Shown here: piece by piece, positions 1-64,000 of the stretch
How positions within the stretch are numbered: position 1 is the first letter of the stretch
How the letters are laid out: every line of letters begins with the position of its first letter
From: Escherichia phage vB_VIPECOMC06
Length of the DNA stretch: 64,000 nucleotides
Sequence record: PQ416618.1
Reading direction: 5' to 3' (one strand)
Program-made: the position numbers and the translations under genes
Notes under the pieces: model-generated
Told to the model about the DNA's origin: nothing
What the model saw: the letters and a program-made list of their open reading frames with translations, nothing else
Databases searched by the model: none

Positions 1-29
1 CGTCTTCTGCGATGTGCTAAGGAATCATT

Positions 30-302
30 ATGTCTAAAGAACAAACCGAACTGGCCGAAGCCGTAGAAAAAATCTATGCAGCTATTGAGGCTGCCAAAGA
101 AATTGCTGATAAACAAAACACAACATTCGACTTGTATCCAGCTTATGGTATGGGTGGAACCTATCATTCACCTGGACAACTTAAAGCCGATCTTGAACGT
201 TGTACAAAAAACGGCTATGCTGAATGGGCTGACGTTTACCAATACGACTACAACCTGAGCCTCGAAACCGGTGGTTGGATTGCATCTTCTCACACTTGCT
301 AA
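30..302 (+). CDS. hypothetical protein (90 aa)
   Basis: ORF with AAGGAA SD before ATG; C-terminal GWIASSHTC resembles the C-terminus of the next ORF. Confidence 0.45.
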   Translation: MSKEQTELAEAVEKIYAAIEAAKEIADKQNTTFDLYPAYGMGGTYHSPGQLKADLERCTKNGYAEWADVYQYDYNLSLETGGWIASSHTC

Positions 303-311
303 GGAAATCAT

Positions 312-509
312 ATGTCTCGTGAATTAGATTGTGCTGTACGTACGGCAGTAGCTGCTCTGGAAAACCTGTTCCAAATTGCAACAGAAGAACGCGAAGAAGT
401 TACATTATGGATTGAAGATAACGCAGGTCTGAATCTCCAGAATGCAATCTCGGTATCAAATAATAGTATTACTGTTCAAGGCTGGGTATCATCTAGTTAT
501 TCTTGCTAA
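312..509 (+). CDS. hypothetical protein (65 aa), paralog of preceding ORF
   Basis: Near-identical SD/start context (AAGGAAATCATATGTCT) and similar C-terminus QGWVSSSYSC. Confidence 0.45.
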   Translation: MSRELDCAVRTAVAALENLFQIATEEREEVTLWIEDNAGLNLQNAISVSNNSITVQGWVSSSYSC

Positions 510-513
510 AACA

Positions 514-552
514 GTTTACAACAAGATAGGGCTATGTTATAGTAGTCCTATC
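514..552 (+). promoter_or_regulatory. early promoter with flanking inverted repeat (PeSL-like)
   Basis: GTTTAC, TGTTATAGT; GATAGGGCTA / TAGTCCTATC arms around the -10. Confidence 0.55.
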
Positions 553-571
553 AAATTAAATGGAGTCCACA

Positions 572-811
572 ATGATTTATTACGAAAGTATCGGAACCAA
601 AGTGGTTGGTAAAACCATTACTCGTGAAAAGTTTGCAAAGATATTCGATATGCGTTATAAAAAATCTGAACACAAAGGCATCAGATTCGAAGATGCACAC
701 TGTACAATTTGCCCTTATAATGAAGACATAAATGGTACAATCGTTCCATTGGTAGAGGCTTCACATGACGACCTCTGGGATGAATATAATATCGCATGTC
801 GCGAAATTTAA
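572..811 (+). CDS. hypothetical protein (~80 aa)
   Basis: ORF downstream of early-promoter cassette; GGAG SD before ATG at 572 (track start 560 is upstream in-frame). Confidence 0.4.
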   Translation: MIYYESIGTKVVGKTITREKFAKIFDMRYKKSEHKGIRFEDAHCTICPYNEDINGTIVPLVEASHDDLWDEYNIACREI

Positions 812-839
812 GTTAATGAATTAATCCGAGGAAATTATT

Positions 840-1796
840 ATGATGTTAGTTATTGGTTCTCGTGCACTTCACTATCATGGACTTATTGATTCTAACGCTA
901 TCAAAAATAGTGACTGGGACTTTATTGCGGACCAAGGTTCTTGGAATACATTCAAAAATCAAATGATGGGTGTATATGTTCACCAAGATAACCCTGATGT
1001 CCAAGTTTTCAAATGCTTCCATAACGGACGCGAAACTCATTTTGAAGCATATATTGTTCCGGCAATCACTAATGTCCGTGAATTAGTCGGTGAACTCACT
1101 CCTGAAGATTTCACGTCTTCTTACGACCTTTTAAAATACGCCAAGAAAAATTTAACTAAAGACCGTTTGAACGGGTTTTACTGGGCAACTCCTGGGATGT
1201 GTCTTGCAATTAAGATGTCTCATCGTTTCAAGAAAAATAATCCATTCTTTTTAAAGACTATGAACCATATTCAGTATCTTCGTGGTAAAGGTGTTACACT
1301 GAACGATGAACTTACTGAAATTATGCTGAAACGCCAGAAAGAAACCTTGAACTATGCTCACCCAGTTCTTGACACTTCTAAAAGTGCGTTCTTTAAAGAT
1401 GACATCTATACATATGACCATGATACTATTCATGAAGCCATTGCACTAACAGACCGTCCAGCATATACATTTTATATGAAAGACGGTTCTGAAGTCATGA
1501 CCTCACGCGAGAAGTTTGAATCATTACCAGAAATGGTCAAATTGGCCGGTGTATACGAAGAATCATGTGTACTAGCATTAGAACGTTCTCAGATTCCTAA
1601 TGACTTTAAAATTAACCCTGAATCCAGTTTCATGATGGCATTGGAAAAAGTCTGTACAAGCATCACCTCCGGTTGGTTCCGTGAGTATGCCTGGGAAAAC
1701 TACAGCAAAGTAGTAAGTATGTACCAAAGCTTAGGACATGATGATTACGTCAAACGTTTCAAACAAAATTTCCATATGGTAAAACCTTTCAAATAA
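840..1796 (+). CDS. hypothetical protein (318 aa)
   Basis: Long ORF with GAGGAAA SD; no family recognised. Confidence 0.55.
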   Translation: MMLVIGSRALHYHGLIDSNAIKNSDWDFIADQGSWNTFKNQMMGVYVHQDNPDVQVFKCFHNGRETHFEAYIVPAITNVRELVGELTPEDFTSSYDLLKYAKKNLTKDRLNGFYWATPGMCLAIKMSHRFKKNNPFFLKTMNHIQYLRGKGVTLNDELTEIMLKRQKETLNYAHPVLDTSKSAFFKDDIYTYDHDTIHEAIALTDRPAYTFYMKDGSEVMTSREKFESLPEMVKLAGVYEESCVLALERSQIPNDFKINPESSFMMALEKVCTSITSGWFREYAWENYSKVVSMYQSLGHDDYVKRFKQNFHMVKPFK

Positions 1797-1808
1797 CTTC
1801 ACAAAACT

Positions 1809-1846
1809 GTTTACAACATGATAGGACTATGTTATAGTAGTCCTAT
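1809..1846 (+). promoter_or_regulatory. early promoter with flanking inverted repeat (PeSL-like)
   Basis: GTTTAC, TGTTATAGT; ATAGGACTA / TAGTCCTAT perfect arms. Confidence 0.55.
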
Positions 1847-1866
1847 TAAAACATGAGGAGAATATT

Positions 1867-2172
1867 ATGAAATTAGGCGAAACCAACCGAATTGGTCTTT
1901 TAACAATATTTGCATCACCTTTTTACGCAGCCCTTTCTGTTGCAGTATTACAAAAGGCTTACGATATGGATGGTGTTCCTGGTTTTGTATTCTTATCGCC
2001 GTTTTTGCTATTCGTTGGAGCATTGTTATTATATGCCACGACTAGTTTCGACCATAACGTCTGGGTCAATTATAAATGTAAATTGTCTGAAGAAGAACAC
2101 GCGGAAGCTCGTAAAAAAGCTATTGAATCTACTAATCTAGAAAATTTCATTAAAGAATGTCGAGGAAAATAA
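1867..2172 (+). CDS. predicted membrane protein (101 aa)
   Basis: Two hydrophobic helices (LLTIFASPFYAALSVAVL, FVFLSPFLLFVGALLLYA); SD GAGGAGA upstream. Confidence 0.5.
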   Translation: MKLGETNRIGLLTIFASPFYAALSVAVLQKAYDMDGVPGFVFLSPFLLFVGALLLYATTSFDHNVWVNYKCKLSEEEHAEARKKAIESTNLENFIKECRGK

Positions 2173-2243
2173 TATGAATAGTTGATGGCAATGAAGGTAT
2201 TTCATACTATTCAGTAGATTGGACATCCTGTCCATCCTACTTA

Positions 2244-2642
2244 GTGAAACATATTTGCCAAGAATTTAAAATCGACCAGCCAGCAGGTATTATCGTGAAC
2301 AGATACATTAATGGATATCAACCTATCGATGAAGTAATACGAACAACCCAAGCTGAGCTTGAAAAGTTTTTCAATAAGTGCCAATGGATAACAGGATGGA
2401 TTATATTTGTACCATCGGTATGGTTTTTTAGTACTAAAGTAAGTGCCTTTGCCGTACTAGATATTATCGCCATCTTATTAGCATCTATTATCATAAGTGT
2501 TGTTGGTGGCATCATTGGCGGCGGTACCGCCGCCATCATTATTAATCTTATTAAAAGTAGTTTACAAGAACGTAAAGACAAGATAAAAGCCAAGAATAAT
2601 GAAGTTGAACGTTTTATTACCGAATGCAGGAATTTGAGATGA
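2244..2642 (+). CDS. predicted membrane protein (132 aa)
   Basis: Hydrophobic core with Gly-rich helix VVGGIIGGGTAAIII; start may be downstream of the track start. Confidence 0.45.
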   Translation: MKHICQEFKIDQPAGIIVNRYINGYQPIDEVIRTTQAELEKFFNKCQWITGWIIFVPSVWFFSTKVSAFAVLDIIAILLASIIISVVGGIIGGGTAAIIINLIKSSLQERKDKIKAKNNEVERFITECRNLR

Positions 2643-3097
2643 TGAGTAAGAAAAATAAAGTGAAAGAACTATCAGCCGGTATTATTTTCCTTACCGAAGA
2701 TAAAGAATTATTCATGGGGCGTGTAACTGGTTCTCGTCCTAAAGGTTCTTTAGCTCATCGGTGGGATATTCCTAAAGGTCGTGTCGAGCCCGGCGAATCT
2801 CCTATTGAAGCCGCTATTCGTGAATGTGAAGAAGAAACTGGGTTTACACAATATGACCCTGCCTTCCTGAAAGACCTAGGTGAACATCGTTACTCAGACA
2901 ATAAGAATATTCATCTGTTCCTATATACCATCCCTGTAGAGCACGAGCAATTCAGAAACAGTGTTTGTAATTCCTATCATACGTTCCCAGACGGACGACA
3001 GATTCCTGAATTTGATGCATTCGCTTTAATTAAACCTTCTCAATGGGAATATGTAATGGGCAAATCATTATATAAGGTGCTCACTACCCTCCTATAA
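2639..3097 (+). CDS. nudE: Nudix hydrolase
   Basis: Nudix box GRVEPGESPIEAAIRECEEETGF; sits immediately upstream of lysozyme as in T4 (e.1); ATGA overlap with upstream ORF. Confidence 0.8.
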   Translation: MMSKKNKVKELSAGIIFLTEDKELFMGRVTGSRPKGSLAHRWDIPKGRVEPGESPIEAAIRECEEETGFTQYDPAFLKDLGEHRYSDNKNIHLFLYTIPVEHEQFRNSVCNSYHTFPDGRQIPEFDAFALIKPSQWEYVMGKSLYKVLTTLL

Positions 3098-3104
3098 GTA
3101 ATAA

Positions 3105-3130
3105 ATACCTCCTATAAACGTGGGAGGTAT
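3105..3130 (+). promoter_or_regulatory. SD-sequestering hairpin with internal late-promoter-like box upstream of e
   Basis: ATACCTCC / GGAGGTAT inverted repeat; loop TATAAACG; right arm contains the e Shine-Dalgarno. Confidence 0.6.
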
Positions 3131-3131
3131 T

Positions 3132-3620
3132 ATGAATATATTTGAAATGCTTCGTAATGACGAAGGTCTTAGACTGACTTTATACAAAGACACTGAAGGC
3201 TTTTGGACGATTGGCATAGGTCATTTAGTAACAAAGAACCCGTCTTTAGCTGTAGCTAAAGCCGAACTTGACAGAATGATCGGGCGTAAATGCAACGGTA
3301 CAATTACCCTTGATGAGGCTGAAAAGTTATTTAATGAAGACGTTGATAAAGCTGTTCGCGGAATCTTGGGTAATGCTAAACTTAAACCGGTGTATGATTC
3401 TTTAGATGCAGTTCGTCGATGTGCATTGGTCAATATGGTCTTCCAAATGGGTGTAGCAGGCGTCGCCGGTTTTACTAATTCTCTTCGTATGCTTCAACAG
3501 AAACGTTGGGACGAAGCGGCAGTAAATCTAGCCCAATCTAAATGGTATCGTCAGACACCTAATCGCGCGAAACGCGTAATCTCAACATTTAAAACAGGAA
3601 CTTGGAAAGCGTATATATGA
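3132..3620 (+). CDS. e: endolysin (T4-type lysozyme)
   Basis: N-terminus [28 protein letters not shown] is the T4 lysozyme signature; ATG at 3132 (track start 3120 is a GTG inside the regulatory hairpin). Confidence 0.95.
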
Positions 3621-3898
3621 AAACATATAGTGAATTTTTATCAGAATCTATTCTTAACGAAGCTACTGACACATTTGCAACTAAGCTAGGTGCAGCTTTG
3701 GTTGAAGCTGAAAGTTTATTAGCACGTATTTCTGAACTTGCTAGTAAGATAGATACTCGCAAATTTGAGCGCACCAGTGATATCGTTAAGCTTGAAGCCT
3801 TGTTGCGTATGTGCGATAAACCAGAAGAAATCGCTAAGAACGGCTCGCTGATGAAACAACGTCTTGAAAAATATATTTCAGGCGCTTCAGAAAAATAG
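3617..3898 (+). CDS. internal-protein-like protein with capsid-targeting N-terminus
   Basis: Starts [10 protein letters not shown], resembling the T4 IP capsid targeting sequence MKTYQEFIAE; ATGA coupling to e. Confidence 0.5.
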
Positions 3899-3899
3899 T

Positions 3900-3953
3900 G
3901 TTTACTTCCTCCAAGGACTTTGATACTATACATTCATCAACTACTTGGAGGAA
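3900..3953 (+). promoter_or_regulatory. early promoter cassette with SD-pairing inverted repeat (denV)
   Basis: GTTTAC -35, TGATACTAT extended -10; TTCCTCCAAG (3906-3915) is the exact reverse complement of CTTGGAGGAA (3944-3953). Confidence 0.55.
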
Positions 3954-3956
3954 ATT

Positions 3957-4370
3957 ATGACTCGTATCAATTTAACACTTGTTTCTGAACTGACCGACCA
4001 ACATCTTATGGCGGAGTATCGTGAATTACCACGCGTATTTGGTGCAGTCCGTAAACATGTTCAAAACGGTAAACGTGTAAAGGATTTTAAAATCTCTCCA
4101 ACATTTATCTTAGGCACAGGACACGTAACATTCTTTTACGACAAACTCGAATTTTTACGTTTACGTCAAATCGAGCTAATCGCTGAATGCTTGAAACGTG
4201 GTTTCAAAATCAAGGACACGACTGTCCAGGATATTTCCGACATCCCTGCAGAATTTCGTAATAATTATGTCCCGTCCGAAGCGTCCATTGCGATAAGTCA
4301 AGCACGCTTAGACGAAAAAATTGCCCAACGTCCTACTTGGTACAAATACTATGGTAAATCAATTTACTAA
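3957..4370 (+). CDS. denV: endonuclease V (pyrimidine dimer DNA glycosylase)
   Basis: [32 protein letters not shown] matches the T4 endo V family; ATG at 3957 after GGAGG SD. Confidence 0.9.
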
Positions 4371-4401
4371 GGAAAAAGGTTGCGATGGTAAAGCTTAAAT
4401 T

Positions 4402-4431
4402 GTTTACGCTTAAGTATTAATATGGTATAAT
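4402..4431 (+). promoter_or_regulatory. early promoter upstream of internal protein genes
   Basis: GTTTAC, 18-bp spacer, TGGTATAAT. Confidence 0.55.
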
Positions 4432-4461
4432 TACTCTATCAAAACAAACAAGGAAACAAAA

Positions 4462-4776
4462 ATGAAAACGTATAAAGAATTTATTGCAGAATCCGCCAAC
4501 CAACGCGTTGAAGGTGGTTATATTTGGATTGAACAAGTTGAGCCACCGAGCCGCACTTCTACAGGTAAATGGAAAATTACTGTTGATGGTCCTGGTGGTA
4601 AACGTAGGACTCTTAAAGAAATTAATGGGTACTATGAAGAAGCTCTTTCGGATGCAGGAACTTACATGATGCAAATCATGATTAAAAACCCTGAAAACCG
4701 TTTTGCAGCTAAAGTCTTCCGTCGCATCGGTAATAAACTTTATGACGCATACTCTAAAAACTTCCCTAAAGAATAA
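4462..4776 (+). CDS. internal protein (injected, capsid-targeted)
   Basis: N-terminus MKTYKEFIAE (T4 IP capsid-targeting sequence with prohead-protease site). Confidence 0.7.
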   Translation: MKTYKEFIAESANQRVEGGYIWIEQVEPPSRTSTGKWKITVDGPGGKRRTLKEINGYYEEALSDAGTYMMQIMIKNPENRFAAKVFRRIGNKLYDAYSKNFPKE

Positions 4777-4802
4777 CATGAATTAAAACAATAGGAACAA
4801 AA

Positions 4803-5381
4803 ATGAAAACATATAAAGAATTTATCGCCGAGGCCTTTGCAGGAAAAGCTCAAGGCATTAATAAGGACGAGTGGACTTATCGTGGTGGAAACGGCTTTGA
4901 CCCTAAAACTGCTCCACTTGAACGATATCTAGCCACAAAGGCTTCCGACTTTAAAGCTTTCGCTTGGGAAGGACTTCGCTGGCGTAACGATCTAAATATT
5001 GAAGTTGACGGACTTAAATTTGCTCATATTGAAGATGTTGTTGCTAGTAACTTAGACGCAGCTTTTGTTAAAGCCGACAGTGATCTTCGACGCTGGAATT
5101 TAAAACTGTTCTCTAAACAAAAAGGACCGAAGTTTGTGCCTAAAGCTGGTAAATGGGTCATTGATAATAAATTAGCTAAGGCTGTCAACTACGCTGGTCT
5201 TGAATTCGCCAAGCACAAATCATCATGGAAAGGTCTTGATGCAATGGCTTTCCGTAAAGAATTTGCTGATGTTATGGCTAAAGGCGGCTTTAAGGCAGAA
5301 ATAGATACCTCTAAAGGTACGTTTAAAGACGCTAATGTTCAGTACGCTTACGCCGTTGCTAATGCAGCCCGTGGTAATTAA
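4803..5381 (+). CDS. internal protein (IPIII-like, 192 aa)
   Basis: N-terminus MKTYKEFIAEA; size similar to T4 IPIII. Confidence 0.7.
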   Translation: MKTYKEFIAEAFAGKAQGINKDEWTYRGGNGFDPKTAPLERYLATKASDFKAFAWEGLRWRNDLNIEVDGLKFAHIEDVVASNLDAAFVKADSDLRRWNLKLFSKQKGPKFVPKAGKWVIDNKLAKAVNYAGLEFAKHKSSWKGLDAMAFRKEFADVMAKGGFKAEIDTSKGTFKDANVQYAYAVANAARGN

Positions 5382-5402
5382 GGCCTATACTTAGGCCTAT
5401 TT
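5381..5402 (+). terminator. stem-loop, putative terminator after IPIII-like gene
   Basis: AGGCCTA-TACT-TAGGCCT perfect 7-bp stem followed by ATTT. Confidence 0.4.
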
Positions 5403-5419
5403 ACATTTAAAGGACACAT

Positions 5420-5749
5420 ATGAAAACATATCAAGAGTTTATCACTGAAGTTACATTATCTGCGGAACAGAAAGCTGCTATCGAAGAAGGTAAAAATCCC
5501 AAAGTAACATATAAAGTAAATAGTAAAGGCGTTTTTGATGGCTTGGTTCAAGACCCTGAATTGAAAAAAGCTCTTTCTAAAACTAATGCGTACTTTGCTC
5601 CTAAATTTAACACAGCCGGTGTACTTATTGGATTGGATGTATTCAACTCTAAAGGTGTTCTATCTAGTGCCTTTGGTTATGCCGCTAACAAAATTACCAA
5701 AGCCGCATGGGAATCCAATACCAAACAAGCTCAAAAGCCTAGAGTATAA
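5420..5749 (+). CDS. internal protein (109 aa)
   Basis: N-terminus MKTYQEFITE. Confidence 0.7.
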   Translation: MKTYQEFITEVTLSAEQKAAIEEGKNPKVTYKVNSKGVFDGLVQDPELKKALSKTNAYFAPKFNTAGVLIGLDVFNSKGVLSSAFGYAANKITKAAWESNTKQAQKPRV

Positions 5750-5922
5750 TTCTTGCCTAATAAAGGGAAACGCAACCTCTCCTTATGAACGTCGAGTCCT
5801 CTGAGTGATGTACCTTTTCCAACCTGTAATAAGGTCGAGCCCAAGTGCGGTAATGGGTTTACATAGCGAGTCGAAGGACCTAACATGTGCCACGGAATGG
5901 CCCCAACCTTAAGAGAAACTAA

Positions 5923-6462
5923 ATGAGAACATTTTTAACTGGACCTTATCTATCCCTGATGAATGCTTTTACACACCATTCTGATGCTAGAGTAGAAGAA
6001 ATTTGTAAGAACGGTTATGCCCCACCATTTGAAGACGTACTCAAGCAGTACTGTACACTTCGTTTAGATGGTGGCAGACAATCTGGTAAATCAACTGCAG
6101 TAACTAATTTTGCTGTTAATTGGCTGTATGACGGTGGAACGATTATTGTTCTTTCTAATACTTCAGCTTATGCTAAAATTTCTGCTGGCAACATTGAAAA
6201 AGAATTTTCTCGTTATTCTAGCGACGATATTCGATTCCGTTTATTTACTGATTCTGTTCGTAGTTTTATTGGCAATGAAGGTTCTAAATTCCGTGGATTA
6301 ACGCTTTCTCGTATTCTGTATATAATTGATGAGCCTATTAAAGCTCCTGATATGGATAAGATTTACAATGTCCATATTAAAACAGTCCAACACTGTTGCA
6401 AAAGCAAATATTGCATCAGCGGTAATGCTCGTCCTCAATTTTTTGTGATTGGAATGCAATGA
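5923..6462 (+). CDS. P-loop-containing hypothetical protein (179 aa)
   Basis: Walker-A-like GGRQSGKST; no family recognised. Confidence 0.45.
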   Translation: MRTFLTGPYLSLMNAFTHHSDARVEEICKNGYAPPFEDVLKQYCTLRLDGGRQSGKSTAVTNFAVNWLYDGGTIIVLSNTSAYAKISAGNIEKEFSRYSSDDIRFRLFTDSVRSFIGNEGSKFRGLTLSRILYIIDEPIKAPDMDKIYNVHIKTVQHCCKSKYCISGNARPQFFVIGMQ

Positions 6463-6767
6463 TGACAACTATTGAAGTTTTTGAGTATTGTTATAACAGC
6501 CCAGTATGCAATAAAAGGGCTCTTGTAGAAAATTATGAGATTTATCATTTTAAACCTAAACGATATCGTTTGACTAAAGGTCCGTTCGCAGGGCAGCAGG
6601 TTCTTTGTACTGCTCCTAATGCACGGTTGATGACTAGTATTCCGCATTTCAAAATGGAATTTATTGATGGGCCGTTTAAGGGATTAATCACTCAAAGTTT
6701 AATGGCGTTTAATTCCGACCCATTTTTGATTAAAGAAAAATCTTGGATAAATTTATTTTCTAATTGA
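6459..6767 (+). CDS. hypothetical protein (102 aa)
   Basis: ATGA start/stop overlap with upstream gene. Confidence 0.4.
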   Translation: MMTTIEVFEYCYNSPVCNKRALVENYEIYHFKPKRYRLTKGPFAGQQVLCTAPNARLMTSIPHFKMEFIDGPFKGLITQSLMAFNSDPFLIKEKSWINLFSN

Positions 6768-6773
6768 GGTTAT

Positions 6774-7136
6774 ATGAAAGCATATCAAATTCTTGAAGGC
6801 ACGCATAAAGGTACTATTTATTTTGAAGACGGTATTCAAGCACGAATTATTGTCTCTAAAACTTTTAAAGAAGACGCTATTGTAGACCCGGAAATTTTCT
6901 ACGGTTTGAATGCTCGTGAAATTGAAATTGAACATCAACCTAAAGTTAAAATTGAAGGTGGTCAACACCTGAACGTTAACGTTCTGCGTCGCGAAACTCT
7001 GGAAGATGCAGTTAAGCATCCAGAAAAATATCCACAGCTGACCATCCGTGTATCTGGTTATGCAGTTCGCTTTAACTCTCTGACTCCAGAACAGCAGCGC
7101 GACGTTATCGCTCGTACCTTTACTGAGAGTCTATAA
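6774..7136 (+). CDS. autonomous glycyl-radical cofactor (GrcA/YfiD-like)
   Basis: C-terminal glycyl radical motif [25 protein letters not shown]; ~120 aa as in GrcA and T4 Y06I. Confidence 0.8.
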
Positions 7137-7360
7137 TGGCTAAATTGATTATAGAAGGGTCTGAAGATGTTTTAAAATGTTTTGCCGCCTGGTTTAGTTG
7201 CTCAGGCGAGCAATCATTCATTGAAGCATTTAGAACGGGTGATATTACTGGAAAATATCCGTCAACCGATATCACTGTACGCGGATATGGTATTAATGAG
7301 CCTATCCAATTGGTCGAATATGACCTTGCCACCGATGAGGAAATTCCTTATGTCGATTGA
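7136..7360 (+). CDS. hypothetical protein (74 aa)
   Basis: Start overlaps upstream stop (TAATG). Confidence 0.4.
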   Translation: MAKLIIEGSEDVLKCFAAWFSCSGEQSFIEAFRTGDITGKYPSTDITVRGYGINEPIQLVEYDLATDEEIPYVD

Positions 7361-7616
7361 AGACATCAAAGGCTACAAGCCGCATACCGATGATAAAATC
7401 AGTAAAGTGAACGCTATTAAAGATGCAGAAGTCCGTCTTGGATTGATGTTTGATGCTCTGATTGAAGAAGCATATATCTTGAAAGAAAATGAATCAGAGC
7501 AACAAACCAAAGAAGATATGGATGCAGTGCAGGCTCTTAAGTATGCTAAGCAACATCTAAAAGAAGCCAGCATGTGGGCATGTCGTGCAGTATTTCGACC
7601 TGAGGAAAAATACTAA
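7350..7616 (+). CDS. hypothetical protein (~88 aa)
   Basis: In-frame ATG at 7350 overlapping the upstream stop; the longer track ORF from 7182 would overlap the upstream gene. Confidence 0.35.
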   Translation: MSIEDIKGYKPHTDDKISKVNAIKDAEVRLGLMFDALIEEAYILKENESEQQTKEDMDAVQALKYAKQHLKEASMWACRAVFRPEEKY

Positions 7617-7831
7617 TGGCTTCTACTATTACTGGGTTATTGGACTTTCAAGAAAAGGTCAACAAAATTTGTAGTGAATACTTAAAGTATCTTGAAGAAG
7701 ACCTTGAAGATTGTAAGGAAGAAGGCGAAGAAGACTATGCTGACCAGCGTCGTCGCCAAATCGAAGAGATGAGGCATTTCGCCGATATGGTATCTAAAGA
7801 ATCTTGGGCTTTAACTCCATTTTATCAATAA
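7616..7831 (+). CDS. hypothetical acidic protein (71 aa)
   Basis: TAATG coupling; highly acidic. Confidence 0.4.
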   Translation: MASTITGLLDFQEKVNKICSEYLKYLEEDLEDCKEEGEEDYADQRRRQIEEMRHFADMVSKESWALTPFYQ

Positions 7832-7835
7832 AGTA

Positions 7836-7886
7836 GTTTACTTCTCCTCTAGATGTGTTACTATAGACCTGTCAACTAGAGGAGAA
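7836..7886 (+). promoter_or_regulatory. early promoter cassette with SD-pairing inverted repeat (regB)
   Basis: GTTTAC, TGTTACTAT; TCTCCTCTAG (7843-7852) complementary to CTAGAGGAGA (7877-7886). Confidence 0.55.
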
Positions 7887-7892
7887 ATCAAA

Positions 7893-8351
7893 ATGACTAT
7901 CAATTCTGACGTTTTTATCCGCCGTAATAAACTCCGTCGAATCTTTGAAACGGAGTTCCGCAAAATAAATGCCGGTATAAAAGATGCTGCAAAGTCTCTT
8001 GGAATACCAGGCTTTCATATCAAGTATTCTCAACATCTCTTAGATCGTGCTATCCAGAGAGAAATAGATGAGAACTACGTTTTTGAATTATTTCGTAAAG
8101 TAAAAAATCATGTTAAAGAAGTTGCAGAATTTTTATCAATGCCGGCACGTCCAGATGTTGATGAAGATTTTGTCGAAGGTGTTGAATATCGCCCAGGCCG
8201 TTTAGAAATAACTGACGGAAATCTTTGGTTAGGACTTACAGTTTGTCGCGAAAATCCAGCATTCAAAATGAAGACTCTTCAATGCAGAATGGCTATTATT
8301 AACAGTAAACGACTACCAGGAAAAGCTTCTAAAGCAGTGATTAAAATCTAG
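7893..8351 (+). CDS. regB: RegB-like sequence-specific endoribonuclease
   Basis: MTINSDVFIRRNKLRR...HLLDRAIQREIDE...EYRPGRLEITDGNLWLG resembles T4 RegB as recalled; size ~152 aa; correct locus between denV and tk. Confidence 0.7.
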   Translation: MTINSDVFIRRNKLRRIFETEFRKINAGIKDAAKSLGIPGFHIKYSQHLLDRAIQREIDENYVFELFRKVKNHVKEVAEFLSMPARPDVDEDFVEGVEYRPGRLEITDGNLWLGLTVCRENPAFKMKTLQCRMAIINSKRLPGKASKAVIKI

Positions 8352-8359
8352 AGGTAAAC

Positions 8360-8902
8360 ATGAGAAAAGCACTACTCGCTGGTCTATTTGCTCTTTCATT
8401 ATCAGCACATAGCTCCGAGCATACTTTTAGTAATGTCCAACTCGATAACTTGAATTATGCTTATCAGTTTGGGGAACAGTTTTCTAAGGACGGAAAATTT
8501 AAAACGCATGAAAATATGCATAAGAAAGGACTTGGATACATAATGGCCGCAATACTATGGCAGGAATCATCTGCCGGTATTAATCTTAAAGATAAGAAAG
8601 GTCACCATGCGTATGGAATGTTCCAAAATTATCTACCAACAATGAGGGCAAGAATTAACCAGCTTGGTTATAATATGACTGATGCCCAAATTAAGAAAAT
8701 GCTATCTAAGCGGTCTAATTCAGCCAGATGGGCTTATATCGAATTTTCTTATTGGTTAAATATACATAACGGGGATATAAGAAAAGCTATATCCTCATAT
8801 AATGCGGGATGGAAGACGAGTGCTGGAAGTAAATATGCTTCTGAAGTCCTAGAAAAGGCTAATTACCTTAAATCAAACAAACTACTGGAAATAAAAGAAT
8901 GA
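8360..8902 (+). CDS. secreted protein, possible lytic transglycosylase-like
   Basis: Signal peptide MRKALLAGLFALSLSAHS; QESS...GxxQ motif region; family assignment tentative. Confidence 0.45.
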   Translation: MRKALLAGLFALSLSAHSSEHTFSNVQLDNLNYAYQFGEQFSKDGKFKTHENMHKKGLGYIMAAILWQESSAGINLKDKKGHHAYGMFQNYLPTMRARINQLGYNMTDAQIKKMLSKRSNSARWAYIEFSYWLNIHNGDIRKAISSYNAGWKTSAGSKYASEVLEKANYLKSNKLLEIKE

Positions 8903-9246
8903 CCAAAATGTTGGCTTTAATAGTTGGCTTGGTTTCATTTAACGCTCTTGCTAATACTACATATACTGATGTAACGGAGTATACAAACAGAACAGCGTCT
9001 GATTATTGTGGTAAAAGTCAAGAGTGTAAAGTAGATTTTTCACAAAAATTGTTATATGCGTATAAAGACGGAGAAAAAGATGGGGCGTCTAGTAGGTTCA
9101 AGGCGTCTACCTTAATTAAAAGATACTATAAAAAATGGCAAATATTAGAATGCTCGGTGGCGGAACCTAAAGATAAGGCAGCATGCAATTCTATGGTGGA
9201 CCGTCTAGTTGACTCTTATACTAGAGGACTTGCAGCAAGTGATTAA
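8899..9246 (+). CDS. secreted protein (115 aa)
   Basis: Signal peptide MTKMLALIVGLVSFNALA; Cys-containing mature part. Confidence 0.45.
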   Translation: MTKMLALIVGLVSFNALANTTYTDVTEYTNRTASDYCGKSQECKVDFSQKLLYAYKDGEKDGASSRFKASTLIKRYYKKWQILECSVAEPKDKAACNSMVDRLVDSYTRGLAASD

Positions 9247-9706
9247 AAACTATATCAAGGGCGATATTGTCGCCCTGTTTTCTAAAGGTAATAATATTGC
9301 TCATGGGTGTAATTGTTTTCATACAATGGGCGCTGGTGTGGCAGGACAATTAGCAAAGGCTTATCCAAAAATTCTAGAAGCCGATAAACTTCAAACCGAA
9401 TTCGGAGACGAGTCTAAACTCGGGACTTATTCGGTTTATGAAAAATATTTTAAGACCCATAAAGCTTATTGCTTTAATCTTTATACACAGTTTGAGCCTG
9501 GACCTAATTTTGAGTACTATGCTTTAATGAATTGTATAATAGAATTAAATGAATTCGGAAAGAATAAGATAACAAAGCCTGTAATTTATATGCCAAGAAT
9601 TGGTGCAGGTATCGGTGGCGGAAACTGGGATGTCATCGAAGAGATTTTAGATACGTATTCCACTAAACTAGAAATTGTGATTGTTGATTGGGAACCATTA
9701 TTATGA
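9209..9706 (+). CDS. macro-domain protein (ADP-ribose binding/processing)
   Basis: Macro-domain-like core NNIAHGCNCFHTMGAGVAGQLAKAYP and C-terminal GAGIGGGNW; start uncertain (overlaps upstream ORF by 38 nt). Confidence 0.55.
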   Translation: MTLILEDLQQVIKNYIKGDIVALFSKGNNIAHGCNCFHTMGAGVAGQLAKAYPKILEADKLQTEFGDESKLGTYSVYEKYFKTHKAYCFNLYTQFEPGPNFEYYALMNCIIELNEFGKNKITKPVIYMPRIGAGIGGGNWDVIEEILDTYSTKLEIVIVDWEPLL

Positions 9707-9915
9707 ATATACATTATCCACATCCATATGACCCAAAGAATAAGGCAGTAATTATTCGTCAATGGGAACGCATTTGTCGTACCAAATGTCCAATTAATAG
9801 TCCACACGATGTAGATAAAGACTACATCGGAACATTCGTTGAATATACCTTTATTGATAAGAAAGGCCGTAAACAACATGTAGAAGAATACTGCTTAAAG
9901 GTGACATGGCTATGA
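9703..9915 (+). CDS. hypothetical protein (~70 aa)
   Basis: ATGA overlap with macro-domain gene stop. Confidence 0.4.
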   Translation: MNIHYPHPYDPKNKAVIIRQWERICRTKCPINSPHDVDKDYIGTFVEYTFIDKKGRKQHVEEYCLKVTWL

Positions 9916-10097
9916 GTTTAAGCAAAGAACAAAAAGACAAACTCTTTTCTCTTATCCATGAAGTTATGGATAAAAATAGTGAATTGGAAAAAGTTTGTAA
10001 TGAATGCGGTCCTTTTAGTGCAAACGAGTACGAAGAACTTTCTAAAGAATTCGATAATAAAGAGCAAGAACTCATTGATTATATAAATTCCTTATGA
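9906..10097 (+). CDS. hypothetical protein (~61-63 aa)
   Basis: Overlapping start region with upstream stop (ATG at 9906 or 9912). Confidence 0.4.
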   Translation: MAMSLSKEQKDKLFSLIHEVMDKNSELEKVCNECGPFSANEYEELSKEFDNKEQELIDYINSL

Positions 10098-10291
10098 TTA
10101 CTCGCAAACAAAAGAACGAAATATTATTTTTAGTTAGTGAAATTGTTAGTTTAGAAAAGGATTTGTCTTTTGAAATATCTTCTGAATACGGAGATGCCGA
10201 AACATATTACGAATTAGTAAAATCTATCGATAAAGCTGAAAATGATTTAGAAACATATTTAGAAAATTTAACTAAGGACTCTTATGGCTAG
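10094..10291 (+). CDS. hypothetical acidic protein (65 aa)
   Basis: ATGA coupling. Confidence 0.4.
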   Translation: MITRKQKNEILFLVSEIVSLEKDLSFEISSEYGDAETYYELVKSIDKAENDLETYLENLTKDSYG

Positions 10292-10865
10292 TTTAATTTT
10301 TACATATGCCGCTATGAACGCTGGTAAATCTGCTTCATTACTTACTGCCGCACATAACTATAAAGAACGTGGCATGGGTGTATTAGTTCTTAAACCGGCT
10401 ATTGATACTCGCGATTCAAAAGGTGAAATAGTCTCTCGTATTGGTATTCGTCAGGACGCCAATATAATTACAAAAGACATGGATATCTTTGAATTCTATA
10501 AATGGGCTGCAGCACAAAAGGATATTCATTGTGTATTTGTTGACGAAGCTCAGTTTTTAACTACTGAAAAGGTGTATCAACTTAGTCGTATTGTTGACGT
10601 ATACAATGTGCCGGTAATGGCATATGGACTACGAACAGATTTTAAAGGTAATTTATTTGAAGGTTCTCAAGCATTAATGGCTATTGCCGATAAACTTGTT
10701 GAACTTAAAGGTGTCTGTCATTGCGGTAAAAAGGCCACAATGGTAGCTAGAGTCACGGAAGATGGACTTCCAATTACAGACGGCAGTCAAATTGAAATTG
10801 GTGATACTGATAGATATGTGTCATTATGCCGGAAGCATTGGAATGATTTGACAGGGTTGTTATAA
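10284..10865 (+). CDS. tk: thymidine kinase
   Basis: P-loop AAMNAGKSASLL, FVDEAQF, C-terminal Zn-binding CHCGKKAT...LCRKH; 193 aa as in T4 Tk. Confidence 0.9.
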   Translation: MASLIFTYAAMNAGKSASLLTAAHNYKERGMGVLVLKPAIDTRDSKGEIVSRIGIRQDANIITKDMDIFEFYKWAAAQKDIHCVFVDEAQFLTTEKVYQLSRIVDVYNVPVMAYGLRTDFKGNLFEGSQALMAIADKLVELKGVCHCGKKATMVARVTEDGLPITDGSQIEIGDTDRYVSLCRKHWNDLTGLL

Positions 10866-10892
10866 ATACTAATATCTAACCAAGAGGTATAT

Positions 10893-11105
10893 ATGCAGCA
10901 ATTAAACGAAAGACAACTTCGTAATCTTACTGTAACCCAATTGGATGAAATCCGAAGAGAATTAGGACATTCTATTTCTCATTTAAACGAGGATATCCGT
11001 CAAACTGGTTCTAAAGCTGATTATACACGCAAGCGCAAGCTGGAAAAATACCTCACAGATGTTAAGGCCGTCCAAAGGCGAAAAATAAATACTGGCCAAA
11101 ATTAA
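10893..11105 (+). CDS. hypothetical protein (70 aa)
   Basis: SD AAGAGG before ATG. Confidence 0.4.
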
Positions 11106-11117
11106 CAGGAGGCCTAT

Positions 11118-11420
11118 ATGGCCTTAAGAGCGATAGCTGTCATGGCGATGCTGGGGTTTTTTGCAGCAACAACTCCTATCGTTGGTACTGCGTACACTGA
11201 CCCATATTTTGATAACTTTATGGAATCAGGGATTAAAAACGTATATACTTTGTTTGAAATTCAAAATGTCGAGAATTCTGAAAAATTCTATAAGTATATG
11301 GCAAAGCATTACAAAAATAGCCCCTGTGATGATGCATTTGAATGTCATGAACAAGGCATAAAAACTGCTAGACAATTTGCCGAGTTCATGAAAATAAAAT
11401 TAGAGCCTACATCTATCTAA
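11118..11420 (+). CDS. hypothetical protein with N-terminal hydrophobic segment (100 aa)
   Basis: SD AGGAGG; N-terminus MALRAIAVMAMLGFFAATTPIVGTA is signal-peptide-like. Confidence 0.4.
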   Translation: MALRAIAVMAMLGFFAATTPIVGTAYTDPYFDNFMESGIKNVYTLFEIQNVENSEKFYKYMAKHYKNSPCDDAFECHEQGIKTARQFAEFMKIKLEPTSI

Positions 11421-11426
11421 TTTACT

Positions 11427-11454
11427 AGCCCCTTCCTTACGGTTGGGGCTTTTT
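11427..11454 (+). terminator. putative rho-independent terminator
   Basis: AGCCCC...GGGGCT stem followed by TTTT. Confidence 0.5.
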
Positions 11455-11465
11455 GGCATTTAGCA

Positions 11466-11494
11466 GTTTACTTTTCCTCAGGTTGTGTTATAGT
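11466..11494 (+). promoter_or_regulatory. early promoter
   Basis: GTTTAC, 17-bp spacer, TGTTATAGT. Confidence 0.55.
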
Positions 11495-11521
11495 AGACCT
11501 TACTTACTAGAGGAGAACGTT

Positions 11522-11701
11522 ATGTCACGTAAAGAAAAAATTTCTAAGTTAATGTTTTTGATTGAAGAGTACGCTAATGCGGTGTCTGATTGGGAAAATG
11601 CTCATGGTTGCGAAGATGGAGACATCGACATTAACAGAGCTATGAAAAAGATGGCAGATGCCCACACTGAATTACAAATGTATGTTAACGAGATTATGTG
11701 A
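11522..11701 (+). CDS. hypothetical protein (~59 aa)
   Basis: ATG at 11522 after GAGGAGA SD; track start 11453 lies inside the promoter. Confidence 0.35.
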   Translation: MSRKEKISKLMFLIEEYANAVSDWENAHGCEDGDIDINRAMKKMADAHTELQMYVNEIM

Positions 11702-11708
11702 GGATATT

Positions 11709-11876
11709 ATGCTTTACGATTATACCGGAAAATCTGAAGACGGTGTATTTGAACTTTTACCTGAAAGCGCTGAAGATGATGATATGGTGGTGATATATTG
11801 TGTTGGTTGTCAATCAATGCATGATGAAATTTTTAAACGTGAACCAAGAAACTGTTGGCACAGGAGCATGAGATGA
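11709..11876 (+). CDS. hypothetical protein (~55 aa), member of tandem paralog pair
   Basis: Starts MLYDYTGKSEDGVFELLPE; similar to ORF at 11968. Confidence 0.4.
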   Translation: MLYDYTGKSEDGVFELLPESAEDDDMVVIYCVGCQSMHDEIFKREPRNCWHRSMR

Positions 11877-11967
11877 TTTATTATCTTGAACCTTGGGCTT
11901 GGTTAACAATGGCTGTAGGACCTGTTTTAATTGGTTTATTCTTTTCATGGTTAGCGAGGAAACTGTA

Positions 11968-12183
11968 ATGTTATATGACCCAAGCGGTTGTTCTGAAGAT
12001 GGTGTGATTGTTCTGGAGCCTGAGCATCCAGTTGGTGATGTATATCGCACCGTTGAAGTATGCGAATGTAATTTCGTTGAAGGTAATACTGGCGGAATTT
12101 CCATTGAGCAAGATGATGATGTTATTTACCTGGATGCAAGCCAAGTAGAAGCTCTTTATAACATTTTAAAACATAATCGGTAG
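11968..12183 (+). CDS. hypothetical protein (~71 aa), member of tandem paralog pair
   Basis: Starts MLYDPSGCSEDGVIVLEPE; SD GAGGAAA. Confidence 0.4.
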   Translation: MLYDPSGCSEDGVIVLEPEHPVGDVYRTVEVCECNFVEGNTGGISIEQDDDVIYLDASQVEALYNILKHNR

Positions 12184-12221
12184 TTTACGTCTTGGTAGGA
12201 CTATGATATAGTAATCCTACC
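12183..12221 (+). promoter_or_regulatory. early promoter with flanking inverted repeat (PeSL-like)
   Basis: GTTTAC, TGATATAGT; GGTAGGACTA / TAATCCTACC arms. Confidence 0.55.
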
Positions 12222-12528
12222 AAAACAAATGGAGAACAAAATGAAACTTTTGCTTATCGCTTATGTTGTAGTACAATACAATTATCCGATGTTTACTTAT
12301 AACATGGTAAACGGCATAGTGAATCTTATTGAAACGAGTATGGTAAAATGACCCGTGAACAAGCTAATAAATTGATGGACCTTATCCATGACTTACGTGA
12401 AGCCGATTCAGATTTGAATGATGTAGCTTATCACGCGGTAAATGATAACGGAGACTTTTATGAAAATCAGGTTGATGCTTGCCAGAATGCTTTGGTGAAT
12501 TTTGTTGAAACTTTAATTGGTGAATAAT

Positions 12529-13059
12529 ATGAAAACTGTAATTGAAACGACCGAACTGTTCGGTGATTTGACTATCGAAAAACGTGGTAATGTATACGTT
12601 CTGACTCAGGAAGATGATGGTATTACTATTTGTCCTATGGAACTAGACGAGATTTTGAAACTCAATCCGCCTGGTCATGCATCGGCAATTAATATTGGTG
12701 GAGACCTTCAGGCTCGTTTTTATCATGGGCTTTATAACGGTGCTAATATCGAAACTGAAGACAAATGCCTTTCTATCGATAACTGGAAAACATTCGTTGC
12801 TAAGGTGAAAGAATTCTTGGAATCCGAACCACCTGAAAAGGCTAAACTTAAATGGGGTATCAGTCGTGGTGCTTACATTATTAATCCAATAGCTCCAAAC
12901 TATACCACGACTTTGGCTGTCATGAATTCTTATGAAGATGGTGATGTAGTAACTATTCGCCAAAATGATGATTTACGTTCACATGTTACTACATTTACCA
13001 AAGACGAAGCTGTAGCTCTTAAAGCTTATCTCGATTCCATTATCCCAACTTTGAAATAA
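12529..13059 (+). CDS. hypothetical protein (~176 aa)
   Basis: ATG at 12529 (track start is a TTG). Confidence 0.5.
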   Translation: MKTVIETTELFGDLTIEKRGNVYVLTQEDDGITICPMELDEILKLNPPGHASAINIGGDLQARFYHGLYNGANIETEDKCLSIDNWKTFVAKVKEFLESEPPEKAKLKWGISRGAYIINPIAPNYTTTLAVMNSYEDGDVVTIRQNDDLRSHVTTFTKDEAVALKAYLDSIIPTLK

Positions 13060-13068
13060 GGAATTATT

Positions 13069-13542
13069 ATGATTATCAATGAAAACTCTTGGCACTTTAA
13101 AATTTATGCCGCGTTCAATAGTACATGGAATCGTCCGAAAACGTTGTGTGTTTATTTTTGGAAAACGTTAATCCCGGTATTGGCTGTTTCAATTATTGGA
13201 TTTGCTATTTTAGCCGCAGTCACAATTATTGGCCAGGAATTTTTAACTAGATTCTTTGTTTTTAGTAGTCTATGGACATTAGTTCCGGCCTCAATTGGCG
13301 TAGGCATTTTAATGGTAGCAGTCATGGCTTTTATTGCTGCCGGGGCGGTAATTGGTCCGTCTTGGTTGTTAGACAAATATAACGACAGAAAATATTATAA
13401 AGAAATTGAGCTCATTGCGCAAAACCAAGAACGAATTAAAAATGGACTTGAACCTATTGAACGTAAGAAATCATTAATAGGTGAATACCTTAAAGCTCGT
13501 AAAGAAAAAGTCTGTCCTACTCTTGAATATAAGGCTAAATGA
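13069..13542 (+). CDS. predicted membrane protein (157 aa)
   Basis: Three hydrophobic helices; C-terminal charged tail. Confidence 0.5.
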   Translation: MIINENSWHFKIYAAFNSTWNRPKTLCVYFWKTLIPVLAVSIIGFAILAAVTIIGQEFLTRFFVFSSLWTLVPASIGVGILMVAVMAFIAAGAVIGPSWLLDKYNDRKYYKEIELIAQNQERIKNGLEPIERKKSLIGEYLKARKEKVCPTLEYKAK

Positions 13543-14528
13543 TGAAAACAATTATGAAAGGCTACTTTGGTAGCCACCTTTATGGAACGTCTACTCCTGA
13601 ATCTGACGTCGATTTTAAAGAAATTTATGTCCCTCACGCTCGTGATATCTTGACCGGTAACGTTAAAGAACACATGAGCAAGAACACGAATAACACATCT
13701 TCTAAGAACACAAAAGACGACGTGGACCATGAGTTGTATAGTCTCAAATATTTCTTTAAACTAGCTGCAGACGGTGAAACCGTCGCATTAGATATGCTTC
13801 ACACTCCACAAAGTCTAGTAGTTAAATCTGATTTGCCTGATGTATGGAAGTATATTCAAGATAACAGGTCTCGTTTCTATACTACTAACATGAAATCTTA
13901 TTTAGGGTATGTCCGTAAGCAAGCTTCTAAATATGGTGTCAAGGGTTCTCGACTGGCTGTTCTTCGTCAAGCCCTTAAACGTTCTAATGAATGGGGACAA
14001 TACTTTGATAATGGTGCAGTAATTCGTTTATCACATATGAAGAATGTTCTGCCTATAGGTGAATTTGCTTCATGGGTTGAAACAGAAAACGAGAAAACAG
14101 GTAAGCAAACATTCTATAATCTGTTAGACCGTAAATTCCAAGACACATTAACCAATAAAGAGTTCAATGCCATCCTGGTTAAACTGGAAGAGAACTATGG
14201 TGAACGTGCTCGTAAGGCAGAAGCTAACGAAGGTATTGACTGGAAAGCATTGAGTCATGCATGTCGTGGTGGACTTCAATTATTGGAAATTTACAAAACC
14301 GGCGACCTGGTTTACCCACTTCAGGATGCTCCATTTATTCTCGATGTTAAGCTTGGTAAACATACTTTTAAAACTGTACAAGAATTCCTAGAAGATATCG
14401 TTGACCAAGTTGAACATGCGTCAGAACAAGCTGCCAAGAACGGTATGCAACAAAAAGTAGATATGAGTTTCTGGGATGACTTCCTTGAACAGGTCTATCT
14501 CGAAAATCATAATTCTTACTATAAATAA
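13539..14528 (+). CDS. predicted pol-beta-superfamily nucleotidyltransferase (329 aa)
   Basis: N-terminal GSHLYGTSTPESDVDF (GS...SDxD nucleotidyltransferase signature); ATGA coupling. Confidence 0.55.
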   Translation: MMKTIMKGYFGSHLYGTSTPESDVDFKEIYVPHARDILTGNVKEHMSKNTNNTSSKNTKDDVDHELYSLKYFFKLAADGETVALDMLHTPQSLVVKSDLPDVWKYIQDNRSRFYTTNMKSYLGYVRKQASKYGVKGSRLAVLRQALKRSNEWGQYFDNGAVIRLSHMKNVLPIGEFASWVETENEKTGKQTFYNLLDRKFQDTLTNKEFNAILVKLEENYGERARKAEANEGIDWKALSHACRGGLQLLEIYKTGDLVYPLQDAPFILDVKLGKHTFKTVQEFLEDIVDQVEHASEQAAKNGMQQKVDMSFWDDFLEQVYLENHNSYYK

Positions 14529-14559
14529 GTAGATAAATAACCATTAACTTGAGGTAAAT

Positions 14560-14823
14560 ATGAAAAAATTGGTAATTGGTTTATTCGCAGTAATGATGGC
14601 ATTCTCTGTTGGTGCTACCACGGGTGCAGCCGGCGGTAACCAGACTTCTGGGCCTTCTAATGGTTCGGTAAATGCATCACATTCTCAGGGTATTGAGAAC
14701 ATTAAATCAAGCTATATTAATAGCACGGCCGGACAAGCAACTGAAGCATGGTCAAAGGGACGAGTAGTTACTCGCTCCGTATTCTGTGATATGCCTAATT
14801 ATGTTGCTAAGTGCGATAAGTAA
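14560..14823 (+). CDS. small secreted protein (87 aa)
   Basis: Signal peptide MKKLVIGLFAVMMAFSVGA; followed by GGGACC-TTCG-GGTCCC stem-loop. Confidence 0.45.
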   Translation: MKKLVIGLFAVMMAFSVGATTGAAGGNQTSGPSNGSVNASHSQGIENIKSSYINSTAGQATEAWSKGRVVTRSVFCDMPNYVAKCDK

Positions 14824-14826
14824 ATG

Positions 14827-14843
14827 TGGGGACCTTCGGGTCC
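14827..14843 (+). terminator. stem-loop, putative terminator
   Basis: GGGGACC-TTCG-GGTCCC; weak T-tract (TTTAGGGGG). Confidence 0.4.
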
Positions 14844-14875
14844 CTTTAGGGGGTTAAAATATTTTTAAAAAAGTA

Positions 14876-14904
14876 GTGTACATGCTTTTAGGATATGTTA
14901 TTAT
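14876..14904 (+). promoter_or_regulatory. early promoter variant
   Basis: GTGTAC, 17-bp spacer, TGTTATTAT. Confidence 0.5.
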
Positions 14905-14942
14905 AGACCTATCGAAACGAAATGAGTAAATTGGAGAATAAA

Positions 14943-15923
14943 ATGTTCAACGTTCAAATCAAAAAAGGTATCTATCGTAATAACGAAATCTCTGGTTCTT
15001 ATGTTGCCACAAAGACATGGTTCCCGGCAAAGCTTAATCCTGAATGTTCCCACTTAGGTGATGGTAAAATTTTCGTTATGATTGATGGTTCTGAACGTGG
15101 AGTATGGGTCTTCAAATCAGACATCGTAATGGAAGGAGTTGAGACATCACCAGTTGCAGTTGTTGAAAGCACTGAAGATATGAAAACTCGTATCAACAAA
15201 CGCTTTAAAGTAATGAACATGATGACGAATGGCATTATCGATGGCAAAATTCGTTCACTCATTATTTCAGGTGCAGCTGGTATTGGTAAGACGTATTCTC
15301 TGGATAAAGCACTTAATAACGCTAATGATAATGGTTTCATCAAATACAAAAGCATTAATGGTAAAATCTCTGGTATTGGCCTTTACGAACAACTTTGGCT
15401 CAACCGTGATGCAGACAGCGTTCTCTTAATCGACGACGTTGACGTATTCTCAGATATGGACATCTTGAACCTTCTTAAAGCAGCATTAGATACTGGAGAT
15501 AAACGCAAAGTTTGCTGGAGCACTGCGTCATCTTATCTCGATGATAAGGGTATTGATAAAGAATTTGAGTTTGAAGGTACTATCGTTTTCATTACAAACG
15601 TTGATATCGATAAAGAGTTAGAACGCGGTTCGAAACTTGCTCCACACCTTCAAGCTTTAGTATCTCGTTCAGTGTATCTCGACCTTGGAGTACACTCTAA
15701 TGAAGAGATTATGGTTCGAGTTGAAGATGTAATATTATCTACTGACATGATGCAGAAACGTGGTCTGACAGATGCAGAAACGTATAAAGCATTGTCCTGG
15801 ATGAAGGCTAACGTATCTCGTCTTCGCAATGTATCATTACGTACGGCTCTTTACGTAGCAGATTTTATTTCAACTGATAAAGATGGTTGGGAGGAAATCT
15901 CTGAAGTTACTTTACTGAAATAA
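14943..15923 (+). CDS. AAA+/P-loop ATPase (~326 aa)
   Basis: Walker A SGAAGIGKT and Walker B VLLIDDVD; ATG at 14943 preceded by GGAG. Confidence 0.6.
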   Translation: MFNVQIKKGIYRNNEISGSYVATKTWFPAKLNPECSHLGDGKIFVMIDGSERGVWVFKSDIVMEGVETSPVAVVESTEDMKTRINKRFKVMNMMTNGIIDGKIRSLIISGAAGIGKTYSLDKALNNANDNGFIKYKSINGKISGIGLYEQLWLNRDADSVLLIDDVDVFSDMDILNLLKAALDTGDKRKVCWSTASSYLDDKGIDKEFEFEGTIVFITNVDIDKELERGSKLAPHLQALVSRSVYLDLGVHSNEEIMVRVEDVILSTDMMQKRGLTDAETYKALSWMKANVSRLRNVSLRTALYVADFISTDKDGWEEISEVTLLK

Positions 15924-15939
15924 GCTTATAGGAAGTTCT

Positions 15940-15985
15940 GAGGTAACAAAAGCCATAAAGATGAATAATCATATGGCTTACCTCA
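15940..15985 (+). other. long imperfect hairpin in intergenic region
   Basis: GAGGTAA..GCCATA / TATGGC..TTACCTC nested inverted repeats. Confidence 0.35.
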
Positions 15986-16061
15986 AAGAAGGACACCAGG
16001 AACCTACTGAGGGCATAGAAATATTTAAAAATAATGTTGTACAAATCAAAGAGGCTATGTT

Positions 16062-16349
16062 ATGGATTTTATGCAAAAAATTAAAGCCGCAGTAGAACTG
16101 TATGCTCATCGTATGGTTAGTTCTACAATGCAATATAGCGAGGAGGTTCGCCAGGACTCTTCCTTGAAAGGAAAAACTAAAGCCTTAATTACCTTAGATC
16201 GTTTGCAAAAGAATGCCCTAGAGTTGTTCCAGTACGACAAGGATGCATATAAGAAAGAACAGGAAGAGAAACTTAAATCTGAAAAATTACAGAAAATTCC
16301 GAAATCAGTTTGGTTCAGTGGAAAAAATACCGAAAAAAGTTTCTTTTAG
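16062..16349 (+). CDS. hypothetical protein (95 aa)
   Basis: ORF, Lys/Glu-rich. Confidence 0.4.
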   Translation: MDFMQKIKAAVELYAHRMVSSTMQYSEEVRQDSSLKGKTKALITLDRLQKNALELFQYDKDAYKKEQEEKLKSEKLQKIPKSVWFSGKNTEKSFF

Positions 16350-16351
16350 TT

Positions 16352-16386
16352 GTTTACAAGGTCTATGGTTATGTTATTATAGACCT
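16352..16386 (+). promoter_or_regulatory. early promoter with flanking inverted repeat (PeSL-like)
   Basis: GTTTAC, TGTTATTAT; AGGTCTAT / ATAGACCT arms. Confidence 0.55.
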
Positions 16387-16407
16387 ATCAACTACTGGAG
16401 GTAAAAC

Positions 16408-16935
16408 ATGAACGCTAAAGATATTTTCAACCTGGTAAATTATAACGACGGTAAATTTAAATCTGAAGCACAAAGCAAGTTCTTTAATGACGTTGCTTAT
16501 GGTAACGAGATTACCGTGGACGGAGGTCAGATTTTCAAATCTCGCTGGAATTGGATTGTTATCATCGATTCAGTTGGAATTGTGGAAGTCTACAAAAACA
16601 CTAACAAAAAACGTACATTATTCTGGTCTCGTGAAACTAACGAGCAGTACAAAAAGGATAAAGCATCTCGTTTATCTAAAGTAACCCAGGAAGATATCGA
16701 GTTTATCAAGAAAGATATCGAGATGTACGAAAATTTAATCGCTGAAGACCAGGCAGTACTCGATAAGTTTGATGAAATTAAAGCTTCTCGTGAAATCCCT
16801 GACTTCATGAAAGAAACAGTAAACGAACGATACGCTCTCACTTCAGAACGTATTGCAAACTATACAAAACAGAAAGCAGAACGTATTAGTACTCTTCGGA
16901 AATTTGAAGAACGTTTAAAGACGGTTCACGCATAA
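16408..16935 (+). CDS. hypothetical protein (175 aa)
   Basis: SD GGAGG; downstream of promoter cassette. Confidence 0.45.
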   Translation: MNAKDIFNLVNYNDGKFKSEAQSKFFNDVAYGNEITVDGGQIFKSRWNWIVIIDSVGIVEVYKNTNKKRTLFWSRETNEQYKKDKASRLSKVTQEDIEFIKKDIEMYENLIAEDQAVLDKFDEIKASREIPDFMKETVNERYALTSERIANYTKQKAERISTLRKFEERLKTVHA

Positions 16936-16997
16936 ACGCTTTACCCAAGGACGGGTTATAATGGTTCTGAGTTCCAATTAAATCTGAGGAAATAGTT

Positions 16998-17993
16998 ATG
17001 AGCATTACATCTGATGCGGTAAAACATGAAATTAACGGTTTATGTGCTTCACAGATTAAAGTGTGGTTTAAAGACCATAATGATCGCAGAGCACTTAATT
17101 ATGAGCAAATTGCTATCCAAGTTCATCAATTACTGACTAGTAAATTTGATTTTCATATGCCGTCTGAAATCTATACTAATCTACCGCGAGCGCTTATTAA
17201 AGCGTGTAAAGGTTATGGAAAATCAATGGCTGATGGAATCTTCAGCGCGCTGAATAAACTTAACGTTCTGTCGATGATTAACTCTAACAACATCCTGCGT
17301 AATCTAGGACGTACTGATTTGTTCGGTCGTGAACAGTGTAAAATGCCTTTGAAATGGATTGTTGCTCATCTTAACGAGAACCAAACACGTTTTATGGCTG
17401 TATCAGCACGCTTACAAATGGGCCTAGATCGTCAGATGAACTTTAAAACTCATCCACGTTATTCAGGTTCAACAGACTTTTATAAATGTGAGCTTCAAAA
17501 GGTTGCAGGTAAAACTGTCTTAGTAGTTCGTGTAACGTTTGAAGGACGACGTCAAGGATATTTTGACCTAATCGGCTCTGGTCTTAAACATTGTGGATTT
17601 ATTGACGAAGTTGATATCAAGCGAGACAGCATTGGATACCGTATTGGATATGTTTGTACTCTTAAAGAAGAGATTTCAGGACCAGTACCAGGACTAAAAG
17701 ACGTTAGATATAAAGACGAGCTCGTTGAAGAAATAAAAGAAGTTGAATATGATATCAACCAAGAAGATGCTCTTAAAGACCTTATTGATGAACTAAACCA
17801 AGACGTTATTCCGGTTCAGAAATTTGAATCAAAACATGCTGAGCAAATCAAATACTTTGAAGCTTTGATTAACGAACTTAATGTAACTATTCAACAGACT
17901 GACGATGAAATCTCGCGATTAGCAGGCTTAAACGGTAAAAATAAAACGGAACGAGCTAATCTTATTCAGGTAGTAAAACTTCTTAAGGAATGA
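16998..17993 (+). CDS. hypothetical protein with C-terminal coiled coil (331 aa)
   Basis: SD GAGGAAA; heptad-like C-terminus. Confidence 0.5.
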   Translation: MSITSDAVKHEINGLCASQIKVWFKDHNDRRALNYEQIAIQVHQLLTSKFDFHMPSEIYTNLPRALIKACKGYGKSMADGIFSALNKLNVLSMINSNNILRNLGRTDLFGREQCKMPLKWIVAHLNENQTRFMAVSARLQMGLDRQMNFKTHPRYSGSTDFYKCELQKVAGKTVLVVRVTFEGRRQGYFDLIGSGLKHCGFIDEVDIKRDSIGYRIGYVCTLKEEISGPVPGLKDVRYKDELVEEIKEVEYDINQEDALKDLIDELNQDVIPVQKFESKHAEQIKYFEALINELNVTIQQTDDEISRLAGLNGKNKTERANLIQVVKLLKE

Positions 17994-18022
17994 TGTACAA
18001 CCAAGGATGGTTGGAGTATAAT
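17994..18022 (+). promoter_or_regulatory. repeated promoter cassette CAACCAAGGATGGTTGGAGTATAAT (copy 1)
   Basis: TGTACA -35-like, palindrome CAACCA-AGGA-TGGTTG, -10 TATAAT. Confidence 0.55.
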
Positions 18023-18048
18023 AAATTTTTCAACATGAGGAATATAAA

Positions 18049-18981
18049 ATGGCTTTTATTACACGTAGAGAACTTATCAAAGAATTTACCTCGAACGCAT
18101 ATACTCCAGGACCTAATCCTATCCGTATGCCTGTAAAGACTCCTGAAGAGATTGAGGAAATCTGTTCATATTATGGGATTAATTCTCGTAAGTTTACTCA
18201 ATTTGAATGCGTTACTAACACACCCGTTAAAGAGTTCATTAAAAATGGTGAGTTCAGCCGTTTATTAGCCAAACAGAAACTTCGTAATTTTTGTATCGGC
18301 GGTGAAGGACAATATTTCGCTAAGCAGTTCAGGAATAACCTTAACAATCTGATGGCCATTGCTTCTCGTATTCGTCCTCAAGCAATTAACATGAAACATT
18401 TGAAATATACTTACGATAAGTTAGAAATCATGGTTATCAGTGAGAACGAGTTCACTCTTAAGTATAAACCTAAGAATGATAACGTTGCTCGTGTATTCCA
18501 CCAAGCGTTGGAAGTTTTAGGTGATAATATCCACCAGATTAAAGCAATTTATTCTCGTGAGCTTAATATTATCGACCCTATCAAGAATAAGGGCCATATC
18601 GCTATCCAGGCTCGTGTATCTATTGGTAAAAAGGTTCCTGCGCCATGGTGGCACAAAGACTCTGAATATTATAAAAATCTTAAAAAGGAAAATGCAACGT
18701 TTGAAGCGTCAATTATTGTCGCCCCGACTATCGGTAAGATTAACGCAGCTTCAGCACAACCTGTTATGTTTAACGGCACGTCTTCGACTAAACTGGAAAT
18801 CTCTAATGGTCTTCTTCCTGCCGAAGATTACTATTATAATCAAATCAAAGCCACTGTGGACCAACTGTCTGTTGAACTTGACAAAGCACAAGCTAAGCTT
18901 CGTGATGCTCAACAAGTAGTTACCAAGCTCCAGTTGCAGTACTCTAAACTTTTTAACGCAATGAATGCATTAAAATCATAA
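18049..18981 (+). CDS. hypothetical protein with C-terminal coiled coil (310 aa)
   Basis: Preceded by CAACCAAGGATGGTTGGAGTATAAT cassette; C-terminal LDKAQAKLRDAQQVVTKLQLQ. Confidence 0.5.
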   Translation: MAFITRRELIKEFTSNAYTPGPNPIRMPVKTPEEIEEICSYYGINSRKFTQFECVTNTPVKEFIKNGEFSRLLAKQKLRNFCIGGEGQYFAKQFRNNLNNLMAIASRIRPQAINMKHLKYTYDKLEIMVISENEFTLKYKPKNDNVARVFHQALEVLGDNIHQIKAIYSRELNIIDPIKNKGHIAIQARVSIGKKVPAPWWHKDSEYYKNLKKENATFEASIIVAPTIGKINAASAQPVMFNGTSSTKLEISNGLLPAEDYYYNQIKATVDQLSVELDKAQAKLRDAQQVVTKLQLQYSKLFNAMNALKS

Positions 18982-18985
18982 ATCA

Positions 18986-19015
18986 GTTTACAACCAAGGA
19001 TGGTTGGAGTATAAT
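18986..19015 (+). promoter_or_regulatory. repeated promoter cassette (copy 2)
   Basis: GTTTAC, CAACCAAGGATGGTTGG, TATAAT. Confidence 0.6.
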
Positions 19016-19043
19016 CTTTCTATCTTAACGAGAGGAAAATATT

Positions 19044-19994
19044 ATGACACGTTCACATTACATTGATTATTTTGCAGGTCTTATCGCTAACGTTCATGCC
19101 CAACGTGCTTCTGGTTCATTAGGATTTGATGTTCCACACCGAGTTGTAGTAAGTGGTATTCTTCGCGATTTTGGTACATACACAGGCCAAGAAAATCATA
19201 TCTGTAAAGATACTCAGAATGCGTATTCTCATTCATTAGGGACACTGCTTCAATGGTTCAAACGTTCTCGTTTATTATCTTCTACTGTAGCTCGCGATAA
19301 CATTAAAAACTTTATGAAGCCGAGCTTTATTAAATCTGTGACATCTAAAACCGATTTGGTTGAATTTACTATTATTAACGATGTTAAAAAGACTCATTTA
19401 GCTGATTGGTTATCTACCATTCCTGAAACTAAATTTGCTGATAAATTTGCTTGTGAATTCAATAACCAAGTGAATATGCTTTTTAAACATTCTCGTAAAT
19501 TATTCACAGGTGGCGATGATCGTACAAATAAAGTTCATGTTAAAGATTGGGTTACTGCAGTATTCAAACCGACCGGTAATGGTAACGCATCATTGTCAAT
19601 TGATATCCAGGTTCCGTATTACTACTCACGTAATCTCGGCACCATGAAAGCTGAAGAAATTAAGAAGCACAACAAAACCATTCGTTCGCTGTCTTATAAA
19701 CTTCGCATGATGTTAAGAATCATGGACGTGGTAGAAATGTATGATGAAACCGAAGATAACGGTTCAATGTTATTCAGTTCTCGTATTCAAATTAAGCTGA
19801 AGAACCCTAACGAGTATAAGCCTAAGCCTATTAAAGAGACTAAAGCAGAAAAAGCTGATAATTTAAGAGAAGAACGCGAATATCTCAAATCTCGTCTGAA
19901 AGAAGTCGAAGCCCAGATTGCAGAACAAACTAAATCATTAAAAGCTCTGAATGCAAAAGCTGATGGTTTACGAAATGCTATTGAGGTTTTATAA
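19044..19994 (+). CDS. hypothetical protein with C-terminal coiled coil (316 aa)
   Basis: Preceded by the same promoter cassette; C-terminal LKSRLKEVEAQIAEQTKSLKALNAKADGL. Confidence 0.5.
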   Translation: MTRSHYIDYFAGLIANVHAQRASGSLGFDVPHRVVVSGILRDFGTYTGQENHICKDTQNAYSHSLGTLLQWFKRSRLLSSTVARDNIKNFMKPSFIKSVTSKTDLVEFTIINDVKKTHLADWLSTIPETKFADKFACEFNNQVNMLFKHSRKLFTGGDDRTNKVHVKDWVTAVFKPTGNGNASLSIDIQVPYYYSRNLGTMKAEEIKKHNKTIRSLSYKLRMMLRIMDVVEMYDETEDNGSMLFSSRIQIKLKNPNEYKPKPIKETKAEKADNLREEREYLKSRLKEVEAQIAEQTKSLKALNAKADGLRNAIEVL

Positions 19995-20299
19995 TGAAAC
20001 TACGTCTTTTAGAGGATATTGATATGAGCACTAATCACGGCTTGGTTAAGTTTATTGACGATAGTTCAAAGATTGAATTTGTTCAGCGAGATAAAATCCA
20101 CGGTGAAGAAGAGTTCGTTCCTCCGGCATGGAACGAAATCATGAAAATGGTTGAACGACGTGAAAATGCTGCCAAATCGGCAGCAAAACATCCGTGCCCG
20201 GAATGTGGAACTATCCAAGTCCAACTGGTTAACTGGACCACTGATAACTTGAAATTGAAATGCCGTAAATGCTTCCACAAATTTGAGAGAACATTATAA
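19994..20299 (+). CDS. zinc-ribbon protein (101 aa)
   Basis: CPECG...CRKCFH four-Cys motif. Confidence 0.45.
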   Translation: MKLRLLEDIDMSTNHGLVKFIDDSSKIEFVQRDKIHGEEEFVPPAWNEIMKMVERRENAAKSAAKHPCPECGTIQVQLVNWTTDNLKLKCRKCFHKFERTL

Positions 20300-20712
20300 T
20301 GAGATATAGCCTTCGTTGTTTTATCGCAGCTTTAGTTTTTGCCATCATTCCATTCATTTGGAACAGCCAGAATACTTACATGGAAACTAAAGTAATTCCT
20401 GTGGAGGTAGTGGAATTAATCTCAGGCCAATCTACAGGAAAATATTCTAAATTGGAATTTATTGCAGTTTATAAAGATGAACAAGGTCGAGTTTTTGACA
20501 GGCATGTATCACCGTCGTTTTATACGCTTCTGAATAAAGGTGATACGATAGCTATAGAAATTCGTGAGATGGATATCAAACAAACTACTAAAGATAACTT
20601 GATTTGGTTCTTTGGTACAGTGTTGTTGGTTTCTATCTGTATCACAGGTTTTATTACATGTATTGTATTTGGCATTACATATTTAATCGATGAAAGGAAA
20701 AATAATGTTTAA
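20299..20712 (+). CDS. predicted membrane protein (137 aa)
   Basis: N- and C-terminal hydrophobic helices. Confidence 0.45.
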   Translation: MRYSLRCFIAALVFAIIPFIWNSQNTYMETKVIPVEVVELISGQSTGKYSKLEFIAVYKDEQGRVFDRHVSPSFYTLLNKGDTIAIEIREMDIKQTTKDNLIWFFGTVLLVSICITGFITCIVFGITYLIDERKNNV

Positions 20713-20968
20713 AGTGTATGGTTATGACTCTACTATTCATAAATGCATTTATTGCGATAATGTAAAACGATTGCTGACTGTTAAGAAACAGCCATTCGAA
20801 TTCATTAATGTTATGCCAGAAAAAGGTATTTTTGATGATGAGAAAATTGCTGAGCTTCTGGTTAAGCTTGGACGTGAATCACAAGTCGGATTGACTATGC
20901 CTCAAGTGTTTGCTCCTGATGGAACTTCGATCGGTGGCTTTGACCAACTACGAGAATATTTTAAATGA
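20705..20968 (+). CDS. nrdC: thioredoxin/glutaredoxin-like (T4 NrdC type)
   Basis: MFKVYGYDS..HKCIYCDN..FDQLREYFK; 87 aa; CxYC active site; ATG at 20705 after AGGAAA. Confidence 0.85.
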   Translation: MFKVYGYDSTIHKCIYCDNVKRLLTVKKQPFEFINVMPEKGIFDDEKIAELLVKLGRESQVGLTMPQVFAPDGTSIGGFDQLREYFK

Positions 20969-21321
20969 CATATTCATTAAATCTTAAAGATTTCCAAGAT
21001 GTATACGAAGTTTGTGCTAATGAACTTGGTCCTGATGCTCCAACTATTATTGAAGTTTTAAATGTGCTCCCTTCATCATTAGCTTACGAAGCCAAATCAT
21101 GGGGTTGGAACGACACTGTCGTTCGTGATGACCTTTACGTCCTGATGAACGATATGATGGTTAAAAAGGCAGAACAGGCTGCACCAATGGTTACCATTAC
21201 CGTTAAAGAATATAATCGCCTGCAAGCCATTGAAGAGCTTCTGTGGAACATTGAATGTGACCTGCCATCCGGACTAGAATCCTGGATTGATTATGAAGAG
21301 CTCAATAAACTCCGGGGTTAA
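20965..21321 (+). CDS. hypothetical protein (118 aa)
   Basis: ATGA coupling to nrdC. Confidence 0.45.
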   Translation: MTYSLNLKDFQDVYEVCANELGPDAPTIIEVLNVLPSSLAYEAKSWGWNDTVVRDDLYVLMNDMMVKKAEQAAPMVTITVKEYNRLQAIEELLWNIECDLPSGLESWIDYEELNKLRG

Positions 21322-21333
21322 ACCGTGGTATTC

Positions 21334-21357
21334 GGCTCGATGGGAGACAGTCGAGCC
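21334..21357 (+). terminator. stem-loop, putative terminator
   Basis: GGCTCGA-(10 nt)-TCGAGCC perfect 7-bp stem. Confidence 0.35.
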
Positions 21358-21370
21358 AGACGTCGAAACA

Positions 21371-21400
21371 GTTTACAACGACGAAGAAAAATGTTATGAT
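21371..21400 (+). promoter_or_regulatory. early promoter
   Basis: GTTTAC, TGTTATGAT. Confidence 0.5.
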
Positions 21401-21449
21401 GAGCCTTCAATAAATGAATTAATTGATATGGAAATGGGAAGAGATTATT

Positions 21450-21620
21450 ATGCAAGTTAAATTATTGTACCGTTTATTAAAAAATGGCAAGCATGATTGG
21501 TATTTGCTTATTAAAACCGATCCGAATTTTTTCTCTGGACAACCATTTACAGTTCGTCCTACTAAACGTCAGCTTCGCAAAGCTAAACGTTCTCATCATA
21601 ACTTTTATAGAGAATATTGA
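21450..21620 (+). CDS. small basic protein (~56 aa)
   Basis: ATG at 21450; C-terminus VRPTKRQLRKAKRSHHNFYREY; paralog of the ORF at 22046. Confidence 0.35.
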   Translation: MQVKLLYRLLKNGKHDWYLLIKTDPNFFSGQPFTVRPTKRQLRKAKRSHHNFYREY

Positions 21621-21621
21621 T

Positions 21622-22035
21622 ATGAATATTTCTGAAACTCGCGGTAAATGGTTCAAGATTGTTAAAGAAGACGAAGAACTCCAAGATAAGTTTCCTGAAT
21701 TAAAGAAAGATACGATCATCAAGGTAATTGGTACTACTACCGAAGATGGTTATGGCGACCATGGCATTATCGAAGTGATGTTGAACACAGGTGAGAAACT
21801 TTGCATCTATGACCGTGATACTTCTCTTTGGTGCTTCTGGGAATCCCATTCAATAGATGAACTCGAAGAAATTGACCAAGTAGTTTGTGATGGTGGACTT
21901 GGCGAATTCGAAGGTGAACGTATTTCTTATGCTTTAGCTAAATTAGCCGCCCAAGAAAATAATGACGGTTATGAAGGTAATCTGATGCAAGCCGCAGCGG
22001 AATACATTGAATATTTAGAAAGACGTTTAAGTTAA
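21622..22035 (+). CDS. hypothetical acidic protein (~137 aa)
   Basis: ATG at 21622 just after upstream stop. Confidence 0.45.
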   Translation: MNISETRGKWFKIVKEDEELQDKFPELKKDTIIKVIGTTTEDGYGDHGIIEVMLNTGEKLCIYDRDTSLWCFWESHSIDELEEIDQVVCDGGLGEFEGERISYALAKLAAQENNDGYEGNLMQAAAEYIEYLERRLS

Positions 22036-22045
22036 GGGCTTATTA

Positions 22046-22225
22046 TGAAAACTGCATTATTTTTTGGCGAAAGAACAAACGGTCAAAAATCTTGGAAATT
22101 TGTTATGATTGGTGCTCCAAACAATCCGAACATGAGGACTTCAATCATTTCTGTAACACGTCCTACTAAAAGAATGATTCGCCAATACAAACGTTTCCAT
22201 CGTGACTTTTATAACATTTATTAAA
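22046..22225 (+). CDS. small basic protein (59 aa)
   Basis: Below track cutoff; C-terminus VTRPTKRMIRQYKRFHRDFYNIY parallels the ORF at 21450. Confidence 0.3.
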
Positions 22226-22226
22226 T

Positions 22227-22257
22227 TATAAATACCCTTATCTAATATGGTAAGGGT
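22227..22257 (+). promoter_or_regulatory. late promoter plus SD-sequestering hairpin upstream of gene 49
   Basis: Exact TATAAATA at 22227-22234; ACCCTTA / TAAGGGT stem including the SD. Confidence 0.65.
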
Positions 22258-22262
22258 TTATT

Positions 22263-22736
22263 ATGTTATTATCAGGCGCAAAATATAAAGAAGAAAAACA
22301 AAAATTTTATGATGCACAGAATGGTAAGTGTCCTATTTGCCACCGTGAATTAGACCCTGATGTTCAAGGTAACCATCTTGACCACGACCACGAATTAAAC
22401 GGGCCAAAAGCAGGTAGAGTTCGTGGGTTACTCTGTAATCTGTGCAACGCAGCAGAAGGCCAAATGAAGCATAAGTTCAACCGTTCGGGTCTTAAAGGAC
22501 GTGATGTCGACTACCTCGAATGGCTTGAAGCTCTTCTTGCTTATTTGAAACAAGATTATTCTGATAATAATATCCATCCTAATTTTGTTCCAGACAAAAC
22601 TAAAGAGTTCTCAAGACTAGGTAAAGAGGAAATGATGGCCGAGATGCTTCAAAGAGGATTTGAATATAATGAATCTGATACTAAAACACAATTAATAGCT
22701 TCATTCAAAAAGCAGCTTAGAAAGAGTTTAAAATGA
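22263..22736 (+). CDS. 49: endonuclease VII (Holliday junction resolvase)
   Basis: MLLSGAKYKEEKQKFYDAQNGKCPIC..HLDHDHELNGPKAG..RGLLCNLCN; 157 aa as in T4 gp49. Confidence 0.9.
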   Translation: MLLSGAKYKEEKQKFYDAQNGKCPICHRELDPDVQGNHLDHDHELNGPKAGRVRGLLCNLCNAAEGQMKHKFNRSGLKGRDVDYLEWLEALLAYLKQDYSDNNIHPNFVPDKTKEFSRLGKEEMMAEMLQRGFEYNESDTKTQLIASFKKQLRKSLK

Positions 22737-24550
22737 AAATTGAAAAAGAAATTGAAGGATTAATTCATAAAACTAATAAAGATCTTTTGAACGAGAATGC
22801 TAATAAAGATTCTCGTGTTTTTCCAACTCAACGGGACCTTATGGCTGGTATTGTGTCTAAGCACATTGCCAAAAATATGGTCCCGTCTTTTATTATGAAA
22901 GCACATGAAAGCGGAATTATCCATTTCCATGATATTGATTATTCCCCTGCTCTTCCATTTACTAATTGTTGTTTAGTAGATTTAAAGGGAATGCTTGAAA
23001 ATGGGTTTAAGCTAGGTAATGCTCAAATTGAAACGCCTAAATCTATCGGTGTTGCTACTGCAATTATGGCACAAATTACCGCACAGGTTGCTTCCCATCA
23101 ATATGGCGGAACGACTTTTGCTAATGTAGATAAAGTACTTTCTCCTTATGTTAAACGCACCTATGCAAAACATATTGAGGATGCAGAAAAATGGCAAATC
23201 GCTGATGCGTTGAATTATGCCCAATCTAAAACAGAAAAAGACGTATACGATGCATTTCAAGCTTATGAGTATGAAGTAAATACTCTTTTTAGCTCAAACG
23301 GTCAAACGCCTTTTGTAACAATTACATTTGGTACTGGAACTGACTGGACTGAACGAATTATTCAGAAGGCAATTCTTAAAAACCGCATTAAAGGCCTTGG
23401 TCGTGATGGAATAACTCCTATTTTCCCTAAACTTGTTATGTTCGTTGAAGAGGGTGTCAATCTTTATAAAGACGACCCGAACTACGATATTAAGCAGCTT
23501 GCTCTAGAGTGTGCAAGCAAAAGAATGTATCCTGATATTATTTCAGTTAAGAACAATAAAGCTATCACCGGTTCATCTATTCCTGTTTCTCCAATGGGTT
23601 GTCGTAGTTTCTTGAGTGTATGGAAAGATTCGACAGGTAATGAAATTCTTGATGGGCGTAATAATCTTGGTGTTGTAACACTGAATCTTCCTCGTATTGC
23701 GTTAGATTCTTATATTGGAACACAGTTCAATGAACAAAAATTTACTGAATTGTTCAATGAGCGAATGGATCTGTGTTTTGAAGCATTGATGTGTAGAATT
23801 AGTTCCTTAAAAGGAGTTAAAGCTACTGTTGCTCCTATTCTTTACCAAGAAGGTGCATTTGGGGTCCGTCTTAAACCTGATGATGATATAATTGAGTTAT
23901 TTAAAAACGGTAGAAGTTCAGTGTCCTTAGGATACATTGGAATTCACGAATTGAATATTCTTGTCGGACGTGATATTGGACAGGAAATTTTGACTAAAAT
24001 GAATGCTCGTCTTAAGCAGTGGACTGAAAGAACCGGTTTTGCTTTTAGCTTGTATTCTACTCCTGCTGAAAACCTGTGCTATCGATTCTGTAAACTTGAT
24101 ACTGAGAAATATGGAAGGGTAAAAGATGTTACTGATAAAGGCTGGTACACTAATAGTTTCCACGTTTCGGTAGAAGAAAATATTACTCCGTTTGAAAAGA
24201 TTTCTCGCGAAGCCCCATATCATTTCATTGCGACTGGCGGACACATTTCTTATGTTGAACTTCCTGATATGAAAAATAACCTAAAAGGTCTTGAGGCTGT
24301 CTGGGATTATGCTGCGCAACATTTAGATTATTTTGGTGTTAATATGCCGGTAGATAAATGTTTTACGTGTGGAAGTACTCATGAAATGACTCCTACTGAA
24401 AACGGATTTGTTTGTTCTATTTGTGGAGAAACTGATCCTAAAAAGATGAACACAATAAGAAGAACTTGTGGTTATTTGGGAAATCCGAATGAACGCGGAT
24501 TTAATCTCGGCAAAAATAAAGAAATCATGCATAGGGTTAAACACCAATGA
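22733..24550 (+). CDS. nrdD: anaerobic ribonucleoside-triphosphate reductase (class III)
   Basis: 605 aa; C-terminal Zn ribbon CFTCGS..CSICG and glycyl radical motif RRTCGYLG; uninterrupted (no intron). Confidence 0.95.
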   Translation: MKIEKEIEGLIHKTNKDLLNENANKDSRVFPTQRDLMAGIVSKHIAKNMVPSFIMKAHESGIIHFHDIDYSPALPFTNCCLVDLKGMLENGFKLGNAQIETPKSIGVATAIMAQITAQVASHQYGGTTFANVDKVLSPYVKRTYAKHIEDAEKWQIADALNYAQSKTEKDVYDAFQAYEYEVNTLFSSNGQTPFVTITFGTGTDWTERIIQKAILKNRIKGLGRDGITPIFPKLVMFVEEGVNLYKDDPNYDIKQLALECASKRMYPDIISVKNNKAITGSSIPVSPMGCRSFLSVWKDSTGNEILDGRNNLGVVTLNLPRIALDSYIGTQFNEQKFTELFNERMDLCFEALMCRISSLKGVKATVAPILYQEGAFGVRLKPDDDIIELFKNGRSSVSLGYIGIHELNILVGRDIGQEILTKMNARLKQWTERTGFAFSLYSTPAENLCYRFCKLDTEKYGRVKDVTDKGWYTNSFHVSVEENITPFEKISREAPYHFIATGGHISYVELPDMKNNLKGLEAVWDYAAQHLDYFGVNMPVDKCFTCGSTHEMTPTENGFVCSICGETDPKKMNTIRRTCGYLGNPNERGFNLGKNKEIMHRVKHQ

Positions 24551-25017
24551 ATTATGATAGATTTTATCCTTGCGATTTTGTGAATGGCCCTGGTTGCAGG
24601 GTCGTTCTTTTCGTTACAGGTTGTTTGCATAAATGCGAAGGGTGTTATAATAAATCAACATGGAACGCTAGAAATGGTATTCCATTCACGGGTGAAACAC
24701 TAGAGCAATTAATTGAATGTTTGAATAATGATTATATAGAAGGATTAACTATAACTGGAGGAGACCCTCTCTATCCTGATAACCGAGATGATGTTCATTG
24801 CATTGCTCAAACAGTAAAAAATCTTTATCCCAATAAAAGCATTTGGTTGTGGACAGGGTACAAGTTTGAAGATATTAAACAACTAGAAATGCTTAAATAT
24901 GTTGATGTTATTATTGATGGGAAGTATGAGAAAAATCTTCCGACTAAAAAGCTGTGGCGAGGATCAGATAATCAGCGACTTTGGTCAAATACCGATGGGG
25001 TGTGGAAACATGATTAA
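24547..25017 (+). CDS. nrdG: anaerobic RNR activating enzyme (radical SAM)
   Basis: N-terminal Cys-rich radical-SAM-type region (FVTGCLHKCEGCYNK); ATGA coupled to nrdD. Confidence 0.9.
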   Translation: MNYDRFYPCDFVNGPGCRVVLFVTGCLHKCEGCYNKSTWNARNGIPFTGETLEQLIECLNNDYIEGLTITGGDPLYPDNRDDVHCIAQTVKNLYPNKSIWLWTGYKFEDIKQLEMLKYVDVIIDGKYEKNLPTKKLWRGSDNQRLWSNTDGVWKHD

Positions 25018-25131
25018 ATTGAATTATATTATGGATACTATAAATGATATGATTTTTCATTTTGGTCCAGAATTTTATTCACAATATAGTTTAGTGTTTA
25101 TCAATGCTTGGTTAATTAATTAAGGGTAAAT

Positions 25132-25347
25132 ATGTATAAATTTCGTAAAGGTTTAGCTGATTTTCTTACAACTGTAACGTTCTTTTTGTTTATGGCAGTT
25201 GGAGCTATTTTTCTTATTCCTTTTACTGTTGTATTTTTCTTGATTAGTTTAATTTCTCCGGAAAAGGGTTTATCCTCCAGCGAATTCAATGAACGTTTGG
25301 ACAAAATTACTAATAAACTGAATTCTGTTCTTGATAAAAAGGCTTAA
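25132..25347 (+). CDS. small membrane protein (71 aa)
   Basis: Hydrophobic helix FFLFMAVGAIFLIPFTVVFFLISLI. Confidence 0.4.
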   Translation: MYKFRKGLADFLTTVTFFLFMAVGAIFLIPFTVVFFLISLISPEKGLSSSEFNERLDKITNKLNSVLDKKA

Positions 25348-25349
25348 TT

Positions 25350-25667
25350 ATGATTAGTTTTGAGCAGTATGTGGTAGAGAGTTGGAAAGGTTTTGATATG
25401 TTCGGTAATGACTATTATTTTTATGAATGTAGTCTAAATCCTAGTTTTTGGGCTGGACGTGAACGAGATCTCGAAGAAATTAATGCTCGTGTCGAATTGT
25501 TAGGTGAACTGCCTACAGTTTATTTTACCTTTGATGAATCTGGATTTGTTATCCAGGTTTATTTTCCTGAAGAAAACTCTGGCGAGGATTCTGTTAATCC
25601 TCCTTATTGGGCTTACCAAGGAATTATTTCTCGTGGAACAAAACTCGAACTTAAAGAACAAGATTGA
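25350..25667 (+). CDS. hypothetical protein (105 aa)
   Basis: ORF directly after upstream stop. Confidence 0.4.
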   Translation: MISFEQYVVESWKGFDMFGNDYYFYECSLNPSFWAGRERDLEEINARVELLGELPTVYFTFDESGFVIQVYFPEENSGEDSVNPPYWAYQGIISRGTKLELKEQD

Positions 25668-25956
25668 AATCTATGGCATCCCTGAAGAAGTAGGACGTTG
25701 TCCCGGATGTTATACTGTTACAAAACTTTTAAAGGAGCTCAATGCTCCTTATACATTTTATAAAGTCCTCACTAATAATGGTAAGATTGAATATGACCGT
25801 CCTTTAATCGTATCTCTTGCTAAACGTGCAGGATTCACTTCACTTAATATTCGTTATCCTGTCATATTTTTAAATGATAAGAAACAAAAGAATATTGCAG
25901 AGTTTAAAAAGTCCTTGATTTCATTAGGATATGACTCTGATATCATAGAAGATTGA
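25633..25956 (+). CDS. nrdH: glutaredoxin-like protein (NrdH-like)
   Basis: KIEIYGIPEEVGRCPGCYTV (CxxC redox motif) in the T4 nrdH position; no in-frame ATG, so a GTG at 25633 is assumed; start uncertain. Confidence 0.45.
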   Translation: MEQNSNLKNKIEIYGIPEEVGRCPGCYTVTKLLKELNAPYTFYKVLTNNGKIEYDRPLIVSLAKRAGFTSLNIRYPVIFLNDKKQKNIAEFKKSLISLGYDSDIIED

Positions 25957-26064
25957 CCAGGTGCCGCCTGGTCTTCTTTATCTCATTTCTAATATAATCC
26001 ATTGGAATCTTCACTTCACTATCTCCTTGTGCCCCTCTCAAATCAAAAATATTTTCATAAAACA

Positions 26065-26093
26065 GTTTACATCCTCAATAGATGTGTTAAGAT
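26065..26093 (+). promoter_or_regulatory. early promoter
   Basis: GTTTAC, 17-bp spacer, TGTTAAGAT. Confidence 0.5.
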
Positions 26094-26121
26094 TAAACCA
26101 TCTACTATAGAGGAAAATAAA

Positions 26122-26370
26122 ATGATTAGTTTAGATTCAAAGAAAGTTGTTCTAACTCTTAATGTAAACAACGAACGTCTGATATTCATTACCATTTCCG
26201 ATTTGAACGTTGAAATTGCTAATGGCGTCCGTACTTATCAAACGTCTAAAACACAATGGGACTATATCCCAATGTTGACGCTTACTCAGCGTTTAGAATC
26301 AATCGGTCTTAAAGACCTTTCAGTAAGTGAAGTGAATTTTATCAAACGCATTGTATCAATCAACCTCTGA
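26122..26370 (+). CDS. hypothetical protein (~82 aa)
   Basis: ATG at 26122 after AGAGGAAA SD, downstream of promoter cassette. Confidence 0.4.
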   Translation: MISLDSKKVVLTLNVNNERLIFITISDLNVEIANGVRTYQTSKTQWDYIPMLTLTQRLESIGLKDLSVSEVNFIKRIVSINL

Positions 26371-26377
26371 GGTACTT

Positions 26378-26671
26378 ATGGGTAAAACGTATCGTCGTAA
26401 AGATTTGAAAGTTCGTGATTACGACTATTTTGGTAAACGTAAAGCTCCTGACGGTGTTAGCCACAAAGACATGGTTGAAAACATTTTCCGCTCAGATAAA
26501 TGGAAACGTATGAAAGGTGTTGATTCTGAAGTCAAGAACGAAATGAATCGACAACTTCGCAAAGAAGTTCGTAAGTTGAAAAAAGATGTTTACAGTAAAG
26601 AAGATTATGATTATAATACTTCTCATACTGAAGCCAAACGTAAAGCTAACGAATGTTATCGTTACAGTTGA
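26378..26671 (+). CDS. small basic protein (~97 aa)
   Basis: ATG at 26378 after GAGG SD; Lys/Arg-rich. Confidence 0.4.
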   Translation: MGKTYRRKDLKVRDYDYFGKRKAPDGVSHKDMVENIFRSDKWKRMKGVDSEVKNEMNRQLRKEVRKLKKDVYSKEDYDYNTSHTEAKRKANECYRYS

Positions 26672-26678
26672 GGAAATT

Positions 26679-26813
26679 ATGAATATCAAACGAATGCTTT
26701 TTAAGCAGGGATTATATACTTTAAATGCTAATCCAAAGGGTGATACAACTAAATGGTCTGTAAATGACTGGATTAAGTTCATCGACGAAAACGGGGCGTG
26801 GAACACAAAATGA
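26679..26813 (+). CDS. hypothetical small protein (~44 aa)
   Basis: ATG at 26679 after GAGGAAA SD; the longer track ORF from 26586 overlaps the upstream gene. Confidence 0.3.
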   Translation: MNIKRMLFKQGLYTLNANPKGDTTKWSVNDWIKFIDENGAWNTK

Positions 26814-27010
26814 ATCCTGAAAATATTGTGTCATGGCAACTTCGTGAAGAACGTGCCGAATTCTTTGCCAATATGAAACTCAACGGTGTTGAGGACGAAG
26901 ACTTTTTACGTTGGTTCTGGATTTACAAATACAAAGAATGCCAGCACGCTGTACTACTGACTTGTGCAGTTATGTATGAAGGCTGGAAAGGCGCTAAAAA
27001 GTTCGGTTAA
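26810..27010 (+). CDS. hypothetical protein (~66 aa)
   Basis: ATG at 26810 overlapping upstream stop (ATGA). Confidence 0.35.
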   Translation: MNPENIVSWQLREERAEFFANMKLNGVEDEDFLRWFWIYKYKECQHAVLLTCAVMYEGWKGAKKFG

Positions 27011-27023
27011 TAATATACAACGA

Positions 27024-27057
27024 TAGGAAGACATGTTATTATCTTCCTATCGTCTTA
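27024..27057 (+). other. perfect 12-bp inverted repeat (PeSL-like stem-loop)
   Basis: ACGATAGGAAGA-(10 nt)-TCTTCCTATCGT. Confidence 0.5.
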
Positions 27058-27073
27058 AAATGAGGAAAATATC

Positions 27074-27313
27074 ATGGAACAAGAATTAGACATTATTACA
27101 TCGAAAAAACGTCTTGAAGTCGTAGTGAATGGCTCAACTATTAAGTTTGTATACGACACTTTAACTGATGCTATTACTGTTAGTTGTGGTGGAAAGGCTT
27201 TTAGTCTAGATTCTACTGAAAACAAATACCCGTTCTATAAAGGTATCTTTGATATGGGTGTTGATATCAGTGTTCGTCAAGCAAACTATTTACATTATCT
27301 TATCACGGAATAA
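27074..27313 (+). CDS. hypothetical protein (79 aa)
   Basis: SD GAGGAAA; downstream of inverted-repeat cassette. Confidence 0.4.
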   Translation: MEQELDIITSKKRLEVVVNGSTIKFVYDTLTDAITVSCGGKAFSLDSTENKYPFYKGIFDMGVDISVRQANYLHYLITE

Positions 27314-27381
27314 TGCACAAACTCTTGAGAGCAGAGTATAATGCTCTCTCATTGGATAATAAAATAACCGAGGAAAATAAT

Positions 27382-27714
27382 ATGTCTACTAAAATCAAAA
27401 ACGTAGTTAATTCTTTCGCTTTCGATAAAGTTGTTGCTCTTCTGGAATCCGGCAATATTGTTACTCCTCAAGTCCTTGACGCGTGGGAATTCCGTCTTTA
27501 TGAAATCATGCAAAAACACGACCAGAAAATTGGACGTAATTCTATTCGCGAAATTCTAGTACAATATATTCTTTCTGAATTTGACGTTGCTGCATTTGGT
27601 GTTGAATCTAAAGCTTATCAGAAACATGAAATCTCTGAAAAAACTATCCGTCGTATGAAAAATCAACGTAAGAAAAAATTCGTTGACCTGAAAATTGTTA
27701 AGGCGGTAAAATGA
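27382..27714 (+). CDS. hypothetical protein (~110 aa)
   Basis: ATG at 27382 after GAGGAAA SD. Confidence 0.4.
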   Translation: MSTKIKNVVNSFAFDKVVALLESGNIVTPQVLDAWEFRLYEIMQKHDQKIGRNSIREILVQYILSEFDVAAFGVESKAYQKHEISEKTIRRMKNQRKKKFVDLKIVKAVK

Positions 27715-27938
27715 GCGTATTAACAGAAACTTTGATTAATGACCTGCGTCTAGCTGGTTACGAAGTTGGTACAAATAGCCTAGGTCTTTCTCAGATTGAA
27801 GGGCTTGGATTTATCCTAGAATATGAATTCAAACAATGGTGGCTATATGCTACGGCTGACGATGCGTTGAATATCGATTTCGTTGACCAATTTGATTCGT
27901 TGGATGATGCTCTTGAAGCAGCAAAGGAACTAGAATGA
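27711..27938 (+). CDS. hypothetical acidic protein (75 aa)
   Basis: ATGA coupling. Confidence 0.4.
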   Translation: MSVLTETLINDLRLAGYEVGTNSLGLSQIEGLGFILEYEFKQWWLYATADDALNIDFVDQFDSLDDALEAAKELE

Positions 27939-28204
27939 AATTAACTCGAATCAGTATAACTGAAGAAAAGCTGGGCGAATTTTATGTTGACGAATACATG
28001 AAAGTCACGTATTTTCCATTCGTTAAAGGTGTTGGTTTTTGGGAAACTCATGTATCTCAATTAAACGAAGGCGACTATAACGAAACTCATGAGAACTTTT
28101 TAGATTTTCTTTATAATGCCGGTCTTACTGAGCTTTATATCGATATCCATGAGTTCAAACGTTTAATGGAAAAAGTGTTTCAGGCTTATTGTTTGCTCCG
28201 ATAG
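27935..28204 (+). CDS. hypothetical protein (89 aa)
   Basis: ATGA coupling. Confidence 0.4.
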   Translation: MKLTRISITEEKLGEFYVDEYMKVTYFPFVKGVGFWETHVSQLNEGDYNETHENFLDFLYNAGLTELYIDIHEFKRLMEKVFQAYCLLR

Positions 28205-28211
28205 TATCTCG

Positions 28212-28250
28212 TGCTTTAAGATAGGTCTCTAAATATTATGATATAATAGA
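28212..28250 (+). promoter_or_regulatory. putative middle/early promoter with inverted repeat upstream of gene 55
   Basis: MotA-box-like TGCTTTA; ATAGGTCT / AGACCTAT arms flanking TATGATATAAT. Confidence 0.4.
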
Positions 28251-28276
28251 CCTATGAATTGAGCTAAGAGGTACTT

Positions 28277-28834
28277 ATGACTGAACAAAAACCTAAAAAT
28301 AACTATGTGAATAATAAAGAGCTTCTCGCCGCTATAATCGAGTGGAAAAAGGAGCTCTTAAATAATAAAGACCCAAACAAAATTATTCGTCAGAATGATA
28401 CCATCGGTTTAGCAATTATGCTTATCGCCGAAGGCCTGTCCAAACGTTTCAACTTTTCAGGATATACCCAGTCTTGGAAGCAGGAGATGATTGCAGATGG
28501 GATTGAAGCCTCTATTAAGGGACTTCATAATTTCGACGAAACTAAGTACAATAACCCACATGCATACATAACTCGAGCTTGTTTTAATGCTTTTGTCCAA
28601 CGTATCAAAAAAGAACGTAAGGAAGTTGCAAAGAAATATAGTTACTTCGTTCATAACGTCTACGACAGTCATGACGATGATATGGTAGCGTTGGTAGATG
28701 AAACGTTTATTCAAGACATCTACGATAAAATGACGCATTACGAAGAATCCGCTTATAAAGCTCCTGGGGCTGAAAAGAAGGAAGTTGTTAGCGATTCGCC
28801 TAGTTTGGATTTTTTATATGAGGATGACAATTGA
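28277..28834 (+). CDS. 55: late sigma factor gp55
   Basis: 185 aa as in T4 gp55; position between nrdD side and gene 47; sequence recalled as gp55-like. Confidence 0.8.
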
Positions 28835-29033
28835 CATCTCTAACTACTTAGAAGAACCTTTTGACGAAGCAATCCCTTATTTGGTAAAACTGTTGGGTCG
28901 TGAATTTAAAATTAATTTTGACATCGACCCTTTGAACCCACATGACGTGTCATTTTCGATAAATGGGACTCCGGTTGAGTATGAGTTCTGTATTGAAGAG
29001 GACGGACGTTTTTATTTTAATTTAATGAGATAA
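28824..29033 (+). CDS. hypothetical protein (~69 aa)
   Basis: ATG overlapping end of gene 55. Confidence 0.35.
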
Positions 29034-29034
29034 T

Positions 29035-29358
29035 ATGACTACCGAGATTATTGAAAATAAAGAAGCAGAAGATGCAGTAGCTAAAATGCTACAAGAAATC
29101 CAAAAGAAAAATGAAGCTGAAGCACGTAAAAAATCCGAAAAGATTCTTAAAAAGAATCGTTTTGAACTAAACCGTCTTTATGCTCATGCTCAAGAAGCAG
29201 CAATTCAAAACAACTTCGAAGCTTATGAATATGCTATTAAGAAATCTCGGGATATTCTACGACAACCATATAATGACAAGTTAATTAAAATCCAGTGGGT
29301 TACTACACGTCAGGCTATTGAGGACATCATTAATGGCGCTAGTTCAAACAAAGTTTAA
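29035..29358 (+). CDS. hypothetical protein (107 aa)
   Basis: Lys/Glu-rich helical ORF. Confidence 0.4.
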   Translation: MTTEIIENKEAEDAVAKMLQEIQKKNEAEARKKSEKILKKNRFELNRLYAHAQEAAIQNNFEAYEYAIKKSRDILRQPYNDKLIKIQWVTTRQAIEDIINGASSNKV

Positions 29359-29539
29359 ACGTCTGAAGTTGAACGCAGGGTTCACCCTTAAATTGGGAGG
29401 TCCTCTTTGTGTTAAAATCTCTGAAAAGGAATATCACGACGGTTCTATTACAGAAATTTGTCCGCCTATTGTAAAGGCAGACCCAAAACAACTCGTGTGG
29501 GTTGATTCATTTCAAGTTAAGAAATGGTGGAAACGATGA
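29333..29539 (+). CDS. hypothetical protein (~68 aa)
   Basis: ATG at 29333 overlapping upstream gene end. Confidence 0.35.
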   Translation: MALVQTKFKRLKLNAGFTLKLGGPLCVKISEKEYHDGSITEICPPIVKADPKQLVWVDSFQVKKWWKR

Positions 29540-29578
29540 GAGAAATCGATTTAGGTATTTTCTGAGAGGTGATTATGC

Positions 29579-29752
29579 ATGACGAACGACCTGACCTCTG
29601 AAAATTTCGATAAAATCCGTAAAGGCAAAGCAGAAAGAATGAGACGTTTTAAAGAGTCTTATGATAAAGCTAAAGCCGAAGGAACTATTACATACAAGCC
29701 CATTCGATTTAAAAGTTCAAATGAGCCTCTGTACGGTGTACTATGTGGATAG
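29579..29752 (+). CDS. hypothetical small protein (57 aa)
   Basis: Below track cutoff; followed directly by a strong terminator. Confidence 0.3.
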   Translation: MTNDLTSENFDKIRKGKAERMRRFKESYDKAKAEGTITYKPIRFKSSNEPLYGVLCG

Positions 29753-29775
29753 GAACTCTTCGGAGTTCCTTTTTT
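29752..29775 (+). terminator. rho-independent terminator
   Basis: GGAACTC-TTCG-GAGTTCC followed by TTTTTT. Confidence 0.8.
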
Positions 29776-29821
29776 GCTTTATAAACGGATGATAGAATGA
29801 ATTAACTAATGAGGAAATAAT

Positions 29822-30841
29822 ATGAAAATTTTAAATTTAGGTGATTGGCATTTAGGTGTTAAAGCTGATGATGAGTGGGTTCAATCCATTCAGTTGGATG
29901 GAATTAAGCAGGCGATAGAATATTCTAAGAAAAATGGAATTACTACATGGATTCAATACGGTGATATTTTTGATGTGCGAAAAGCAATCACGCATAAAAC
30001 TATGGAGTTCGCACGTGAAATAGTTCAAATGCTTGATGATGCTGGTATTACCCTACATACTGTTGTAGGAAACCATGATATGCACTTTAAAAATACTTTA
30101 ACTCCAAACGCTTCTACTGAGCTTTTAGCTAAATATCCTAATGTTAAAGTATATGATAAGCCTACTACAGTAGATTTTGACGGATGTTTGATTGATTTAA
30201 TTCCTTGGATGTGCGAAGAAAATACTGGTGAAATTCTTGAACATATCAAAACTTCATCTGCTTCTTTTTGTGTTGGGCACTGGGAACTGAATGGCTTTTA
30301 TTTCTATAAAGGAATGAAGTCTCATGGGCTTGAACCTGATTTCTTAAAGACCTATAAACAAGTCTGGTCCGGCCACTTCCACACAATCTCTGAAGCTGCT
30401 AACGTCAAATATATTGGGACACCATGGACACTTACTGCAGGTGATGAGAATGACCCGCGCGGATTCTGGGTATTTGACACTGATGTTGAACGTATGGAAT
30501 TTATTCCTAATGAAACAACATGGCATCGACGAATCACTTATCCGTTTAAAGGCAAAATCAATTATTCTGATTATACTAATCTAGCCGTACGTGTTATAGT
30601 ATCAGAAATTGATTCAGAGTTGACTAAGTTTGAATCTGAACTTGAAAAAGTAGTTCACTCTCTTCGTATGGTTTCTAAAGTTGATAACAGTGTTGAATCT
30701 GATGATGACCAGGAAATCGAGATTAAATCACTTCAAGATATCATTAAAGAATATATTGACGCGATTCCAGATATCTCAGACGAAGACAGAGAAGCGCTGG
30801 TCAAATATTCTAACGAACTTTATATTGAGGCAACACAATGA
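29822..30841 (+). CDS. 47: recombination endonuclease subunit gp47 (Mre11/SbcD-like)
   Basis: Phosphoesterase motifs GDWHLG, GDIFD, GNHD, GHWE; 339 aa. Confidence 0.9.
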   Translation: MKILNLGDWHLGVKADDEWVQSIQLDGIKQAIEYSKKNGITTWIQYGDIFDVRKAITHKTMEFAREIVQMLDDAGITLHTVVGNHDMHFKNTLTPNASTELLAKYPNVKVYDKPTTVDFDGCLIDLIPWMCEENTGEILEHIKTSSASFCVGHWELNGFYFYKGMKSHGLEPDFLKTYKQVWSGHFHTISEAANVKYIGTPWTLTAGDENDPRGFWVFDTDVERMEFIPNETTWHRRITYPFKGKINYSDYTNLAVRVIVSEIDSELTKFESELEKVVHSLRMVSKVDNSVESDDDQEIEIKSLQDIIKEYIDAIPDISDEDREALVKYSNELYIEATQ

Positions 30842-31095
30842 CTTTAGATGAATTTAACAATGCTGGGCTTGGGCTTGAAGTTGAAATGGACGTTAAAGAT
30901 GATGACGGATTCGAGAACACTATCAAGTATTGGATTGAGCCATTACGCGTTGAAGGCAATGAAGTTAAAGCAGTTCATGTCTGCACCGACTGGGCTATTG
31001 AATTTAGCTTTAATATAATGGACAACGATACTCCTGGCTCTATTCTTAAAATGGCTGAAGCATGTATTGAGGACGCGTATAATGACGAAGACTGA
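30838..31095 (+). CDS. hypothetical acidic protein (85 aa)
   Basis: ATGA coupling to gene 47. Confidence 0.4.
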   Translation: MTLDEFNNAGLGLEVEMDVKDDDGFENTIKYWIEPLRVEGNEVKAVHVCTDWAIEFSFNIMDNDTPGSILKMAEACIEDAYNDED

Positions 31096-31321
31096 TTATG
31101 AAATCCATCGTCATGAATTTAGTATTGGCGACGGTTATATTGGTGTCGTTGAATGGACTGAGAATTACGAGGAATCAACTCCTCGTTTCTTTGGAACCAT
31201 GTATGTTACCTGTGAGTACGCACCAGGTGTTGTCATGTATGCAGAACTAGATGAATATTTTGCTGATAGAGATGACATGTTAAAATATGTAGAGGACTTC
31301 ATTCGAAGAGAATACATATGA
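31082..31321 (+). CDS. hypothetical protein (~79 aa)
   Basis: ATG at 31082; start uncertain. Confidence 0.4.
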   Translation: MTKTDYEIHRHEFSIGDGYIGVVEWTENYEESTPRFFGTMYVTCEYAPGVVMYAELDEYFADRDDMLKYVEDFIRREYI

Positions 31322-33006
31322 AATCATTTAAATTAAATCGTGTTCGTTATCAAAACATCATGTCGGTAGGTGGGAATCCTATTGACATCCAATTAGATAA
31401 AGTCCAAAAGACATTAATCACTGGTAAAAATGGTGGTGGTAAATCTACGATGTTAGAAGCCATTACTTTCGGACTTTTCGGTAAACCATTTCGTGATGTT
31501 AAGAAAGGGCAAATCATTAATAGCACGAACAAGAAAGAGCTCTTAGTTGAGCTTTGGATGGAATTTGATGGTAAAAAATACTTCATTAAACGTGGCCAAA
31601 AGCCCAATATTTTCGAAATCTCCGTTGACGGTGTTCGTCTCGATGAATCTGCCAGCAGTCGTGACTTCCAAGAAGAATTTGAACGTAGCATCGGAATGTC
31701 ATACGCGTCTTTTAAACAAATCGTTGTGCTTGGGACGGCAGGGTATACCCCTTTCATGGCTCTTAGCACCCCTGCTCGCAGAAAACTTGTCGAAGACCTT
31801 TTAGAAGTCGGCACACTCGCTGAAATGGATAAAATCAATAAGTCTCAAGTTCGAGAACTTAATTCCCAAGGACAAGTTCTCGATGCCAAGAAAGATGGTA
31901 TTATCCAACAAATTAAGATTTATAACGAGAATATCGAACGTCAAAAGAAATTATCTGGTGATAATGTAGCGCGTCTACAGAATATGTATGACGACCTAGC
32001 CAAAGAAGCTCGTTCATTAAAAGCAGAAATCGAAGAAGCTAACGAGCGTCTACTTAATATCGTTCTTGACGAAGACCCTACTGAGGCATTCAACAAGATA
32101 GGACAAGAAGCATTCTTGATTAAATCTAAAATTGACTCATATAATAAAGTTATTAAGATGTATCATGATGGTGGTACATGTCCTACTTGTGCATCACAGT
32201 TGCACCAGGGTGATCCTATTGTCTCTAAGATTACCGATAAGCTTCATGAATGTAATCACTCATTCGAGCAACTTACCTGTCACAGAGATAATCTGAGTGT
32301 CCTAGTGGACGAATATAGAGCTAATGTTAAGACTAAACAGGACCTTGCATCTGATATTCGTACTAAGAAACAAGCAATGATTGCCACTATTGATAAAGCT
32401 AAGAAAGTTAAAGCTGCAATAGAACAAGCCTCAGCGGAATTTATCGACCATGCTGATGAGATAGCTTTGCTTCAAAAAGAACTTGATAAAATCATTAAAA
32501 CAAAATCGGATATCGTTCTTGAAAAATACCATCGTGGTATTATCACAGATATGTTAAAAGATTCCGGTATTAAAGGTGCTATCATTAAAAAATATGTGCC
32601 TCTGTTCAACAAGCAGATTAACTATTATCTTAAAATCATGGAAGCTGATTATGTGTTTTCTATTGACGAAGAATTCAATGAATCTATAAAATCACGTGGT
32701 CGTGAAGATTTTAGTTATGCTTCATTTAGTCAAGGTGAAAAGGCACGTATCGATATCGCATTGTTGTTTACATGGCGAGATATTGCTGAAAAGGTCTCTG
32801 GTGTTAAAATCAACACTCTGATTCTTGATGAGGTTTTTGATGGTGCTGTCGATTCTGAGGCTGTTAAGGCTATAGATACCATTCTTGGAAGTTTACAAAA
32901 TACTAATGTGTTCATTATCTCTCATCGAGACCATGACCCTCAACGTTATGGACAACATCTTCAAATGAGCAAAGTTGGACGATTTACGGTAATGACTGTT
33001 TCATAA
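31318..33006 (+). CDS. 46: recombination endonuclease subunit gp46 (Rad50/SbcC-like)
   Basis: Walker A GKNGGGKST, central coiled coil with Zn-hook-like CPTC, C-terminal signature/Walker B LILDEVFDG; 562 aa. Confidence 0.9.
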   Translation: MKSFKLNRVRYQNIMSVGGNPIDIQLDKVQKTLITGKNGGGKSTMLEAITFGLFGKPFRDVKKGQIINSTNKKELLVELWMEFDGKKYFIKRGQKPNIFEISVDGVRLDESASSRDFQEEFERSIGMSYASFKQIVVLGTAGYTPFMALSTPARRKLVEDLLEVGTLAEMDKINKSQVRELNSQGQVLDAKKDGIIQQIKIYNENIERQKKLSGDNVARLQNMYDDLAKEARSLKAEIEEANERLLNIVLDEDPTEAFNKIGQEAFLIKSKIDSYNKVIKMYHDGGTCPTCASQLHQGDPIVSKITDKLHECNHSFEQLTCHRDNLSVLVDEYRANVKTKQDLASDIRTKKQAMIATIDKAKKVKAAIEQASAEFIDHADEIALLQKELDKIIKTKSDIVLEKYHRGIITDMLKDSGIKGAIIKKYVPLFNKQINYYLKIMEADYVFSIDEEFNESIKSRGREDFSYASFSQGEKARIDIALLFTWRDIAEKVSGVKINTLILDEVFDGAVDSEAVKAIDTILGSLQNTNVFIISHRDHDPQRYGQHLQMSKVGRFTVMTVS

Positions 33007-33046
33007 ACGCTTTAACACGATGTGGTTATAATGACCACATCAAATT
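33007..33046 (+). promoter_or_regulatory. putative middle promoter with hairpin after gene 46
   Basis: CGCTTTA box, TATAAT 13 bp downstream, inside ATGTGGT-TATAATG-ACCACAT hairpin. Confidence 0.4.
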
Positions 33047-33060
33047 AAATGGAGAACAAC

Positions 33061-33249
33061 ATGGAGTATTCAACCGGACAACATCTTCTCGTTGTCCCTG
33101 AAATTAAAAAATATGTTTTGACCAATACGTTTTCAGGTGAAGAACATATTGTTACTGAACAAATGCTCAAATCTGCTTTTAAAGATGAGTATAATAAAAT
33201 AATGTCTAATCGCAATTCCGCATGGACAGTTACCGACTTCTACGAATAA
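33061..33249 (+). CDS. hypothetical protein (~62 aa)
   Basis: ATG at 33061 after GGAG; downstream of hairpin/promoter. Confidence 0.35.
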   Translation: MEYSTGQHLLVVPEIKKYVLTNTFSGEEHIVTEQMLKSAFKDEYNKIMSNRNSAWTVTDFYE

Positions 33250-33261
33250 GAGAGAAATAAT

Positions 33262-33678
33262 ATGTTTACTACTGCTAAAGGTTTCACTGCTGCTGATCTG
33301 AAAGTTACTTCTATCCGTACTGACGCTAACCCACATAACCATAATCGTGTTCGTAAAGCATGGGTCCTGCATTGTGATGACGCAAGTGCTAAAAAACTCC
33401 AATCTTTGCCACAAGAAACTCGTTTTATGATTTATGGTTTTATTGATAACGATGTATCTGATATGTGGATTCATCTGATGCGTAAGCACTATAAAGATTC
33501 TATTGAAGCCGGCGGAAAAATCGTTCTTGATAAAGATGGTTCTGAGCGTCTGGAAGATTTCTACTGTGTTGATGCCGACGAACAACTAATTGCAGCTGGC
33601 GAAATTGTTGCTTCTAAAATTCCAGAATATATTGAATCATTGCCTGAAGCTATTAAAAAGCAGATGGTTGCTGCATAA
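33262..33678 (+). CDS. rpbA: RNA polymerase-binding protein RpbA-like
   Basis: Position between gene 46 and gene 45 as in T4; ~138 aa; assignment is positional. Confidence 0.5.
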   Translation: MFTTAKGFTAADLKVTSIRTDANPHNHNRVRKAWVLHCDDASAKKLQSLPQETRFMIYGFIDNDVSDMWIHLMRKHYKDSIEAGGKIVLDKDGSERLEDFYCVDADEQLIAAGEIVASKIPEYIESLPEAIKKQMVAA

Positions 33679-33720
33679 TAAATTTGTTATAAACTTTGAA
33701 TTGTCTTGAAAGGAAATAAA

Positions 33721-34407
33721 ATGAAACTGTCTAAAGATACTATCGCTATTCTGAAAAACTTTGCCTCTATTAACTCTGGTATTCTGCTGAGTCAAGGTAA
33801 ATTTATTATGACTCGTGCAGTTAATGGCACCACTTATGCGGAAGCAAATATCTCTGATGAAATTGATTTTGACGTAGCACTTTATGATTTGAATAGCTTC
33901 TTAAGCATTTTGAGTCTAGTGTCTGATGACGCCGAAATTTCAATGCACACCGATGGCAATATTAAAATTGCAGATACACGTTCCACGGTTTATTGGCCTG
34001 CCGCTGACAAGAGCACCATTGTTTTTCCTAATAAGCCAATTCAATTCCCAGTGGCTTCTGTGATTACTGAAATTAAAGCTGAAGACCTTCAACAATTGCT
34101 TCGAGTTTCACGTGGTCTTCAGATTGATACAATTGCTATTACAAATAAAGATGGTAAAATTGTTATCAATGGCTATAATAAAGTTGAAGATTCTGGACTA
34201 ACTCGTCCTAAGTATTCTTTGACTCTTACCGATTATGATGGTTCTAACAATTTTAACTTCGTAATCAATATGGCTAATATGAAAATCCAGCCAGGTAACT
34301 ATAAAGTAATGTTGTGGGGAGCTGGTGATAAAGTTGCAGCCAAGTTTGAAAGCTCTCAAGTAAGTTATGTTATTGCGATGGAAGCCGATTCTACTCACGA
34401 CTTCTAA
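33721..34407 (+). CDS. 45: sliding clamp gp45
   Basis: MKLSKDTIAILKNFASINSGI...EADSTHDF; 228 aa as T4 gp45; ATG at 33721 (track start is a TTG). Confidence 0.9.
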   Translation: MKLSKDTIAILKNFASINSGILLSQGKFIMTRAVNGTTYAEANISDEIDFDVALYDLNSFLSILSLVSDDAEISMHTDGNIKIADTRSTVYWPAADKSTIVFPNKPIQFPVASVITEIKAEDLQQLLRVSRGLQIDTIAITNKDGKIVINGYNKVEDSGLTRPKYSLTLTDYDGSNNFNFVINMANMKIQPGNYKVMLWGAGDKVAAKFESSQVSYVIAMEADSTHDF

Positions 34408-34482
34408 GTCAAAGCTTTACGTTTATTGTGATACGATTATGGAGGAGAAATCCTCCAGTTTAATGATAATGAGGAAAATTAC

Positions 34483-35445
34483 ATGATTACTATCAATTCC
34501 AAAGAACACATTCTAGAACAGAAATATCGTCCTTCTTCCATTGACGAATGTATTCTGCCTGCGTATGACCATGAAACATTCAAGTCTTTAGTATCTAAAG
34601 GAAAACTTCCTCATATTATTTTGCACTCTCCTTCTCCTGGTACAGGTAAAACAACCGTAGCAAAAGCATTATGTAATGATATCAATGCCGAAATGATGTT
34701 CGTCAACGGTTCTGATTGTAAGATTGATTTTGTGCGGGGTCCGTTAACCGCATTCGCTCGTTCAGTCTCAATGGAAGGCAAGCCTAAAGTTATTGTTATT
34801 GATGAATTTGACCGTAGTGGCCTCGCCGAATCACAACGTCACCTTCGTACGTTTATGGAAGAATTCTCTAGTAACTGTTCTATTATTATTACTGCTAACA
34901 ACATCGATGGAATTATTGAACCATTACGTAGTCGTTGTCGAGTTATCGAATTCGGACGTCCAACCGAAGAAGATAAAATCTCGATGATGAAGAAAATGAT
35001 TCATCGTATGGTTGAAATCTGTAAGAACGAAAATATCGAAATCGCTGATATGAAAGTTGTTGCAGCTCTGGTTAAAAAGAACTTCCCGGACTTTCGTCGC
35101 ACAATCGGTCAATTAGACCAGTACTCGTCTAAAGGTGTTCTTGATGCGGGTATTTTGTCTATCGTAACTAATGACCGTGGCACAGTCTCTGATGTTATCG
35201 AAGCAATGAAGAACAAAGATATCAAACAGCTTCGTGCATTAGCTCCAAAATATGCCGCAGATTATTCATGGTTCATCGATAAATTAGTTTCAGAATGTTA
35301 TGACCAAGTTGCACCTGGTAAAAGTATTATTTCGCTTTATGAAATTGCAGGCGAAAACAATAAGTTTCATGGATTAGCAAGTAATATTGAATTACATGTT
35401 ATGTATATGCTTCTTCAACTGACCTGCGAACTGACTTGGAAATAA
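34483..35445 (+). CDS. 44: clamp loader large subunit gp44 (AAA+)
   Basis: Walker [11 protein letters not shown], Walker [12 protein letters not shown] motif LRSRC; 320 aa. Confidence 0.9.
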
Positions 35446-35446
35446 T

Positions 35447-36010
35447 ATGAACTTATTTGATGATGACGTCCAGCTTAACGAGCACCAAATTGCATGGAAG
35501 TCTAATGACGCTGATGCGATTCAAAAATGTGCTGATATGTTTAAAGAAAAACCTGAGAATGAATTCTTTAAAATCATTAATGCTATTAATGAAAAGAAAT
35601 CTATGTCAATTGCTCAGGTCGACTACTCAAAATTTATGGTTGAGAACTCATTATCCCAGTTCCCAGAATGTATGCCAGCTGTTTACATGATGAACTTAGT
35701 CGGTTCTGAATTAAGTGATGAAGCGCACTTCAACTATATGATGGCGGCAATTCCGCGTGGTCGTCGATTCTCTAAATGGGCTAAACTAGTCGAAGACACT
35801 TCAGAGTTACTAGTTATCAAACTGTTGATGAAACATTACACAATCAACATGAATGATGCTACAGAGTATAAGCGGCTCCTTGAAAAAAATAACAAGTTGC
35901 CAATAGTCCTTAAAGAACTGAAGGCCATGGTCACTGATGAGTTTCTCAAAGAAGTTACAAAAAATGTGAAAGAACAAAAACAATTTAAAAAATTAGCATT
36001 GGAATGGTAA
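35447..36010 (+). CDS. 62: clamp loader small subunit gp62
   Basis: 187 aa immediately after gene 44, as in T4. Confidence 0.85.
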
Positions 36011-36012
36011 AA

Positions 36013-36381
36013 ATGATTGAAATTAAATTGAAGAACCCTGAAGATTTTCTGAAAGTCAAAGAGACTTTGACCCGTATGGGCATCGCTAATAACAAGGATA
36101 AAGTCCTTTACCAGTCTTGTCATATCCTCCAAAAGCAAGGTAAGTACTATATCGTCCACTTTAAAGAAATGCTGCGTATGGACGGACGTCAGGTTGATAT
36201 TGATGGTGAAGACTATCAGCGACGTGATTCGATTGCTCAGTTGCTTGAAGAATGGGGATTGATTGTTATTGAAGACTCTGCTCGTGAAGATCTGTTTGGC
36301 CTGACTAATAACTTCCGTGTTATCTCTTTTAAACAGAAAGATGACTGGACTTTGAAAGCAAAATATACAATTGGTAATTAA
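36013..36381 (+). CDS. regA: translational repressor RegA
   Basis: MIEIKLKNPEDFLKVKETLTRMGIANNKDKVLYQSCHILQK; 122 aa; ATG at 36013. Confidence 0.85.
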   Translation: MIEIKLKNPEDFLKVKETLTRMGIANNKDKVLYQSCHILQKQGKYYIVHFKEMLRMDGRQVDIDGEDYQRRDSIAQLLEEWGLIVIEDSAREDLFGLTNNFRVISFKQKDDWTLKAKYTIGN

Positions 36382-36385
36382 AGCA

Positions 36386-36415
36386 ATGGGACTTCGGTCC
36401 CATTTGGAGTATAAT
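36386..36415 (+). promoter_or_regulatory. stem-loop plus -10 element between regA and gene 43
   Basis: ATGGGAC-TTCG-GTCCCAT hairpin followed by GAGTATAAT. Confidence 0.5.
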
Positions 36416-36462
36416 AAGTTCATCAACAAACAAAAGACAATAACTCGTCTAAAGGAAATTAA

Positions 36463-39174
36463 ATGAAAGAATTTTACTTAACGGTTGAACAGATTGGTGA
36501 TTCAATTTTTGAACGTTACATCGATTCTAATGGCCGTGAACGTACTCGTGAAGTAGAATATAAACCATCACTGTTTGCTCATTGTCCAGAAAGTCAGGCT
36601 ACGAAATATTTCGATATCTACGGTAAGCCGTGTACTCGTAAGTTGTTCGCCAATATGCGTGATGCCTCCCAATGGATTAAACGCATGGAAGATATCGGAC
36701 TTGAAGCACTTGGCATGGACGATTTCAAATTGGCGTATTTGTCTGACACTTATAACTATGAAATCAAATACGACCATACAAAAATTCGTGTGGCTAACTT
36801 CGACATCGAAGTAACATCTCCAGATGGGTTCCCTGAGCCGGCACAAGCAAAACATCCTATTGATGCTATCACCCATTATGACTCAATTGACGACAGGTTC
36901 TACGTATTTGATCTATTGAATTCTCCATATGGTAATGTAGAAGAATGGTCTATCGAAATTGCGGCTAAGCTTCAAGAACAAGGTGGTGATGAAGTTCCAT
37001 CTGAAATTATCGATAAAATCATTTATATGCCGTTCGATAACGAAAAAGAATTGTTGATGGAATATCTCAACTTCTGGCAACAGAAAACTCCTGTCATTTT
37101 GACTGGATGGAACGTTGAGTCATTTGATATTCCATATGTGTATAACCGAATCAAGAATATTTTTGGCGAATCTACTGCGAAACGTTTATCACCACATCGT
37201 AAAACTCGTGTTAAAGTTATCGAAAACATGTATGGTTCTCGTGAAATCATTACATTGTTCGGTATCTCTGTTCTTGATTACATTGACCTTTACAAAAAAT
37301 TCTCTTTTACCAATCAACCGTCATATTCCCTGGATTACATTTCAGAATTTGAATTGAACGTTGGTAAACTGAAATATGACGGCCCTATTTCTAAGCTTCG
37401 TGAAAGCAATCACCAACGATATATTTCTTATAACATTATCGACGTGTATCGTGTATTGCAAATTGATGCTAAGCGTCAGTTCATCAACTTGAGTTTGGAC
37501 ATGGGTTATTATGCTAAAATTCAGATTCAATCTGTGTTTAGCCCAATTAAAACATGGGATGCTATTATTTTTAATAGCCTTAAAGAGCAGAACAAGGTGA
37601 TTCCACAAGGTCGTTCTCATCCGGTTCAACCTTATCCTGGCGCTTTTGTTAAGGAACCTATTCCAAATCGATACAAATATGTAATGAGTTTCGACCTTAC
37701 ATCTCTGTATCCAAGTATTATTCGCCAAGTGAATATTAGCCCAGAAACAATAGCAGGAACGTTTAAAGTAGCTCCATTGCATGATTATATTAACGCTGTT
37801 GCTGAACGTCCTTCTGATGTGTACAGTTGTTCTCCTAACGGCATGATGTATTATAAAGACCGTGACGGTGTTGTTCCAACTGAAATCACTAAGGTCTTTA
37901 ATCAACGTAAAGAACATAAAGGTTACATGCTTGCAGCTCAACGTAATGGTGAAATAATTAAAGAGGCATTGCATAATCCTAATCTTTCTGTTGACGAACC
38001 ATTAGATGTTGATTATCGTTTCGACTTCAGTGATGAGATTAAAGAAAAGATTAAAAAGTTGTCTGCTAAATCTCTTAATGAAATGTTGTTTAGAGCTCAA
38101 CGTACTGAAGTTGCAGGTATGACTGCCCAAATTAACCGTAAATTGCTCATCAACTCGCTTTATGGTGCGCTTGGCAACGTTTGGTTCCGTTATTACGATT
38201 TGCGTAATGCTACTGCAATCACAACATTTGGTCAAATGGCTTTACAGTGGATTGAACGTAAAGTTAATGAATATCTGAATGAAGTTTGTGGCACAGAAGG
38301 TGAAGCTTTCGTTCTTTATGGTGATACAGACTCTATTTACGTATCTGCCGATAAAATTATCGATAAGGTTGGTGAATCTAAATTCCGTGATACCAACCAT
38401 TGGGTAGACTTCTTAGATAAGTTTGCACGTGAACGTATGGAACCAGCTATTGATAGAGGTTTCCGTGAAATGTGTGAATACATGAACAATAAACAACACT
38501 TAATGTTCATGGACCGAGAAGCTATCGCTGGGCCTCCACTCGGTTCTAAAGGTATTGGCGGATTCTGGACCGGTAAGAAACGTTATGCATTAAACGTGTG
38601 GGATATGGAAGGTACTCGTTACGCTGAGCCTAAACTCAAAATCATGGGTCTAGAGACTCAGAAATCTTCGACTCCTAAAGCAGTACAGAAAGCTCTTAAA
38701 GAATGTATTCGTCGTATGCTTCAAGAAGGTGAAGAATCATTACAAGAATATTTTAAAGAGTTTGAAAAAGAATTCCGTCAATTGAATTATATTAGCATCG
38801 CGTCGGTATCTTCTGCGAATAACATTGCTAAATATGATGTAGGTGGATTCCCTGGTCCCAAATGCCCGTTCCATATTCGTGGAATTCTGACGTATAACCG
38901 GGCTATCAAAGGTAATATCGATGCACCGCAAGTTGTAGAAGGTGAAAAAGTATATGTTCTGCCTTTACGTGAAGGAAACCCATTCGGTGATAAATGTATC
39001 GCATGGCCTTCCGGTACTGAAATCACAGATTTAATTAAAGACGACGTACTTCATTGGATGGACTACACTGTTCTCCTTGAGAAGACATTTATTAAACCAC
39101 TTGAAGGATTCACATCAGCAGCGAAACTCGAGTATGAGAAGAAAGCATCTCTGTTCGATATGTTCGATTTTTGA
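36463..39174 (+). CDS. 43: DNA polymerase (family B) gp43
   Basis: 903 aa; exo motifs FDIEV and YNIIDV, polymerase motifs DLTSLYPSII, KLLINSLYG, YGDTDS; length and N-terminus typical of the RB69-type enzyme. Confidence 0.97.
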   Translation: MKEFYLTVEQIGDSIFERYIDSNGRERTREVEYKPSLFAHCPESQATKYFDIYGKPCTRKLFANMRDASQWIKRMEDIGLEALGMDDFKLAYLSDTYNYEIKYDHTKIRVANFDIEVTSPDGFPEPAQAKHPIDAITHYDSIDDRFYVFDLLNSPYGNVEEWSIEIAAKLQEQGGDEVPSEIIDKIIYMPFDNEKELLMEYLNFWQQKTPVILTGWNVESFDIPYVYNRIKNIFGESTAKRLSPHRKTRVKVIENMYGSREIITLFGISVLDYIDLYKKFSFTNQPSYSLDYISEFELNVGKLKYDGPISKLRESNHQRYISYNIIDVYRVLQIDAKRQFINLSLDMGYYAKIQIQSVFSPIKTWDAIIFNSLKEQNKVIPQGRSHPVQPYPGAFVKEPIPNRYKYVMSFDLTSLYPSIIRQVNISPETIAGTFKVAPLHDYINAVAERPSDVYSCSPNGMMYYKDRDGVVPTEITKVFNQRKEHKGYMLAAQRNGEIIKEALHNPNLSVDEPLDVDYRFDFSDEIKEKIKKLSAKSLNEMLFRAQRTEVAGMTAQINRKLLINSLYGALGNVWFRYYDLRNATAITTFGQMALQWIERKVNEYLNEVCGTEGEAFVLYGDTDSIYVSADKIIDKVGESKFRDTNHWVDFLDKFARERMEPAIDRGFREMCEYMNNKQHLMFMDREAIAGPPLGSKGIGGFWTGKKRYALNVWDMEGTRYAEPKLKIMGLETQKSSTPKAVQKALKECIRRMLQEGEESLQEYFKEFEKEFRQLNYISIASVSSANNIAKYDVGGFPGPKCPFHIRGILTYNRAIKGNIDAPQVVEGEKVYVLPLREGNPFGDKCIAWPSGTEITDLIKDDVLHWMDYTVLLEKTFIKPLEGFTSAAKLEYEKKASLFDMFDF

Positions 39175-39214
39175 TATAATGTCATGGACGGTAAACTAAT
39201 TAAATGAGAGAAAT

Positions 39215-39850
39215 ATGAAAACTACTCCTATTACTATCGCTATTGACGCAATCATAAAACAAGCTTCTTCTTTGGCCGCTATGGCCAAAGTAATTAGTCA
39301 AAACCCTGCTCGTTATAATGCTATTCTAGAAACTCTTCGACGCCCAGGACTTAGTAATTATGAAAGCCGAGTAATTATTACAGGTGTTGGTAAGAATGCT
39401 AATATTGCAACTAAAGCTTCTGAGACATTTGCTTCACTCGGTATCCCGAGTATGTACTTGAACACAGGGCATTATTCTCATGGTGATGCAGGATTCATTG
39501 CGCCTAATGATGTGTTGATTCATATTAGTCGTTCTGGTAAAACTGAAGAAATGATAGGTGTGGCTAAGCATCTTAAAATGATTCGTCCGAACGTCAAACA
39601 GATTCTGTTGCATTGTAACCCTGACATTCCACAAGAATACGAAGCTCTTTTTGATTATACGTTCTGTACAGGCATCGCAGTAGAGGTTGATGAGAATTCT
39701 CTGGCTCCGACCATGTCCACTACATTGTTGTTAGCGCTTATCGATACGTTTGCTATCAACCTTTCGTCTGAACGTGGATTTACCTCTAATGACTTCCTTA
39801 AGTTCCACCCTGGCGGTGCACTAGGTGCCATGTTACGAGGCGAACAATGA
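39215..39850 (+). CDS. SIS-domain sugar-phosphate isomerase (KdsD/GutQ-like arabinose-5-phosphate isomerase, no CBS domains)
   Basis: SIS core VIITGVGKNANIATKASETFASLGIPSMYLNTGHYSHGDAGFIAPNDVLIHISRSGKTEEM parallels the KdsD N-terminal domain. Confidence 0.7.
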   Translation: MKTTPITIAIDAIIKQASSLAAMAKVISQNPARYNAILETLRRPGLSNYESRVIITGVGKNANIATKASETFASLGIPSMYLNTGHYSHGDAGFIAPNDVLIHISRSGKTEEMIGVAKHLKMIRPNVKQILLHCNPDIPQEYEALFDYTFCTGIAVEVDENSLAPTMSTTLLLALIDTFAINLSSERGFTSNDFLKFHPGGALGAMLRGEQ

Positions 39851-39990
39851 AAGCAATAACAATAGGACTTTTACTATTGATGCTTGTCATGACTATCTAC
39901 TGGAGCTTAACGGCTCCAGTATTGATTCCAACACTTGTAATCGGATGGATTATGATTGGACTACAAGCAAAGTATGAATGCTTTAACTAG
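39847..39990 (+). CDS. small hydrophobic peptide (47 aa)
   Basis: ATGA-coupled to the SIS gene; two hydrophobic segments; not in ORF track (<60 aa). Confidence 0.35.
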   Translation: MKAITIGLLLLMLVMTIYWSLTAPVLIPTLVIGWIMIGLQAKYECFN

Positions 39991-40003
39991 AATAGTGTAC
40001 AAT
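39979..40003 (+). promoter_or_regulatory. putative MotA-dependent middle promoter for the nucleotidyltransferase/kinase gene
   Basis: MotA-box TGCTTTA (39979-39985) with TACAAT 12 bp downstream. Confidence 0.4.
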
Positions 40004-40031
40004 ACACCTACTTACCAATGAGGACCACAAC

Positions 40032-41717
40032 ATGAAAAAAGCTGTTATTCTTGGTGCTGGATTGGCAACTCGTTTGTATCCAATAACGCATCATATTCCT
40101 AAGGTGCTTGTTAACTATAAACAAGACACTATTCTGAGCAATTTGTATACAATTTATTCTGACCTTGGCGCAGATGAAATTATTGTAGTAGTTCATTCAA
40201 AATTTGCTGAAACTGTTCGAGCTTATTGTGAGCAAGAAGGGTTCAATGTGACTATTCGTACAGTTGATGAAGCGTATGGTTCTGCTTATGCTCTTGCTAA
40301 ATTACACAAAGATTTAGACGGCCATAATGTAATTGTTAACTGGTGTGATATTATTCCTGATTTCGGTTCATGGTCTTGGAATGTTAACGCAATCTATGTT
40401 AAGGGTGACGAATGTCGATATAATTTCGACGGTGAAAATATCACTAACGTAGGTTCAACAGGTGGTAATGTTGTAGGAATTTATCAGTTCAAAGACTGGG
40501 AATTCTATATGGGTTCTACTGATGAGGAAATTCATGAATACTGCAAAGGACGTGATTTCGTAGAATTCCTTTACGGCAGCGCATTCAATAAATCAGAGCT
40601 TATGAATCTAATTGATTTAGGTGATATGCCTAAACTTGAAAAAGCTCATGAAGTTCGTGAACTTAATCGTAGTTTTAATGCAGTTGAAATTGGTGAAGAA
40701 ACTGTAACTAAATTCGCATTAACCGAACAGGGCCGAGCTCTTCAGAAAGATGAGATTTCATGGTATCTTAAAGTGAAATCAGATTCAGTTCCTCAGTTAG
40801 TTTCTGTTAATGAAAATAACTTTGAAATGGAACGCATTAAAGGTAAGCCGGCATTTGAATATATTAAATCCAAATCAAGTCTTGCTCGTCCACAAATTGT
40901 TGATGCAATTTTAGACGCACTGAAATTCAGCACAGACACTTATTTTGTAAGTCCTGAAACTGTTCGTCGTGATTTCACTAAAGAATTCTATACGAAAGTT
41001 ATTGATCGTTGTGAAAGTATTCAACCATTGATTGATTCATTTGGTAAAATCACACATGTAAACTACACTAAGATTGGGCGTCTGAAGCCAATGTTGAAAC
41101 AAGCTTTAGAACACCTTATTCGTTATCATAACCGTTCTCAGGGACAGTACTCTGTTATTCATGGTGACCCGAACTTCAGTAATACTATGATTACTGATAA
41201 CGGTGAAGTCAAGTTTATCGACCCTCGTGGATATTTTGGCGAAACCAAGATTTACGGGCCAAAATTGTATGATGAAGCTAAAGTGCTTTATGCTGTTTCA
41301 GGTTATGATGAATTCAACGCTAATCCGACCTGGGGGCAGTTTACTATTGATGAAACAACTTGTAATGTGACTATTAACATCAATCCATTAGTTTACAAAT
41401 ATGGAAAGATGAGTTCGTTTAACGAGTATCATCATTTGGCAGTGGCAATTATCTGGATTGCATTAGGTGGTTATTTCAAGAATAATCCACTTAAAGCGGT
41501 AGCCGCATATTATAAAGGTATGGAACTTCTGACTAAGCAATTACGTAACATGGGCCGTGTACTTCAGGACGGCTCTATTAGTTATGACGTAGCAGAACCT
41601 GTAACGGCTACTCTGATTACAAAAAATCCTGGTAAATGGGTACTAACTGATAAAGAAACTGGTGTTTCCTATCGTCCAATCGGTGGCGATATCACTCATC
41701 AATGGGAACGAATCTAA
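40032..41717 (+). CDS. bifunctional sugar-1-phosphate nucleotidyltransferase / anomeric sugar kinase (561 aa)
   Basis: N-terminal RmlA/MurU-type motif AVILGAGLATRLYP; C-terminal APH/choline-kinase-type catalytic loop VIHGDPNFSN and FIDPRGYFG. Confidence 0.7.
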   Translation: MKKAVILGAGLATRLYPITHHIPKVLVNYKQDTILSNLYTIYSDLGADEIIVVVHSKFAETVRAYCEQEGFNVTIRTVDEAYGSAYALAKLHKDLDGHNVIVNWCDIIPDFGSWSWNVNAIYVKGDECRYNFDGENITNVGSTGGNVVGIYQFKDWEFYMGSTDEEIHEYCKGRDFVEFLYGSAFNKSELMNLIDLGDMPKLEKAHEVRELNRSFNAVEIGEETVTKFALTEQGRALQKDEISWYLKVKSDSVPQLVSVNENNFEMERIKGKPAFEYIKSKSSLARPQIVDAILDALKFSTDTYFVSPETVRRDFTKEFYTKVIDRCESIQPLIDSFGKITHVNYTKIGRLKPMLKQALEHLIRYHNRSQGQYSVIHGDPNFSNTMITDNGEVKFIDPRGYFGETKIYGPKLYDEAKVLYAVSGYDEFNANPTWGQFTIDETTCNVTININPLVYKYGKMSSFNEYHHLAVAIIWIALGGYFKNNPLKAVAAYYKGMELLTKQLRNMGRVLQDGSISYDVAEPVTATLITKNPGKWVLTDKETGVSYRPIGGDITHQWERI

Positions 41718-42103
41718 TGCACCGTGTAAAAAACATGCTTAATCTTTGTTTTGATGTCGATGATTGTATAACAGAGTGGAATAACAATCGTGATTACGTG
41801 AACTTCAAACCAGACGTCGAAATGGTATCTGCCATTAATGCTCTGTATGATGCAGGGCATACCATAACGCTTTACACTGCTCGCGGTATGAAGTCAGTCG
41901 GTCCTGGTCGTATAGCAATCGACATTCTCCCAAGTCTGATTCAGAACTTGGCAAACATTGGCTTGAAGTACCATAATTTGCTAACACATAAACCAGTATA
42001 TGATTGGATTATCGACGACAAAGCTATGCGTCCTGACGAATTCAAAGCTCTTATGAATAAAGGCGAATTCGAAACATTTAAATCATATAAACCGAATCTA
42101 TAA
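41717..42103 (+). CDS. HAD-superfamily phosphatase (KdsC-like)
   Basis: HAD motif I FDVDDCITE, motif II TLYTARG, motif III K (THKPVYD), motif IV IIDDKA; start uncertain (41717 or 41735). Confidence 0.65.
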   Translation: MHRVKNMLNLCFDVDDCITEWNNNRDYVNFKPDVEMVSAINALYDAGHTITLYTARGMKSVGPGRIAIDILPSLIQNLANIGLKYHNLLTHKPVYDWIIDDKAMRPDEFKALMNKGEFETFKSYKPNL

Positions 42104-42157
42104 TAATTTAAGTAAGACCTGCAAAAACCATCGCAACAATTAACGCGAGATGCAAAA

Positions 42158-43318
42158 ATGAATACCTTTAAAATCGGAACGAATTTTGATTTAGCTCTTC
42201 TTGATAAAATCGTAGAGCTCAATAAAACTTATCCTAATAGCTTGATAAACGAAGTATACGGCTCTACAAGAGAAATGGCTTTTGTAGCAGCCAGACCTGA
42301 TTTTAGGCTTCCTGACGTTGACAAAAAGATGTTAGAAGATTACGTTAAACGTTGTAACGAATTAGGTATTTGCTTTAACTATACACTCAACACGATAAAT
42401 CCTGGTTCAAAAAGAGAACTAGTTGAGTGGAAGAAGAAAGCTATTCAGGATTATGTTCAGTATCTTTGGTCAATAGGCGTATGGCGTATTACTATCGCTA
42501 ACCCTGTTGTTATGGAAATTGTTCGTGAAGTCAATAAAGACATTGAGATTGAAGTTTCAACAATTCTACATGTCGATGCTGTAACTCAAATCAAATACTT
42601 GCATGACCAGTATAATATCAAAAAGGTCTGCTGTGGAATTCATAAGAACCGTTCAGTTTCTTTCCTGAAGCGTGCAGCAGAGTTTTGCAATAAGAACAAT
42701 ATAATATTTGAAGTTCTTGTAAATGAGTTCTGTTCTAATGCTGGTAAAGGGTATACAACACATTGTAGTTATCGTGACTCTTGCTATATTTTCCATAGCA
42801 CCGATGTTACAGTAGATGATGCCAAATCCTTAAATGGATATCCAATGCAACACTGCATTAAAGCTCGTGATACAGACCCATTTAACTGGTTGAGAACTCG
42901 TTTTGTTCGTCCTCAAGATTTGAAACTTTATAATGATATTGGTATCACTCAATTTAAAGTTTCTGGACGTACAGGTAGCACCGACTACATTTTGAAAGTT
43001 CTTGAAGCTTATGCTTCTGAAAAGTTTGAAGGTAATTTGTTAGAACTGTGGAAGCCTTTAGAGACTATTTTCACTCTTGAAAACGAAACTGAGTTTTCAC
43101 ATACGGTAAATATTGAAACCTCTTTGTTAGATGGCTTTTTAGAAAAAAGGTGGTTCAAACATCCAGATTTCGATTGTGCTAATGAAATCTGTGGGACGAC
43201 GTGTACATATTGTGAAAGATATTATAAACGTCAGTTATCTAAAAACGGGTTATCAGAAAATTCTATATCTATTATTGATATAACTAACTCTGATGACGCT
43301 TTGAGGTACCCAGAATGA
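42158..43318 (+). CDS. Cys-rich enzyme of unknown function (386 aa)
   Basis: Cys cluster EFCSNAGKGYTTHCSYRDSC and C-terminal CANEICGTTCTYC; weak resemblance to the TIM-barrel peptidase-U32 (RlhA/UbiU) pattern; part of the sugar-nucleotide cassette. Confidence 0.55.
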   Translation: MNTFKIGTNFDLALLDKIVELNKTYPNSLINEVYGSTREMAFVAARPDFRLPDVDKKMLEDYVKRCNELGICFNYTLNTINPGSKRELVEWKKKAIQDYVQYLWSIGVWRITIANPVVMEIVREVNKDIEIEVSTILHVDAVTQIKYLHDQYNIKKVCCGIHKNRSVSFLKRAAEFCNKNNIIFEVLVNEFCSNAGKGYTTHCSYRDSCYIFHSTDVTVDDAKSLNGYPMQHCIKARDTDPFNWLRTRFVRPQDLKLYNDIGITQFKVSGRTGSTDYILKVLEAYASEKFEGNLLELWKPLETIFTLENETEFSHTVNIETSLLDGFLEKRWFKHPDFDCANEICGTTCTYCERYYKRQLSKNGLSENSISIIDITNSDDALRYPE

Positions 43319-43458
43319 TTTCTAGAAAAACTTTTAACCACCAACTTAATGAAGAGATTTTGACTATTAAAATTAACAGCAACGAACAAATTCTTAAACA
43401 GGCCCATAAGGGCCTGTTTGAAACTAAAGCGGCTAAAGTGATTAAAGAACCTAACTAG
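43315..43458 (+). CDS. hypothetical small ORF (47 aa)
   Basis: ATGA-coupled to upstream gene; contains CAGGCCC-ATAA-GGGCCTG hairpin; may be noncoding. Confidence 0.2.
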   Translation: MISRKTFNHQLNEEILTIKINSNEQILKQAHKGLFETKAAKVIKEPN

Positions 43459-43591
43459 AATACTACGCTGATGCATTTCTTCATAGTGTTCTTGGAAGTA
43501 TCGATGCCGAAGCTTTACGTTATATCAACATCGCTAAGAAATTCAAATAAGCTTTATGAATTGAGTATATAATAACTGTATTGAGGTAAAC

Positions 43592-44308
43592 ATGGGAAAA
43601 CATAACACAATGAAATATATTAAAGCCGCAGATTTTCAATCCGCATTTAAAGCAGTCAATCGTGAAATTTTAGAAAACCCGGAATTCGTAACTGATTCTC
43701 GTATTGGACGTTGTAATGAAATTGGGTCTATGACAGTAGTTGTTGACACTCCATCTTCATTCAAAATGACCGATCCACGTATTAACCGCATCTCTTATGA
43801 ATATGCTGAAGATTTCTGGAAGTTTATGATTTCTGGTGGTACTGATGCAGAAGAAGCATTTAAGGCATATCCTAACGTTGCTAAATTTATTTCTAAACCT
43901 AAATCAGACGCTTTGCCTGCAAACTTCAACACTTTCTATGGTCCACGAATTGCGGCCCAGTTACCAGCTCTTTTAAAAGAACTTAAAGAGAAACCTAACT
44001 CCCGAAGAGTTGTGTTCCAAATTCTTGAAAGTTCAGATCAGGCTTTGCTTGATTCAGACGAAACACTTGAATATCCATGTACTGACTCAGTGACTTATTA
44101 TATTCGTGATGGTAAGCTTTATACCCACTGTCATATGCGTTCACAGAACTGTGCTGTTGTTATGCAGTTGGATTTTTATCTCCAAGGAAAATTACTTCAT
44201 TATATCGCTAAAGAATGTGGTGTAGAAGTTGGTGATTATACTCATACCATGGTAAGTGCCCATGTGTTTGAACGTGATTTTGATTATGTTAAAGGATTCC
44301 TTGACTAA
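43592..44308 (+). CDS. 42: thymidylate-synthase-fold pyrimidine hydroxymethylase (dCMP hydroxymethylase-like)
   Basis: TS-family pattern NSRR, catalytic Cys in YPCTDSVTYYIRDGK, MRSQN; position of gene 42 between 43 and uvsX; N-terminal half differs from T4 gp42 as recalled. Confidence 0.6.
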   Translation: MGKHNTMKYIKAADFQSAFKAVNREILENPEFVTDSRIGRCNEIGSMTVVVDTPSSFKMTDPRINRISYEYAEDFWKFMISGGTDAEEAFKAYPNVAKFISKPKSDALPANFNTFYGPRIAAQLPALLKELKEKPNSRRVVFQILESSDQALLDSDETLEYPCTDSVTYYIRDGKLYTHCHMRSQNCAVVMQLDFYLQGKLLHYIAKECGVEVGDYTHTMVSAHVFERDFDYVKGFLD

Positions 44309-45207
44309 TGGCTATTTTCCGCGTACCTATCTTGAGTATGCGGTCTTATGAAACTGGACAGTATGCTATCCTTAAGGATGGCAACTTCCAACTTCATTTG
44401 CACCGTGCTAATCCAGGTGATGTGATTACATATCCACGTAATGCATCTGATATTAAAGAATGCGAACGTCTTTTCCCAGAATTTAAGTTTGTTCCATTAT
44501 GGTATAAAGATAACGCGTATAACACTCGTAAATATTTCTGGTCTGAAAATGAATTTGTGGTTGATTCATTAATTGATTATTATGATTGTGATTTTCTAAT
44601 CACAGATATCACTGGATATGACGGCGCTTTTGATGTGGAATTCAATTTCAATATCACTGCAGACCCTAATAAACCACGTTTTTATATTGACGAATTCTTA
44701 AAAACCGACATGTTGTCTGTTAATCGTTCACTTCAAACTACTGTGTTGAATGAACGTCAAAAAGAAGTGCTGGTTAACGCAGGTGCAGATGGTAATAAGA
44801 TTATCGTAACCCAGAAAGTTATACGTCCTTCCATCATGCAGCGTCTTGTAGGTGATTTGGCTCCTATTCATCTAGATGGTATTTTTCATCCATTTCGAAT
44901 TAGTGACCCATGCTATCGTTTTGAACAAGTGGTTGAATGCGCAATTCAATTAGGCCAACCGCTTTATATAACCGATCCAAATAATAGCTTCGACAGAAAT
45001 AAGTATCCTGAAGAAGCGCTGATTCGAATTTTTAATCCAACTAAAACTGAGTACTATCAAATTCTTAAAGGACGTCCGAAGATTCAATATTTCGAAAATC
45101 CTGAAGAAGTATTCCATCCAGGTCTTGGTGAGTTCATCTACTTTAATGCTTTAATTTCTTCGCCGTATAATATACCTAAATATGAAGATGTCGTAATCGA
45201 GGAATAA
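44308..45207 (+). CDS. hypothetical protein in the beta-gt slot (299 aa); candidate DNA sugar transferase
   Basis: TAATG-coupled to gene 42; occupies the locus where T4 has beta-glucosyltransferase; no motif recognised. Confidence 0.5.
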   Translation: MAIFRVPILSMRSYETGQYAILKDGNFQLHLHRANPGDVITYPRNASDIKECERLFPEFKFVPLWYKDNAYNTRKYFWSENEFVVDSLIDYYDCDFLITDITGYDGAFDVEFNFNITADPNKPRFYIDEFLKTDMLSVNRSLQTTVLNERQKEVLVNAGADGNKIIVTQKVIRPSIMQRLVGDLAPIHLDGIFHPFRISDPCYRFEQVVECAIQLGQPLYITDPNNSFDRNKYPEEALIRIFNPTKTEYYQILKGRPKIQYFENPEEVFHPGLGEFIYFNALISSPYNIPKYEDVVIEE

Positions 45208-45208
45208 A

Positions 45209-45757
45209 ATGGCTAAAATTATTTTAGTAGATGGCCCGGATAATGCCGGTAAAACAACTTTCATTAATGACATAATGGAAATTAGTGAAAGATATGTAAA
45301 GATTGATTTCCCTAAACGAACAGTTGATGGACGTTTCGATGTTAAGTCTCGAAATGAAGTTGGCTGTTTCGAAACGATGTTGAATTATTTAGACCCTACT
45401 AAGATTTATCTGTTAGACCGTGGATATATTAGTAACTGGGTTTATGGACGTATTCGACAAGATGCGGACTCGGTTCTTGACGTTTATGAACAGGATTATG
45501 TTCGTCTTTGCCAAAACCATGATGTGTTCACAATTATTTTAACACGTAACGAAATGACTGAAAGTTTTGAAGACGACCTTATTACTTTGTCTTCATTCGG
45601 TTTTAATACAGTCATTTCATATTTTGAAGAGTTTGCAATTCATAACAAAATTCAAACGTATCAATTACTTAATCATGATGGTGCTAACAAAGTTATAGGA
45701 TTTAATGCAAGCGAACGTAATAATTTGATTACAGAAATTATCAAATGGGCTCGTTAA
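45209..45757 (+). CDS. P-loop nucleoside/nucleotide kinase-like protein (182 aa)
   Basis: Walker A ILVDGPDNAGKTT, LLDRGY; resembles dNK/TMK-type kinases, not T4 gp1. Confidence 0.55.
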   Translation: MAKIILVDGPDNAGKTTFINDIMEISERYVKIDFPKRTVDGRFDVKSRNEVGCFETMLNYLDPTKIYLLDRGYISNWVYGRIRQDADSVLDVYEQDYVRLCQNHDVFTIILTRNEMTESFEDDLITLSSFGFNTVISYFEEFAIHNKIQTYQLLNHDGANKVIGFNASERNNLITEIIKWAR

Positions 45758-45856
45758 GAGCCTGTTTAAAGTTTTAAATGCTGTATAACCGTTAGTATAT
45801 AATCGTCTTATCTTTTAAACATGAGTAAAATATAATGATGCCTATGGAAAAATACA

Positions 45857-47029
45857 ATGTCTGATTTAAAATCTCGTCTGATTAAAGCTTCTACTTCTAA
45901 AATGACTGCAGACTTGACTAAGTCTAAGCTGTTTAATAATCGTGATGAAGTCCCTACTCGTATTCCGATGTTGAATATTGCATTAGGTGGTGCACTGAAT
46001 GCCGGGTTGCAATCAGGCTTAACTATTTTTGCTGCTCCTTCTAAACACTTTAAAACGTTGTTTGGACTGACCATGGTTGCAGCGTATATGAAGAAATATA
46101 AAGATGCAATTTGTTTGTTCTATGATTCAGAATTTGGTGCTTCAGAATCTTATTTTCGTTCAATGGGTGTTGATTTAGACCGTGTAGTTCATACCCCGAT
46201 TCAATCTGTCGAACAACTTAAAGTTGATATGACTAATCAGCTTGACGCGATTGAACGCGGTGATAAAGTTATTATCTTTATCGATTCAATCGGTAATACT
46301 GCATCTAAGAAAGAAACCGAAGATGCGTTGAACGAGAAAGTTGTAGGTGATATGTCTCGTGCTAAGGCACTTAAATCTCTGTTCCGCATTGTGACTCCTT
46401 ATCTGACTATTAAAGATATTCCATGTGTTGCAATCAACCACACAGCAATGGAAATCGGCGGACTATATCCTAAAGAGATTATGGGTGGTGGTACAGGTAT
46501 TCTTTACTCTGCTAACACTGTGTTCTTTATCTCTAAACGTCAGGTTAAAGAAGGTACAGAATTGACTGGTTATGACTTCACACTGAAAGCAGAAAAATCT
46601 CGTACAGTTAAAGAGAAATCTACTTTCCCGATCACGGTTAATTTTGATGGCGGTATTGACCCATTCAGTGGCTTGTTAGAAATGGCAACTGAAATTGGTT
46701 TTGTAGTTAAGCCTAAAGCTGGTTGGTATGCTCGCGAATTCCTTGACGAAGAAACAGGCGAAATGATTCGTGAAGAAAAATCATGGCGTGCTAAAGCTAC
46801 TGATTGTGTAGAATTCTGGGGGCCGTTGTTTAAACATAAGCCTTTCCGTGACGCAATTGAAACTAAATATAAACTAGGTGCTATCTCTTCTATTAAAGAA
46901 GTTGATGATGCTGTTAACGACCTTATTAATTGCAAAGCAACAACTAAAGTTCCGGTTAAAACTTCTGATGCTCCGTCTGCAGCAGATATAGAAAACGACC
47001 TTGACGAAATGGAAGATTTCGATGAATAA
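45857..47029 (+). CDS. uvsX: RecA-like recombinase UvsX
   Basis: Walker A region FAAPSKHFKT, 390 aa, acidic C-terminus DLDEMEDFDE; order uvsX-40-41. Confidence 0.95.
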   Translation: MSDLKSRLIKASTSKMTADLTKSKLFNNRDEVPTRIPMLNIALGGALNAGLQSGLTIFAAPSKHFKTLFGLTMVAAYMKKYKDAICLFYDSEFGASESYFRSMGVDLDRVVHTPIQSVEQLKVDMTNQLDAIERGDKVIIFIDSIGNTASKKETEDALNEKVVGDMSRAKALKSLFRIVTPYLTIKDIPCVAINHTAMEIGGLYPKEIMGGGTGILYSANTVFFISKRQVKEGTELTGYDFTLKAEKSRTVKEKSTFPITVNFDGGIDPFSGLLEMATEIGFVVKPKAGWYAREFLDEETGEMIREEKSWRAKATDCVEFWGPLFKHKPFRDAIETKYKLGAISSIKEVDDAVNDLINCKATTKVPVKTSDAPSAADIENDLDEMEDFDE

Positions 47030-47363
47030 TCTCGATGATTTAAATCTAGAAATCGTTGATGAATCCCCTTCTTCGGAAGGGGAAGACATTCGCAAAGAAC
47101 GAGTGTTTAATGAATCTCTTAAAATTATCCGTTCAGCAATGGAAAATGTCATTCAAGAGATTCTGATTACACTTGAAGATGGTTCTCATCATATAGTCTA
47201 TATTACAAAACTAGACTGGGTTGATGGTAAAATCGTAATGGACTTTGCAGTTCTTGACCAGGACAGAAAAGCAGAACTTGCACCACATGTTGAAAAATGT
47301 GTTACAATGCAAGTACAACAAGCTTTTAATGAACGGGCCAAGAAAAAATTTAAATTCTTTTAA
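47022..47363 (+). CDS. 40: gp40-like protein (head vertex assembly accessory)
   Basis: Small ORF between uvsX and gene 41 as in T4; ATG at 47022 overlapping uvsX end. Confidence 0.55.
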   Translation: MNNLDDLNLEIVDESPSSEGEDIRKERVFNESLKIIRSAMENVIQEILITLEDGSHHIVYITKLDWVDGKIVMDFAVLDQDRKAELAPHVEKCVTMQVQQAFNERAKKKFKFF

Positions 47364-47372
47364 GGAGTTATC

Positions 47373-48815
47373 GTGGTAGAAATTATTTTGTCTCATCTAG
47401 TATATGACCAGGCTTATTTTTCTAAGGTCTGGCCTTATATGGATTCTGAGTATTTTGAGCGTGGACCGGCAAAAAACGTCTTTAAAATTATAAAGAGCCA
47501 CGTTAACGAATATAATGCAATGCCGTCTATCAATGCATTAAAGGTGGCTTTAGATAACAGTTCTTTAACTGAAGCCGAATATAAAGGAACTTCAGACCTA
47601 ATTGAAAAATTGGCTGATACTCCTGAAGACCATGAATGGTTGGTTAAAGAAACTGAGAAATATGTCCAGCAAAAAGCGATGTATAATGCTACATCCAAAA
47701 TCATTGAGATTCAGTCTAATGCTGAACTACCTCCAGAACAACGTAACAAGAAAATGCCTGATGTAGGAGCTATTCCTGATATTATGCGTCAAGCACTTTC
47801 AATTTCGTTTGATAGTTATGTTGGACATGACTGGATGGAAGACTACGAAGCACGCTGGCTTTCTTATCTGAACAAAGCACGTAAGGTCCCGTTCAAATTA
47901 AACATTCTGAATAAAATCACTAAAGGTGGTGCTGAAACCGGTACACTGAATGTTTTAATGGCTGGTGTTAACGTTGGTAAATCTTTAGGCCTTTGTTCAC
48001 TTGCTGCAGATTATCTTCAAACAGGTCATAACGTTCTTTATATTTCCATGGAAATGGCTGAAGAAGTTTGTGCTAAGCGTATAGATGCAAACATGCTTGA
48101 CGTATCGCTCGATGATATCGATGATGGTAACGTATCTTATGCTGAATATAAAGCTAAGATGGAAAAATGGCGTTCAAAAACAACATTAGGACGTTTAGTA
48201 GTTAAACAGTATCCTACTGGCGGAGCTAATGCTAATACATTCCGTGCATTGCTTAATGAATTGAAACTCAAGAAGAACTTTGTGCCGTCTGTAATCATGG
48301 TTGATTACTTAGGTATTTGTGGGTCTTGTCGTATCAGAGTTTACACTGAAAATAGCTACACATTAGTTAAAGCTATCGCAGAAGAACTTCGGGCATTAGC
48401 AGTAGAATCTGAAACAGTTCTATGGACTGCAGCTCAAGTAGGACGTGCAGCATGGGATGCTTCGGATATGAACATGAGTGATATTGCAGAATCAGCAGGT
48501 TTACCAGCAACGGCAGATTTCATGTTGGCTGTAATTGAAACCGAAGAACTTGCACAAGCTGAACAACAACTTATCAAGCAAATCAAATCACGATATGGCG
48601 ATAAGAATAAGTGGAATAAATTCCTGATGGGTGTACGTAAAGGCAACCAGAAATGGGTTGAGATTGAGCAAGAAGGCATGAACACACCTAACACAGTAAA
48701 TGAAAACGCAGGTGCTCAGATGCGTCAGGCAGAGGTGAATCGTACGGAACGCGTAGGTAAAGCCAAAGCAACACGTGCTGACCTAGATAGCTTAGCCAAT
48801 GAGTTAAAATTTTAA
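47373..48815 (+). CDS. 41: replicative DNA helicase gp41 (DnaB-like)
   Basis: MVEIILSHL...Walker A GVNVGKSLG; 480 aa; GTG start after AAGGAG SD. Confidence 0.95.
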   Translation: MVEIILSHLVYDQAYFSKVWPYMDSEYFERGPAKNVFKIIKSHVNEYNAMPSINALKVALDNSSLTEAEYKGTSDLIEKLADTPEDHEWLVKETEKYVQQKAMYNATSKIIEIQSNAELPPEQRNKKMPDVGAIPDIMRQALSISFDSYVGHDWMEDYEARWLSYLNKARKVPFKLNILNKITKGGAETGTLNVLMAGVNVGKSLGLCSLAADYLQTGHNVLYISMEMAEEVCAKRIDANMLDVSLDDIDDGNVSYAEYKAKMEKWRSKTTLGRLVVKQYPTGGANANTFRALLNELKLKKNFVPSVIMVDYLGICGSCRIRVYTENSYTLVKAIAEELRALAVESETVLWTAAQVGRAAWDASDMNMSDIAESAGLPATADFMLAVIETEELAQAEQQLIKQIKSRYGDKNKWNKFLMGVRKGNQKWVEIEQEGMNTPNTVNENAGAQMRQAEVNRTERVGKAKATRADLDSLANELKF

Positions 48816-48821
48816 TAAAAA

Positions 48822-48840
48822 GGAGACTTCGGTCTCCTTT
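48822..48840 (+). terminator. rho-independent terminator after gene 41
   Basis: GGAGAC-TTCG-GTCTCC followed by TTT. Confidence 0.65.
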
Positions 48841-48844
48841 CGGG

Positions 48845-48875
48845 GTTTACATCTTCCTCTAGGCATGATATGATA
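48845..48875 (+). promoter_or_regulatory. early promoter
   Basis: GTTTAC, TGATATGAT. Confidence 0.5.
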
Positions 48876-48903
48876 TACTTACACTAACCAAGAGGAGAAC
48901 AAA

Positions 48904-49221
48904 ATGGAAACCATCGATTGTAAAGCAGAATTTAAGATTTTTTATCACGGTTCAAGCAGTTCAGCTAACATCGAAAACATGCTTTGTCCTCCTGAGGAAA
49001 CAGGAGTTCTGTCTGAAACTGGACGTAAGAAAAACTTGGATCGTGTATTCTTTACTGAAGATATCGGTTTAGCAAAGATTTATGCAGGACGAGCAGCACG
49101 CTCTTATGGAGGTGAACCACGTCTCTATCGAGTAATTTCTCCGGTAGACGTAGTTCAAATGAATAATACTAAAGGTGCTACAGTTTATCACGCTGAATGG
49201 GCATTTTGCGAGGAAATATGA
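48904..49221 (+). CDS. hypothetical protein (105 aa)
   Basis: SD AGAGGAGAA downstream of promoter cassette. Confidence 0.4.
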   Translation: METIDCKAEFKIFYHGSSSSANIENMLCPPEETGVLSETGRKKNLDRVFFTEDIGLAKIYAGRAARSYGGEPRLYRVISPVDVVQMNNTKGATVYHAEWAFCEEI

Positions 49222-49406
49222 ACAAATTAACTAAAGTTACTTTTATCGGTTGGTTTAAAAGCGGCGAGATGTTCACTAAAGATATCATGTTATCAGGTGA
49301 TCGCGAAGAAATCGAGTGGGTTGCGGTACAACTCGCTGAAGTGAACAGTGCACTTGTTAAAGCATTTGTCGATGATAAGAAAGTTTTTGAAGCAGATTTT
49401 CGATAA
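49218..49406 (+). CDS. dmd: Dmd-like antitoxin (inhibitor of host RnlA/LsoA toxins)
   Basis: VTFIGWFKSGEMFTKDI...WVAVQLAEVNSALVKAFVDDKKVFEADFR matches the T4 Dmd pattern as recalled; ~62 aa; next to gene 41. Confidence 0.6.
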   Translation: MNKLTKVTFIGWFKSGEMFTKDIMLSGDREEIEWVAVQLAEVNSALVKAFVDDKKVFEADFR

Positions 49407-49419
49407 TTTTAAAATAACT

Positions 49420-49449
49420 GTTTACAAGCATCGCATACTGTGTTACTAT
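49420..49449 (+). promoter_or_regulatory. early promoter
   Basis: GTTTAC, 18-bp spacer, TGTTACTAT. Confidence 0.55.
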
Positions 49450-49477
49450 CTTTCTATCAACTACAGAGGAAATTGAA

Positions 49478-49846
49478 ATGAAAAAATTAATCGCTTTAGC
49501 AATGGTATTTGGATTAACCGGATGTGGTGCCCATGGCTTTATCCCTAATAACGTCGGCCAATTGATTTACAATCCGAATGTTAAACAGTATGACCAACCT
49601 AAAGTTGAAGTGGAAGACCCGGTTACTGTAGGTAATCGAATGATTCAAGCTGATGCCCATGCTCAACGTTATCGTGACTCTGATACTGTAGCATTGTCAA
49701 AAGAACAACGCGTTAAAGAACATTGTCTACAGGCTACTGAAATCGCATTCATTCGCTATGTTGAAACAACTGGTAAAGAGCCTACCCAGAAACAAATCGC
49801 AAATAACTACGTCCAGTGTATTGAACGTTTAAACAAATTTAACTAA
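49478..49846 (+). CDS. predicted lipoprotein (122 aa)
   Basis: Signal peptide with lipobox LTGC (MKKLIALAMVFGLTGC). Confidence 0.5.
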   Translation: MKKLIALAMVFGLTGCGAHGFIPNNVGQLIYNPNVKQYDQPKVEVEDPVTVGNRMIQADAHAQRYRDSDTVALSKEQRVKEHCLQATEIAFIRYVETTGKEPTQKQIANNYVQCIERLNKFN

Positions 49847-49907
49847 TTGGTTTATACCAAAGTTAAAATAAGATATTATAAACATAACAAATCAAGAGGA
49901 AATTAAC

Positions 49908-50156
49908 ATGGAATTATTCGTAGCTAGTTCAGTAGCTGTTTTAATCGCAGGTATTGGTTCAATCATCATTTACATGTTGCCTTGGGTAATCGCACTTATT
50001 CGTGGCACAAAAAGCACAACAGCAATCTTTTTTGTATCTTTACTCTTTAACTGGACGATGATTGGTTGGATTGGAACTTTAATTTGGTCTATCGTTGCCG
50101 AAAAGAAATCTGCTCAGCAGCCTCAACAAGTAATTATTATTCGCGAAAAAGAATAA
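49908..50156 (+). CDS. small inner-membrane protein (82 aa)
   Basis: Two hydrophobic helices; size and topology reminiscent of superinfection-immunity-type proteins. Confidence 0.45.
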   Translation: MELFVASSVAVLIAGIGSIIIYMLPWVIALIRGTKSTTAIFFVSLLFNWTMIGWIGTLIWSIVAEKKSAQQPQQVIIIREKE

Positions 50157-50160
50157 ACTT

Positions 50161-50198
50161 GTTTACATTATAGATGGACTATAGTATAGTAGTCCTAT
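50161..50198 (+). promoter_or_regulatory. early promoter with flanking inverted repeat (PeSL-like)
   Basis: GTTTAC; GGACTAT / TAGTCC arms around TATAGT. Confidence 0.5.
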
Positions 50199-50219
50199 CA
50201 AATCAACTAAGGAGTTAAA

Positions 50220-50513
50220 ATGAAAAAGTTATCATTGGCAGCAATCTTACTTGCAGTATCATGTGCACCGGCTCCAGTTACGGCAGGTTATGATAAAGAC
50301 CTCTGTGAGTGGTCAATGACTGCAAATCAAGAAGATGTTGAACAACAAATCTTCTCTGATATCATGAACATCACTAAACGAGACCGTCCTAATATGGTTA
50401 ATAAAGTTGTTGAACAACTTAAGTCTGGCGGTATCATGCAGTACAATTATGTTTTGTATTGTGACCCTAATTTCGATAACAAAGATATCGTAACCGAAAT
50501 CACAGGTGAATAA
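50220..50513 (+). CDS. sp: spackle-like periplasmic protein (97 aa)
   Basis: Signal peptide MKKLSLAAILLAVSCAPAPVTAG; mature part GYDKDLCEWSMT...YNYVLYCD; size and locus (41-61 interval) as T4 sp. Confidence 0.45.
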   Translation: MKKLSLAAILLAVSCAPAPVTAGYDKDLCEWSMTANQEDVEQQIFSDIMNITKRDRPNMVNKVVEQLKSGGIMQYNYVLYCDPNFDNKDIVTEITGE

Positions 50514-50514
50514 T

Positions 50515-51165
50515 ATGATTTATTATATGCACAAAAATGCGCCATTTAAATATGGTAAATTTCCTAATGCACAATGTTATAATATAACGCCGAACGAAAA
50601 TAATAACGGATATCATATTGGTGTAATTTTTGTAATTGTTAAAGATAACGAAATCGTTGCCTGGGCAGATTTTAAAGGTACAACGTATGATGTTAATCCA
50701 GTGCCTTTCACATATTACAATATAATGGATTTGGCATATGATTATAATTGGTTTAATCACGACGCGTTGGCTCATATTGAAGGTGTAGGATTTGACATCT
50801 CTTATTCTAGCTATTCATTATGTCCTATGAGCCGAGCTCACGGTAAAGATGCATCATATCTTTCATTTCGGAAACGTGTAAACTTCAAACGTAGTACAGA
50901 GTATGTCGGTGGACTCTTTGTTAAAGATAATAAAATAACCCGTATTAGTTATCCTTTAAGTGTAGGTCAAAAAGATGTTGATGTTGATTTAGACTTAACC
51001 GAAAATAACATTAATCATATTGCTTCTGTATATTTTGATATCGATGAAAAAATTGTAGTGTGTGGATACGAATTACCACCTGAAGAAAAGGCCGAAACAA
51101 TTGAAGTCGAATTAGAAATTTCTGTTGATGACCAAATATTTAATGCATTTATGAATCGAGGTTAA
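50515..51165 (+). CDS. hypothetical protein (~216 aa)
   Basis: ATG at 50515 (track start is a GTG overlapping the upstream stop). Confidence 0.45.
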   Translation: MIYYMHKNAPFKYGKFPNAQCYNITPNENNNGYHIGVIFVIVKDNEIVAWADFKGTTYDVNPVPFTYYNIMDLAYDYNWFNHDALAHIEGVGFDISYSSYSLCPMSRAHGKDASYLSFRKRVNFKRSTEYVGGLFVKDNKITRISYPLSVGQKDVDVDLDLTENNINHIASVYFDIDEKIVVCGYELPPEEKAETIEVELEISVDDQIFNAFMNRG

Positions 51166-51166
51166 A

Positions 51167-51364
51167 ATGACTACTGCAATTTGCACTGGTTCTAAAATTA
51201 GTGTTTTTACAAGTTTTGAAGATTATGAAGTTGTTTCAAAACACCAATACCATATTAGCGTAAAAGCTAATGATGGTGTAATTTGGAATATTCCACAGTA
51301 TGAAGGCACCACATATGAAGTCACAGATATAAATGGTGACAAAGCAATCTTTGTAATTGATTAA
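51167..51364 (+). CDS. hypothetical protein (65 aa)
   Basis: SD GAGG before ATG. Confidence 0.4.
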   Translation: MTTAICTGSKISVFTSFEDYEVVSKHQYHISVKANDGVIWNIPQYEGTTYEVTDINGDKAIFVID

Positions 51365-51383
51365 ATATACTCAGGAGGTACCT

Positions 51384-51851
51384 ATGGGTATTATTAACAC
51401 TGCAATAGATTCTGTTTATGCATATAAGTTTATTCGACTAATGCAAAAACCTTTTATCGAATGGAAAGCATACGAAGCCAAAATCATCGATGAACGTGGA
51501 AGCGTTCTTAAACGTCCTTCTACTCCCGAAGAGAAAGCGGCGTATACACCTTTTCATGCTTCAGTTCGTTCAATGAAGCGAATGATGAGCACTGTTCCGG
51601 GTCTTAATGGAATGGCCTCAATGATGTCTGCCTGGAGTGCTGTAGCATCCCGCTATAACATTACAGAAGAACAACAGAAAGAAATATTTAAAGAACTCCC
51701 TTTATTTGAGGATATGGTTGCTGGTGATTCAGGTGGCAGCCCCCAAGCTATTGCATCAGGAACAACTACAGGTGCAGTCGTAAATAAAGGTCCAGAACAA
51801 ATTCCTTCCAAGAAAAGAAAGCGAATTAAAGTAAATATTAATAAGTTGTGA
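51384..51851 (+). CDS. hypothetical protein (~155 aa)
   Basis: ATG at 51384 after AGGAGG SD; basic C-terminus KKRKRIK. Confidence 0.45.
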   Translation: MGIINTAIDSVYAYKFIRLMQKPFIEWKAYEAKIIDERGSVLKRPSTPEEKAAYTPFHASVRSMKRMMSTVPGLNGMASMMSAWSAVASRYNITEEQQKEIFKELPLFEDMVAGDSGGSPQAIASGTTTGAVVNKGPEQIPSKKRKRIKVNINKL

Positions 51852-51890
51852 TATGATGGCCTTATTAATTTAAGGCCTCTGGAGAATACT

Positions 51891-52913
51891 ATGGCTGAAT
51901 GGATAGATAATGAATTTGCTTATCGTGCGTTTTCTCACCTACCTCGTTTTAGACAAATCAATAATTCAAGCACATTTAAATTAACATTTCGATGTCCAGT
52001 TTGTGGCGACTCCCAGACAGATGCAATGAAAGCTCGCGGATGGTATTATGGCGGTACTCCTGGTAATGTACATTGCTATAATTGTCAATACCACAATACA
52101 ATTTCCGGATACTTAAAAGAGTATGATGAAGAGCTTTATCGCGAATATCTAATGGAAGTTCGTAAAGAAAAAGCTAGAATGGAACCAAAGATTGAAAAGG
52201 TTCCTGAACATAAACCAGAGCCGGAGAAAAAGACTATAAATTCTTTGCCGTCTTGTTCTCGTCTGGACAAGCTGCCTGAAGAGCATCCTATTGTGAAATA
52301 TGTTAAGTCTCGATGCATTCCTAAAGAATCATGGAACAGATTATGGTTCACATTAGAATGGCCTAAATTGGTCAACAAGATTCAACCCGGCACATATAAG
52401 AAAGAGATTCCTGAACCGCGTTTGGTTATTCCTATTTTTAATAAAGACGGGAAGGCTGAGTCATTCCAAGGACGTGCACTTCGTAAAGATGCTCCTCAGA
52501 AATATATCACTATTAAAGCGTTTGAGTCTGCAACAAAAATTTATGGTGTTGAACGTGTTAAGGAAGGAGACGTCTGGGTAATGGAAGGCCCTATTGATAG
52601 TTTATTCATACCCAATGCAATAGCTATTACAGGCGGCTCGATAGATTTAGATGTGGTACCATTTAAAGAACGTCGGGTATGGGTAATGGATAATGAACCT
52701 AGGCATCCGGATACTATAGCTCGCATGAAGCGATTAGTTGATGCAGGCGAACGTGTCATGTTCTGGGACCGAGCTCCGTGGAGATCAAAGGATGTGAATG
52801 ATATGGTGATGAAAGAAAATGCAACACCACAAGAAATTTTAGAATATATGAAACAGAATATTTCAAGTGGGTTGCATGCTAAAATGAGATTATCTCGTTA
52901 TTCGAAGATTTAA
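51891..52913 (+). CDS. 61: DNA primase gp61
   Basis: Zn ribbon CPVCGDS...CYNC followed by TOPRIM-like region (VMEGPIDS); 340 aa. Confidence 0.9.
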   Translation: MAEWIDNEFAYRAFSHLPRFRQINNSSTFKLTFRCPVCGDSQTDAMKARGWYYGGTPGNVHCYNCQYHNTISGYLKEYDEELYREYLMEVRKEKARMEPKIEKVPEHKPEPEKKTINSLPSCSRLDKLPEEHPIVKYVKSRCIPKESWNRLWFTLEWPKLVNKIQPGTYKKEIPEPRLVIPIFNKDGKAESFQGRALRKDAPQKYITIKAFESATKIYGVERVKEGDVWVMEGPIDSLFIPNAIAITGGSIDLDVVPFKERRVWVMDNEPRHPDTIARMKRLVDAGERVMFWDRAPWRSKDVNDMVMKENATPQEILEYMKQNISSGLHAKMRLSRYSKI

Positions 52914-53107
52914 ACAAGCCCTATAATAGCAAAGGCCAAATCAACTACAGTATCCAATGGAACAGAAGGAACTATAATACCATGGGCAACTAACAATGGT
53001 GCAATCCCGAAGTTCCACGAAATAATGCCACCTACAACTATTGCAGCGATAGCAGTTTTCTTTTTATTGCCTTTAATAGCGTTGATTAACGATGGAAGTT
53101 TAAACAT
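52910..53107 (-). CDS. small hydrophobic membrane protein (65 aa)
   Basis: Only convincing minus-strand gene: strong SD (AAGGAG, 5-nt spacer) before ATG on the minus strand; lies in the 61-56 intergenic gap. Confidence 0.5.
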   Translation of the reverse strand: MFKLPSLINAIKGNKKKTAIAAIVVGGIISWNFGIAPLLVAHGIIVPSVPLDTVVDLAFAIIGLV

Positions 53108-53196
53108 AATATCTCCTTAGTTACCTTATTATTTATTACGCTTTATAAAATTAATGTTAGAATTAACTCTCTTATACTGAATTGAAAGGAAAAATA

Positions 53197-53718
53197 ATGG
53201 CGCACTTTAACGAATGTTCACAACTTATTTCTGGTGTTGATAAAGCAGAAGAAGCTTATTTTAATGCTCTGATTCACGAAGATAAAGACCCACTGCAGGT
53301 AATGCTTGATATGCAGAAATCTTTACAAGTTCGTCTGGCAAATGACAAGCCTGAACATAACAAACATCCTGATGAATTGGCCACTGCTGGTGATGTTGTT
53401 GATTGGCTGCGTAATCAGAAAGATTATATTGATGATGAATTCCGTGAACTGTTGACTTCACTTGGCGGTATGAGCAATGGTGAAAAAGCCGCTAGCTCTG
53501 TATGGAAACCGTGGAAGGCACAACATGCTGAATATCGAAATCGTCGTATCGATGAACTGTCTCCTGAAGACCAGCTTGAAATTAAATTCGAGATGATTGA
53601 TATCCTCCACTTTGTCCTGAACATGTTCCAAGGTCTGGGTCTTTCTGCTGAAGAAATCTTTAAACTGTATTACTTGAAAAACCAACACAACTTTGAACGT
53701 CAGGATAATGGTTACTAA
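53197..53718 (+). CDS. 56: dCTP pyrophosphatase (dCTPase) gp56
   Basis: MAHFNECSQLISGVDKAEE...EIFKLYYLKNQHNFERQDNGY matches the T4 gp56 pattern; ATG at 53197. Confidence 0.85.
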   Translation: MAHFNECSQLISGVDKAEEAYFNALIHEDKDPLQVMLDMQKSLQVRLANDKPEHNKHPDELATAGDVVDWLRNQKDYIDDEFRELLTSLGGMSNGEKAASSVWKPWKAQHAEYRNRRIDELSPEDQLEIKFEMIDILHFVLNMFQGLGLSAEEIFKLYYLKNQHNFERQDNGY

Positions 53719-53724
53719 TTAAGT

Positions 53725-53732
53725 TATAAATA
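53725..53732 (+). promoter_or_regulatory. late promoter (soc)
   Basis: Exact T4 late consensus TATAAATA about 30 nt upstream of soc ATG. Confidence 0.65.
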
Positions 53733-53763
53733 CACCTGTAATTAAACAACAAAGGAGTTAATT

Positions 53764-54000
53764 ATGGGTGGTTATGTAAACATCAAAACCTTTACGCATC
53801 CTGCCGGTGAAGGCAAAGAAGTTAAAGGTATGGAAGTTTCTGTACCGTTTGAGATTTATTCAAACGAACATCGGATTGCAGATTCTCATTACCAAATCTT
53901 TCCGTCAGAAAAGGCAGCATATTCTACTGTAGTTTCTGATGCAGCTGATTGGAAAACTAAGAATGCTGCAATGTTTACCCCTACACCGGTAAGCGGTTAA
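53764..54000 (+). CDS. soc: small outer capsid protein Soc
   Basis: GYVNIKTF...HYQIFPSEKAAYSTV; 78 aa; preceded by exact late-promoter box TATAAATA and followed by a strong terminator. Confidence 0.75.
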   Translation: MGGYVNIKTFTHPAGEGKEVKGMEVSVPFEIYSNEHRIADSHYQIFPSEKAAYSTVVSDAADWKTKNAAMFTPTPVSG

Positions 54001-54008
54001 TAATTTAA

Positions 54009-54042
54009 GGAATCCTTCGGGATTCCTTTTTTTTTTTTTTGT
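54009..54042 (+). terminator. strong rho-independent terminator after soc
   Basis: GGAATCC-TTCG-GGATTCC followed by a 16-nt T-tract. Confidence 0.9.
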
Positions 54043-54049
54043 TTCTACA

Positions 54050-54078
54050 GTTTACAACCACTAAAAACTGTGTTAAGA
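54050..54078 (+). promoter_or_regulatory. early promoter
   Basis: GTTTAC, TGTTAAGAT. Confidence 0.5.
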
Positions 54079-54108
54079 TAATTCTTACTTACTCAAGAGG
54101 AGAACAAT

Positions 54109-54336
54109 ATGTTAAATCGTTGGATTAAACCTAATAACACATTAGGTGCTTTGATTGCTCAAGAAGTTTCGTTGAAATACGGTCTTGGATATTACGATGA
54201 TGTAGTCGTACACTCATTCATGATGGATGGTGAAGACGTCAAATTTAATGCCGAAATCCGTTGGGATGATGGTGGTGTTCGTTTTGTTCGAGGAACAATT
54301 AATGCTTACGATGCTGAAGAAGTTGTTTGCTGTTAA
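54109..54336 (+). CDS. hypothetical protein (75 aa)
   Basis: SD GAGGAGAA downstream of promoter. Confidence 0.45.
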   Translation: MLNRWIKPNNTLGALIAQEVSLKYGLGYYDDVVVHSFMMDGEDVKFNAEIRWDDGGVRFVRGTINAYDAEEVVCC

Positions 54337-54349
54337 ACCAGGCGAAGGT

Positions 54350-54550
54350 ATGATGCCTATTCCCGATGCACACGAAAAAAGTTGGGAATATATCGGTGAC
54401 GGAATGGTGGAAGAAGTTGTTCGTCCAAAAACAAAACAGGTTAATGTTTCAAGCTCTTCAAGTTATAATCATTCATACGTATCGTCTTGGCCCGGTGATT
54501 CTGGGTCAAGTTATTCTGATTGTGGTTCAAGCTCAGGGAGCTGCGAATGA
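54350..54550 (+). CDS. hypothetical Ser-rich protein (~66 aa)
   Basis: ATG at 54350; Ser-rich C-terminus. Confidence 0.35.
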   Translation: MMPIPDAHEKSWEYIGDGMVEEVVRPKTKQVNVSSSSSYNHSYVSSWPGDSGSSYSDCGSSSGSCE

Positions 54551-54726
54551 ACAGAGTGATAAGATGGTTTAAAAGCTGGGACGATGGTGTCGGTCCGGAA
54601 GATTGGCTGGATGTTCTTGAAGAGAATATGGCTAAAGAATTCCAGAAACACGAAGAGAAGCTCATCGAAGATGAAGGCGAACGTATTGTAAAACTTTATA
54701 TGGGTGAACCATTGAGGAAATTATAA
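54547..54726 (+). CDS. hypothetical protein (~59 aa)
   Basis: ATGA coupling. Confidence 0.35.
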   Translation: MNRVIRWFKSWDDGVGPEDWLDVLEENMAKEFQKHEEKLIEDEGERIVKLYMGEPLRKL

Positions 54727-55190
54727 TGGATGCTATGTTATTTAAAATGTATTTGCTTGAAGCCAAGTCGTTTAAACATATACCAGTAGAAGATAAGACT
54801 CCACTAGAAATAGCTATTCTCATTAACAAAAGTCTAAATAATCCGCAATATATCGTAGAAGAATTCTGTAAATTGCAGATTCCTAAAGGTTACAAAATTC
54901 GTGTAGAGCGAGTTGGAGCTATTACTCATTCTAAAAATTCTCCGTTTAGTCTTGAAGAAGGCATAAAGGACTTAGGTTATGAATCTACGGAAAATGCCGT
55001 TTATGTTAATCCTGAAAAGCGTTTAGATTTGTTTGAAAAGCGAGACCATAAGTATTTTGCTAAAAAATACTTTATTACATCATTAGCAGATTTAACCCAT
55101 TTGCAACGAGCTATTTGGAAATTTTTTAAGACAAAAGGTGTATCGCTAGAAACATTCTCTGAACCTGCTAGTTTTTATCTCGGTGAATAA
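54726..55190 (+). CDS. hypothetical protein (154 aa)
   Basis: TAATG coupling. Confidence 0.45.
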   Translation: MDAMLFKMYLLEAKSFKHIPVEDKTPLEIAILINKSLNNPQYIVEEFCKLQIPKGYKIRVERVGAITHSKNSPFSLEEGIKDLGYESTENAVYVNPEKRLDLFEKRDHKYFAKKYFITSLADLTHLQRAIWKFFKTKGVSLETFSEPASFYLGE

Positions 55191-55191
55191 T

Positions 55192-55371
55192 ATGGACTTG
55201 ATGAGTATGTTTGATGAGCCTGAAGTTGAGGCTCCTAAAGTGCATCGTAGTGAACTTGTTGATGAACTAGATAGTATTATACAACGTCACGGCTTTAGTT
55301 TACCTGTTGAAGCCCTGAAAGACCTTGCCTCTTATTATGATGACCCTCCACCATGGAGTCCTTGGAAATGA
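55192..55371 (+). CDS. hypothetical acidic protein (~59 aa)
   Basis: ATG at 55192. Confidence 0.35.
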   Translation: MDLMSMFDEPEVEAPKVHRSELVDELDSIIQRHGFSLPVEALKDLASYYDDPPPWSPWK

Positions 55372-55532
55372 AAGAGAAATTTAAAGAGAAATTCTTACTA
55401 GAAATCAAGGAAAAAGACTTTGAGACATGGTATCGAATGGTGAAAGGGTTGACATTGCTTTTTAAAGCATCGTTATTCATGTTAGAACAACCTGGACCTG
55501 ATGGACCTTTAGTAGGAAAGCTTAAAAAGTAG
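55368..55532 (+). CDS. hypothetical small protein (54 aa)
   Basis: ATGA coupling; below track cutoff. Confidence 0.3.
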   Translation: MKEKFKEKFLLEIKEKDFETWYRMVKGLTLLFKASLFMLEQPGPDGPLVGKLKK

Positions 55533-55560
55533 TTTACATTCCCTCCTCTCGTGTTATGAT
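55532..55560 (+). promoter_or_regulatory. early promoter
   Basis: GTTTAC, 17-bp spacer, TGTTATGAT. Confidence 0.5.
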
Positions 55561-55660
55561 AGGCTTATCTTTAAATGGAGGTCTATCATGACATGTCAAT
55601 CTGAACTTCAAGAACGCGAATACCTAACAAAATCATTCATTTAAAAATATTGAATTTTTA

Positions 55661-55690
55661 GTGTACAATCTCTTCCGATGATGATACTAT
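55661..55690 (+). promoter_or_regulatory. early promoter variant upstream of the ART gene
   Basis: GTGTAC, TGATACTAT. Confidence 0.45.
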
Positions 55691-55718
55691 ACCTTTATCA
55701 ACCATAGGAGAAACCTAA

Positions 55719-56327
55719 ATGTTTATGCCGTATAATGAATGTGAAATTGAAGAAATGGTTCGTCGTGCTCAATGCCCGGACTATCAGGATGAACTTCAGT
55801 ACAAAATAGATGAGCAATTCAGTGACATTGAACAAAGTGTACTGTGGCAATGTATGGAAAACAAGCCAGACAGCATCCAACAAGATTTAAGTGCAATTGT
55901 TCGTAGAAATTGGTCTTCTTCTGTTCCTGAGACAATGTATCGTGGAATCTCTAAGAAAACTATGGCCACACTCGATGATAAAGGCATTGGTAGTATTATT
56001 AAATTTGACAGAGTAATGAGCTTCAGCCCAGTGTTCAGTGTAGCACGTAACTTCGCTTCATATAATTTTTATGGAACATTTAATATGTTCTGCATCAAAG
56101 ATGCACCATTTGCTTTCAACTTCCGTGAACATATGCTTAACATGATTCTGGCTGCACCATCTTGCGAGTTCAATGGAGCTTTCCCTGAAGCTACAAGACG
56201 GTCTAATGCTAGACTTATATCTGACGAATGTGAATTTATGCTCCCTATAGGGACTACACTGCGTGTAGATTCTATTATTCAAGATGGACGTTATACAATC
56301 TGGAATCTGTCTATTGTAGGTTACTGA
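55719..56327 (+). CDS. ADP-ribosyltransferase (T4 ModA/ModB-like)
   Basis: ART triad-like elements: Arg in YRGIS, S-x-S in FSPVFSV, ExE in SDECEFM; ~200 aa; locus between soc and dda as T4 mod genes. Confidence 0.55.
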   Translation: MFMPYNECEIEEMVRRAQCPDYQDELQYKIDEQFSDIEQSVLWQCMENKPDSIQQDLSAIVRRNWSSSVPETMYRGISKKTMATLDDKGIGSIIKFDRVMSFSPVFSVARNFASYNFYGTFNMFCIKDAPFAFNFREHMLNMILAAPSCEFNGAFPEATRRSNARLISDECEFMLPIGTTLRVDSIIQDGRYTIWNLSIVGY

Positions 56328-56401
56328 CTGGATTGGAATAACCAGATGGAACTCAGAACCATTATAACACATAAAAAATTAAAGCATTTTACGAAAAAAG
56401 A

Positions 56402-56430
56402 GTGTACACTACCTGAGGGCATGATATTAT
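56402..56430 (+). promoter_or_regulatory. early promoter variant
   Basis: GTGTAC, 17-bp spacer, TGATATTAT. Confidence 0.45.
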
Positions 56431-56479
56431 AAGCTTATCAGCTAAACGACCTAACGTCCGTAAGACAGAGGAAAATATT

Positions 56480-57226
56480 ATGTTATCAAATAATAAAATT
56501 AACAAAATCAATCGTCGTCTTGACCACACCAGAGCTTCTGCGAAGAGACGCTCTAAGGATTTTAACTTAGACTTTAATTACCTTAAAAACATTCTTGATC
56601 AAAAGGTCTGCGCTTACTCAGGTGAATCTTTCAATAACTCTGTTGAAGGTGAGAAATTATCCTTAGAACGTTTTAATAATGATATAGGCTACATTAAAGG
56701 TAATGTTATCCCAGTTAAGAAAAAATATAACACGGCTCGTTCTGATTTAACATTAGAAGAGCTTATTGAGAAACGTGATGCCATTGCAAGACGTATCGCT
56801 AATCCTTCTGCCCGTAAAGTAGAGAAACTTAACCTCGACGAGAAGAAATGGGCCCAAATTAAAAAGGTTTATGGTACTATTTTAAAAATCCGAGCAAAAC
56901 GTGAAAATCGTGTTAAGCATATGGCGAACATGATGAAAAATCAACCTTTATCTAACGAATCTAAACTTAGAATTGTTGCTTTGAAAGCACGCATTAATGG
57001 CTCACATCAAGCAGAAGGCCATGAACTTACTAAACTCAACGTTCTTCTTAAAGGCTCTGACTGGAAAACTAAAACTAAATTAACTGACGCTGAATCGCTT
57101 TTCGATACATATGATAAAGTTATCCAAGGTCTGCAACGTTTTGAAAAGATCGGTTTCATTGGTAAATTAAAATTGAAACGTGGCTTACCACTTAGCGCAT
57201 CATTATTCCAACTGATTAAAGGTTAA
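56480..57226 (+). CDS. hypothetical basic protein (248 aa), possibly Srd-like
   Basis: Position corresponds to T4 srd (upstream of dda.1/dda); assignment is positional only. Confidence 0.4.
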   Translation: MLSNNKINKINRRLDHTRASAKRRSKDFNLDFNYLKNILDQKVCAYSGESFNNSVEGEKLSLERFNNDIGYIKGNVIPVKKKYNTARSDLTLEELIEKRDAIARRIANPSARKVEKLNLDEKKWAQIKKVYGTILKIRAKRENRVKHMANMMKNQPLSNESKLRIVALKARINGSHQAEGHELTKLNVLLKGSDWKTKTKLTDAESLFDTYDKVIQGLQRFEKIGFIGKLKLKRGLPLSASLFQLIKG

Positions 57227-57228
57227 TT

Positions 57229-57540
57229 ATGGTTTATGTATATGCAATAGTTTATCGAGATATGGAAGGATTTACTGTCCCGGTTCCACTTGATGAGCAT
57301 CGTCCTGCAGTATTTTTTAGAAAGGATATTGCAGATAAAGTTTTCGATACTTTGAAAACACAGTATAAAACAGATTTAAAAATGGGAGTTCTAAGAATGG
57401 TCGAAACTCCGCGTAAGTTCTGGTTTAATAAGCTTGAAATGAAACACGTTAAACTGGATGCGGAGACGCAAAAATTGTATCAACGAATCCTGGACACAGG
57501 CCGTATTGTTAGTATTCCAATTGCAGGGACTTTACGATGA
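57229..57540 (+). CDS. hypothetical protein (103 aa)
   Basis: Immediately upstream of dda, ATGA-coupled. Confidence 0.45.
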   Translation: MVYVYAIVYRDMEGFTVPVPLDEHRPAVFFRKDIADKVFDTLKTQYKTDLKMGVLRMVETPRKFWFNKLEMKHVKLDAETQKLYQRILDTGRIVSIPIAGTLR

Positions 57541-58850
57541 CATTTGATGATTTGACTGAAGGCCAGAAAAACGCCTTCAACGTTGTTATGAACGCTATTA
57601 AAGAAAAGAAACATCACGTAACTATTAATGGGCCTGCTGGTACAGGTAAAACAACCCTTACTAGATTCATCGTTGAAGCCCTTATTTCTTCTGGAGAATC
57701 AGGTATTATTTTAGCAGCCCCTACACATGCCGCTAAAAAGGTTCTAAGCAAACTTGCTGGACAAGAAGCATCGACTATTCATAGCATTCTTAAAATCAAC
57801 CCAACTACATACGAAGAAAACGTATTGTTTGAACAGAAAAAGGTTCCCGACTTAGCCTTGTGCCGTGTACTGTTATTTGATGAAGCATCAATGTGCGACC
57901 GTTCTCTGTTTAAAATAATGTTAGCTAGTATCCCTAAATGGTGTACAGTAATTGGAATCGGCGACCGATGCCAGATTCGTCCAGTAGACCCAGGCGAATC
58001 AACTGCGTATCTAAGTCCTTTCTTCACTCACAAAGACTTCGTGCAATGCAACCTTACAGAAGTTAAACGTAGCAATGCGCCAATTATTGATGTTGCGACT
58101 GATATTCGTAATGGCAAATGGATTTATGATAAAGTAGTTGATGGACATGGTGTTCATGGATATACAGACCTTAAATCGTATATGATGAACTATTTTAATG
58201 TCGTTAAAACTCCTGAAGACCTTTTCGAAAATCGAATGATGGCATTCACAAATAAGTCGGTGGACAAGTTAAATTCAATTATTCGCCGAAAACTTCTTGA
58301 AACAGAAAAACCATTTATTAAAGACGAAGTCATTGTTCTACAAGAGCCATTTACTAAGACATATAAGCTAGATGGTAAAAATATGACCGAAATGCTTTTC
58401 AATAACGGTCAATTCGTTCGTATTCGAGATGCTGTAGAAACGTCTACATTCGTTAAAGCACGTGGTGTTTCGGGCGAATATATGATACGATACTGGAATC
58501 TTACAGTAGAAACATATGGGGATGATGAAGAATACATCCGTGAAGATATAAAGGTTATTTCTTCTGAAGAAGAGCTTTATAAATTCAATTTGTTTTTGGC
58601 TAAGACAGCAGAAACATACAAATTCTGGAATAAAGGTGGTAAAGCTCCATGGAGCGAATTCTGGGATGCTAAACGTATGTTCACTAAGGTGAAGGCACTA
58701 CCAGTATCAACCTTCCATAAGGCTCAGGGTATGTCTGTTGACACGGCCTTTGTTTATACACCGTGTATCCATTATGCCGATTCAGAATTAGCTAAACAGT
58801 TATTGTATGTCGGCACAACTCGTGGCCGGTTTGACGTCCATTTTATTTGA
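57537..58850 (+). CDS. dda: SF1 DNA helicase Dda
   Basis: Walker A GPAGTGKTT, Walker B LFDEASM, C-terminal YVGTTRG; 437 aa. Confidence 0.9.
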   Translation: MTFDDLTEGQKNAFNVVMNAIKEKKHHVTINGPAGTGKTTLTRFIVEALISSGESGIILAAPTHAAKKVLSKLAGQEASTIHSILKINPTTYEENVLFEQKKVPDLALCRVLLFDEASMCDRSLFKIMLASIPKWCTVIGIGDRCQIRPVDPGESTAYLSPFFTHKDFVQCNLTEVKRSNAPIIDVATDIRNGKWIYDKVVDGHGVHGYTDLKSYMMNYFNVVKTPEDLFENRMMAFTNKSVDKLNSIIRRKLLETEKPFIKDEVIVLQEPFTKTYKLDGKNMTEMLFNNGQFVRIRDAVETSTFVKARGVSGEYMIRYWNLTVETYGDDEEYIREDIKVISSEEELYKFNLFLAKTAETYKFWNKGGKAPWSEFWDAKRMFTKVKALPVSTFHKAQGMSVDTAFVYTPCIHYADSELAKQLLYVGTTRGRFDVHFI

Positions 58851-58859
58851 GAGAAAATT

Positions 58860-59537
58860 ATGAGCACTGATGTTATTATAGATTTTGAAACATTCGGCAA
58901 TACATCAAAAGCGGCTGTTATTGACCTTGCGGTTATTGCATATAATTCCGGCCCTGAAGTTGTTGAATCATTTGAAGAACTTGTTCAACGAGGTAAGCGA
59001 ATTAAATTTAATTTAGCTTCTCAGAAAGGGAAGCGAGTTTTCGCTAAATCCACTATGAAATGGTGGAAAGAACAATCGGCTGAAGCACGTAAAAACTTGG
59101 CTCCGTCTGAAGACGATGTCACTACGCTTGAAGGCATTAAAATCTTTTTAGATTATTGTCGAGCTAATAAAGTTGACCAATGGAAATCACAGATGTGGTG
59201 CCGTGGTATGAGCTTTGACTTCCCGATCTTGGTCGATTTGATTCGTGACCTCTATCGTGATGAAGGTGTTCTTGAACCAGATATTGATACTGATAAATTA
59301 GAACCGGTTAAATTCTGGGCTCAACGTGATATTCGTACGGCAATCGAAGCTTACTCGTTGACACGAGGATTAAGTATGTGTCCATTACCGATGGGTACGC
59401 TAAAAGGATTCATTGCCCATGATAGTATTCATGATTGTGCTAAAGATATTTTGATGTTAAAATATGCTCAGCGTTATGCGCTTGGCCTTGAAGATGTCCC
59501 TGAGAATCCTGACCCGTTAAGTGTAAAACAGCGATAA
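58860..59537 (+). CDS. dexA: exonuclease A (DEDD-type)
   Basis: N-terminal IIDFETFG exonuclease motif; 225 aa; adjacent to dda as in T4. Confidence 0.85.
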   Translation: MSTDVIIDFETFGNTSKAAVIDLAVIAYNSGPEVVESFEELVQRGKRIKFNLASQKGKRVFAKSTMKWWKEQSAEARKNLAPSEDDVTTLEGIKIFLDYCRANKVDQWKSQMWCRGMSFDFPILVDLIRDLYRDEGVLEPDIDTDKLEPVKFWAQRDIRTAIEAYSLTRGLSMCPLPMGTLKGFIAHDSIHDCAKDILMLKYAQRYALGLEDVPENPDPLSVKQR

Positions 59538-59542
59538 AACCA

Positions 59543-59572
59543 GTTTACAACCAAGGATGGTTGGAGTATAAT
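59543..59572 (+). promoter_or_regulatory. repeated promoter cassette (copy 3)
   Basis: GTTTAC, CAACCAAGGATGGTTGG, TATAAT; same sequence as at 18986. Confidence 0.6.
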
Positions 59573-59601
59573 GAATTCAATTAAACAAAGAGAGAGAAAT
59601 T

Positions 59602-60057
59602 ATGATTACTATTGGTGAAATTAAGTATGTATCGCCTGTATCTCGTTCTAAAGCTGCAGGACGATTGGTTGAAGTGGTGGGACTTCGCACAAATGGCATG
59701 GGACGCATTAAAGAAGTTAAAGTTCGAATCATTCATAACTCCGGGCAAAAAGATGTTCAGTTCGCTTATGTAAGTCCTAAATTCTTGGAAACTCCTGCGA
59801 GCGCTCATTCTGCTTCTACCGAACCTAATGTACAGTTCAAATGGGCCCTTTGCAAAGGCGTTGAATTTATAACCGATAAAGAATTTGATTACATCGACGA
59901 ATACGGTTATCCAAGCAAAACTGATACTATGTGTGGCTTCATTAGTGACCAATGGGTTGAAGATGGTGAAAAGCTATACAATATCGTATTCTTAGGTGAC
60001 TTCCGAGTTGTTAAAGAATCTGAAATCACTCGCTATGTGTCTCCTCGTAAAGCTTAA
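59602..60057 (+). CDS. hypothetical protein (151 aa), tandem paralog A
   Basis: Shares FKWxLC..GFISDxWVEDGxKLYNIVF with the next ORF. Confidence 0.5.
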   Translation: MITIGEIKYVSPVSRSKAAGRLVEVVGLRTNGMGRIKEVKVRIIHNSGQKDVQFAYVSPKFLETPASAHSASTEPNVQFKWALCKGVEFITDKEFDYIDEYGYPSKTDTMCGFISDQWVEDGEKLYNIVFLGDFRVVKESEITRYVSPRKA

Positions 60058-60066
60058 GGAATTATT

Positions 60067-60486
60067 ATGAATATTGTAAATCTCTCTACAGGTGATTACG
60101 TATATGTATCTGTTGCTTCTCACTCTAAAGTTGCCGGGAAGTTGGTTGAAGTTCTTTCTGTGAGTGATCCGGTTTTTGGACGTAACCAAGTTAAAGTTCG
60201 TGATGCTAATGGTAATATTGGTTACGTTAAAAGCCAATTCATTGAACCAGAAGAAAAAGCGTTCAAATGGGGACTATGCAGATCAGTTTCTGTTGAAAAA
60301 GACCATGAATTCACTATTGCTGCGGCAACTGATGGAACACCGTGGAAAACTAAGCAAATCGCCGGATTTATTAGCGACCGTTGGGTAGAAGATGGTGTTA
60401 AGCTTTATAACATCGTTTTCGCTGGACAGTTCATGGTAGTTCCTGAATTCCAAATTAAAAAATATAGCCCAGCTGCTTTCGCATAA
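60067..60486 (+). CDS. hypothetical protein (139 aa), tandem paralog B
   Basis: Paralog of the ORF at 59602. Confidence 0.5.
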   Translation: MNIVNLSTGDYVYVSVASHSKVAGKLVEVLSVSDPVFGRNQVKVRDANGNIGYVKSQFIEPEEKAFKWGLCRSVSVEKDHEFTIAAATDGTPWKTKQIAGFISDRWVEDGVKLYNIVFAGQFMVVPEFQIKKYSPAAFA

Positions 60487-60490
60487 AGTT

Positions 60491-60541
60491 GTTTACTTCT
60501 CCTCCGGTTTTGATATTATAACCATATCAACCAGAGGAGAA
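60491..60541 (+). promoter_or_regulatory. early promoter cassette with SD-pairing inverted repeat
   Basis: GTTTAC, TGATATTAT; TTCTCCTCCGGTT vs AACCAGAGGAGAA (12/13 complementary). Confidence 0.5.
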
Positions 60542-60545
60542 TAAT

Positions 60546-61070
60546 ATGTTAGTTTACCGCGTAGAACGTAGTTTTTGTACTCAACGTGAATCATTACCAG
60601 GAATTGCTATCGAAGATGGTAAAGCCGTCAGAATTTGGGAAACCTCTTGGAATAAAGAACCTCGCTCGCCATACGGTTGGTCGGGCACCGACAACTCTGA
60701 AGAAACATGGGAGTTCCTTGATAAGCATGGAATAATCTCAGGTAACTTCTACCATCACGGCGACAACTATAATGTCCCTAATCGTCCTACAGTAAATGAA
60801 GACAAACTCCTTGAACAAAATATCTTAAGATACCATAGAATTGAGCACACATTTGAATTGAGTGAAGATTGGGCTCAAGGGTTCTATTTTGGATTTGAAA
60901 GTGTTGACGCGGTTTATGCATGGTTTGATGACCAGATGGATGTTGAACTCTTGAAAGCTAAAGGATACTACATCGCGATCTATGAAGCACCTGATTTCAT
61001 CCTCGGAAGTTGTCAATTAATGTTTAGACGTTCATTGGCAGAACAAGTTGATTTTATTTTGCTAAAATGA
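60546..61070 (+). CDS. hypothetical protein (174 aa)
   Basis: SD GAGGAGAA. Confidence 0.45.
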   Translation: MLVYRVERSFCTQRESLPGIAIEDGKAVRIWETSWNKEPRSPYGWSGTDNSEETWEFLDKHGIISGNFYHHGDNYNVPNRPTVNEDKLLEQNILRYHRIEHTFELSEDWAQGFYFGFESVDAVYAWFDDQMDVELLKAKGYYIAIYEAPDFILGSCQLMFRRSLAEQVDFILLK

Positions 61071-61103
61071 TGTACAACAACTACGGTCTATGATACTATA
61101 GAC
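61071..61103 (+). promoter_or_regulatory. early promoter variant with flanking inverted repeat
   Basis: TGTACA, TGATACTAT; GGTCTAT / ATAGACC arms. Confidence 0.45.
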
Positions 61104-61127
61104 CTATCAAAACAAGAGGAGAATATT

Positions 61128-61355
61128 ATGAAACGTCAAATCATTAAAAACGTGACTACTGATTCAAACATCGATGAGTTTGAAGATGTTCTGTTTAATC
61201 CTGATTTAGTTGTTGTACAGAAAAACTGGACCGAATTTTTATGCTACACTGAAGTGGTTTACGTTTATGAAAAACTCGGTGATGAAATGCCTATCTATGG
61301 TATCTTCCGTGAAATCACTGAAAACGGTACAACTTATTGGAAGGAAACTTACTAA
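61128..61355 (+). CDS. hypothetical protein (75 aa)
   Basis: SD AGAGGAGAA. Confidence 0.4.
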
Positions 61356-61765
61356 TGGCTAATAAATTCCGCGTTAACTCATGGTACCAATTTATAGATA
61401 AACGTGCCCAAGAAGAGTTTATTAAAGACCACACTGATAACGGGATTTATGCACGACGTCTTGGCATGGAACCATTTAAAGTATTAGATGTTGACCATCT
61501 TGGTCGTCCTACTAAAATTGTGACATCTACTGGCACGGTTGGATACGCAACAGGCGGTGATATTCTTGATGAAAACTTTATCTGGCTCTCTACTAGTGAA
61601 GCAGAGTTTTTTGACGAAGTGGGAAATCCATATCAAGCGTCTGAAGAGCAAGATTCTGGTGAACTTGACGAATTGACTGAATTTCCTGTGATGACGATTA
61701 CTATCGAAAATAACGACCAGGCATGGTCTTTGTATCAAATGTTGAAAGCACATTTTAAGGAATAA
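61355..61765 (+). CDS. hypothetical acidic protein (~136 aa)
   Basis: ATG at 61355 overlapping upstream stop (TAATG). Confidence 0.45.
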
Positions 61766-61767
61766 TA

Positions 61768-61947
61768 ATGCCGTTATACGACTATAAATGTCAATCTGAA
61801 GATTGTGGTCATGAATATGAAAAAATTAAAAGGATCTCTGAACGAGAAAACGATGTTTGCCCTGAATGTCATCGTCTGTCTACTCGTCGGGTTTCTGCTC
61901 CTAAACATGTAAATGGTGGTTTTTACGACTTACTTAAGAAGGGTTAA
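61768..61947 (+). CDS. FmdB-type zinc-ribbon protein (59 aa)
   Basis: MPLYDYKCQSEDCGHEYE...CPECH; below track cutoff. Confidence 0.4.
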   Translation: MPLYDYKCQSEDCGHEYEKIKRISERENDVCPECHRLSTRRVSAPKHVNGGFYDLLKKG

Positions 61948-61949
61948 TT

Positions 61950-62375
61950 ATGGCTTTTAAAGGTTTTGAAGTTGGTAAGAAATATCGTATTATCAAAGGA
62001 CAGGAAGATAATTTCTTGAGAATGCTTAATACGACTGGTAAACGTCTTAATACTAATCTGCATACTACTTTATTGTCCAAAGATTTTATTGTAGAAGAGA
62101 TGATTGGTTACGGCGTTTCGATTATTGCTGTAGAAGCCGTAGGCGATTATGGCCGAACTATTCATAGTATGCAAGGTGATATTCTGCTTTATGGTGCAGA
62201 ATTTAAATTCTTTGAAGAAGTTCCGGAACCAGATACAGCTGTCGATTTCAAAAAAGGCTCTGTAGAATTTGTTGATGGTTCGGTGATCGTATCAGGTGAT
62301 GTGGTCATTACAGTTAAAAGTGAACAAGGGCGTTTGGCTGCAATTGATGCACTTCAGAAAATTAAATTTAAATAA
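61950..62375 (+). CDS. hypothetical protein (141 aa)
   Basis: Followed by GGGC-TTCG-GCCC-TTTTT terminator. Confidence 0.45.
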   Translation: MAFKGFEVGKKYRIIKGQEDNFLRMLNTTGKRLNTNLHTTLLSKDFIVEEMIGYGVSIIAVEAVGDYGRTIHSMQGDILLYGAEFKFFEEVPEPDTAVDFKKGSVEFVDGSVIVSGDVVITVKSEQGRLAAIDALQKIKFK

Positions 62376-62392
62376 GGGCTTCGGCCCTTTTT
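62376..62392 (+). terminator. rho-independent terminator upstream of gene 39
   Basis: GGGC-TTCG-GCCC followed by TTTTT. Confidence 0.75.
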
Positions 62393-62438
62393 GCTTTAGA
62401 TTTCGGATGATAGAATACCTTCATAACGAGGAGACAAC

Positions 62439-64000
62439 ATGATTAAAAATGAAATTAAGGTATTGTCAGATGTAGAACATATTAAGAAACGCAGTGGCAT
62501 GTATATTGGTTCTTCGGCCAAAGAAGCCCACGAGCGTTTTTTGTTTGGTAAATATCAACAAGTTGAATATGTTCCTGGTCTGGTTAAATTAATCGATGAG
62601 ATTATTGACAACTCGGTTGATGAAGCTATTCGTACATCATTTAAGTTTGCAAATAAAATCGATGTGCAAATTAAAAATAATCAAGTTTCGGTGGAAGATA
62701 ACGGACGTGGTATTCCTCAAGGTTTAGTTACTGACCAAACAGGTGAACAAATTCCTGGGCCTGTAGCAGCCTGGACTATTCCAAAGGCTGGCGGCAACTT
62801 TGGCGATGACTCTGAACGCAAGACTGGTGGTATGAACGGCGTCGGGAGTAGTTTAACTAATATCTTCTCTACGTTGTTTACAGGCATCACGTCAGATGGC
62901 GAAAATGAAATCACCGTTAACTGTTCAAACGGAATGGAAAACAAATCATGGTCTTCTAAGAAATCTAAAGGTAAAGGCACTAAAGTAATCTTCACTCCTG
63001 ATTTCTCTTCATTTGAAGAACATAATTTATCTCAAATTTATTTAGATATTACTTTAGACCGACTTCAAACGTTGGCAGTCGTTTATCCTGATATCAAGTT
63101 CACATTTAATGGTAAAAAGGTTGATGGTAATTTTAAACGATTTGCTAAACAATTTGGCGAAGATAACATCATTCAAGAAAATGATAAAGTCTCTATAGCA
63201 TTCACAACATCACCAGACGGCTTCCGTCATTTAACTTATGTGAATAACATCCATACTAAAAATGGCGGTCATCATGTTGAATGTGTAATGGATGATATCT
63301 GCGAACATCTTTTGCCGGGTATTAAAAAGAAATATAAGGGTATTGAAGTCACTAAAGCTCGTGTTAAAGAATGCCTCACAATGTTGATGTTTATTAGAGA
63401 CATGAGCAACATGCGTTTTGATTCTCAGACTAAAGAACGTTTAACGTCAACGTATGGTGATATTCGTAATCATATCCAATTAGATGCTAAGAAAATTGCT
63501 CAGGCACTTCTTAAAAACGAAGCCTTGATTATGCCTATTGTTGAAGCAGCATTAGCTCGTAAATTGGCAGCAGAAAAGGCTGCAGAAACTAAAGCAGCTA
63601 AAAAGGCAACTAAAGCTAAGGTTCATAAGCATATTAAAGCTAACCAATGCGGTAAAGATGCAGATACGACATTGTTCTTAACAGAAGGTGATTCAGCAAT
63701 TGGTTATCTCATTGATGTTCGTGACCGTGAACTACACGGCGGATTCCCATTACGTGGTAAGGTGATGAATAGCTGGGGTATGTCATATGCTGATATGATG
63801 AAGAACAAAGAGCTCTTTGATATCTGTGCTATCACAGGTCTTATTCTTGGTGAAAAGGCAGAGAATACAAACTATCGTAATATTGCAATTATGACCGATG
63901 CCGATCATGACGGTCTTGGAAGTATTTATCCGGCTTTGCTTGCTTTCTTTAGTAATTGGCCTGAATTGTTTGAACAAGGACGTATTCGCTTTGTTAAAAC
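62439..64000 (+). CDS. 39: DNA topoisomerase II large subunit gp39 (GyrB-like), 5' partial
   Basis: GHKL ATPase motifs EIIDNSVDE, DNGRGIP, GGMNGVGSS; TOPRIM region TEGDSA; runs off the window end. Confidence 0.9.
   Translation, partial: MIKNEIKVLSDVEHIKKRSGMYIGSSAKEAHERFLFGKYQQVEYVPGLVKLIDEIIDNSVDEAIRTSFKFANKIDVQIKNNQVSVEDNGRGIPQGLVTDQTGEQIPGPVAAWTIPKAGGNFGDDSERKTGGMNGVGSSLTNIFSTLFTGITSDGENEITVNCSNGMENKSWSSKKSKGKGTKVIFTPDFSSFEEHNLSQIYLDITLDRLQTLAVVYPDIKFTFNGKKVDGNFKRFAKQFGEDNIIQENDKVSIAFTTSPDGFRHLTYVNNIHTKNGGHHVECVMDDICEHLLPGIKKKYKGIEVTKARVKECLTMLMFIRDMSNMRFDSQTKERLTSTYGDIRNHIQLDAKKIAQALLKNEALIMPIVEAALARKLAAEKAAETKAAKKATKAKVHKHIKANQCGKDADTTLFLTEGDSAIGYLIDVRDRELHGGFPLRGKVMNSWGMSYADMMKNKELFDICAITGLILGEKAENTNYRNIAIMTDADHDGLGSIYPALLAFFSNWPELFEQGRIRFVK

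Follow-up and report, generated by a model that had tools for sequence, protein, structure and literature searches.

The window analysed here, 64,000 nucleotides (64 kb) from Escherichia phage vB_VIPECOMC06 (sequence record PQ416618.1), comes from an RB69-like phage of the T4 type, genus Mosigvirus. Its identity to any phage in the collection is at most 97.6% over 12 kb, and the closest are Mosigvirus (RB69-like) phages. By the list of open reading frames (ORFs) and profile searches against Pfam and PHROG, the plus-strand ORFs around an ADP-ribosyltransferase gene, here called mod, mirror the early-gene cluster of T4 (Table 1). The order of mrh, phrog_1647 ORF, phrog_5790 ORF, a gene stub, mod, srd, dda.1 and dda agrees with that in T4, RB69, LHE83 and VR25, and mod is found in this early cluster between the modA.2-like small ORFs and srd/dda. 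Homologues of the phrog_1647 ORF carry the wrong label [quoted passage not shown] in at least seven phage entries of GenBank, an error propagated from the gene name. The mrh gene, intact in the window and in other relatives, is broken into two ORFs in the RB69 reference (746..955 and 1026..1211 in the numbering of the RB69 locus, region 746..1211). The N-terminal ~100-150 residues of Srd also match the HNH endonuclease and endonuclease VII families of PHROG (E 3.6e-18 to 7.7e-11), and this sequence likeness suggests that Srd may descend from an HNH-type nuclease domain.

Table 1. Genes and sequence features around mod (positions in the 64-kb window).
Feature	Position	Strand	Remarks
dCTPase gp56	53182..53718	+	
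soc	53764..54000	+	small ORFs next, before mrh
mrh	54726..55190	+	Pfam T4_MRH, E 3.5e-38; single intact 154-aa ORF
phrog_1647 ORF	55183..55371	+	~54-62 aa among homologues; named modA.2 in RB69
phrog_5790 ORF	between phrog_1647 ORF and modB stub	+	PHROG
Promoter-like site TTTACA-16-TATGAT with TG (predicted)	55533..55560	+	10/12 matches; consensus scan; originally that of modB
modB remnant (RB69 modB), 18-codon ORF MTCQSELQEREYLTKSFI*	55588..55644	+	first 14 modB codons joined out of frame to the last ~30 nt
Deletion junction, 5-nt microhomology ACAAA	55627..55631	+	overlap of BLAST blocks; ACAAA at both ends of the missing 508 bp (against NHEP11 and RB69)
Weak promoter-like site TTTAAA-18-TACAAT	55640..55669	+	9/12 matches; consensus scan; between stub and mod
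Shine-Dalgarno AGGAG	55706..55710	+	8 nt 5' of the mod ATG; direct reading
mod, intact Mod-family ADP-ribosyltransferase gene	55719..56327	+	202 aa + stop; ATG start; ORF list, PHROG 832
srd	56480..57226	+	phrog_1400, E 1.4e-99
dda.1	57229..57540	+	Pfam Phage_Y01A
dda	57537..58850	+	
dexA	58860..59537	+	

The initial annotation had read mod as a gene for a 202-aa Mod-type ADP-ribosyltransferase in the mod locus between soc and dda; the ORF, on the plus strand and with an ATG start, and its location are both borne out. M1 is preferred as the true start over M3, the start annotated in RB69, because the position of the AGGAG fits M1. Membership in the Mod family of T4 is given by several searches. 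The product matches PHROG 832, "RNA polymerase ADP-ribosylase", in a profile search (E 9e-39), and blastp finds T4 ModB (9e-35) and T4 ModA (8e-21). No Pfam or NCBIfam match was obtained for it with a local Pfam copy that does not include the PF26816 model. This blank carries no weight against the family, because T4 ModA and ModB, used as controls, likewise score nothing in that copy and close homologues carry PF26816 in precomputed tables. By tblastn, homologues are found in 1078 phage records, most of which are labelled ADP-ribosylases, and in 892 of them the homologue spans at least 80% of the mod product. The top match is that of Escherichia phage NHEP11 with 99.5% identity, and its GenBank label is ADP-ribosylase. 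RB69 ModA (NP_861708, RB69p018) and the Mosigvirus orthologues (in NHEP11, XUK82550) are the same gene, of the same length and at the same position 5' of srd, and the product differs from RB69 ModA at 4 of the 202 residues. Thus, the gene is already known as a routinely annotated Mosigvirus Mod protein, with a 99.5% identical protein in GenBank.

The R / S-x-S / E-x-E arrangement described in the initial annotation is formed by R75 (in Y-R-G), S101-F-S103 and E170-C-E172, in the order and spacing of R-S-ExE enzymes. In a family alignment of 34 sequences, there is no variation at R75, G76, S101 and Y118, and E170 and E172 are kept in at least 90%. When aligned with the two T4 proteins, as that annotation had proposed, the catalytic residues line up with both: R75, S101, E170 and E172 correspond to R72, S96, E163 and E165 of T4 ModA and to R73, S99, E171 and E173 of T4 ModB, and the G76 region corresponds to G74 of ModB. 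Mutants at such positions have been described in T4: ModA E165A (PMC11404850) and ModB R73A/G74A (PMC10468400) are catalytically dead. The fold was examined in an AlphaFold2 model built on the family alignment (pLDDT 95.3, pTM 0.88). We know of no solved structure of any Mod protein, and comparison of folds was used in place of a sequence search of the PDB for this reason; a sequence match to ArdA in the PDB (E 0.07) was at chance level and was rejected. In Foldseek against the PDB, the top 50 matches are all R-S-E ADP-ribosyltransferases, each with probability 1.0 and TM scores of 0.31-0.50, and include the toxins and effectors Vis, VsdC, CDTa, C3, Certhrax, HopU1, iota, Tre1 and ExoT. Against BFVD, a collection of predicted viral structures, the top five are Mod proteins (TM 0.81-0.86), and the model of a T4-type ModA superimposes over the full length with a TM of 0.86. 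The ADP-ribosyltransferase fold, whose absence would have spoken against the initial reading, is therefore found in the predicted structure together with the N-terminal helical domain of the Mod type. Homology, catalytic motifs and predicted fold concur and support the identification of the product as a Mod-type ADP-ribosyltransferase. The catalytic fold and the motif order R, S-T-S, ExE are shared with cholera-toxin-like, C3/VIP2-type R-S-E enzymes such as Vis, C3bot, CDTa, iota Ia, Certhrax, HopU1 and Tre1, but identity to these bacterial enzymes is 10-18% (TM 0.31-0.50) and the N-terminal helical domain is particular to the Mod family. Unlike the bacterial toxins, the mod product does not have secretion or translocation parts and is made inside the host by the phage.

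Upstream of mod, the remains of a second Mod gene can be recognized. A tandem pair of modB (193 aa, 582 bp) followed by modA is present 5' of srd in RB69, NHEP11 and ~140 other Mosigvirus records; in NHEP11 the pair consists of neighbouring ADP-ribosylase genes (193 aa and 202 aa), and the two-gene arrangement is also seen in SF, moskry, JM10 and LF82-2. In BLAST, the window is colinear with NHEP11 in two blocks at 97-98% identity, save for a loss of 508 bp within the upstream Mod gene. The junction was placed by the overlap of these blocks and by direct reading; the gap that MAFFT puts there is misleading. In tblastn with the upstream Mod of NHEP11, its residues 1-15 are found at 55588-55632 and its residues 184-193 at 55629-55658, and since 508 cannot be divided by three, the two ends are joined in different frames. 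On direct reading, modB still has its promoter-like site, its GGAGG ribosome-binding site and its first 14 codons. Carriers of the deletion and intact genomes have the same sequence at this promoter-like site, except for one base in RB69; judged from its sequence, transcripts from this putative promoter would run through the stub into mod. The second site in Table 1 is weak evidence for a promoter, because the scan count (8 sites) is near the expectation from shuffled sequence (5.2 +/- 2.2). A third candidate read by hand, TGTACA-17-TACTAT at 55662-55690, has 8/12 matches, below the threshold of the scan, and is not claimed as a promoter. T4 ModA, T4 ModB and the upstream paralog of the RB69 type, used as tblastn queries on the 64-kb window, revealed no further complete Mod gene; only the two remnants of 10-15 residues at 55588-55658 appeared. 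mod is thus alone at the locus through a 508-bp deletion that took almost all of modB. The initial annotation was right that a single Mod is evident, in that mod is the sole intact one in the window, but it missed the stub and the secondary nature of this state. That the single-Mod state is secondary follows from the two genes carried by the close relatives sampled and from the persistence of the modB stub.

Purifying selection acts on the retained gene, which is intact. Across 15 full-length orthologues dN/dS is 0.138 overall, with 0.154 in carriers of the deletion and 0.126 in intact genomes. The low dN/dS (~0.14) and the 892 records with a homologue of at least 80% coverage argue that mod is not a chance ORF. 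Variation among the 15 orthologues sits mainly in the N-terminal helical domain, and the catalytic half is nearly invariant. At residues 19-66 (window 55773..55916), two allele types, QCPDYQD(E/M)LQYKIDEQ and QNPEYQDVLQYEIDSQ, are seen among the downstream Mods of Mosigvirus. Each type is found both in carriers of the modB deletion and in intact genomes, a sign of a mosaic locus. Besides the deletion of modB, a feature that sets the window apart from RB69 and NHEP11 is S107 of the mod product in place of G107. This S107 (window 56037..56039), in the helix right after S-x-S, is particular to the window, and G107 is present in 15/15 Mosigvirus orthologues.

The identity of the remaining paralog was examined by position, similarity and phylogeny. 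As the last Mod gene before srd, 152 nt upstream of it, mod occupies the modA slot, which lies downstream of modB and directly 5' of srd in Tequatrovirus, Mosigvirus, Dhakavirus and Gaprivervirus alike. Of the tandem pair it represents the downstream gene, and the upstream slot, the place of ModB in T4, holds the stub only. Similarity scores point the other way. The product scores 106-111 bits against T4 ModB over the full length (31.9% identity) and 73-75 bits against T4 ModA (~34% identity), so that its best T4 match is ModB (111 against 74.7 bits) and reciprocal best similarity with T4 ModA is not found. The N-terminal stretch EQSVLWQCME is also very similar to T4 ModB, and FSDIEQSVLWQCME and YRGISK are near-identical to it. 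Some depositors even label the orthologue modB, while RB69 names it modA; outside Tequatrovirus, such labels rest on position and not on resolved phylogeny, and databases are inconsistent. From these likenesses, the retained enzyme could be taken as ModB-like, ADP-ribosylating and perhaps RNAylating translation factors such as S1, EF-Tu and trigger factor, and the deleted gene as polymerase-directed or otherwise divergent. We consider this unlikely, since not only the modA position in four genera but also several sequence comparisons stand against it. The deleted paralog matches T4 ModB (92.8 bits) and never T4 ModA. The best matches of T4 ModA outside its own group are downstream proteins (67-84 bits), and no match of T4 ModA to the upstream proteins of RB69 or Dhakavirus was detectable. 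Only T4 ModA and the downstream clade share NKPD, FP(E/D)(A/S)xR, (I/V)(S/N)DE before the catalytic glutamates and the loop length before ExE, where T4 ModB has a 5-residue insertion that is absent from the mod product.

Neighbour-joining trees were made with 34 and with 14 Mod proteins. The mod product forms a clade with the downstream proteins of Dhakavirus and Gaprivervirus with 97-100% support. This downstream clade is joined with T4 ModA in 43% of bootstrap replicates and with T4 ModB in 6%, at deep nodes that lack resolution in both trees. The smaller tree pairs T4 ModA with the upstream protein of Gaprivervirus, probably an effect of long-branch attraction. Isoelectric point and net charge failed to separate the paralog classes. 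The long branch of T4 ModA suggests fast evolution, in which case the higher score of the mod product against ModB is what would be expected. On the whole, position and shared motifs make it probable that mod is orthologous to ModA, with T4 ModA as a fast-evolving member of the group. Because the best T4 match by score is ModB and the deep tree nodes lack resolution, the target of the enzyme stays a matter of inference, and the initial annotation, which had called target specificity unclear on finding one paralog where T4 has modA and modB, was justified in its caution by these conflicting signs of score and position. The most likely target would be Arg265 of the RNA polymerase alpha subunit, extrapolated from T4 ModA across ~34% identity. 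A search of the literature found no biochemistry for any Mosigvirus Mod protein, and the determinants of ModA versus ModB specificity are not known even in T4 (PMC10468400).

Taken together, the locus is very probably explained by an RB69-like enzyme in the modA position that was left alone by the 508-bp deletion of modB. According to this explanation, mod would be an early gene, as the promoter-like sites and the precedent of T4 suggest, and the downstream member of an ancestral tandem pair of modB followed by modA. Its product would be a ~23-kDa NAD+-dependent mono-ADP-ribosyltransferase, presumably specific for arginine, with an N-terminal four-helix domain followed by the R-S-E catalytic core. 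Solved R-S-E enzymes suggest, by analogy, that NAD+ would be bound by R75 and S101-x-S103 and that the ExE loop, through E172 together with E170, would catalyse ADP-ribose transfer to an arginine on a protein of the host. In T4, ModA acts on Arg265 of both RNA polymerase alpha subunits (PMC2988021). If the mod product is ModA-like, it would modify both alpha C-terminal domains at the same residue, which would abolish the contacts with UP elements and activators and help to shut off host transcription. The deletion, between the two ACAAA microhomologies, removed almost all of modB and left the promoter-like site, the ribosome-binding site and the frameshifted stub. T4 ModB modifies S1, EF-Tu and trigger factor and, with NAD-capped RNA, RNAylates S1 and L2 (PMC10468400). 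If modB of Mosigvirus had the function of T4 ModB, the phage would have lost an enzyme that acts on these three proteins and RNAylates S1 and L2.

A single Mod gene is not peculiar to this phage. Winklervirus (Serratia phage CHI14), Kanagawavirus (Enterobacter phage IME523) and Jiaodavirus (Klebsiella phage Mineola) natively have one Mod, located between a modA.2-like ORF and srd, and the single-Mod state is thus common in Tevenvirinae. The two-gene arrangement is seen only in Tequatrovirus, Mosigvirus, Dhakavirus and Gaprivervirus, which infect E. coli. The native single Mods score about equally against both paralog clades, and phages without modB have been isolated repeatedly and are thus viable. 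Such cases would fit a retained enzyme that is a generalist over the targets of both ModA and ModB, so that modB was redundant and could be lost. This is quite improbable for the phage studied here, since no sequence difference that would indicate adaptation separates the Mods of carriers from those of intact genomes, both N-terminal alleles occur in either group, dN/dS is alike in the two, and ~90% of Mosigvirus records keep both genes.

The deletion of modB is found in other phages. A 50-nt junction probe matches 14 records, which represent 11 distinct phages: F2, phi25-307, PNJ-9, PNJ-6, p000v, SSE1, S143_2, ZQ3, EP02SG, HY126 and PHB12. The distance from the promoter-like site to the ATG of mod is 187 nt in the window and in nine carrier loci (all of the 11 but PNJ-6 and EP02SG), against 695 nt in intact genomes. 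The 281-nt flank is matched in 154 records, from about 150 distinct genomes, and the deleted segment, at 90% identity or more, in ~139. It follows from this difference that the other carriers are without modB genome-wide, and modB is indeed absent from their complete genomes; the present phage was examined within the 64-kb window. The frequency of the deletion is ~9% of sequenced Mosigvirus records. That modB is missing only through an artefact of assembly or cloning in one sequence, for which one could invoke the toxicity of ModA and ModB to E. coli in T4 work (PMC2988021) and breakpoints in short repeats, where mis-assembly is possible, is hardly credible in view of the identical junction and 187-nt spacing in independently isolated and sequenced phages (11) from several laboratories and countries, a 5-nt repeat too short to collapse a read-based assembly, and flanks that are otherwise colinear.

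Descent of the carriers from one ancestor was examined with neighbour-joining trees of the left flank (1.4 kb) and the right flank (1.5 kb), and in neither tree are the carriers a clade. The data fit either one deletion spread by recombination or recurrence at the microhomology. Recombination is typical of T-even phages. Two of the carriers are peculiar in other respects. F2 (NC_054913) is filed under Tequatrovirus (Tequatrovirus efftwo) in the NCBI taxonomy, and at the mod locus it has ~97% identity to Mosigvirus phages and the Mosigvirus modB deletion allele. In ZQ3 (vB_EcoM-ZQ3, MW630116; 2615..3172 in the numbering of the ZQ3 locus), mod encodes only 185 aa: an in-frame loss of 51 bp drops FAFNFREHMLNMILAAP, between DAP and AAP, which corresponds to strand 132-134 and helix 135-145 of the model. 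ZQ3 may thus be without any functional Mod enzyme.

It could be speculated that the loss of modB is a recurrent, selected event and not neutral decay, with the same 508-bp deletion standing on different flanking haplotypes in 12 phages. In that case, either a ModB-type activity, that is, ADP-ribosylation or RNAylation of the translation apparatus, would be recognized or counteracted in certain E. coli or Shigella hosts, or the retained Mod would have taken over the targets of ModB. We give this proposal only a small chance of being right. If it holds, pairs of natural Mosigvirus phages that differ in having modB would be ready material on the purpose of ModB and of RNAylation.

In T4, inactivation of ModB reduces the burst size 4- to 12-fold and delays lysis (PMC10468400). 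Given this reduction, a natural modB null is mildly interesting. About 9% of sequenced RB69-like phages, including the present one, are natural modB nulls that still plaque on E. coli or Shigella. Literature searches turned up no account of modB being naturally deleted in Mosigvirus, and as far as they went, this natural null allele is not discussed in print. It is material for the study of ModB function, although as a system it is not of a new kind. Natural pairs that are near-isogenic, for example this phage or PHB12 against NHEP11, are usable for questions on the dispensability of ModB, on compensation by the remaining Mod and on the host targets of each paralog.

What the first reader, a model, noticed from the sequence alone, without database searches (positions are those of the whole stretch)
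59602..60486. Tandem paralog pair behind the third copy of the repeated promoter cassette
The ORFs at 59602 and 60067 share FKWxLC and GFISDxWVEDGxKLYNIVF blocks and follow the same CAACCAAGGATGGTTGGAGTATAAT cassette that precedes the coiled-coil genes about 40 kb away. This is evidence of cassette-mediated module exchange.
Basis: seen in the sequence. Interest (0 to 1): 0.4.

Follow-up and report, generated by a model that had tools for sequence, protein, structure and literature searches.

The report
MotB gene pair behind recombining promoter
Two related early genes of an RB69-like T4-type phage (both members of the MotB DNA-binding family) sit behind a repeated early-promoter cassette, and comparison with other phages shows that genes have been lost by recombination between copies of that cassette: a clear new example of two things that were already known.

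Summary
The 25-mer CAACCAAGGATGGTTGGAGTATAAT occurs exactly three times (17998, 18991, 59548; none expected by chance). ORFs 59602-60057 and 60067-60486 are paralogs (42% identity, E 1e-30).

The window is a Mosigvirus (RB69-like) early region: dda, dexA, cassette, MotB-A, MotB-B, motB.2-like, cef. Both ORFs pass the Pfam motB threshold. Two motB copies in RB69 are already published, and RB51 and A2 carry the same pair.

The cassette is a sigma-70 early promoter (TTTACA-N17-TATAAT) with a 6-4-6 palindrome in its spacer. This matches the published PeSL (promoter-early stem-loop) elements.

- Most Mosigviruses carry a third paralog, motB.1-like, between dexA and MotB-A, flanked by two cassette copies. 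The window and at least 15 other phages lack it and keep one chimeric cassette.
- The 993-bp module between window copies 1 and 2 (DUF7235 gene) is missing from 21 records, with the junction inside the cassette.

The MotB pair itself was not created or moved by the cassette. It is an old duplication with no promoter between the genes. Verdict: a real feature, but a new instance of a known kind. Interest is low to moderate.

The parts
59544..59572 (+). Cassette copy 3: early sigma-70-type promoter. -35 TTTACA at 59544-59549, 17-nt spacer, -10 TATAAT at 59567-59572. The spacer holds a palindrome: CAACCA 59548-59553, loop AGGA, TGGTTG 58-63 (59558-59563). Compared with phages that carry motB.1, it is a chimera: 5' flank and core of the dexA-proximal copy joined to the 3' flank of the motB-proximal copy.
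   Evidence: (11 of 12 consensus matches)
59602..60057 (+). MotB-A, 151 aa. Member of the MotB family and ortholog of RB69 motB and RB51 MotB (81-89% identity); 48% identical to T4 MotB.
   Evidence: (PF17613, E 5.8e-36, 124 bits against a cut-off of 25)
60067..60486 (+). MotB-B, 139 aa. Second MotB-family paralog, probably co-transcribed with MotB-A (9-nt gap, own Shine-Dalgarno AAGGA, no promoter between). Ortholog of RB69p010 and of RB51 ORF010c, which is annotated 'similar to motB' (88% identity).
   Evidence: (PF17613, E 2.1e-20)
58860..59537 (+). dexA (exonuclease A). Its stop codon lies 7 nt before the -35 hexamer of cassette copy 3.
17994..18022 (+). Cassette copy 1: weaker -35 (TGTACA), identical spacer and -10. 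Left border of the 993-bp module.
18049..18981 (+). 310-aa DUF7235 gene with a C-terminal helical tail. It is the cargo of the 993-bp module bounded by copies 1 and 2. Present in 132 Mosigvirus-type records and absent from 21.
18987..19015 (+). Cassette copy 2: -35 TTTACA, identical spacer and -10. Its 3' flank CTTTCTATCTTAAC is shared with the dexA-proximal copy of phages that carry motB.1. It drives the 316-aa gene at 19044-19994.
60492..60519 (+). A separate early promoter of a different type, in front of the motB.2-like gene (60546-61070). It marks the downstream end of the MotB-A/MotB-B transcription unit.

Best explanation
Window 59544-60486 is one early transcription unit of an RB69-like (Mosigvirus) T4-type phage. 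A strong sigma-70 early promoter drives two co-transcribed MotB-family genes.

By homology to T4 MotB, the two proteins are small all-beta, two-barrel DNA-binding proteins made early in infection. They would act on nucleoid or phage DNA, possibly by altering H-NS binding. This function is inferred, not shown here.

The promoter belongs to the PeSL class (promoter-early stem-loop). These are compact intergenic cassettes made of an upstream stop codon, a -35 box, a stem-loop, a -10 box, a Shine-Dalgarno sequence and an ATG. They recur in the hyperplastic regions of T4-type genomes and serve as short direct repeats for recombination.

Shown here by comparison:
- The ancestral Mosigvirus arrangement was dexA, cassette, motB.1-like, cassette variant, MotB-A, MotB-B.
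- In the window's lineage, a crossover or slippage within the shared TGGAGTATAAT segment of the two cassettes removed motB.1 together with one cassette (557 bp). One chimeric promoter was left, and it now drives MotB-A and MotB-B directly.
- The same cassette bounds a second module 40 kb away (the 993-bp DUF7235 gene), which other phages have lost in the same way.

Inferred: the event used the phage's own homologous-recombination or replication machinery acting on 11-27 bp of identity, and it may have released a mini-circle.
For: Identity of the region: nearest relatives are Mosigviruses at 96-98%. RefSeq annotates the two genes as 'MotB-like transcriptional regulator' twice over.

MotB family: Pfam PF17613 at E 5.8e-36 and 2.1e-20, both above the 25-bit cut-off; phrog_1671 at E 5e-62 and 4.5e-50. 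The AF2 model of MotB-B is all-beta with two barrels (pLDDT 73.5), and its best PDB matches are tandem Tudor domains and eIF5A. T4 MotB biochemistry, and the statement that RB69 has two motB copies plus motB.1, come from PMC6070864 and PMC7827196.

Promoter: 11 of 12 consensus positions with a 17-nt spacer. It matches the T4/PST PeSL promoter consensus TTTACW-N17-TAYWAT (PMC4122927). Stem-loops between -35 and -10 are among the commonest PeSL layouts (PMC2839356).

motB.1 deletion: in O157tp3, HX01, SSE1, ESh15, mar005P1, WFK, phiE142, RB69 and one IMG/VR contig, motB.1 is flanked by two cassettes. The window and PTK have one cassette, with the upstream-type 5' flank and core and the downstream-type 3' flank. 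The same junction occurs at 93% identity or more in 17 records. The Tequatrovirus phages RB51, A2 and T4 also have motB.1 directly upstream of motB, so its presence is ancestral.

Second locus: AV110 and F27 lack exactly 993 bp, which equals the spacing of window copies 1 and 2. Their junction is the 5' flank of copy 1, the cassette, then the 3' flank of copy 2. The junction is found in 21 records and the gene in 132.
Against: The zone of identity at the motB.1 crossover is only 11-15 bp, short for classical homologous recombination. Slippage or illegitimate recombination would give the same product.

The hairpin is weak. Its predicted folding energy is no better than that of shuffled sequence (z about -1), and no U-run follows it, so a terminator role is not supported.

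No mini-circle or recombination intermediate can be observed from sequence. For the DUF7235 module there is no outgroup, so insertion cannot be formally distinguished from deletion.

DNA binding by MotB-A and MotB-B is extrapolated from a T4 protein that is only 44-48% identical and more basic (pI 9.2 against 7.7-7.8).
Confidence: 0.8

Rival explanations
1. The three cassette copies are independent strong early promoters kept alike by selection for promoter strength. They play no part in rearrangements, and the indels merely happen to lie in intergenic DNA.
For: All early promoters in the window share the -35 and -10 hexamers and A-rich upstream DNA. Intergenic promoter regions in this part of the genome are generally very conserved among Mosigviruses, so an invariant spacer is not peculiar to this cassette.
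Against: A 17 of 17 identical spacer is not needed for promoter function: the other dozen or so early promoters in the window have different spacers. Both indels have their two breakpoints inside the cassette, to the base. The surviving copy is a clean chimera of the two parental flanks, and 993 bp is exactly the repeat spacing.
Confidence: 0.05
2. The cassette is a site for a dedicated, structure- or sequence-specific recombination system, analogous to an integron attC or attI site. The spacer palindrome is the recognition element, and gene modules are excised and inserted actively.
For: The palindrome is kept through a double, compensatory change in the motB-proximal copy: CAACCA/TGGTTG becomes CATCCA/TGGATG in 9 of 9 genomes, while the neighbouring -35 and -10 hexamers vary. 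The PeSL authors themselves raised the possibility of a helper protein (PMC2839356).
Against: This is only one compensatory event. RB69 carries a variant that breaks the closing base pair. No recombinase or homing endonuclease gene lies next to either locus. Junctions are what simple repeat-mediated deletion produces. Other promoter spacers are equally conserved.
Confidence: 0.07
3. The tandem MotB pair is itself a recent product of cassette-mediated duplication. This is the strong form of the first reader's idea.
For: The two genes are adjacent, in the same orientation and clearly homologous. A third homolog with the same C-terminal domain lies next to them in relatives and is bracketed by cassettes.
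Against: MotB-A and MotB-B are only 42-46% identical. Each is 81-90% identical to its own ortholog in RB51, A2 and other Mosigviruses, so the duplication predates those lineages. No cassette or promoter lies between A and B: the gap is 9 nt.
Confidence: 0.03

Closest known systems
PeSL (promoter-early stem-loop) cassettes of T4-type phages: Arbiol et al. 2010, PMC2839356; Comeau et al. 2014, PMC4122927
   Same: Compact intergenic unit with the same parts: upstream stop codon, sigma-70-like -35 and -10 boxes 17 nt apart, stem-loop between them, Shine-Dalgarno sequence and ATG. It is repeated in hyperplastic early regions. Indels between close relatives have their breakpoints inside the element and leave a chimeric copy. 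The promoter consensus equals the published T4/PST type, TTTACW-N17-TAYWAT.
   Different: The published work covers RB49/phi1, T4/PST and KVP40/nt-1. RB69 has no mention in the 2010 paper's text, and the 2014 paper names only those pairs. The stem here is A/T- and C/G-mixed (CAACCA/TGGTTG), not the G-run/C-run of RB49 or the AGNA/TCNT of PST. It is weak, and there is no evidence that it terminates transcription. Mini-circles were not and cannot be tested here.
T4 MotB (modifier of transcription B; Pfam PF17613; Patterson-West et al. 2018 and 2021, PMC6070864 and PMC7827196)
   Same: Both window proteins match the family model end to end and share the invariant core (SxSKxAGxLVEV, VKVR, FKWxL, GxIxDxWVEDGxKLYNxVF). 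Both are early genes in the same dexA-cef interval and are predicted to be all-beta with two domains.
   Different: They are only 44-48% identical to T4 MotB, have a near-neutral pI rather than a basic one, and are present as a tandem pair. T4 has one copy. No biochemistry exists for either RB69-type copy.
T4 MotB.1 / phrog_2333 (LSm-like N-terminal domain plus MotB-type C-terminal domain; PMC12152347)
   Same: The gene deleted from this window's lineage belongs to this family. Its C-terminal 70 residues match the motB Pfam model (E 1.4e-8).
   Different: It is absent from the window. In T4 and RB69 it is truncated or split by a frameshift, whereas O157tp3, RB51 and A2 carry an intact version of 164-169 aa.
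Deletions between short direct repeats in T4 (rII deletions and similar; cited in PMC2839356 as Singer et al. 1982 and Mosig et al. 1998)
   Same: Precise loss of the DNA between two short direct repeats, leaving one repeat behind.
   Different: Here the repeats are functional promoters, so the survivor remains a working expression signal for the next gene.

Membership tests
MotB (Pfam PF17613) | Profile match above the curated gathering score over most of the protein | tested here: met
   ORF-A scores 124.2 bits (cut-off 25), residues 1-146 on profile positions 2-157. ORF-B scores 73.6 bits in two stretches, the best covering residues 65-139. phrog_1671 matches both over their full length.
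MotB (Pfam PF17613) | Two-domain all-beta architecture: KOW/SH3-like N-terminal domain plus a C-terminal beta-barrel, as predicted for T4 MotB by HHpred | tested here: inconclusive
   The AF2 model of ORF-B has pLDDT 73.5 and pTM 0.43. It shows two beta-barrel segments (11-55 and 72-135) joined by a low-confidence linker. Foldseek's best matches are 53BP1 tandem Tudor domains (E 8e-4, TM only 0.32-0.37), with eIF5A further down. This is compatible with the prediction but weak. No relative has a solved structure by sequence search.
MotB (Pfam PF17613) | Early gene in the dexA-cef interval of a Tevenvirinae genome | tested here: met
   dda, dexA, MotB-A, MotB-B, motB.2-like, cef, goF, gene 39, behind an early-type promoter.
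MotB (Pfam PF17613) | Non-specific DNA binding, toxicity to the host, association with H-NS | not testable with these tools
   Known only for T4 MotB (PMC6070864, PMC7827196).
PeSL (promoter-early stem-loop cassette) | Sigma-70-like early promoter with -35 and -10 boxes 17 nt apart, in an intergenic gap of a hyperplastic region | tested here: met
   TTTACA-17-TATAAT, 11 of 12 consensus positions. Searches show the intergenic position after a stop codon. The loci are the dexA-39 and nrdC regions.
PeSL (promoter-early stem-loop cassette) | Sequence able to form a stem-loop within or next to the promoter | tested here: met
   A 6-bp stem with a 4-nt loop between -35 and -10 is predicted in all copies and in the CATCCA/TGGATG variant. 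This position is one of the commonest published layouts. The energy is no better than that of shuffled sequence (z -0.7 to -1.2).
PeSL (promoter-early stem-loop cassette) | The stem-loop acts as a terminator or attenuator of upstream transcription | not testable with these tools
   No T-run follows the stem, and the terminator scan did not pick it up. A reporter assay is needed.
PeSL (promoter-early stem-loop cassette) | Shine-Dalgarno sequence and start codon of the downstream gene at the 3' end of the element | tested here: met
   a purine-rich Shine-Dalgarno sequence and the ATG lie 26-29 nt after the -10 box in all three copies.
PeSL (promoter-early stem-loop cassette) | Indels between closely related phages with breakpoints inside the element, leaving a chimeric copy | tested here: met
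   motB.1 module. DUF7235 module.
PeSL (promoter-early stem-loop cassette) | Formation of excised mini-circles during infection | not testable with these tools
   Needs inverse PCR on infected cells or virion DNA.

The most novel reading that the evidence does not exclude
The 6-4-6 palindrome in the promoter spacer is not incidental. On this reading it is a selected recognition or structure element: an operator, or a target for a structure-specific nuclease or recombinase. That would make the cassette an integron-like docking site, so that gene modules in RB69-like phages are excised and captured actively rather than by chance homology. The evidence does not exclude this. The palindrome survives a compensatory double substitution in all nine genomes examined, while the adjacent -35 and -10 hexamers vary. 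The same cassette also bounds two independent presence/absence polymorphisms, and all four combinations of the two are found in nature.
Probability: 0.07. Interest if true: 0.7.

Novelty: new member of a known kind. Interest (0 to 1): 0.25.

Why it matters
This is a clean natural example, in the RB69 group, of promoter cassettes acting as recombination joints. The two parental copies, the chimeric product and the population frequencies can all be read directly from public genomes. That extends the PeSL model to another genus and gives two well-defined substrates (557 bp and 993 bp) for testing it experimentally.

It also shows that the MotB locus is a small, turbulent gene family: motB.1, motB and a motB-like gene. 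Members of the family are duplicated, frameshifted, deleted and swapped between genera. This is relevant to anyone using T4 MotB as the model for how these phages deal with host nucleoid proteins.

It does not reveal a new kind of element or a new protein function.

Tried and rejected
- Population sample from IMG/VR. Searching with MotB-A gave only 3 loci, so I switched to the GenBank phage collection.
- RNA hairpin as a terminator. Fold energies of all cassette copies are within about 1 sd of shuffled sequence, and the terminator scan found nothing there. The terminator role stays unsupported.
- Unusual conservation of the cassette spacer as a sign of a separate function. Neighbouring, unrelated promoters (motB.2-like, cef) are just as invariant among Mosigviruses, so this argument was dropped.
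- The three tandem 310-331-aa genes with helical tails around copies 1 and 2 as paralogs. BLASTP finds nothing significant (best E 0.2), and they fall in three different PHROGs.
- Sequence search of the PDB with a MotB profile. Only a chance hit at E 0.14.
- Junction count at the dexA locus. The raw figure of 44 records covering at least 80% of the query includes phages that carry motB.1 and align at 87-88% identity. Only the 17 records at 93% or more were counted.
- Direct exchange of genes between the two loci 40 kb apart. No evidence was found. Only about 46 bp of promoter plus leader is shared between copy 2 and the dexA-proximal copy of phages that carry motB.1.

Full report
1. What is in the sequence

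The 25-mer CAACCAAGGATGGTTGGAGTATAAT occurs exactly three times, all on the + strand, at 17998, 18991 and 59548. No further copy appears within three mismatches, and shuffled sequence gave none. Aligning the three sites shows that identity is confined to about 27-32 nt, from (CAGTT)TACA to TATAAT, and that the flanks are unrelated.

The third copy starts 7 nt after the stop codon of the ORF at 58860-59537 and ends 29 nt before the ATG at 59602.

2. What the region is

The DNA is 96-98% identical to Mosigvirus (RB69-like T4-type) coliphages. Annotated relatives give this order: dda (57537-58850), dexA (58860-59537), two 'MotB-like transcriptional regulators', a hypothetical protein, cef, goF, and the gene 39 topoisomerase subunit. 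All are on the + strand, which is the direction of early transcription.

Both ORFs pass the curated Pfam threshold for motB (PF17613: 124 and 74 bits against a cut-off of 25) and match phrog_1671. The next gene, 60546-61070, is the homolog of T4 motB.2 (phrog_1106).

T4 MotB is an early, dispensable and toxic protein. It binds DNA without sequence specificity and co-purifies with H-NS and StpA (PMC6070864, PMC7827196). The 2021 paper already states that RB69 has two copies of motB, one motB.1 and a 29-aa fragment. RB51 annotates the second gene as 'similar to motB'. The tandem pair is thus known and annotated.

3. Age of the pair

A and B are 46% identical to each other in a multiple alignment. 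A is 81-89% identical to the first gene of the pair in O157tp3, RB51 and A2, and B is 88-98% identical to the second gene. T4 MotB is 44-48% identical to both.

No promoter separates A from B. The gap is 9 nt and holds only a Shine-Dalgarno sequence. The duplication is old, and the pair behaves as one transcription unit. T4 itself lacks the second copy.

An AlphaFold2 model of B, built on 19 sequences, has pLDDT 73.5. It is all-beta, with two barrel-like halves joined by a low-confidence linker. Its best PDB matches are tandem Tudor domains, with eIF5A further down the list, at weak scores. This fits the published KOW/SH3-like plus barrel prediction but does not prove it.

4. What the cassette is

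It is a sigma-70-type early promoter: TTTACA, 17 nt, TATAAT, matching 11 of 12 consensus positions. It is the best promoter-like site in 57000-62500. It fits the T4/PST early-promoter consensus TTTACW-N17-TAYWAT (PMC4122927). Its spacer contains a 6-bp/4-nt/6-bp palindrome (CAACCA AGGA TGGTTG).

The window holds more than a dozen other early promoters of the same general build, each with its own spacer. Many have inverted repeats that span the -10 box or pair with the downstream Shine-Dalgarno sequence.

This architecture is what Arbiol et al. (2010) and Comeau et al. (2014) named PeSL (promoter-early stem-loop): stop codon, A-rich DNA, -35 box, stem-loop, -10 box, Shine-Dalgarno sequence and ATG. 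[quoted passage not shown] Those papers treat RB49/phi1, T4/PST and KVP40/nt-1, not the RB69 group.

The hairpin here is weak, with z about -1 against shuffles. No T-run follows it, so I cannot support a terminator role.

5. Evidence that the cassette is a recombination joint

Locus A (dexA-motB). In O157 typing phage 3, a 164-aa gene lies between dexA and MotB-A. It is flanked by two cassette copies. The upstream copy is exact. The downstream copy is a variant, CATCCAAGGATGGATGGAGTATA(A/G)T. The same arrangement is seen in HX01, SSE1, ESh15, mar005P1, WFK, phiE142, RB69 and an IMG/VR contig.

The extra gene belongs to the motB.1 family (phrog_2333). Its C-terminus carries the MotB core motif (Pfam motB, E 1.4e-8), so it is a third and more distant paralog.

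The window and phage PTK have a single cassette. Its 5' flank and core are those of the upstream copy, and its 3' flank (GAATTCAATTAAACAAAGAGAG...) is that of the downstream copy. The crossover must lie in the shared TGGAGTATAAT segment, which is 11 nt, or 15 nt in genomes such as ESh15 whose upstream copy is followed by GAAT.

The junction occurs at 93% identity or more in 17 records, representing 15 phages. RB51, A2 and T4 (Tequatrovirus) also have motB.1 directly upstream of motB. Presence is therefore ancestral, and the window carries a deletion.

Locus B (nrdC region). AV110 and F27 match window 16300-20400 except for a gap of exactly 993 bp, which is the spacing of copies 1 and 2. Their junction is the 5' flank of copy 1, the cassette, then the 3' flank of copy 2. 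This junction is present in 21 records. The DUF7235 gene that lies between the copies is present in 132 records, all of Mosigvirus type.

All four combinations of the two polymorphisms exist:
- the window has DUF7235 but not motB.1;
- AV114 to AV116, AV118 and JM17 lack both;
- F2, WFK and p000v have motB.1 only;
- RB69, HX01 and O157tp3 have both.

This implies recurrent events or reassortment by recombination.

6. Wider mosaicism of the interval

Gene order differs between genera. T4 has dexA, motB.2, motB.1, motB, cef. Mosigvirus has dexA, (motB.1), motB-A, motB-B, motB.2-like, cef. In both, motB.2 travels with its own similar promoter.

RB51 and A2 are 94% identical to T4 from dexA.1 through motB.2. 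They then switch, at the motB.1 start codon, to a segment that is 81-85% identical to Mosigvirus DNA and runs through motB.1, motB and the motB-like gene. Their dexA, by contrast, is only 68-69% identical to the Mosigvirus gene. The three-gene motB module has therefore been exchanged between genera, with borders at gene boundaries.

RB69's own motB-proximal cassette is a hybrid. Its 3' part matches the RB51/T4 motB leader, and the switch again falls at GGAGTATAA.

7. Mechanism, with shown and inferred steps

Shown:
- promoter-consensus match and position;
- paralogy and family membership;
- two deletion junctions inside the cassette;
- the chimeric nature of the window's copy;
- ancestral presence of motB.1.

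Inferred:
- the promoter fires early;
- the deletion arose by the phage's recombination or replication machinery acting on 11-27 bp of direct repeat, possibly releasing a mini-circle as shown for RB49;
- MotB-A and MotB-B bind DNA as T4 MotB does.

Loss of motB.1 is probably close to neutral. T4 delta-motB.1 has a normal burst size and latent period (PMC12152347). The gene is frameshift-truncated in T4 and split in RB69.

8. Rivals

- Independent convergence of promoters does not explain 17 of 17 identical spacers or breakpoints that are exact to the base.
- A dedicated site-specific system is not excluded. The palindrome is preserved through a compensatory A:T to T:A change in 9 of 9 genomes. 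But this is one event, RB69 breaks the closing pair, no recombinase lies nearby, and other promoter spacers are equally conserved.
- A recent cassette-mediated origin of the A/B pair is contradicted by the identity matrix.

9. Verdict

Both components are already described: the MotB paralogs, including two copies in RB69, and PeSL-mediated shuffling. What is new is a well-documented instance in the RB69 group, with defined substrates and population frequencies. I rate it a new member of a known kind, with interest 0.25.

Noticed in passing
window 60478-60550: The early promoter in front of the motB.2-like gene carries a strong hairpin (-19.9 kcal/mol, z -4.9, 0 of 200 shuffles as stable). Promoter-spacer bases CTCCTCCGG pair with the Shine-Dalgarno region CCAGAGGAG. 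In read-through RNA from the MotB genes the ribosome-binding site would be sequestered, while RNA started at this promoter would have it free. Family D2 has the same design at 7828, 11458, 26057 and 55524.
   Followed up: partly
window 508-577, 1803-1872, 12177-12246, 50155-50224, 61064-61133: A second family of early promoters (repeat family D1) has an inverted repeat that brackets the -10 box (GATAGGACT ... AGTCCTATC). This is another PeSL subtype. Copies are 60-77% alike over 70 nt.
   Followed up: no
L003 (T4) 3642-3800 and L016 (RB69) 3877-4373: T4 motB.1 (119 aa) is a frameshift-truncated version of the 164-169-aa gene of O157tp3, RB51 and A2. The DNA after its stop codon still encodes ...VELLNVVHAGEYSVVPRSAVVAILN. 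RB69 motB.1 is likewise split, into 132 + 29 aa. The gene is decaying independently in several lineages and is deleted in this window.
   Followed up: partly
L015 (RB51) 1501-3000 and L014 (A2) 1501-2988: The Tequatrovirus phages RB51 and A2 carry a motB.1-motB-motB-like block that is 81-85% identical in DNA to Mosigvirus, while their flanking dexA and motB.2 are 94% T4-like. A2 MotB.1 is 95% identical in protein to the O157tp3 protein. This is an exchange of a three-gene module between genera. RB51 keeps a remnant of the T4-type motB 3' end (a duplicated GCATAAA) at the right junction.
   Followed up: partly
window 16998-19994: Three consecutive genes of 331, 310 and 316 aa each end in a long heptad-like helical tail. 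They show no detectable pairwise similarity (best BLASTP E 0.2) and fall in three different PHROGs; only the middle one has a Pfam family (DUF7235). Several GenBank records mislabel all of them 'thioredoxin'.
   Followed up: partly
window 3610-5448: Four gene starts share a 36-nt block (ATGAAAACATATAAAGAATTTAT...) at spacings of 845, 341 and 617 nt. This suggests another tandem family of small paralogous early genes.
   Followed up: no
window 21555-21609 and 22159-22213: A 55-nt direct repeat (76% identity) lies 604 nt apart inside coding sequence. It may mark another pair of adjacent paralogs.
   Followed up: no
L004 1997-2040, L011 358-400 compared with window 18989-19030: The four bases directly after the -10 box are polymorphic between CTTT and GAAT at both the nrdC-locus copy and the dexA-locus copy in different phages. 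This suggests that patches of sequence are copied between cassette copies at distant loci (gene conversion).
   Followed up: no
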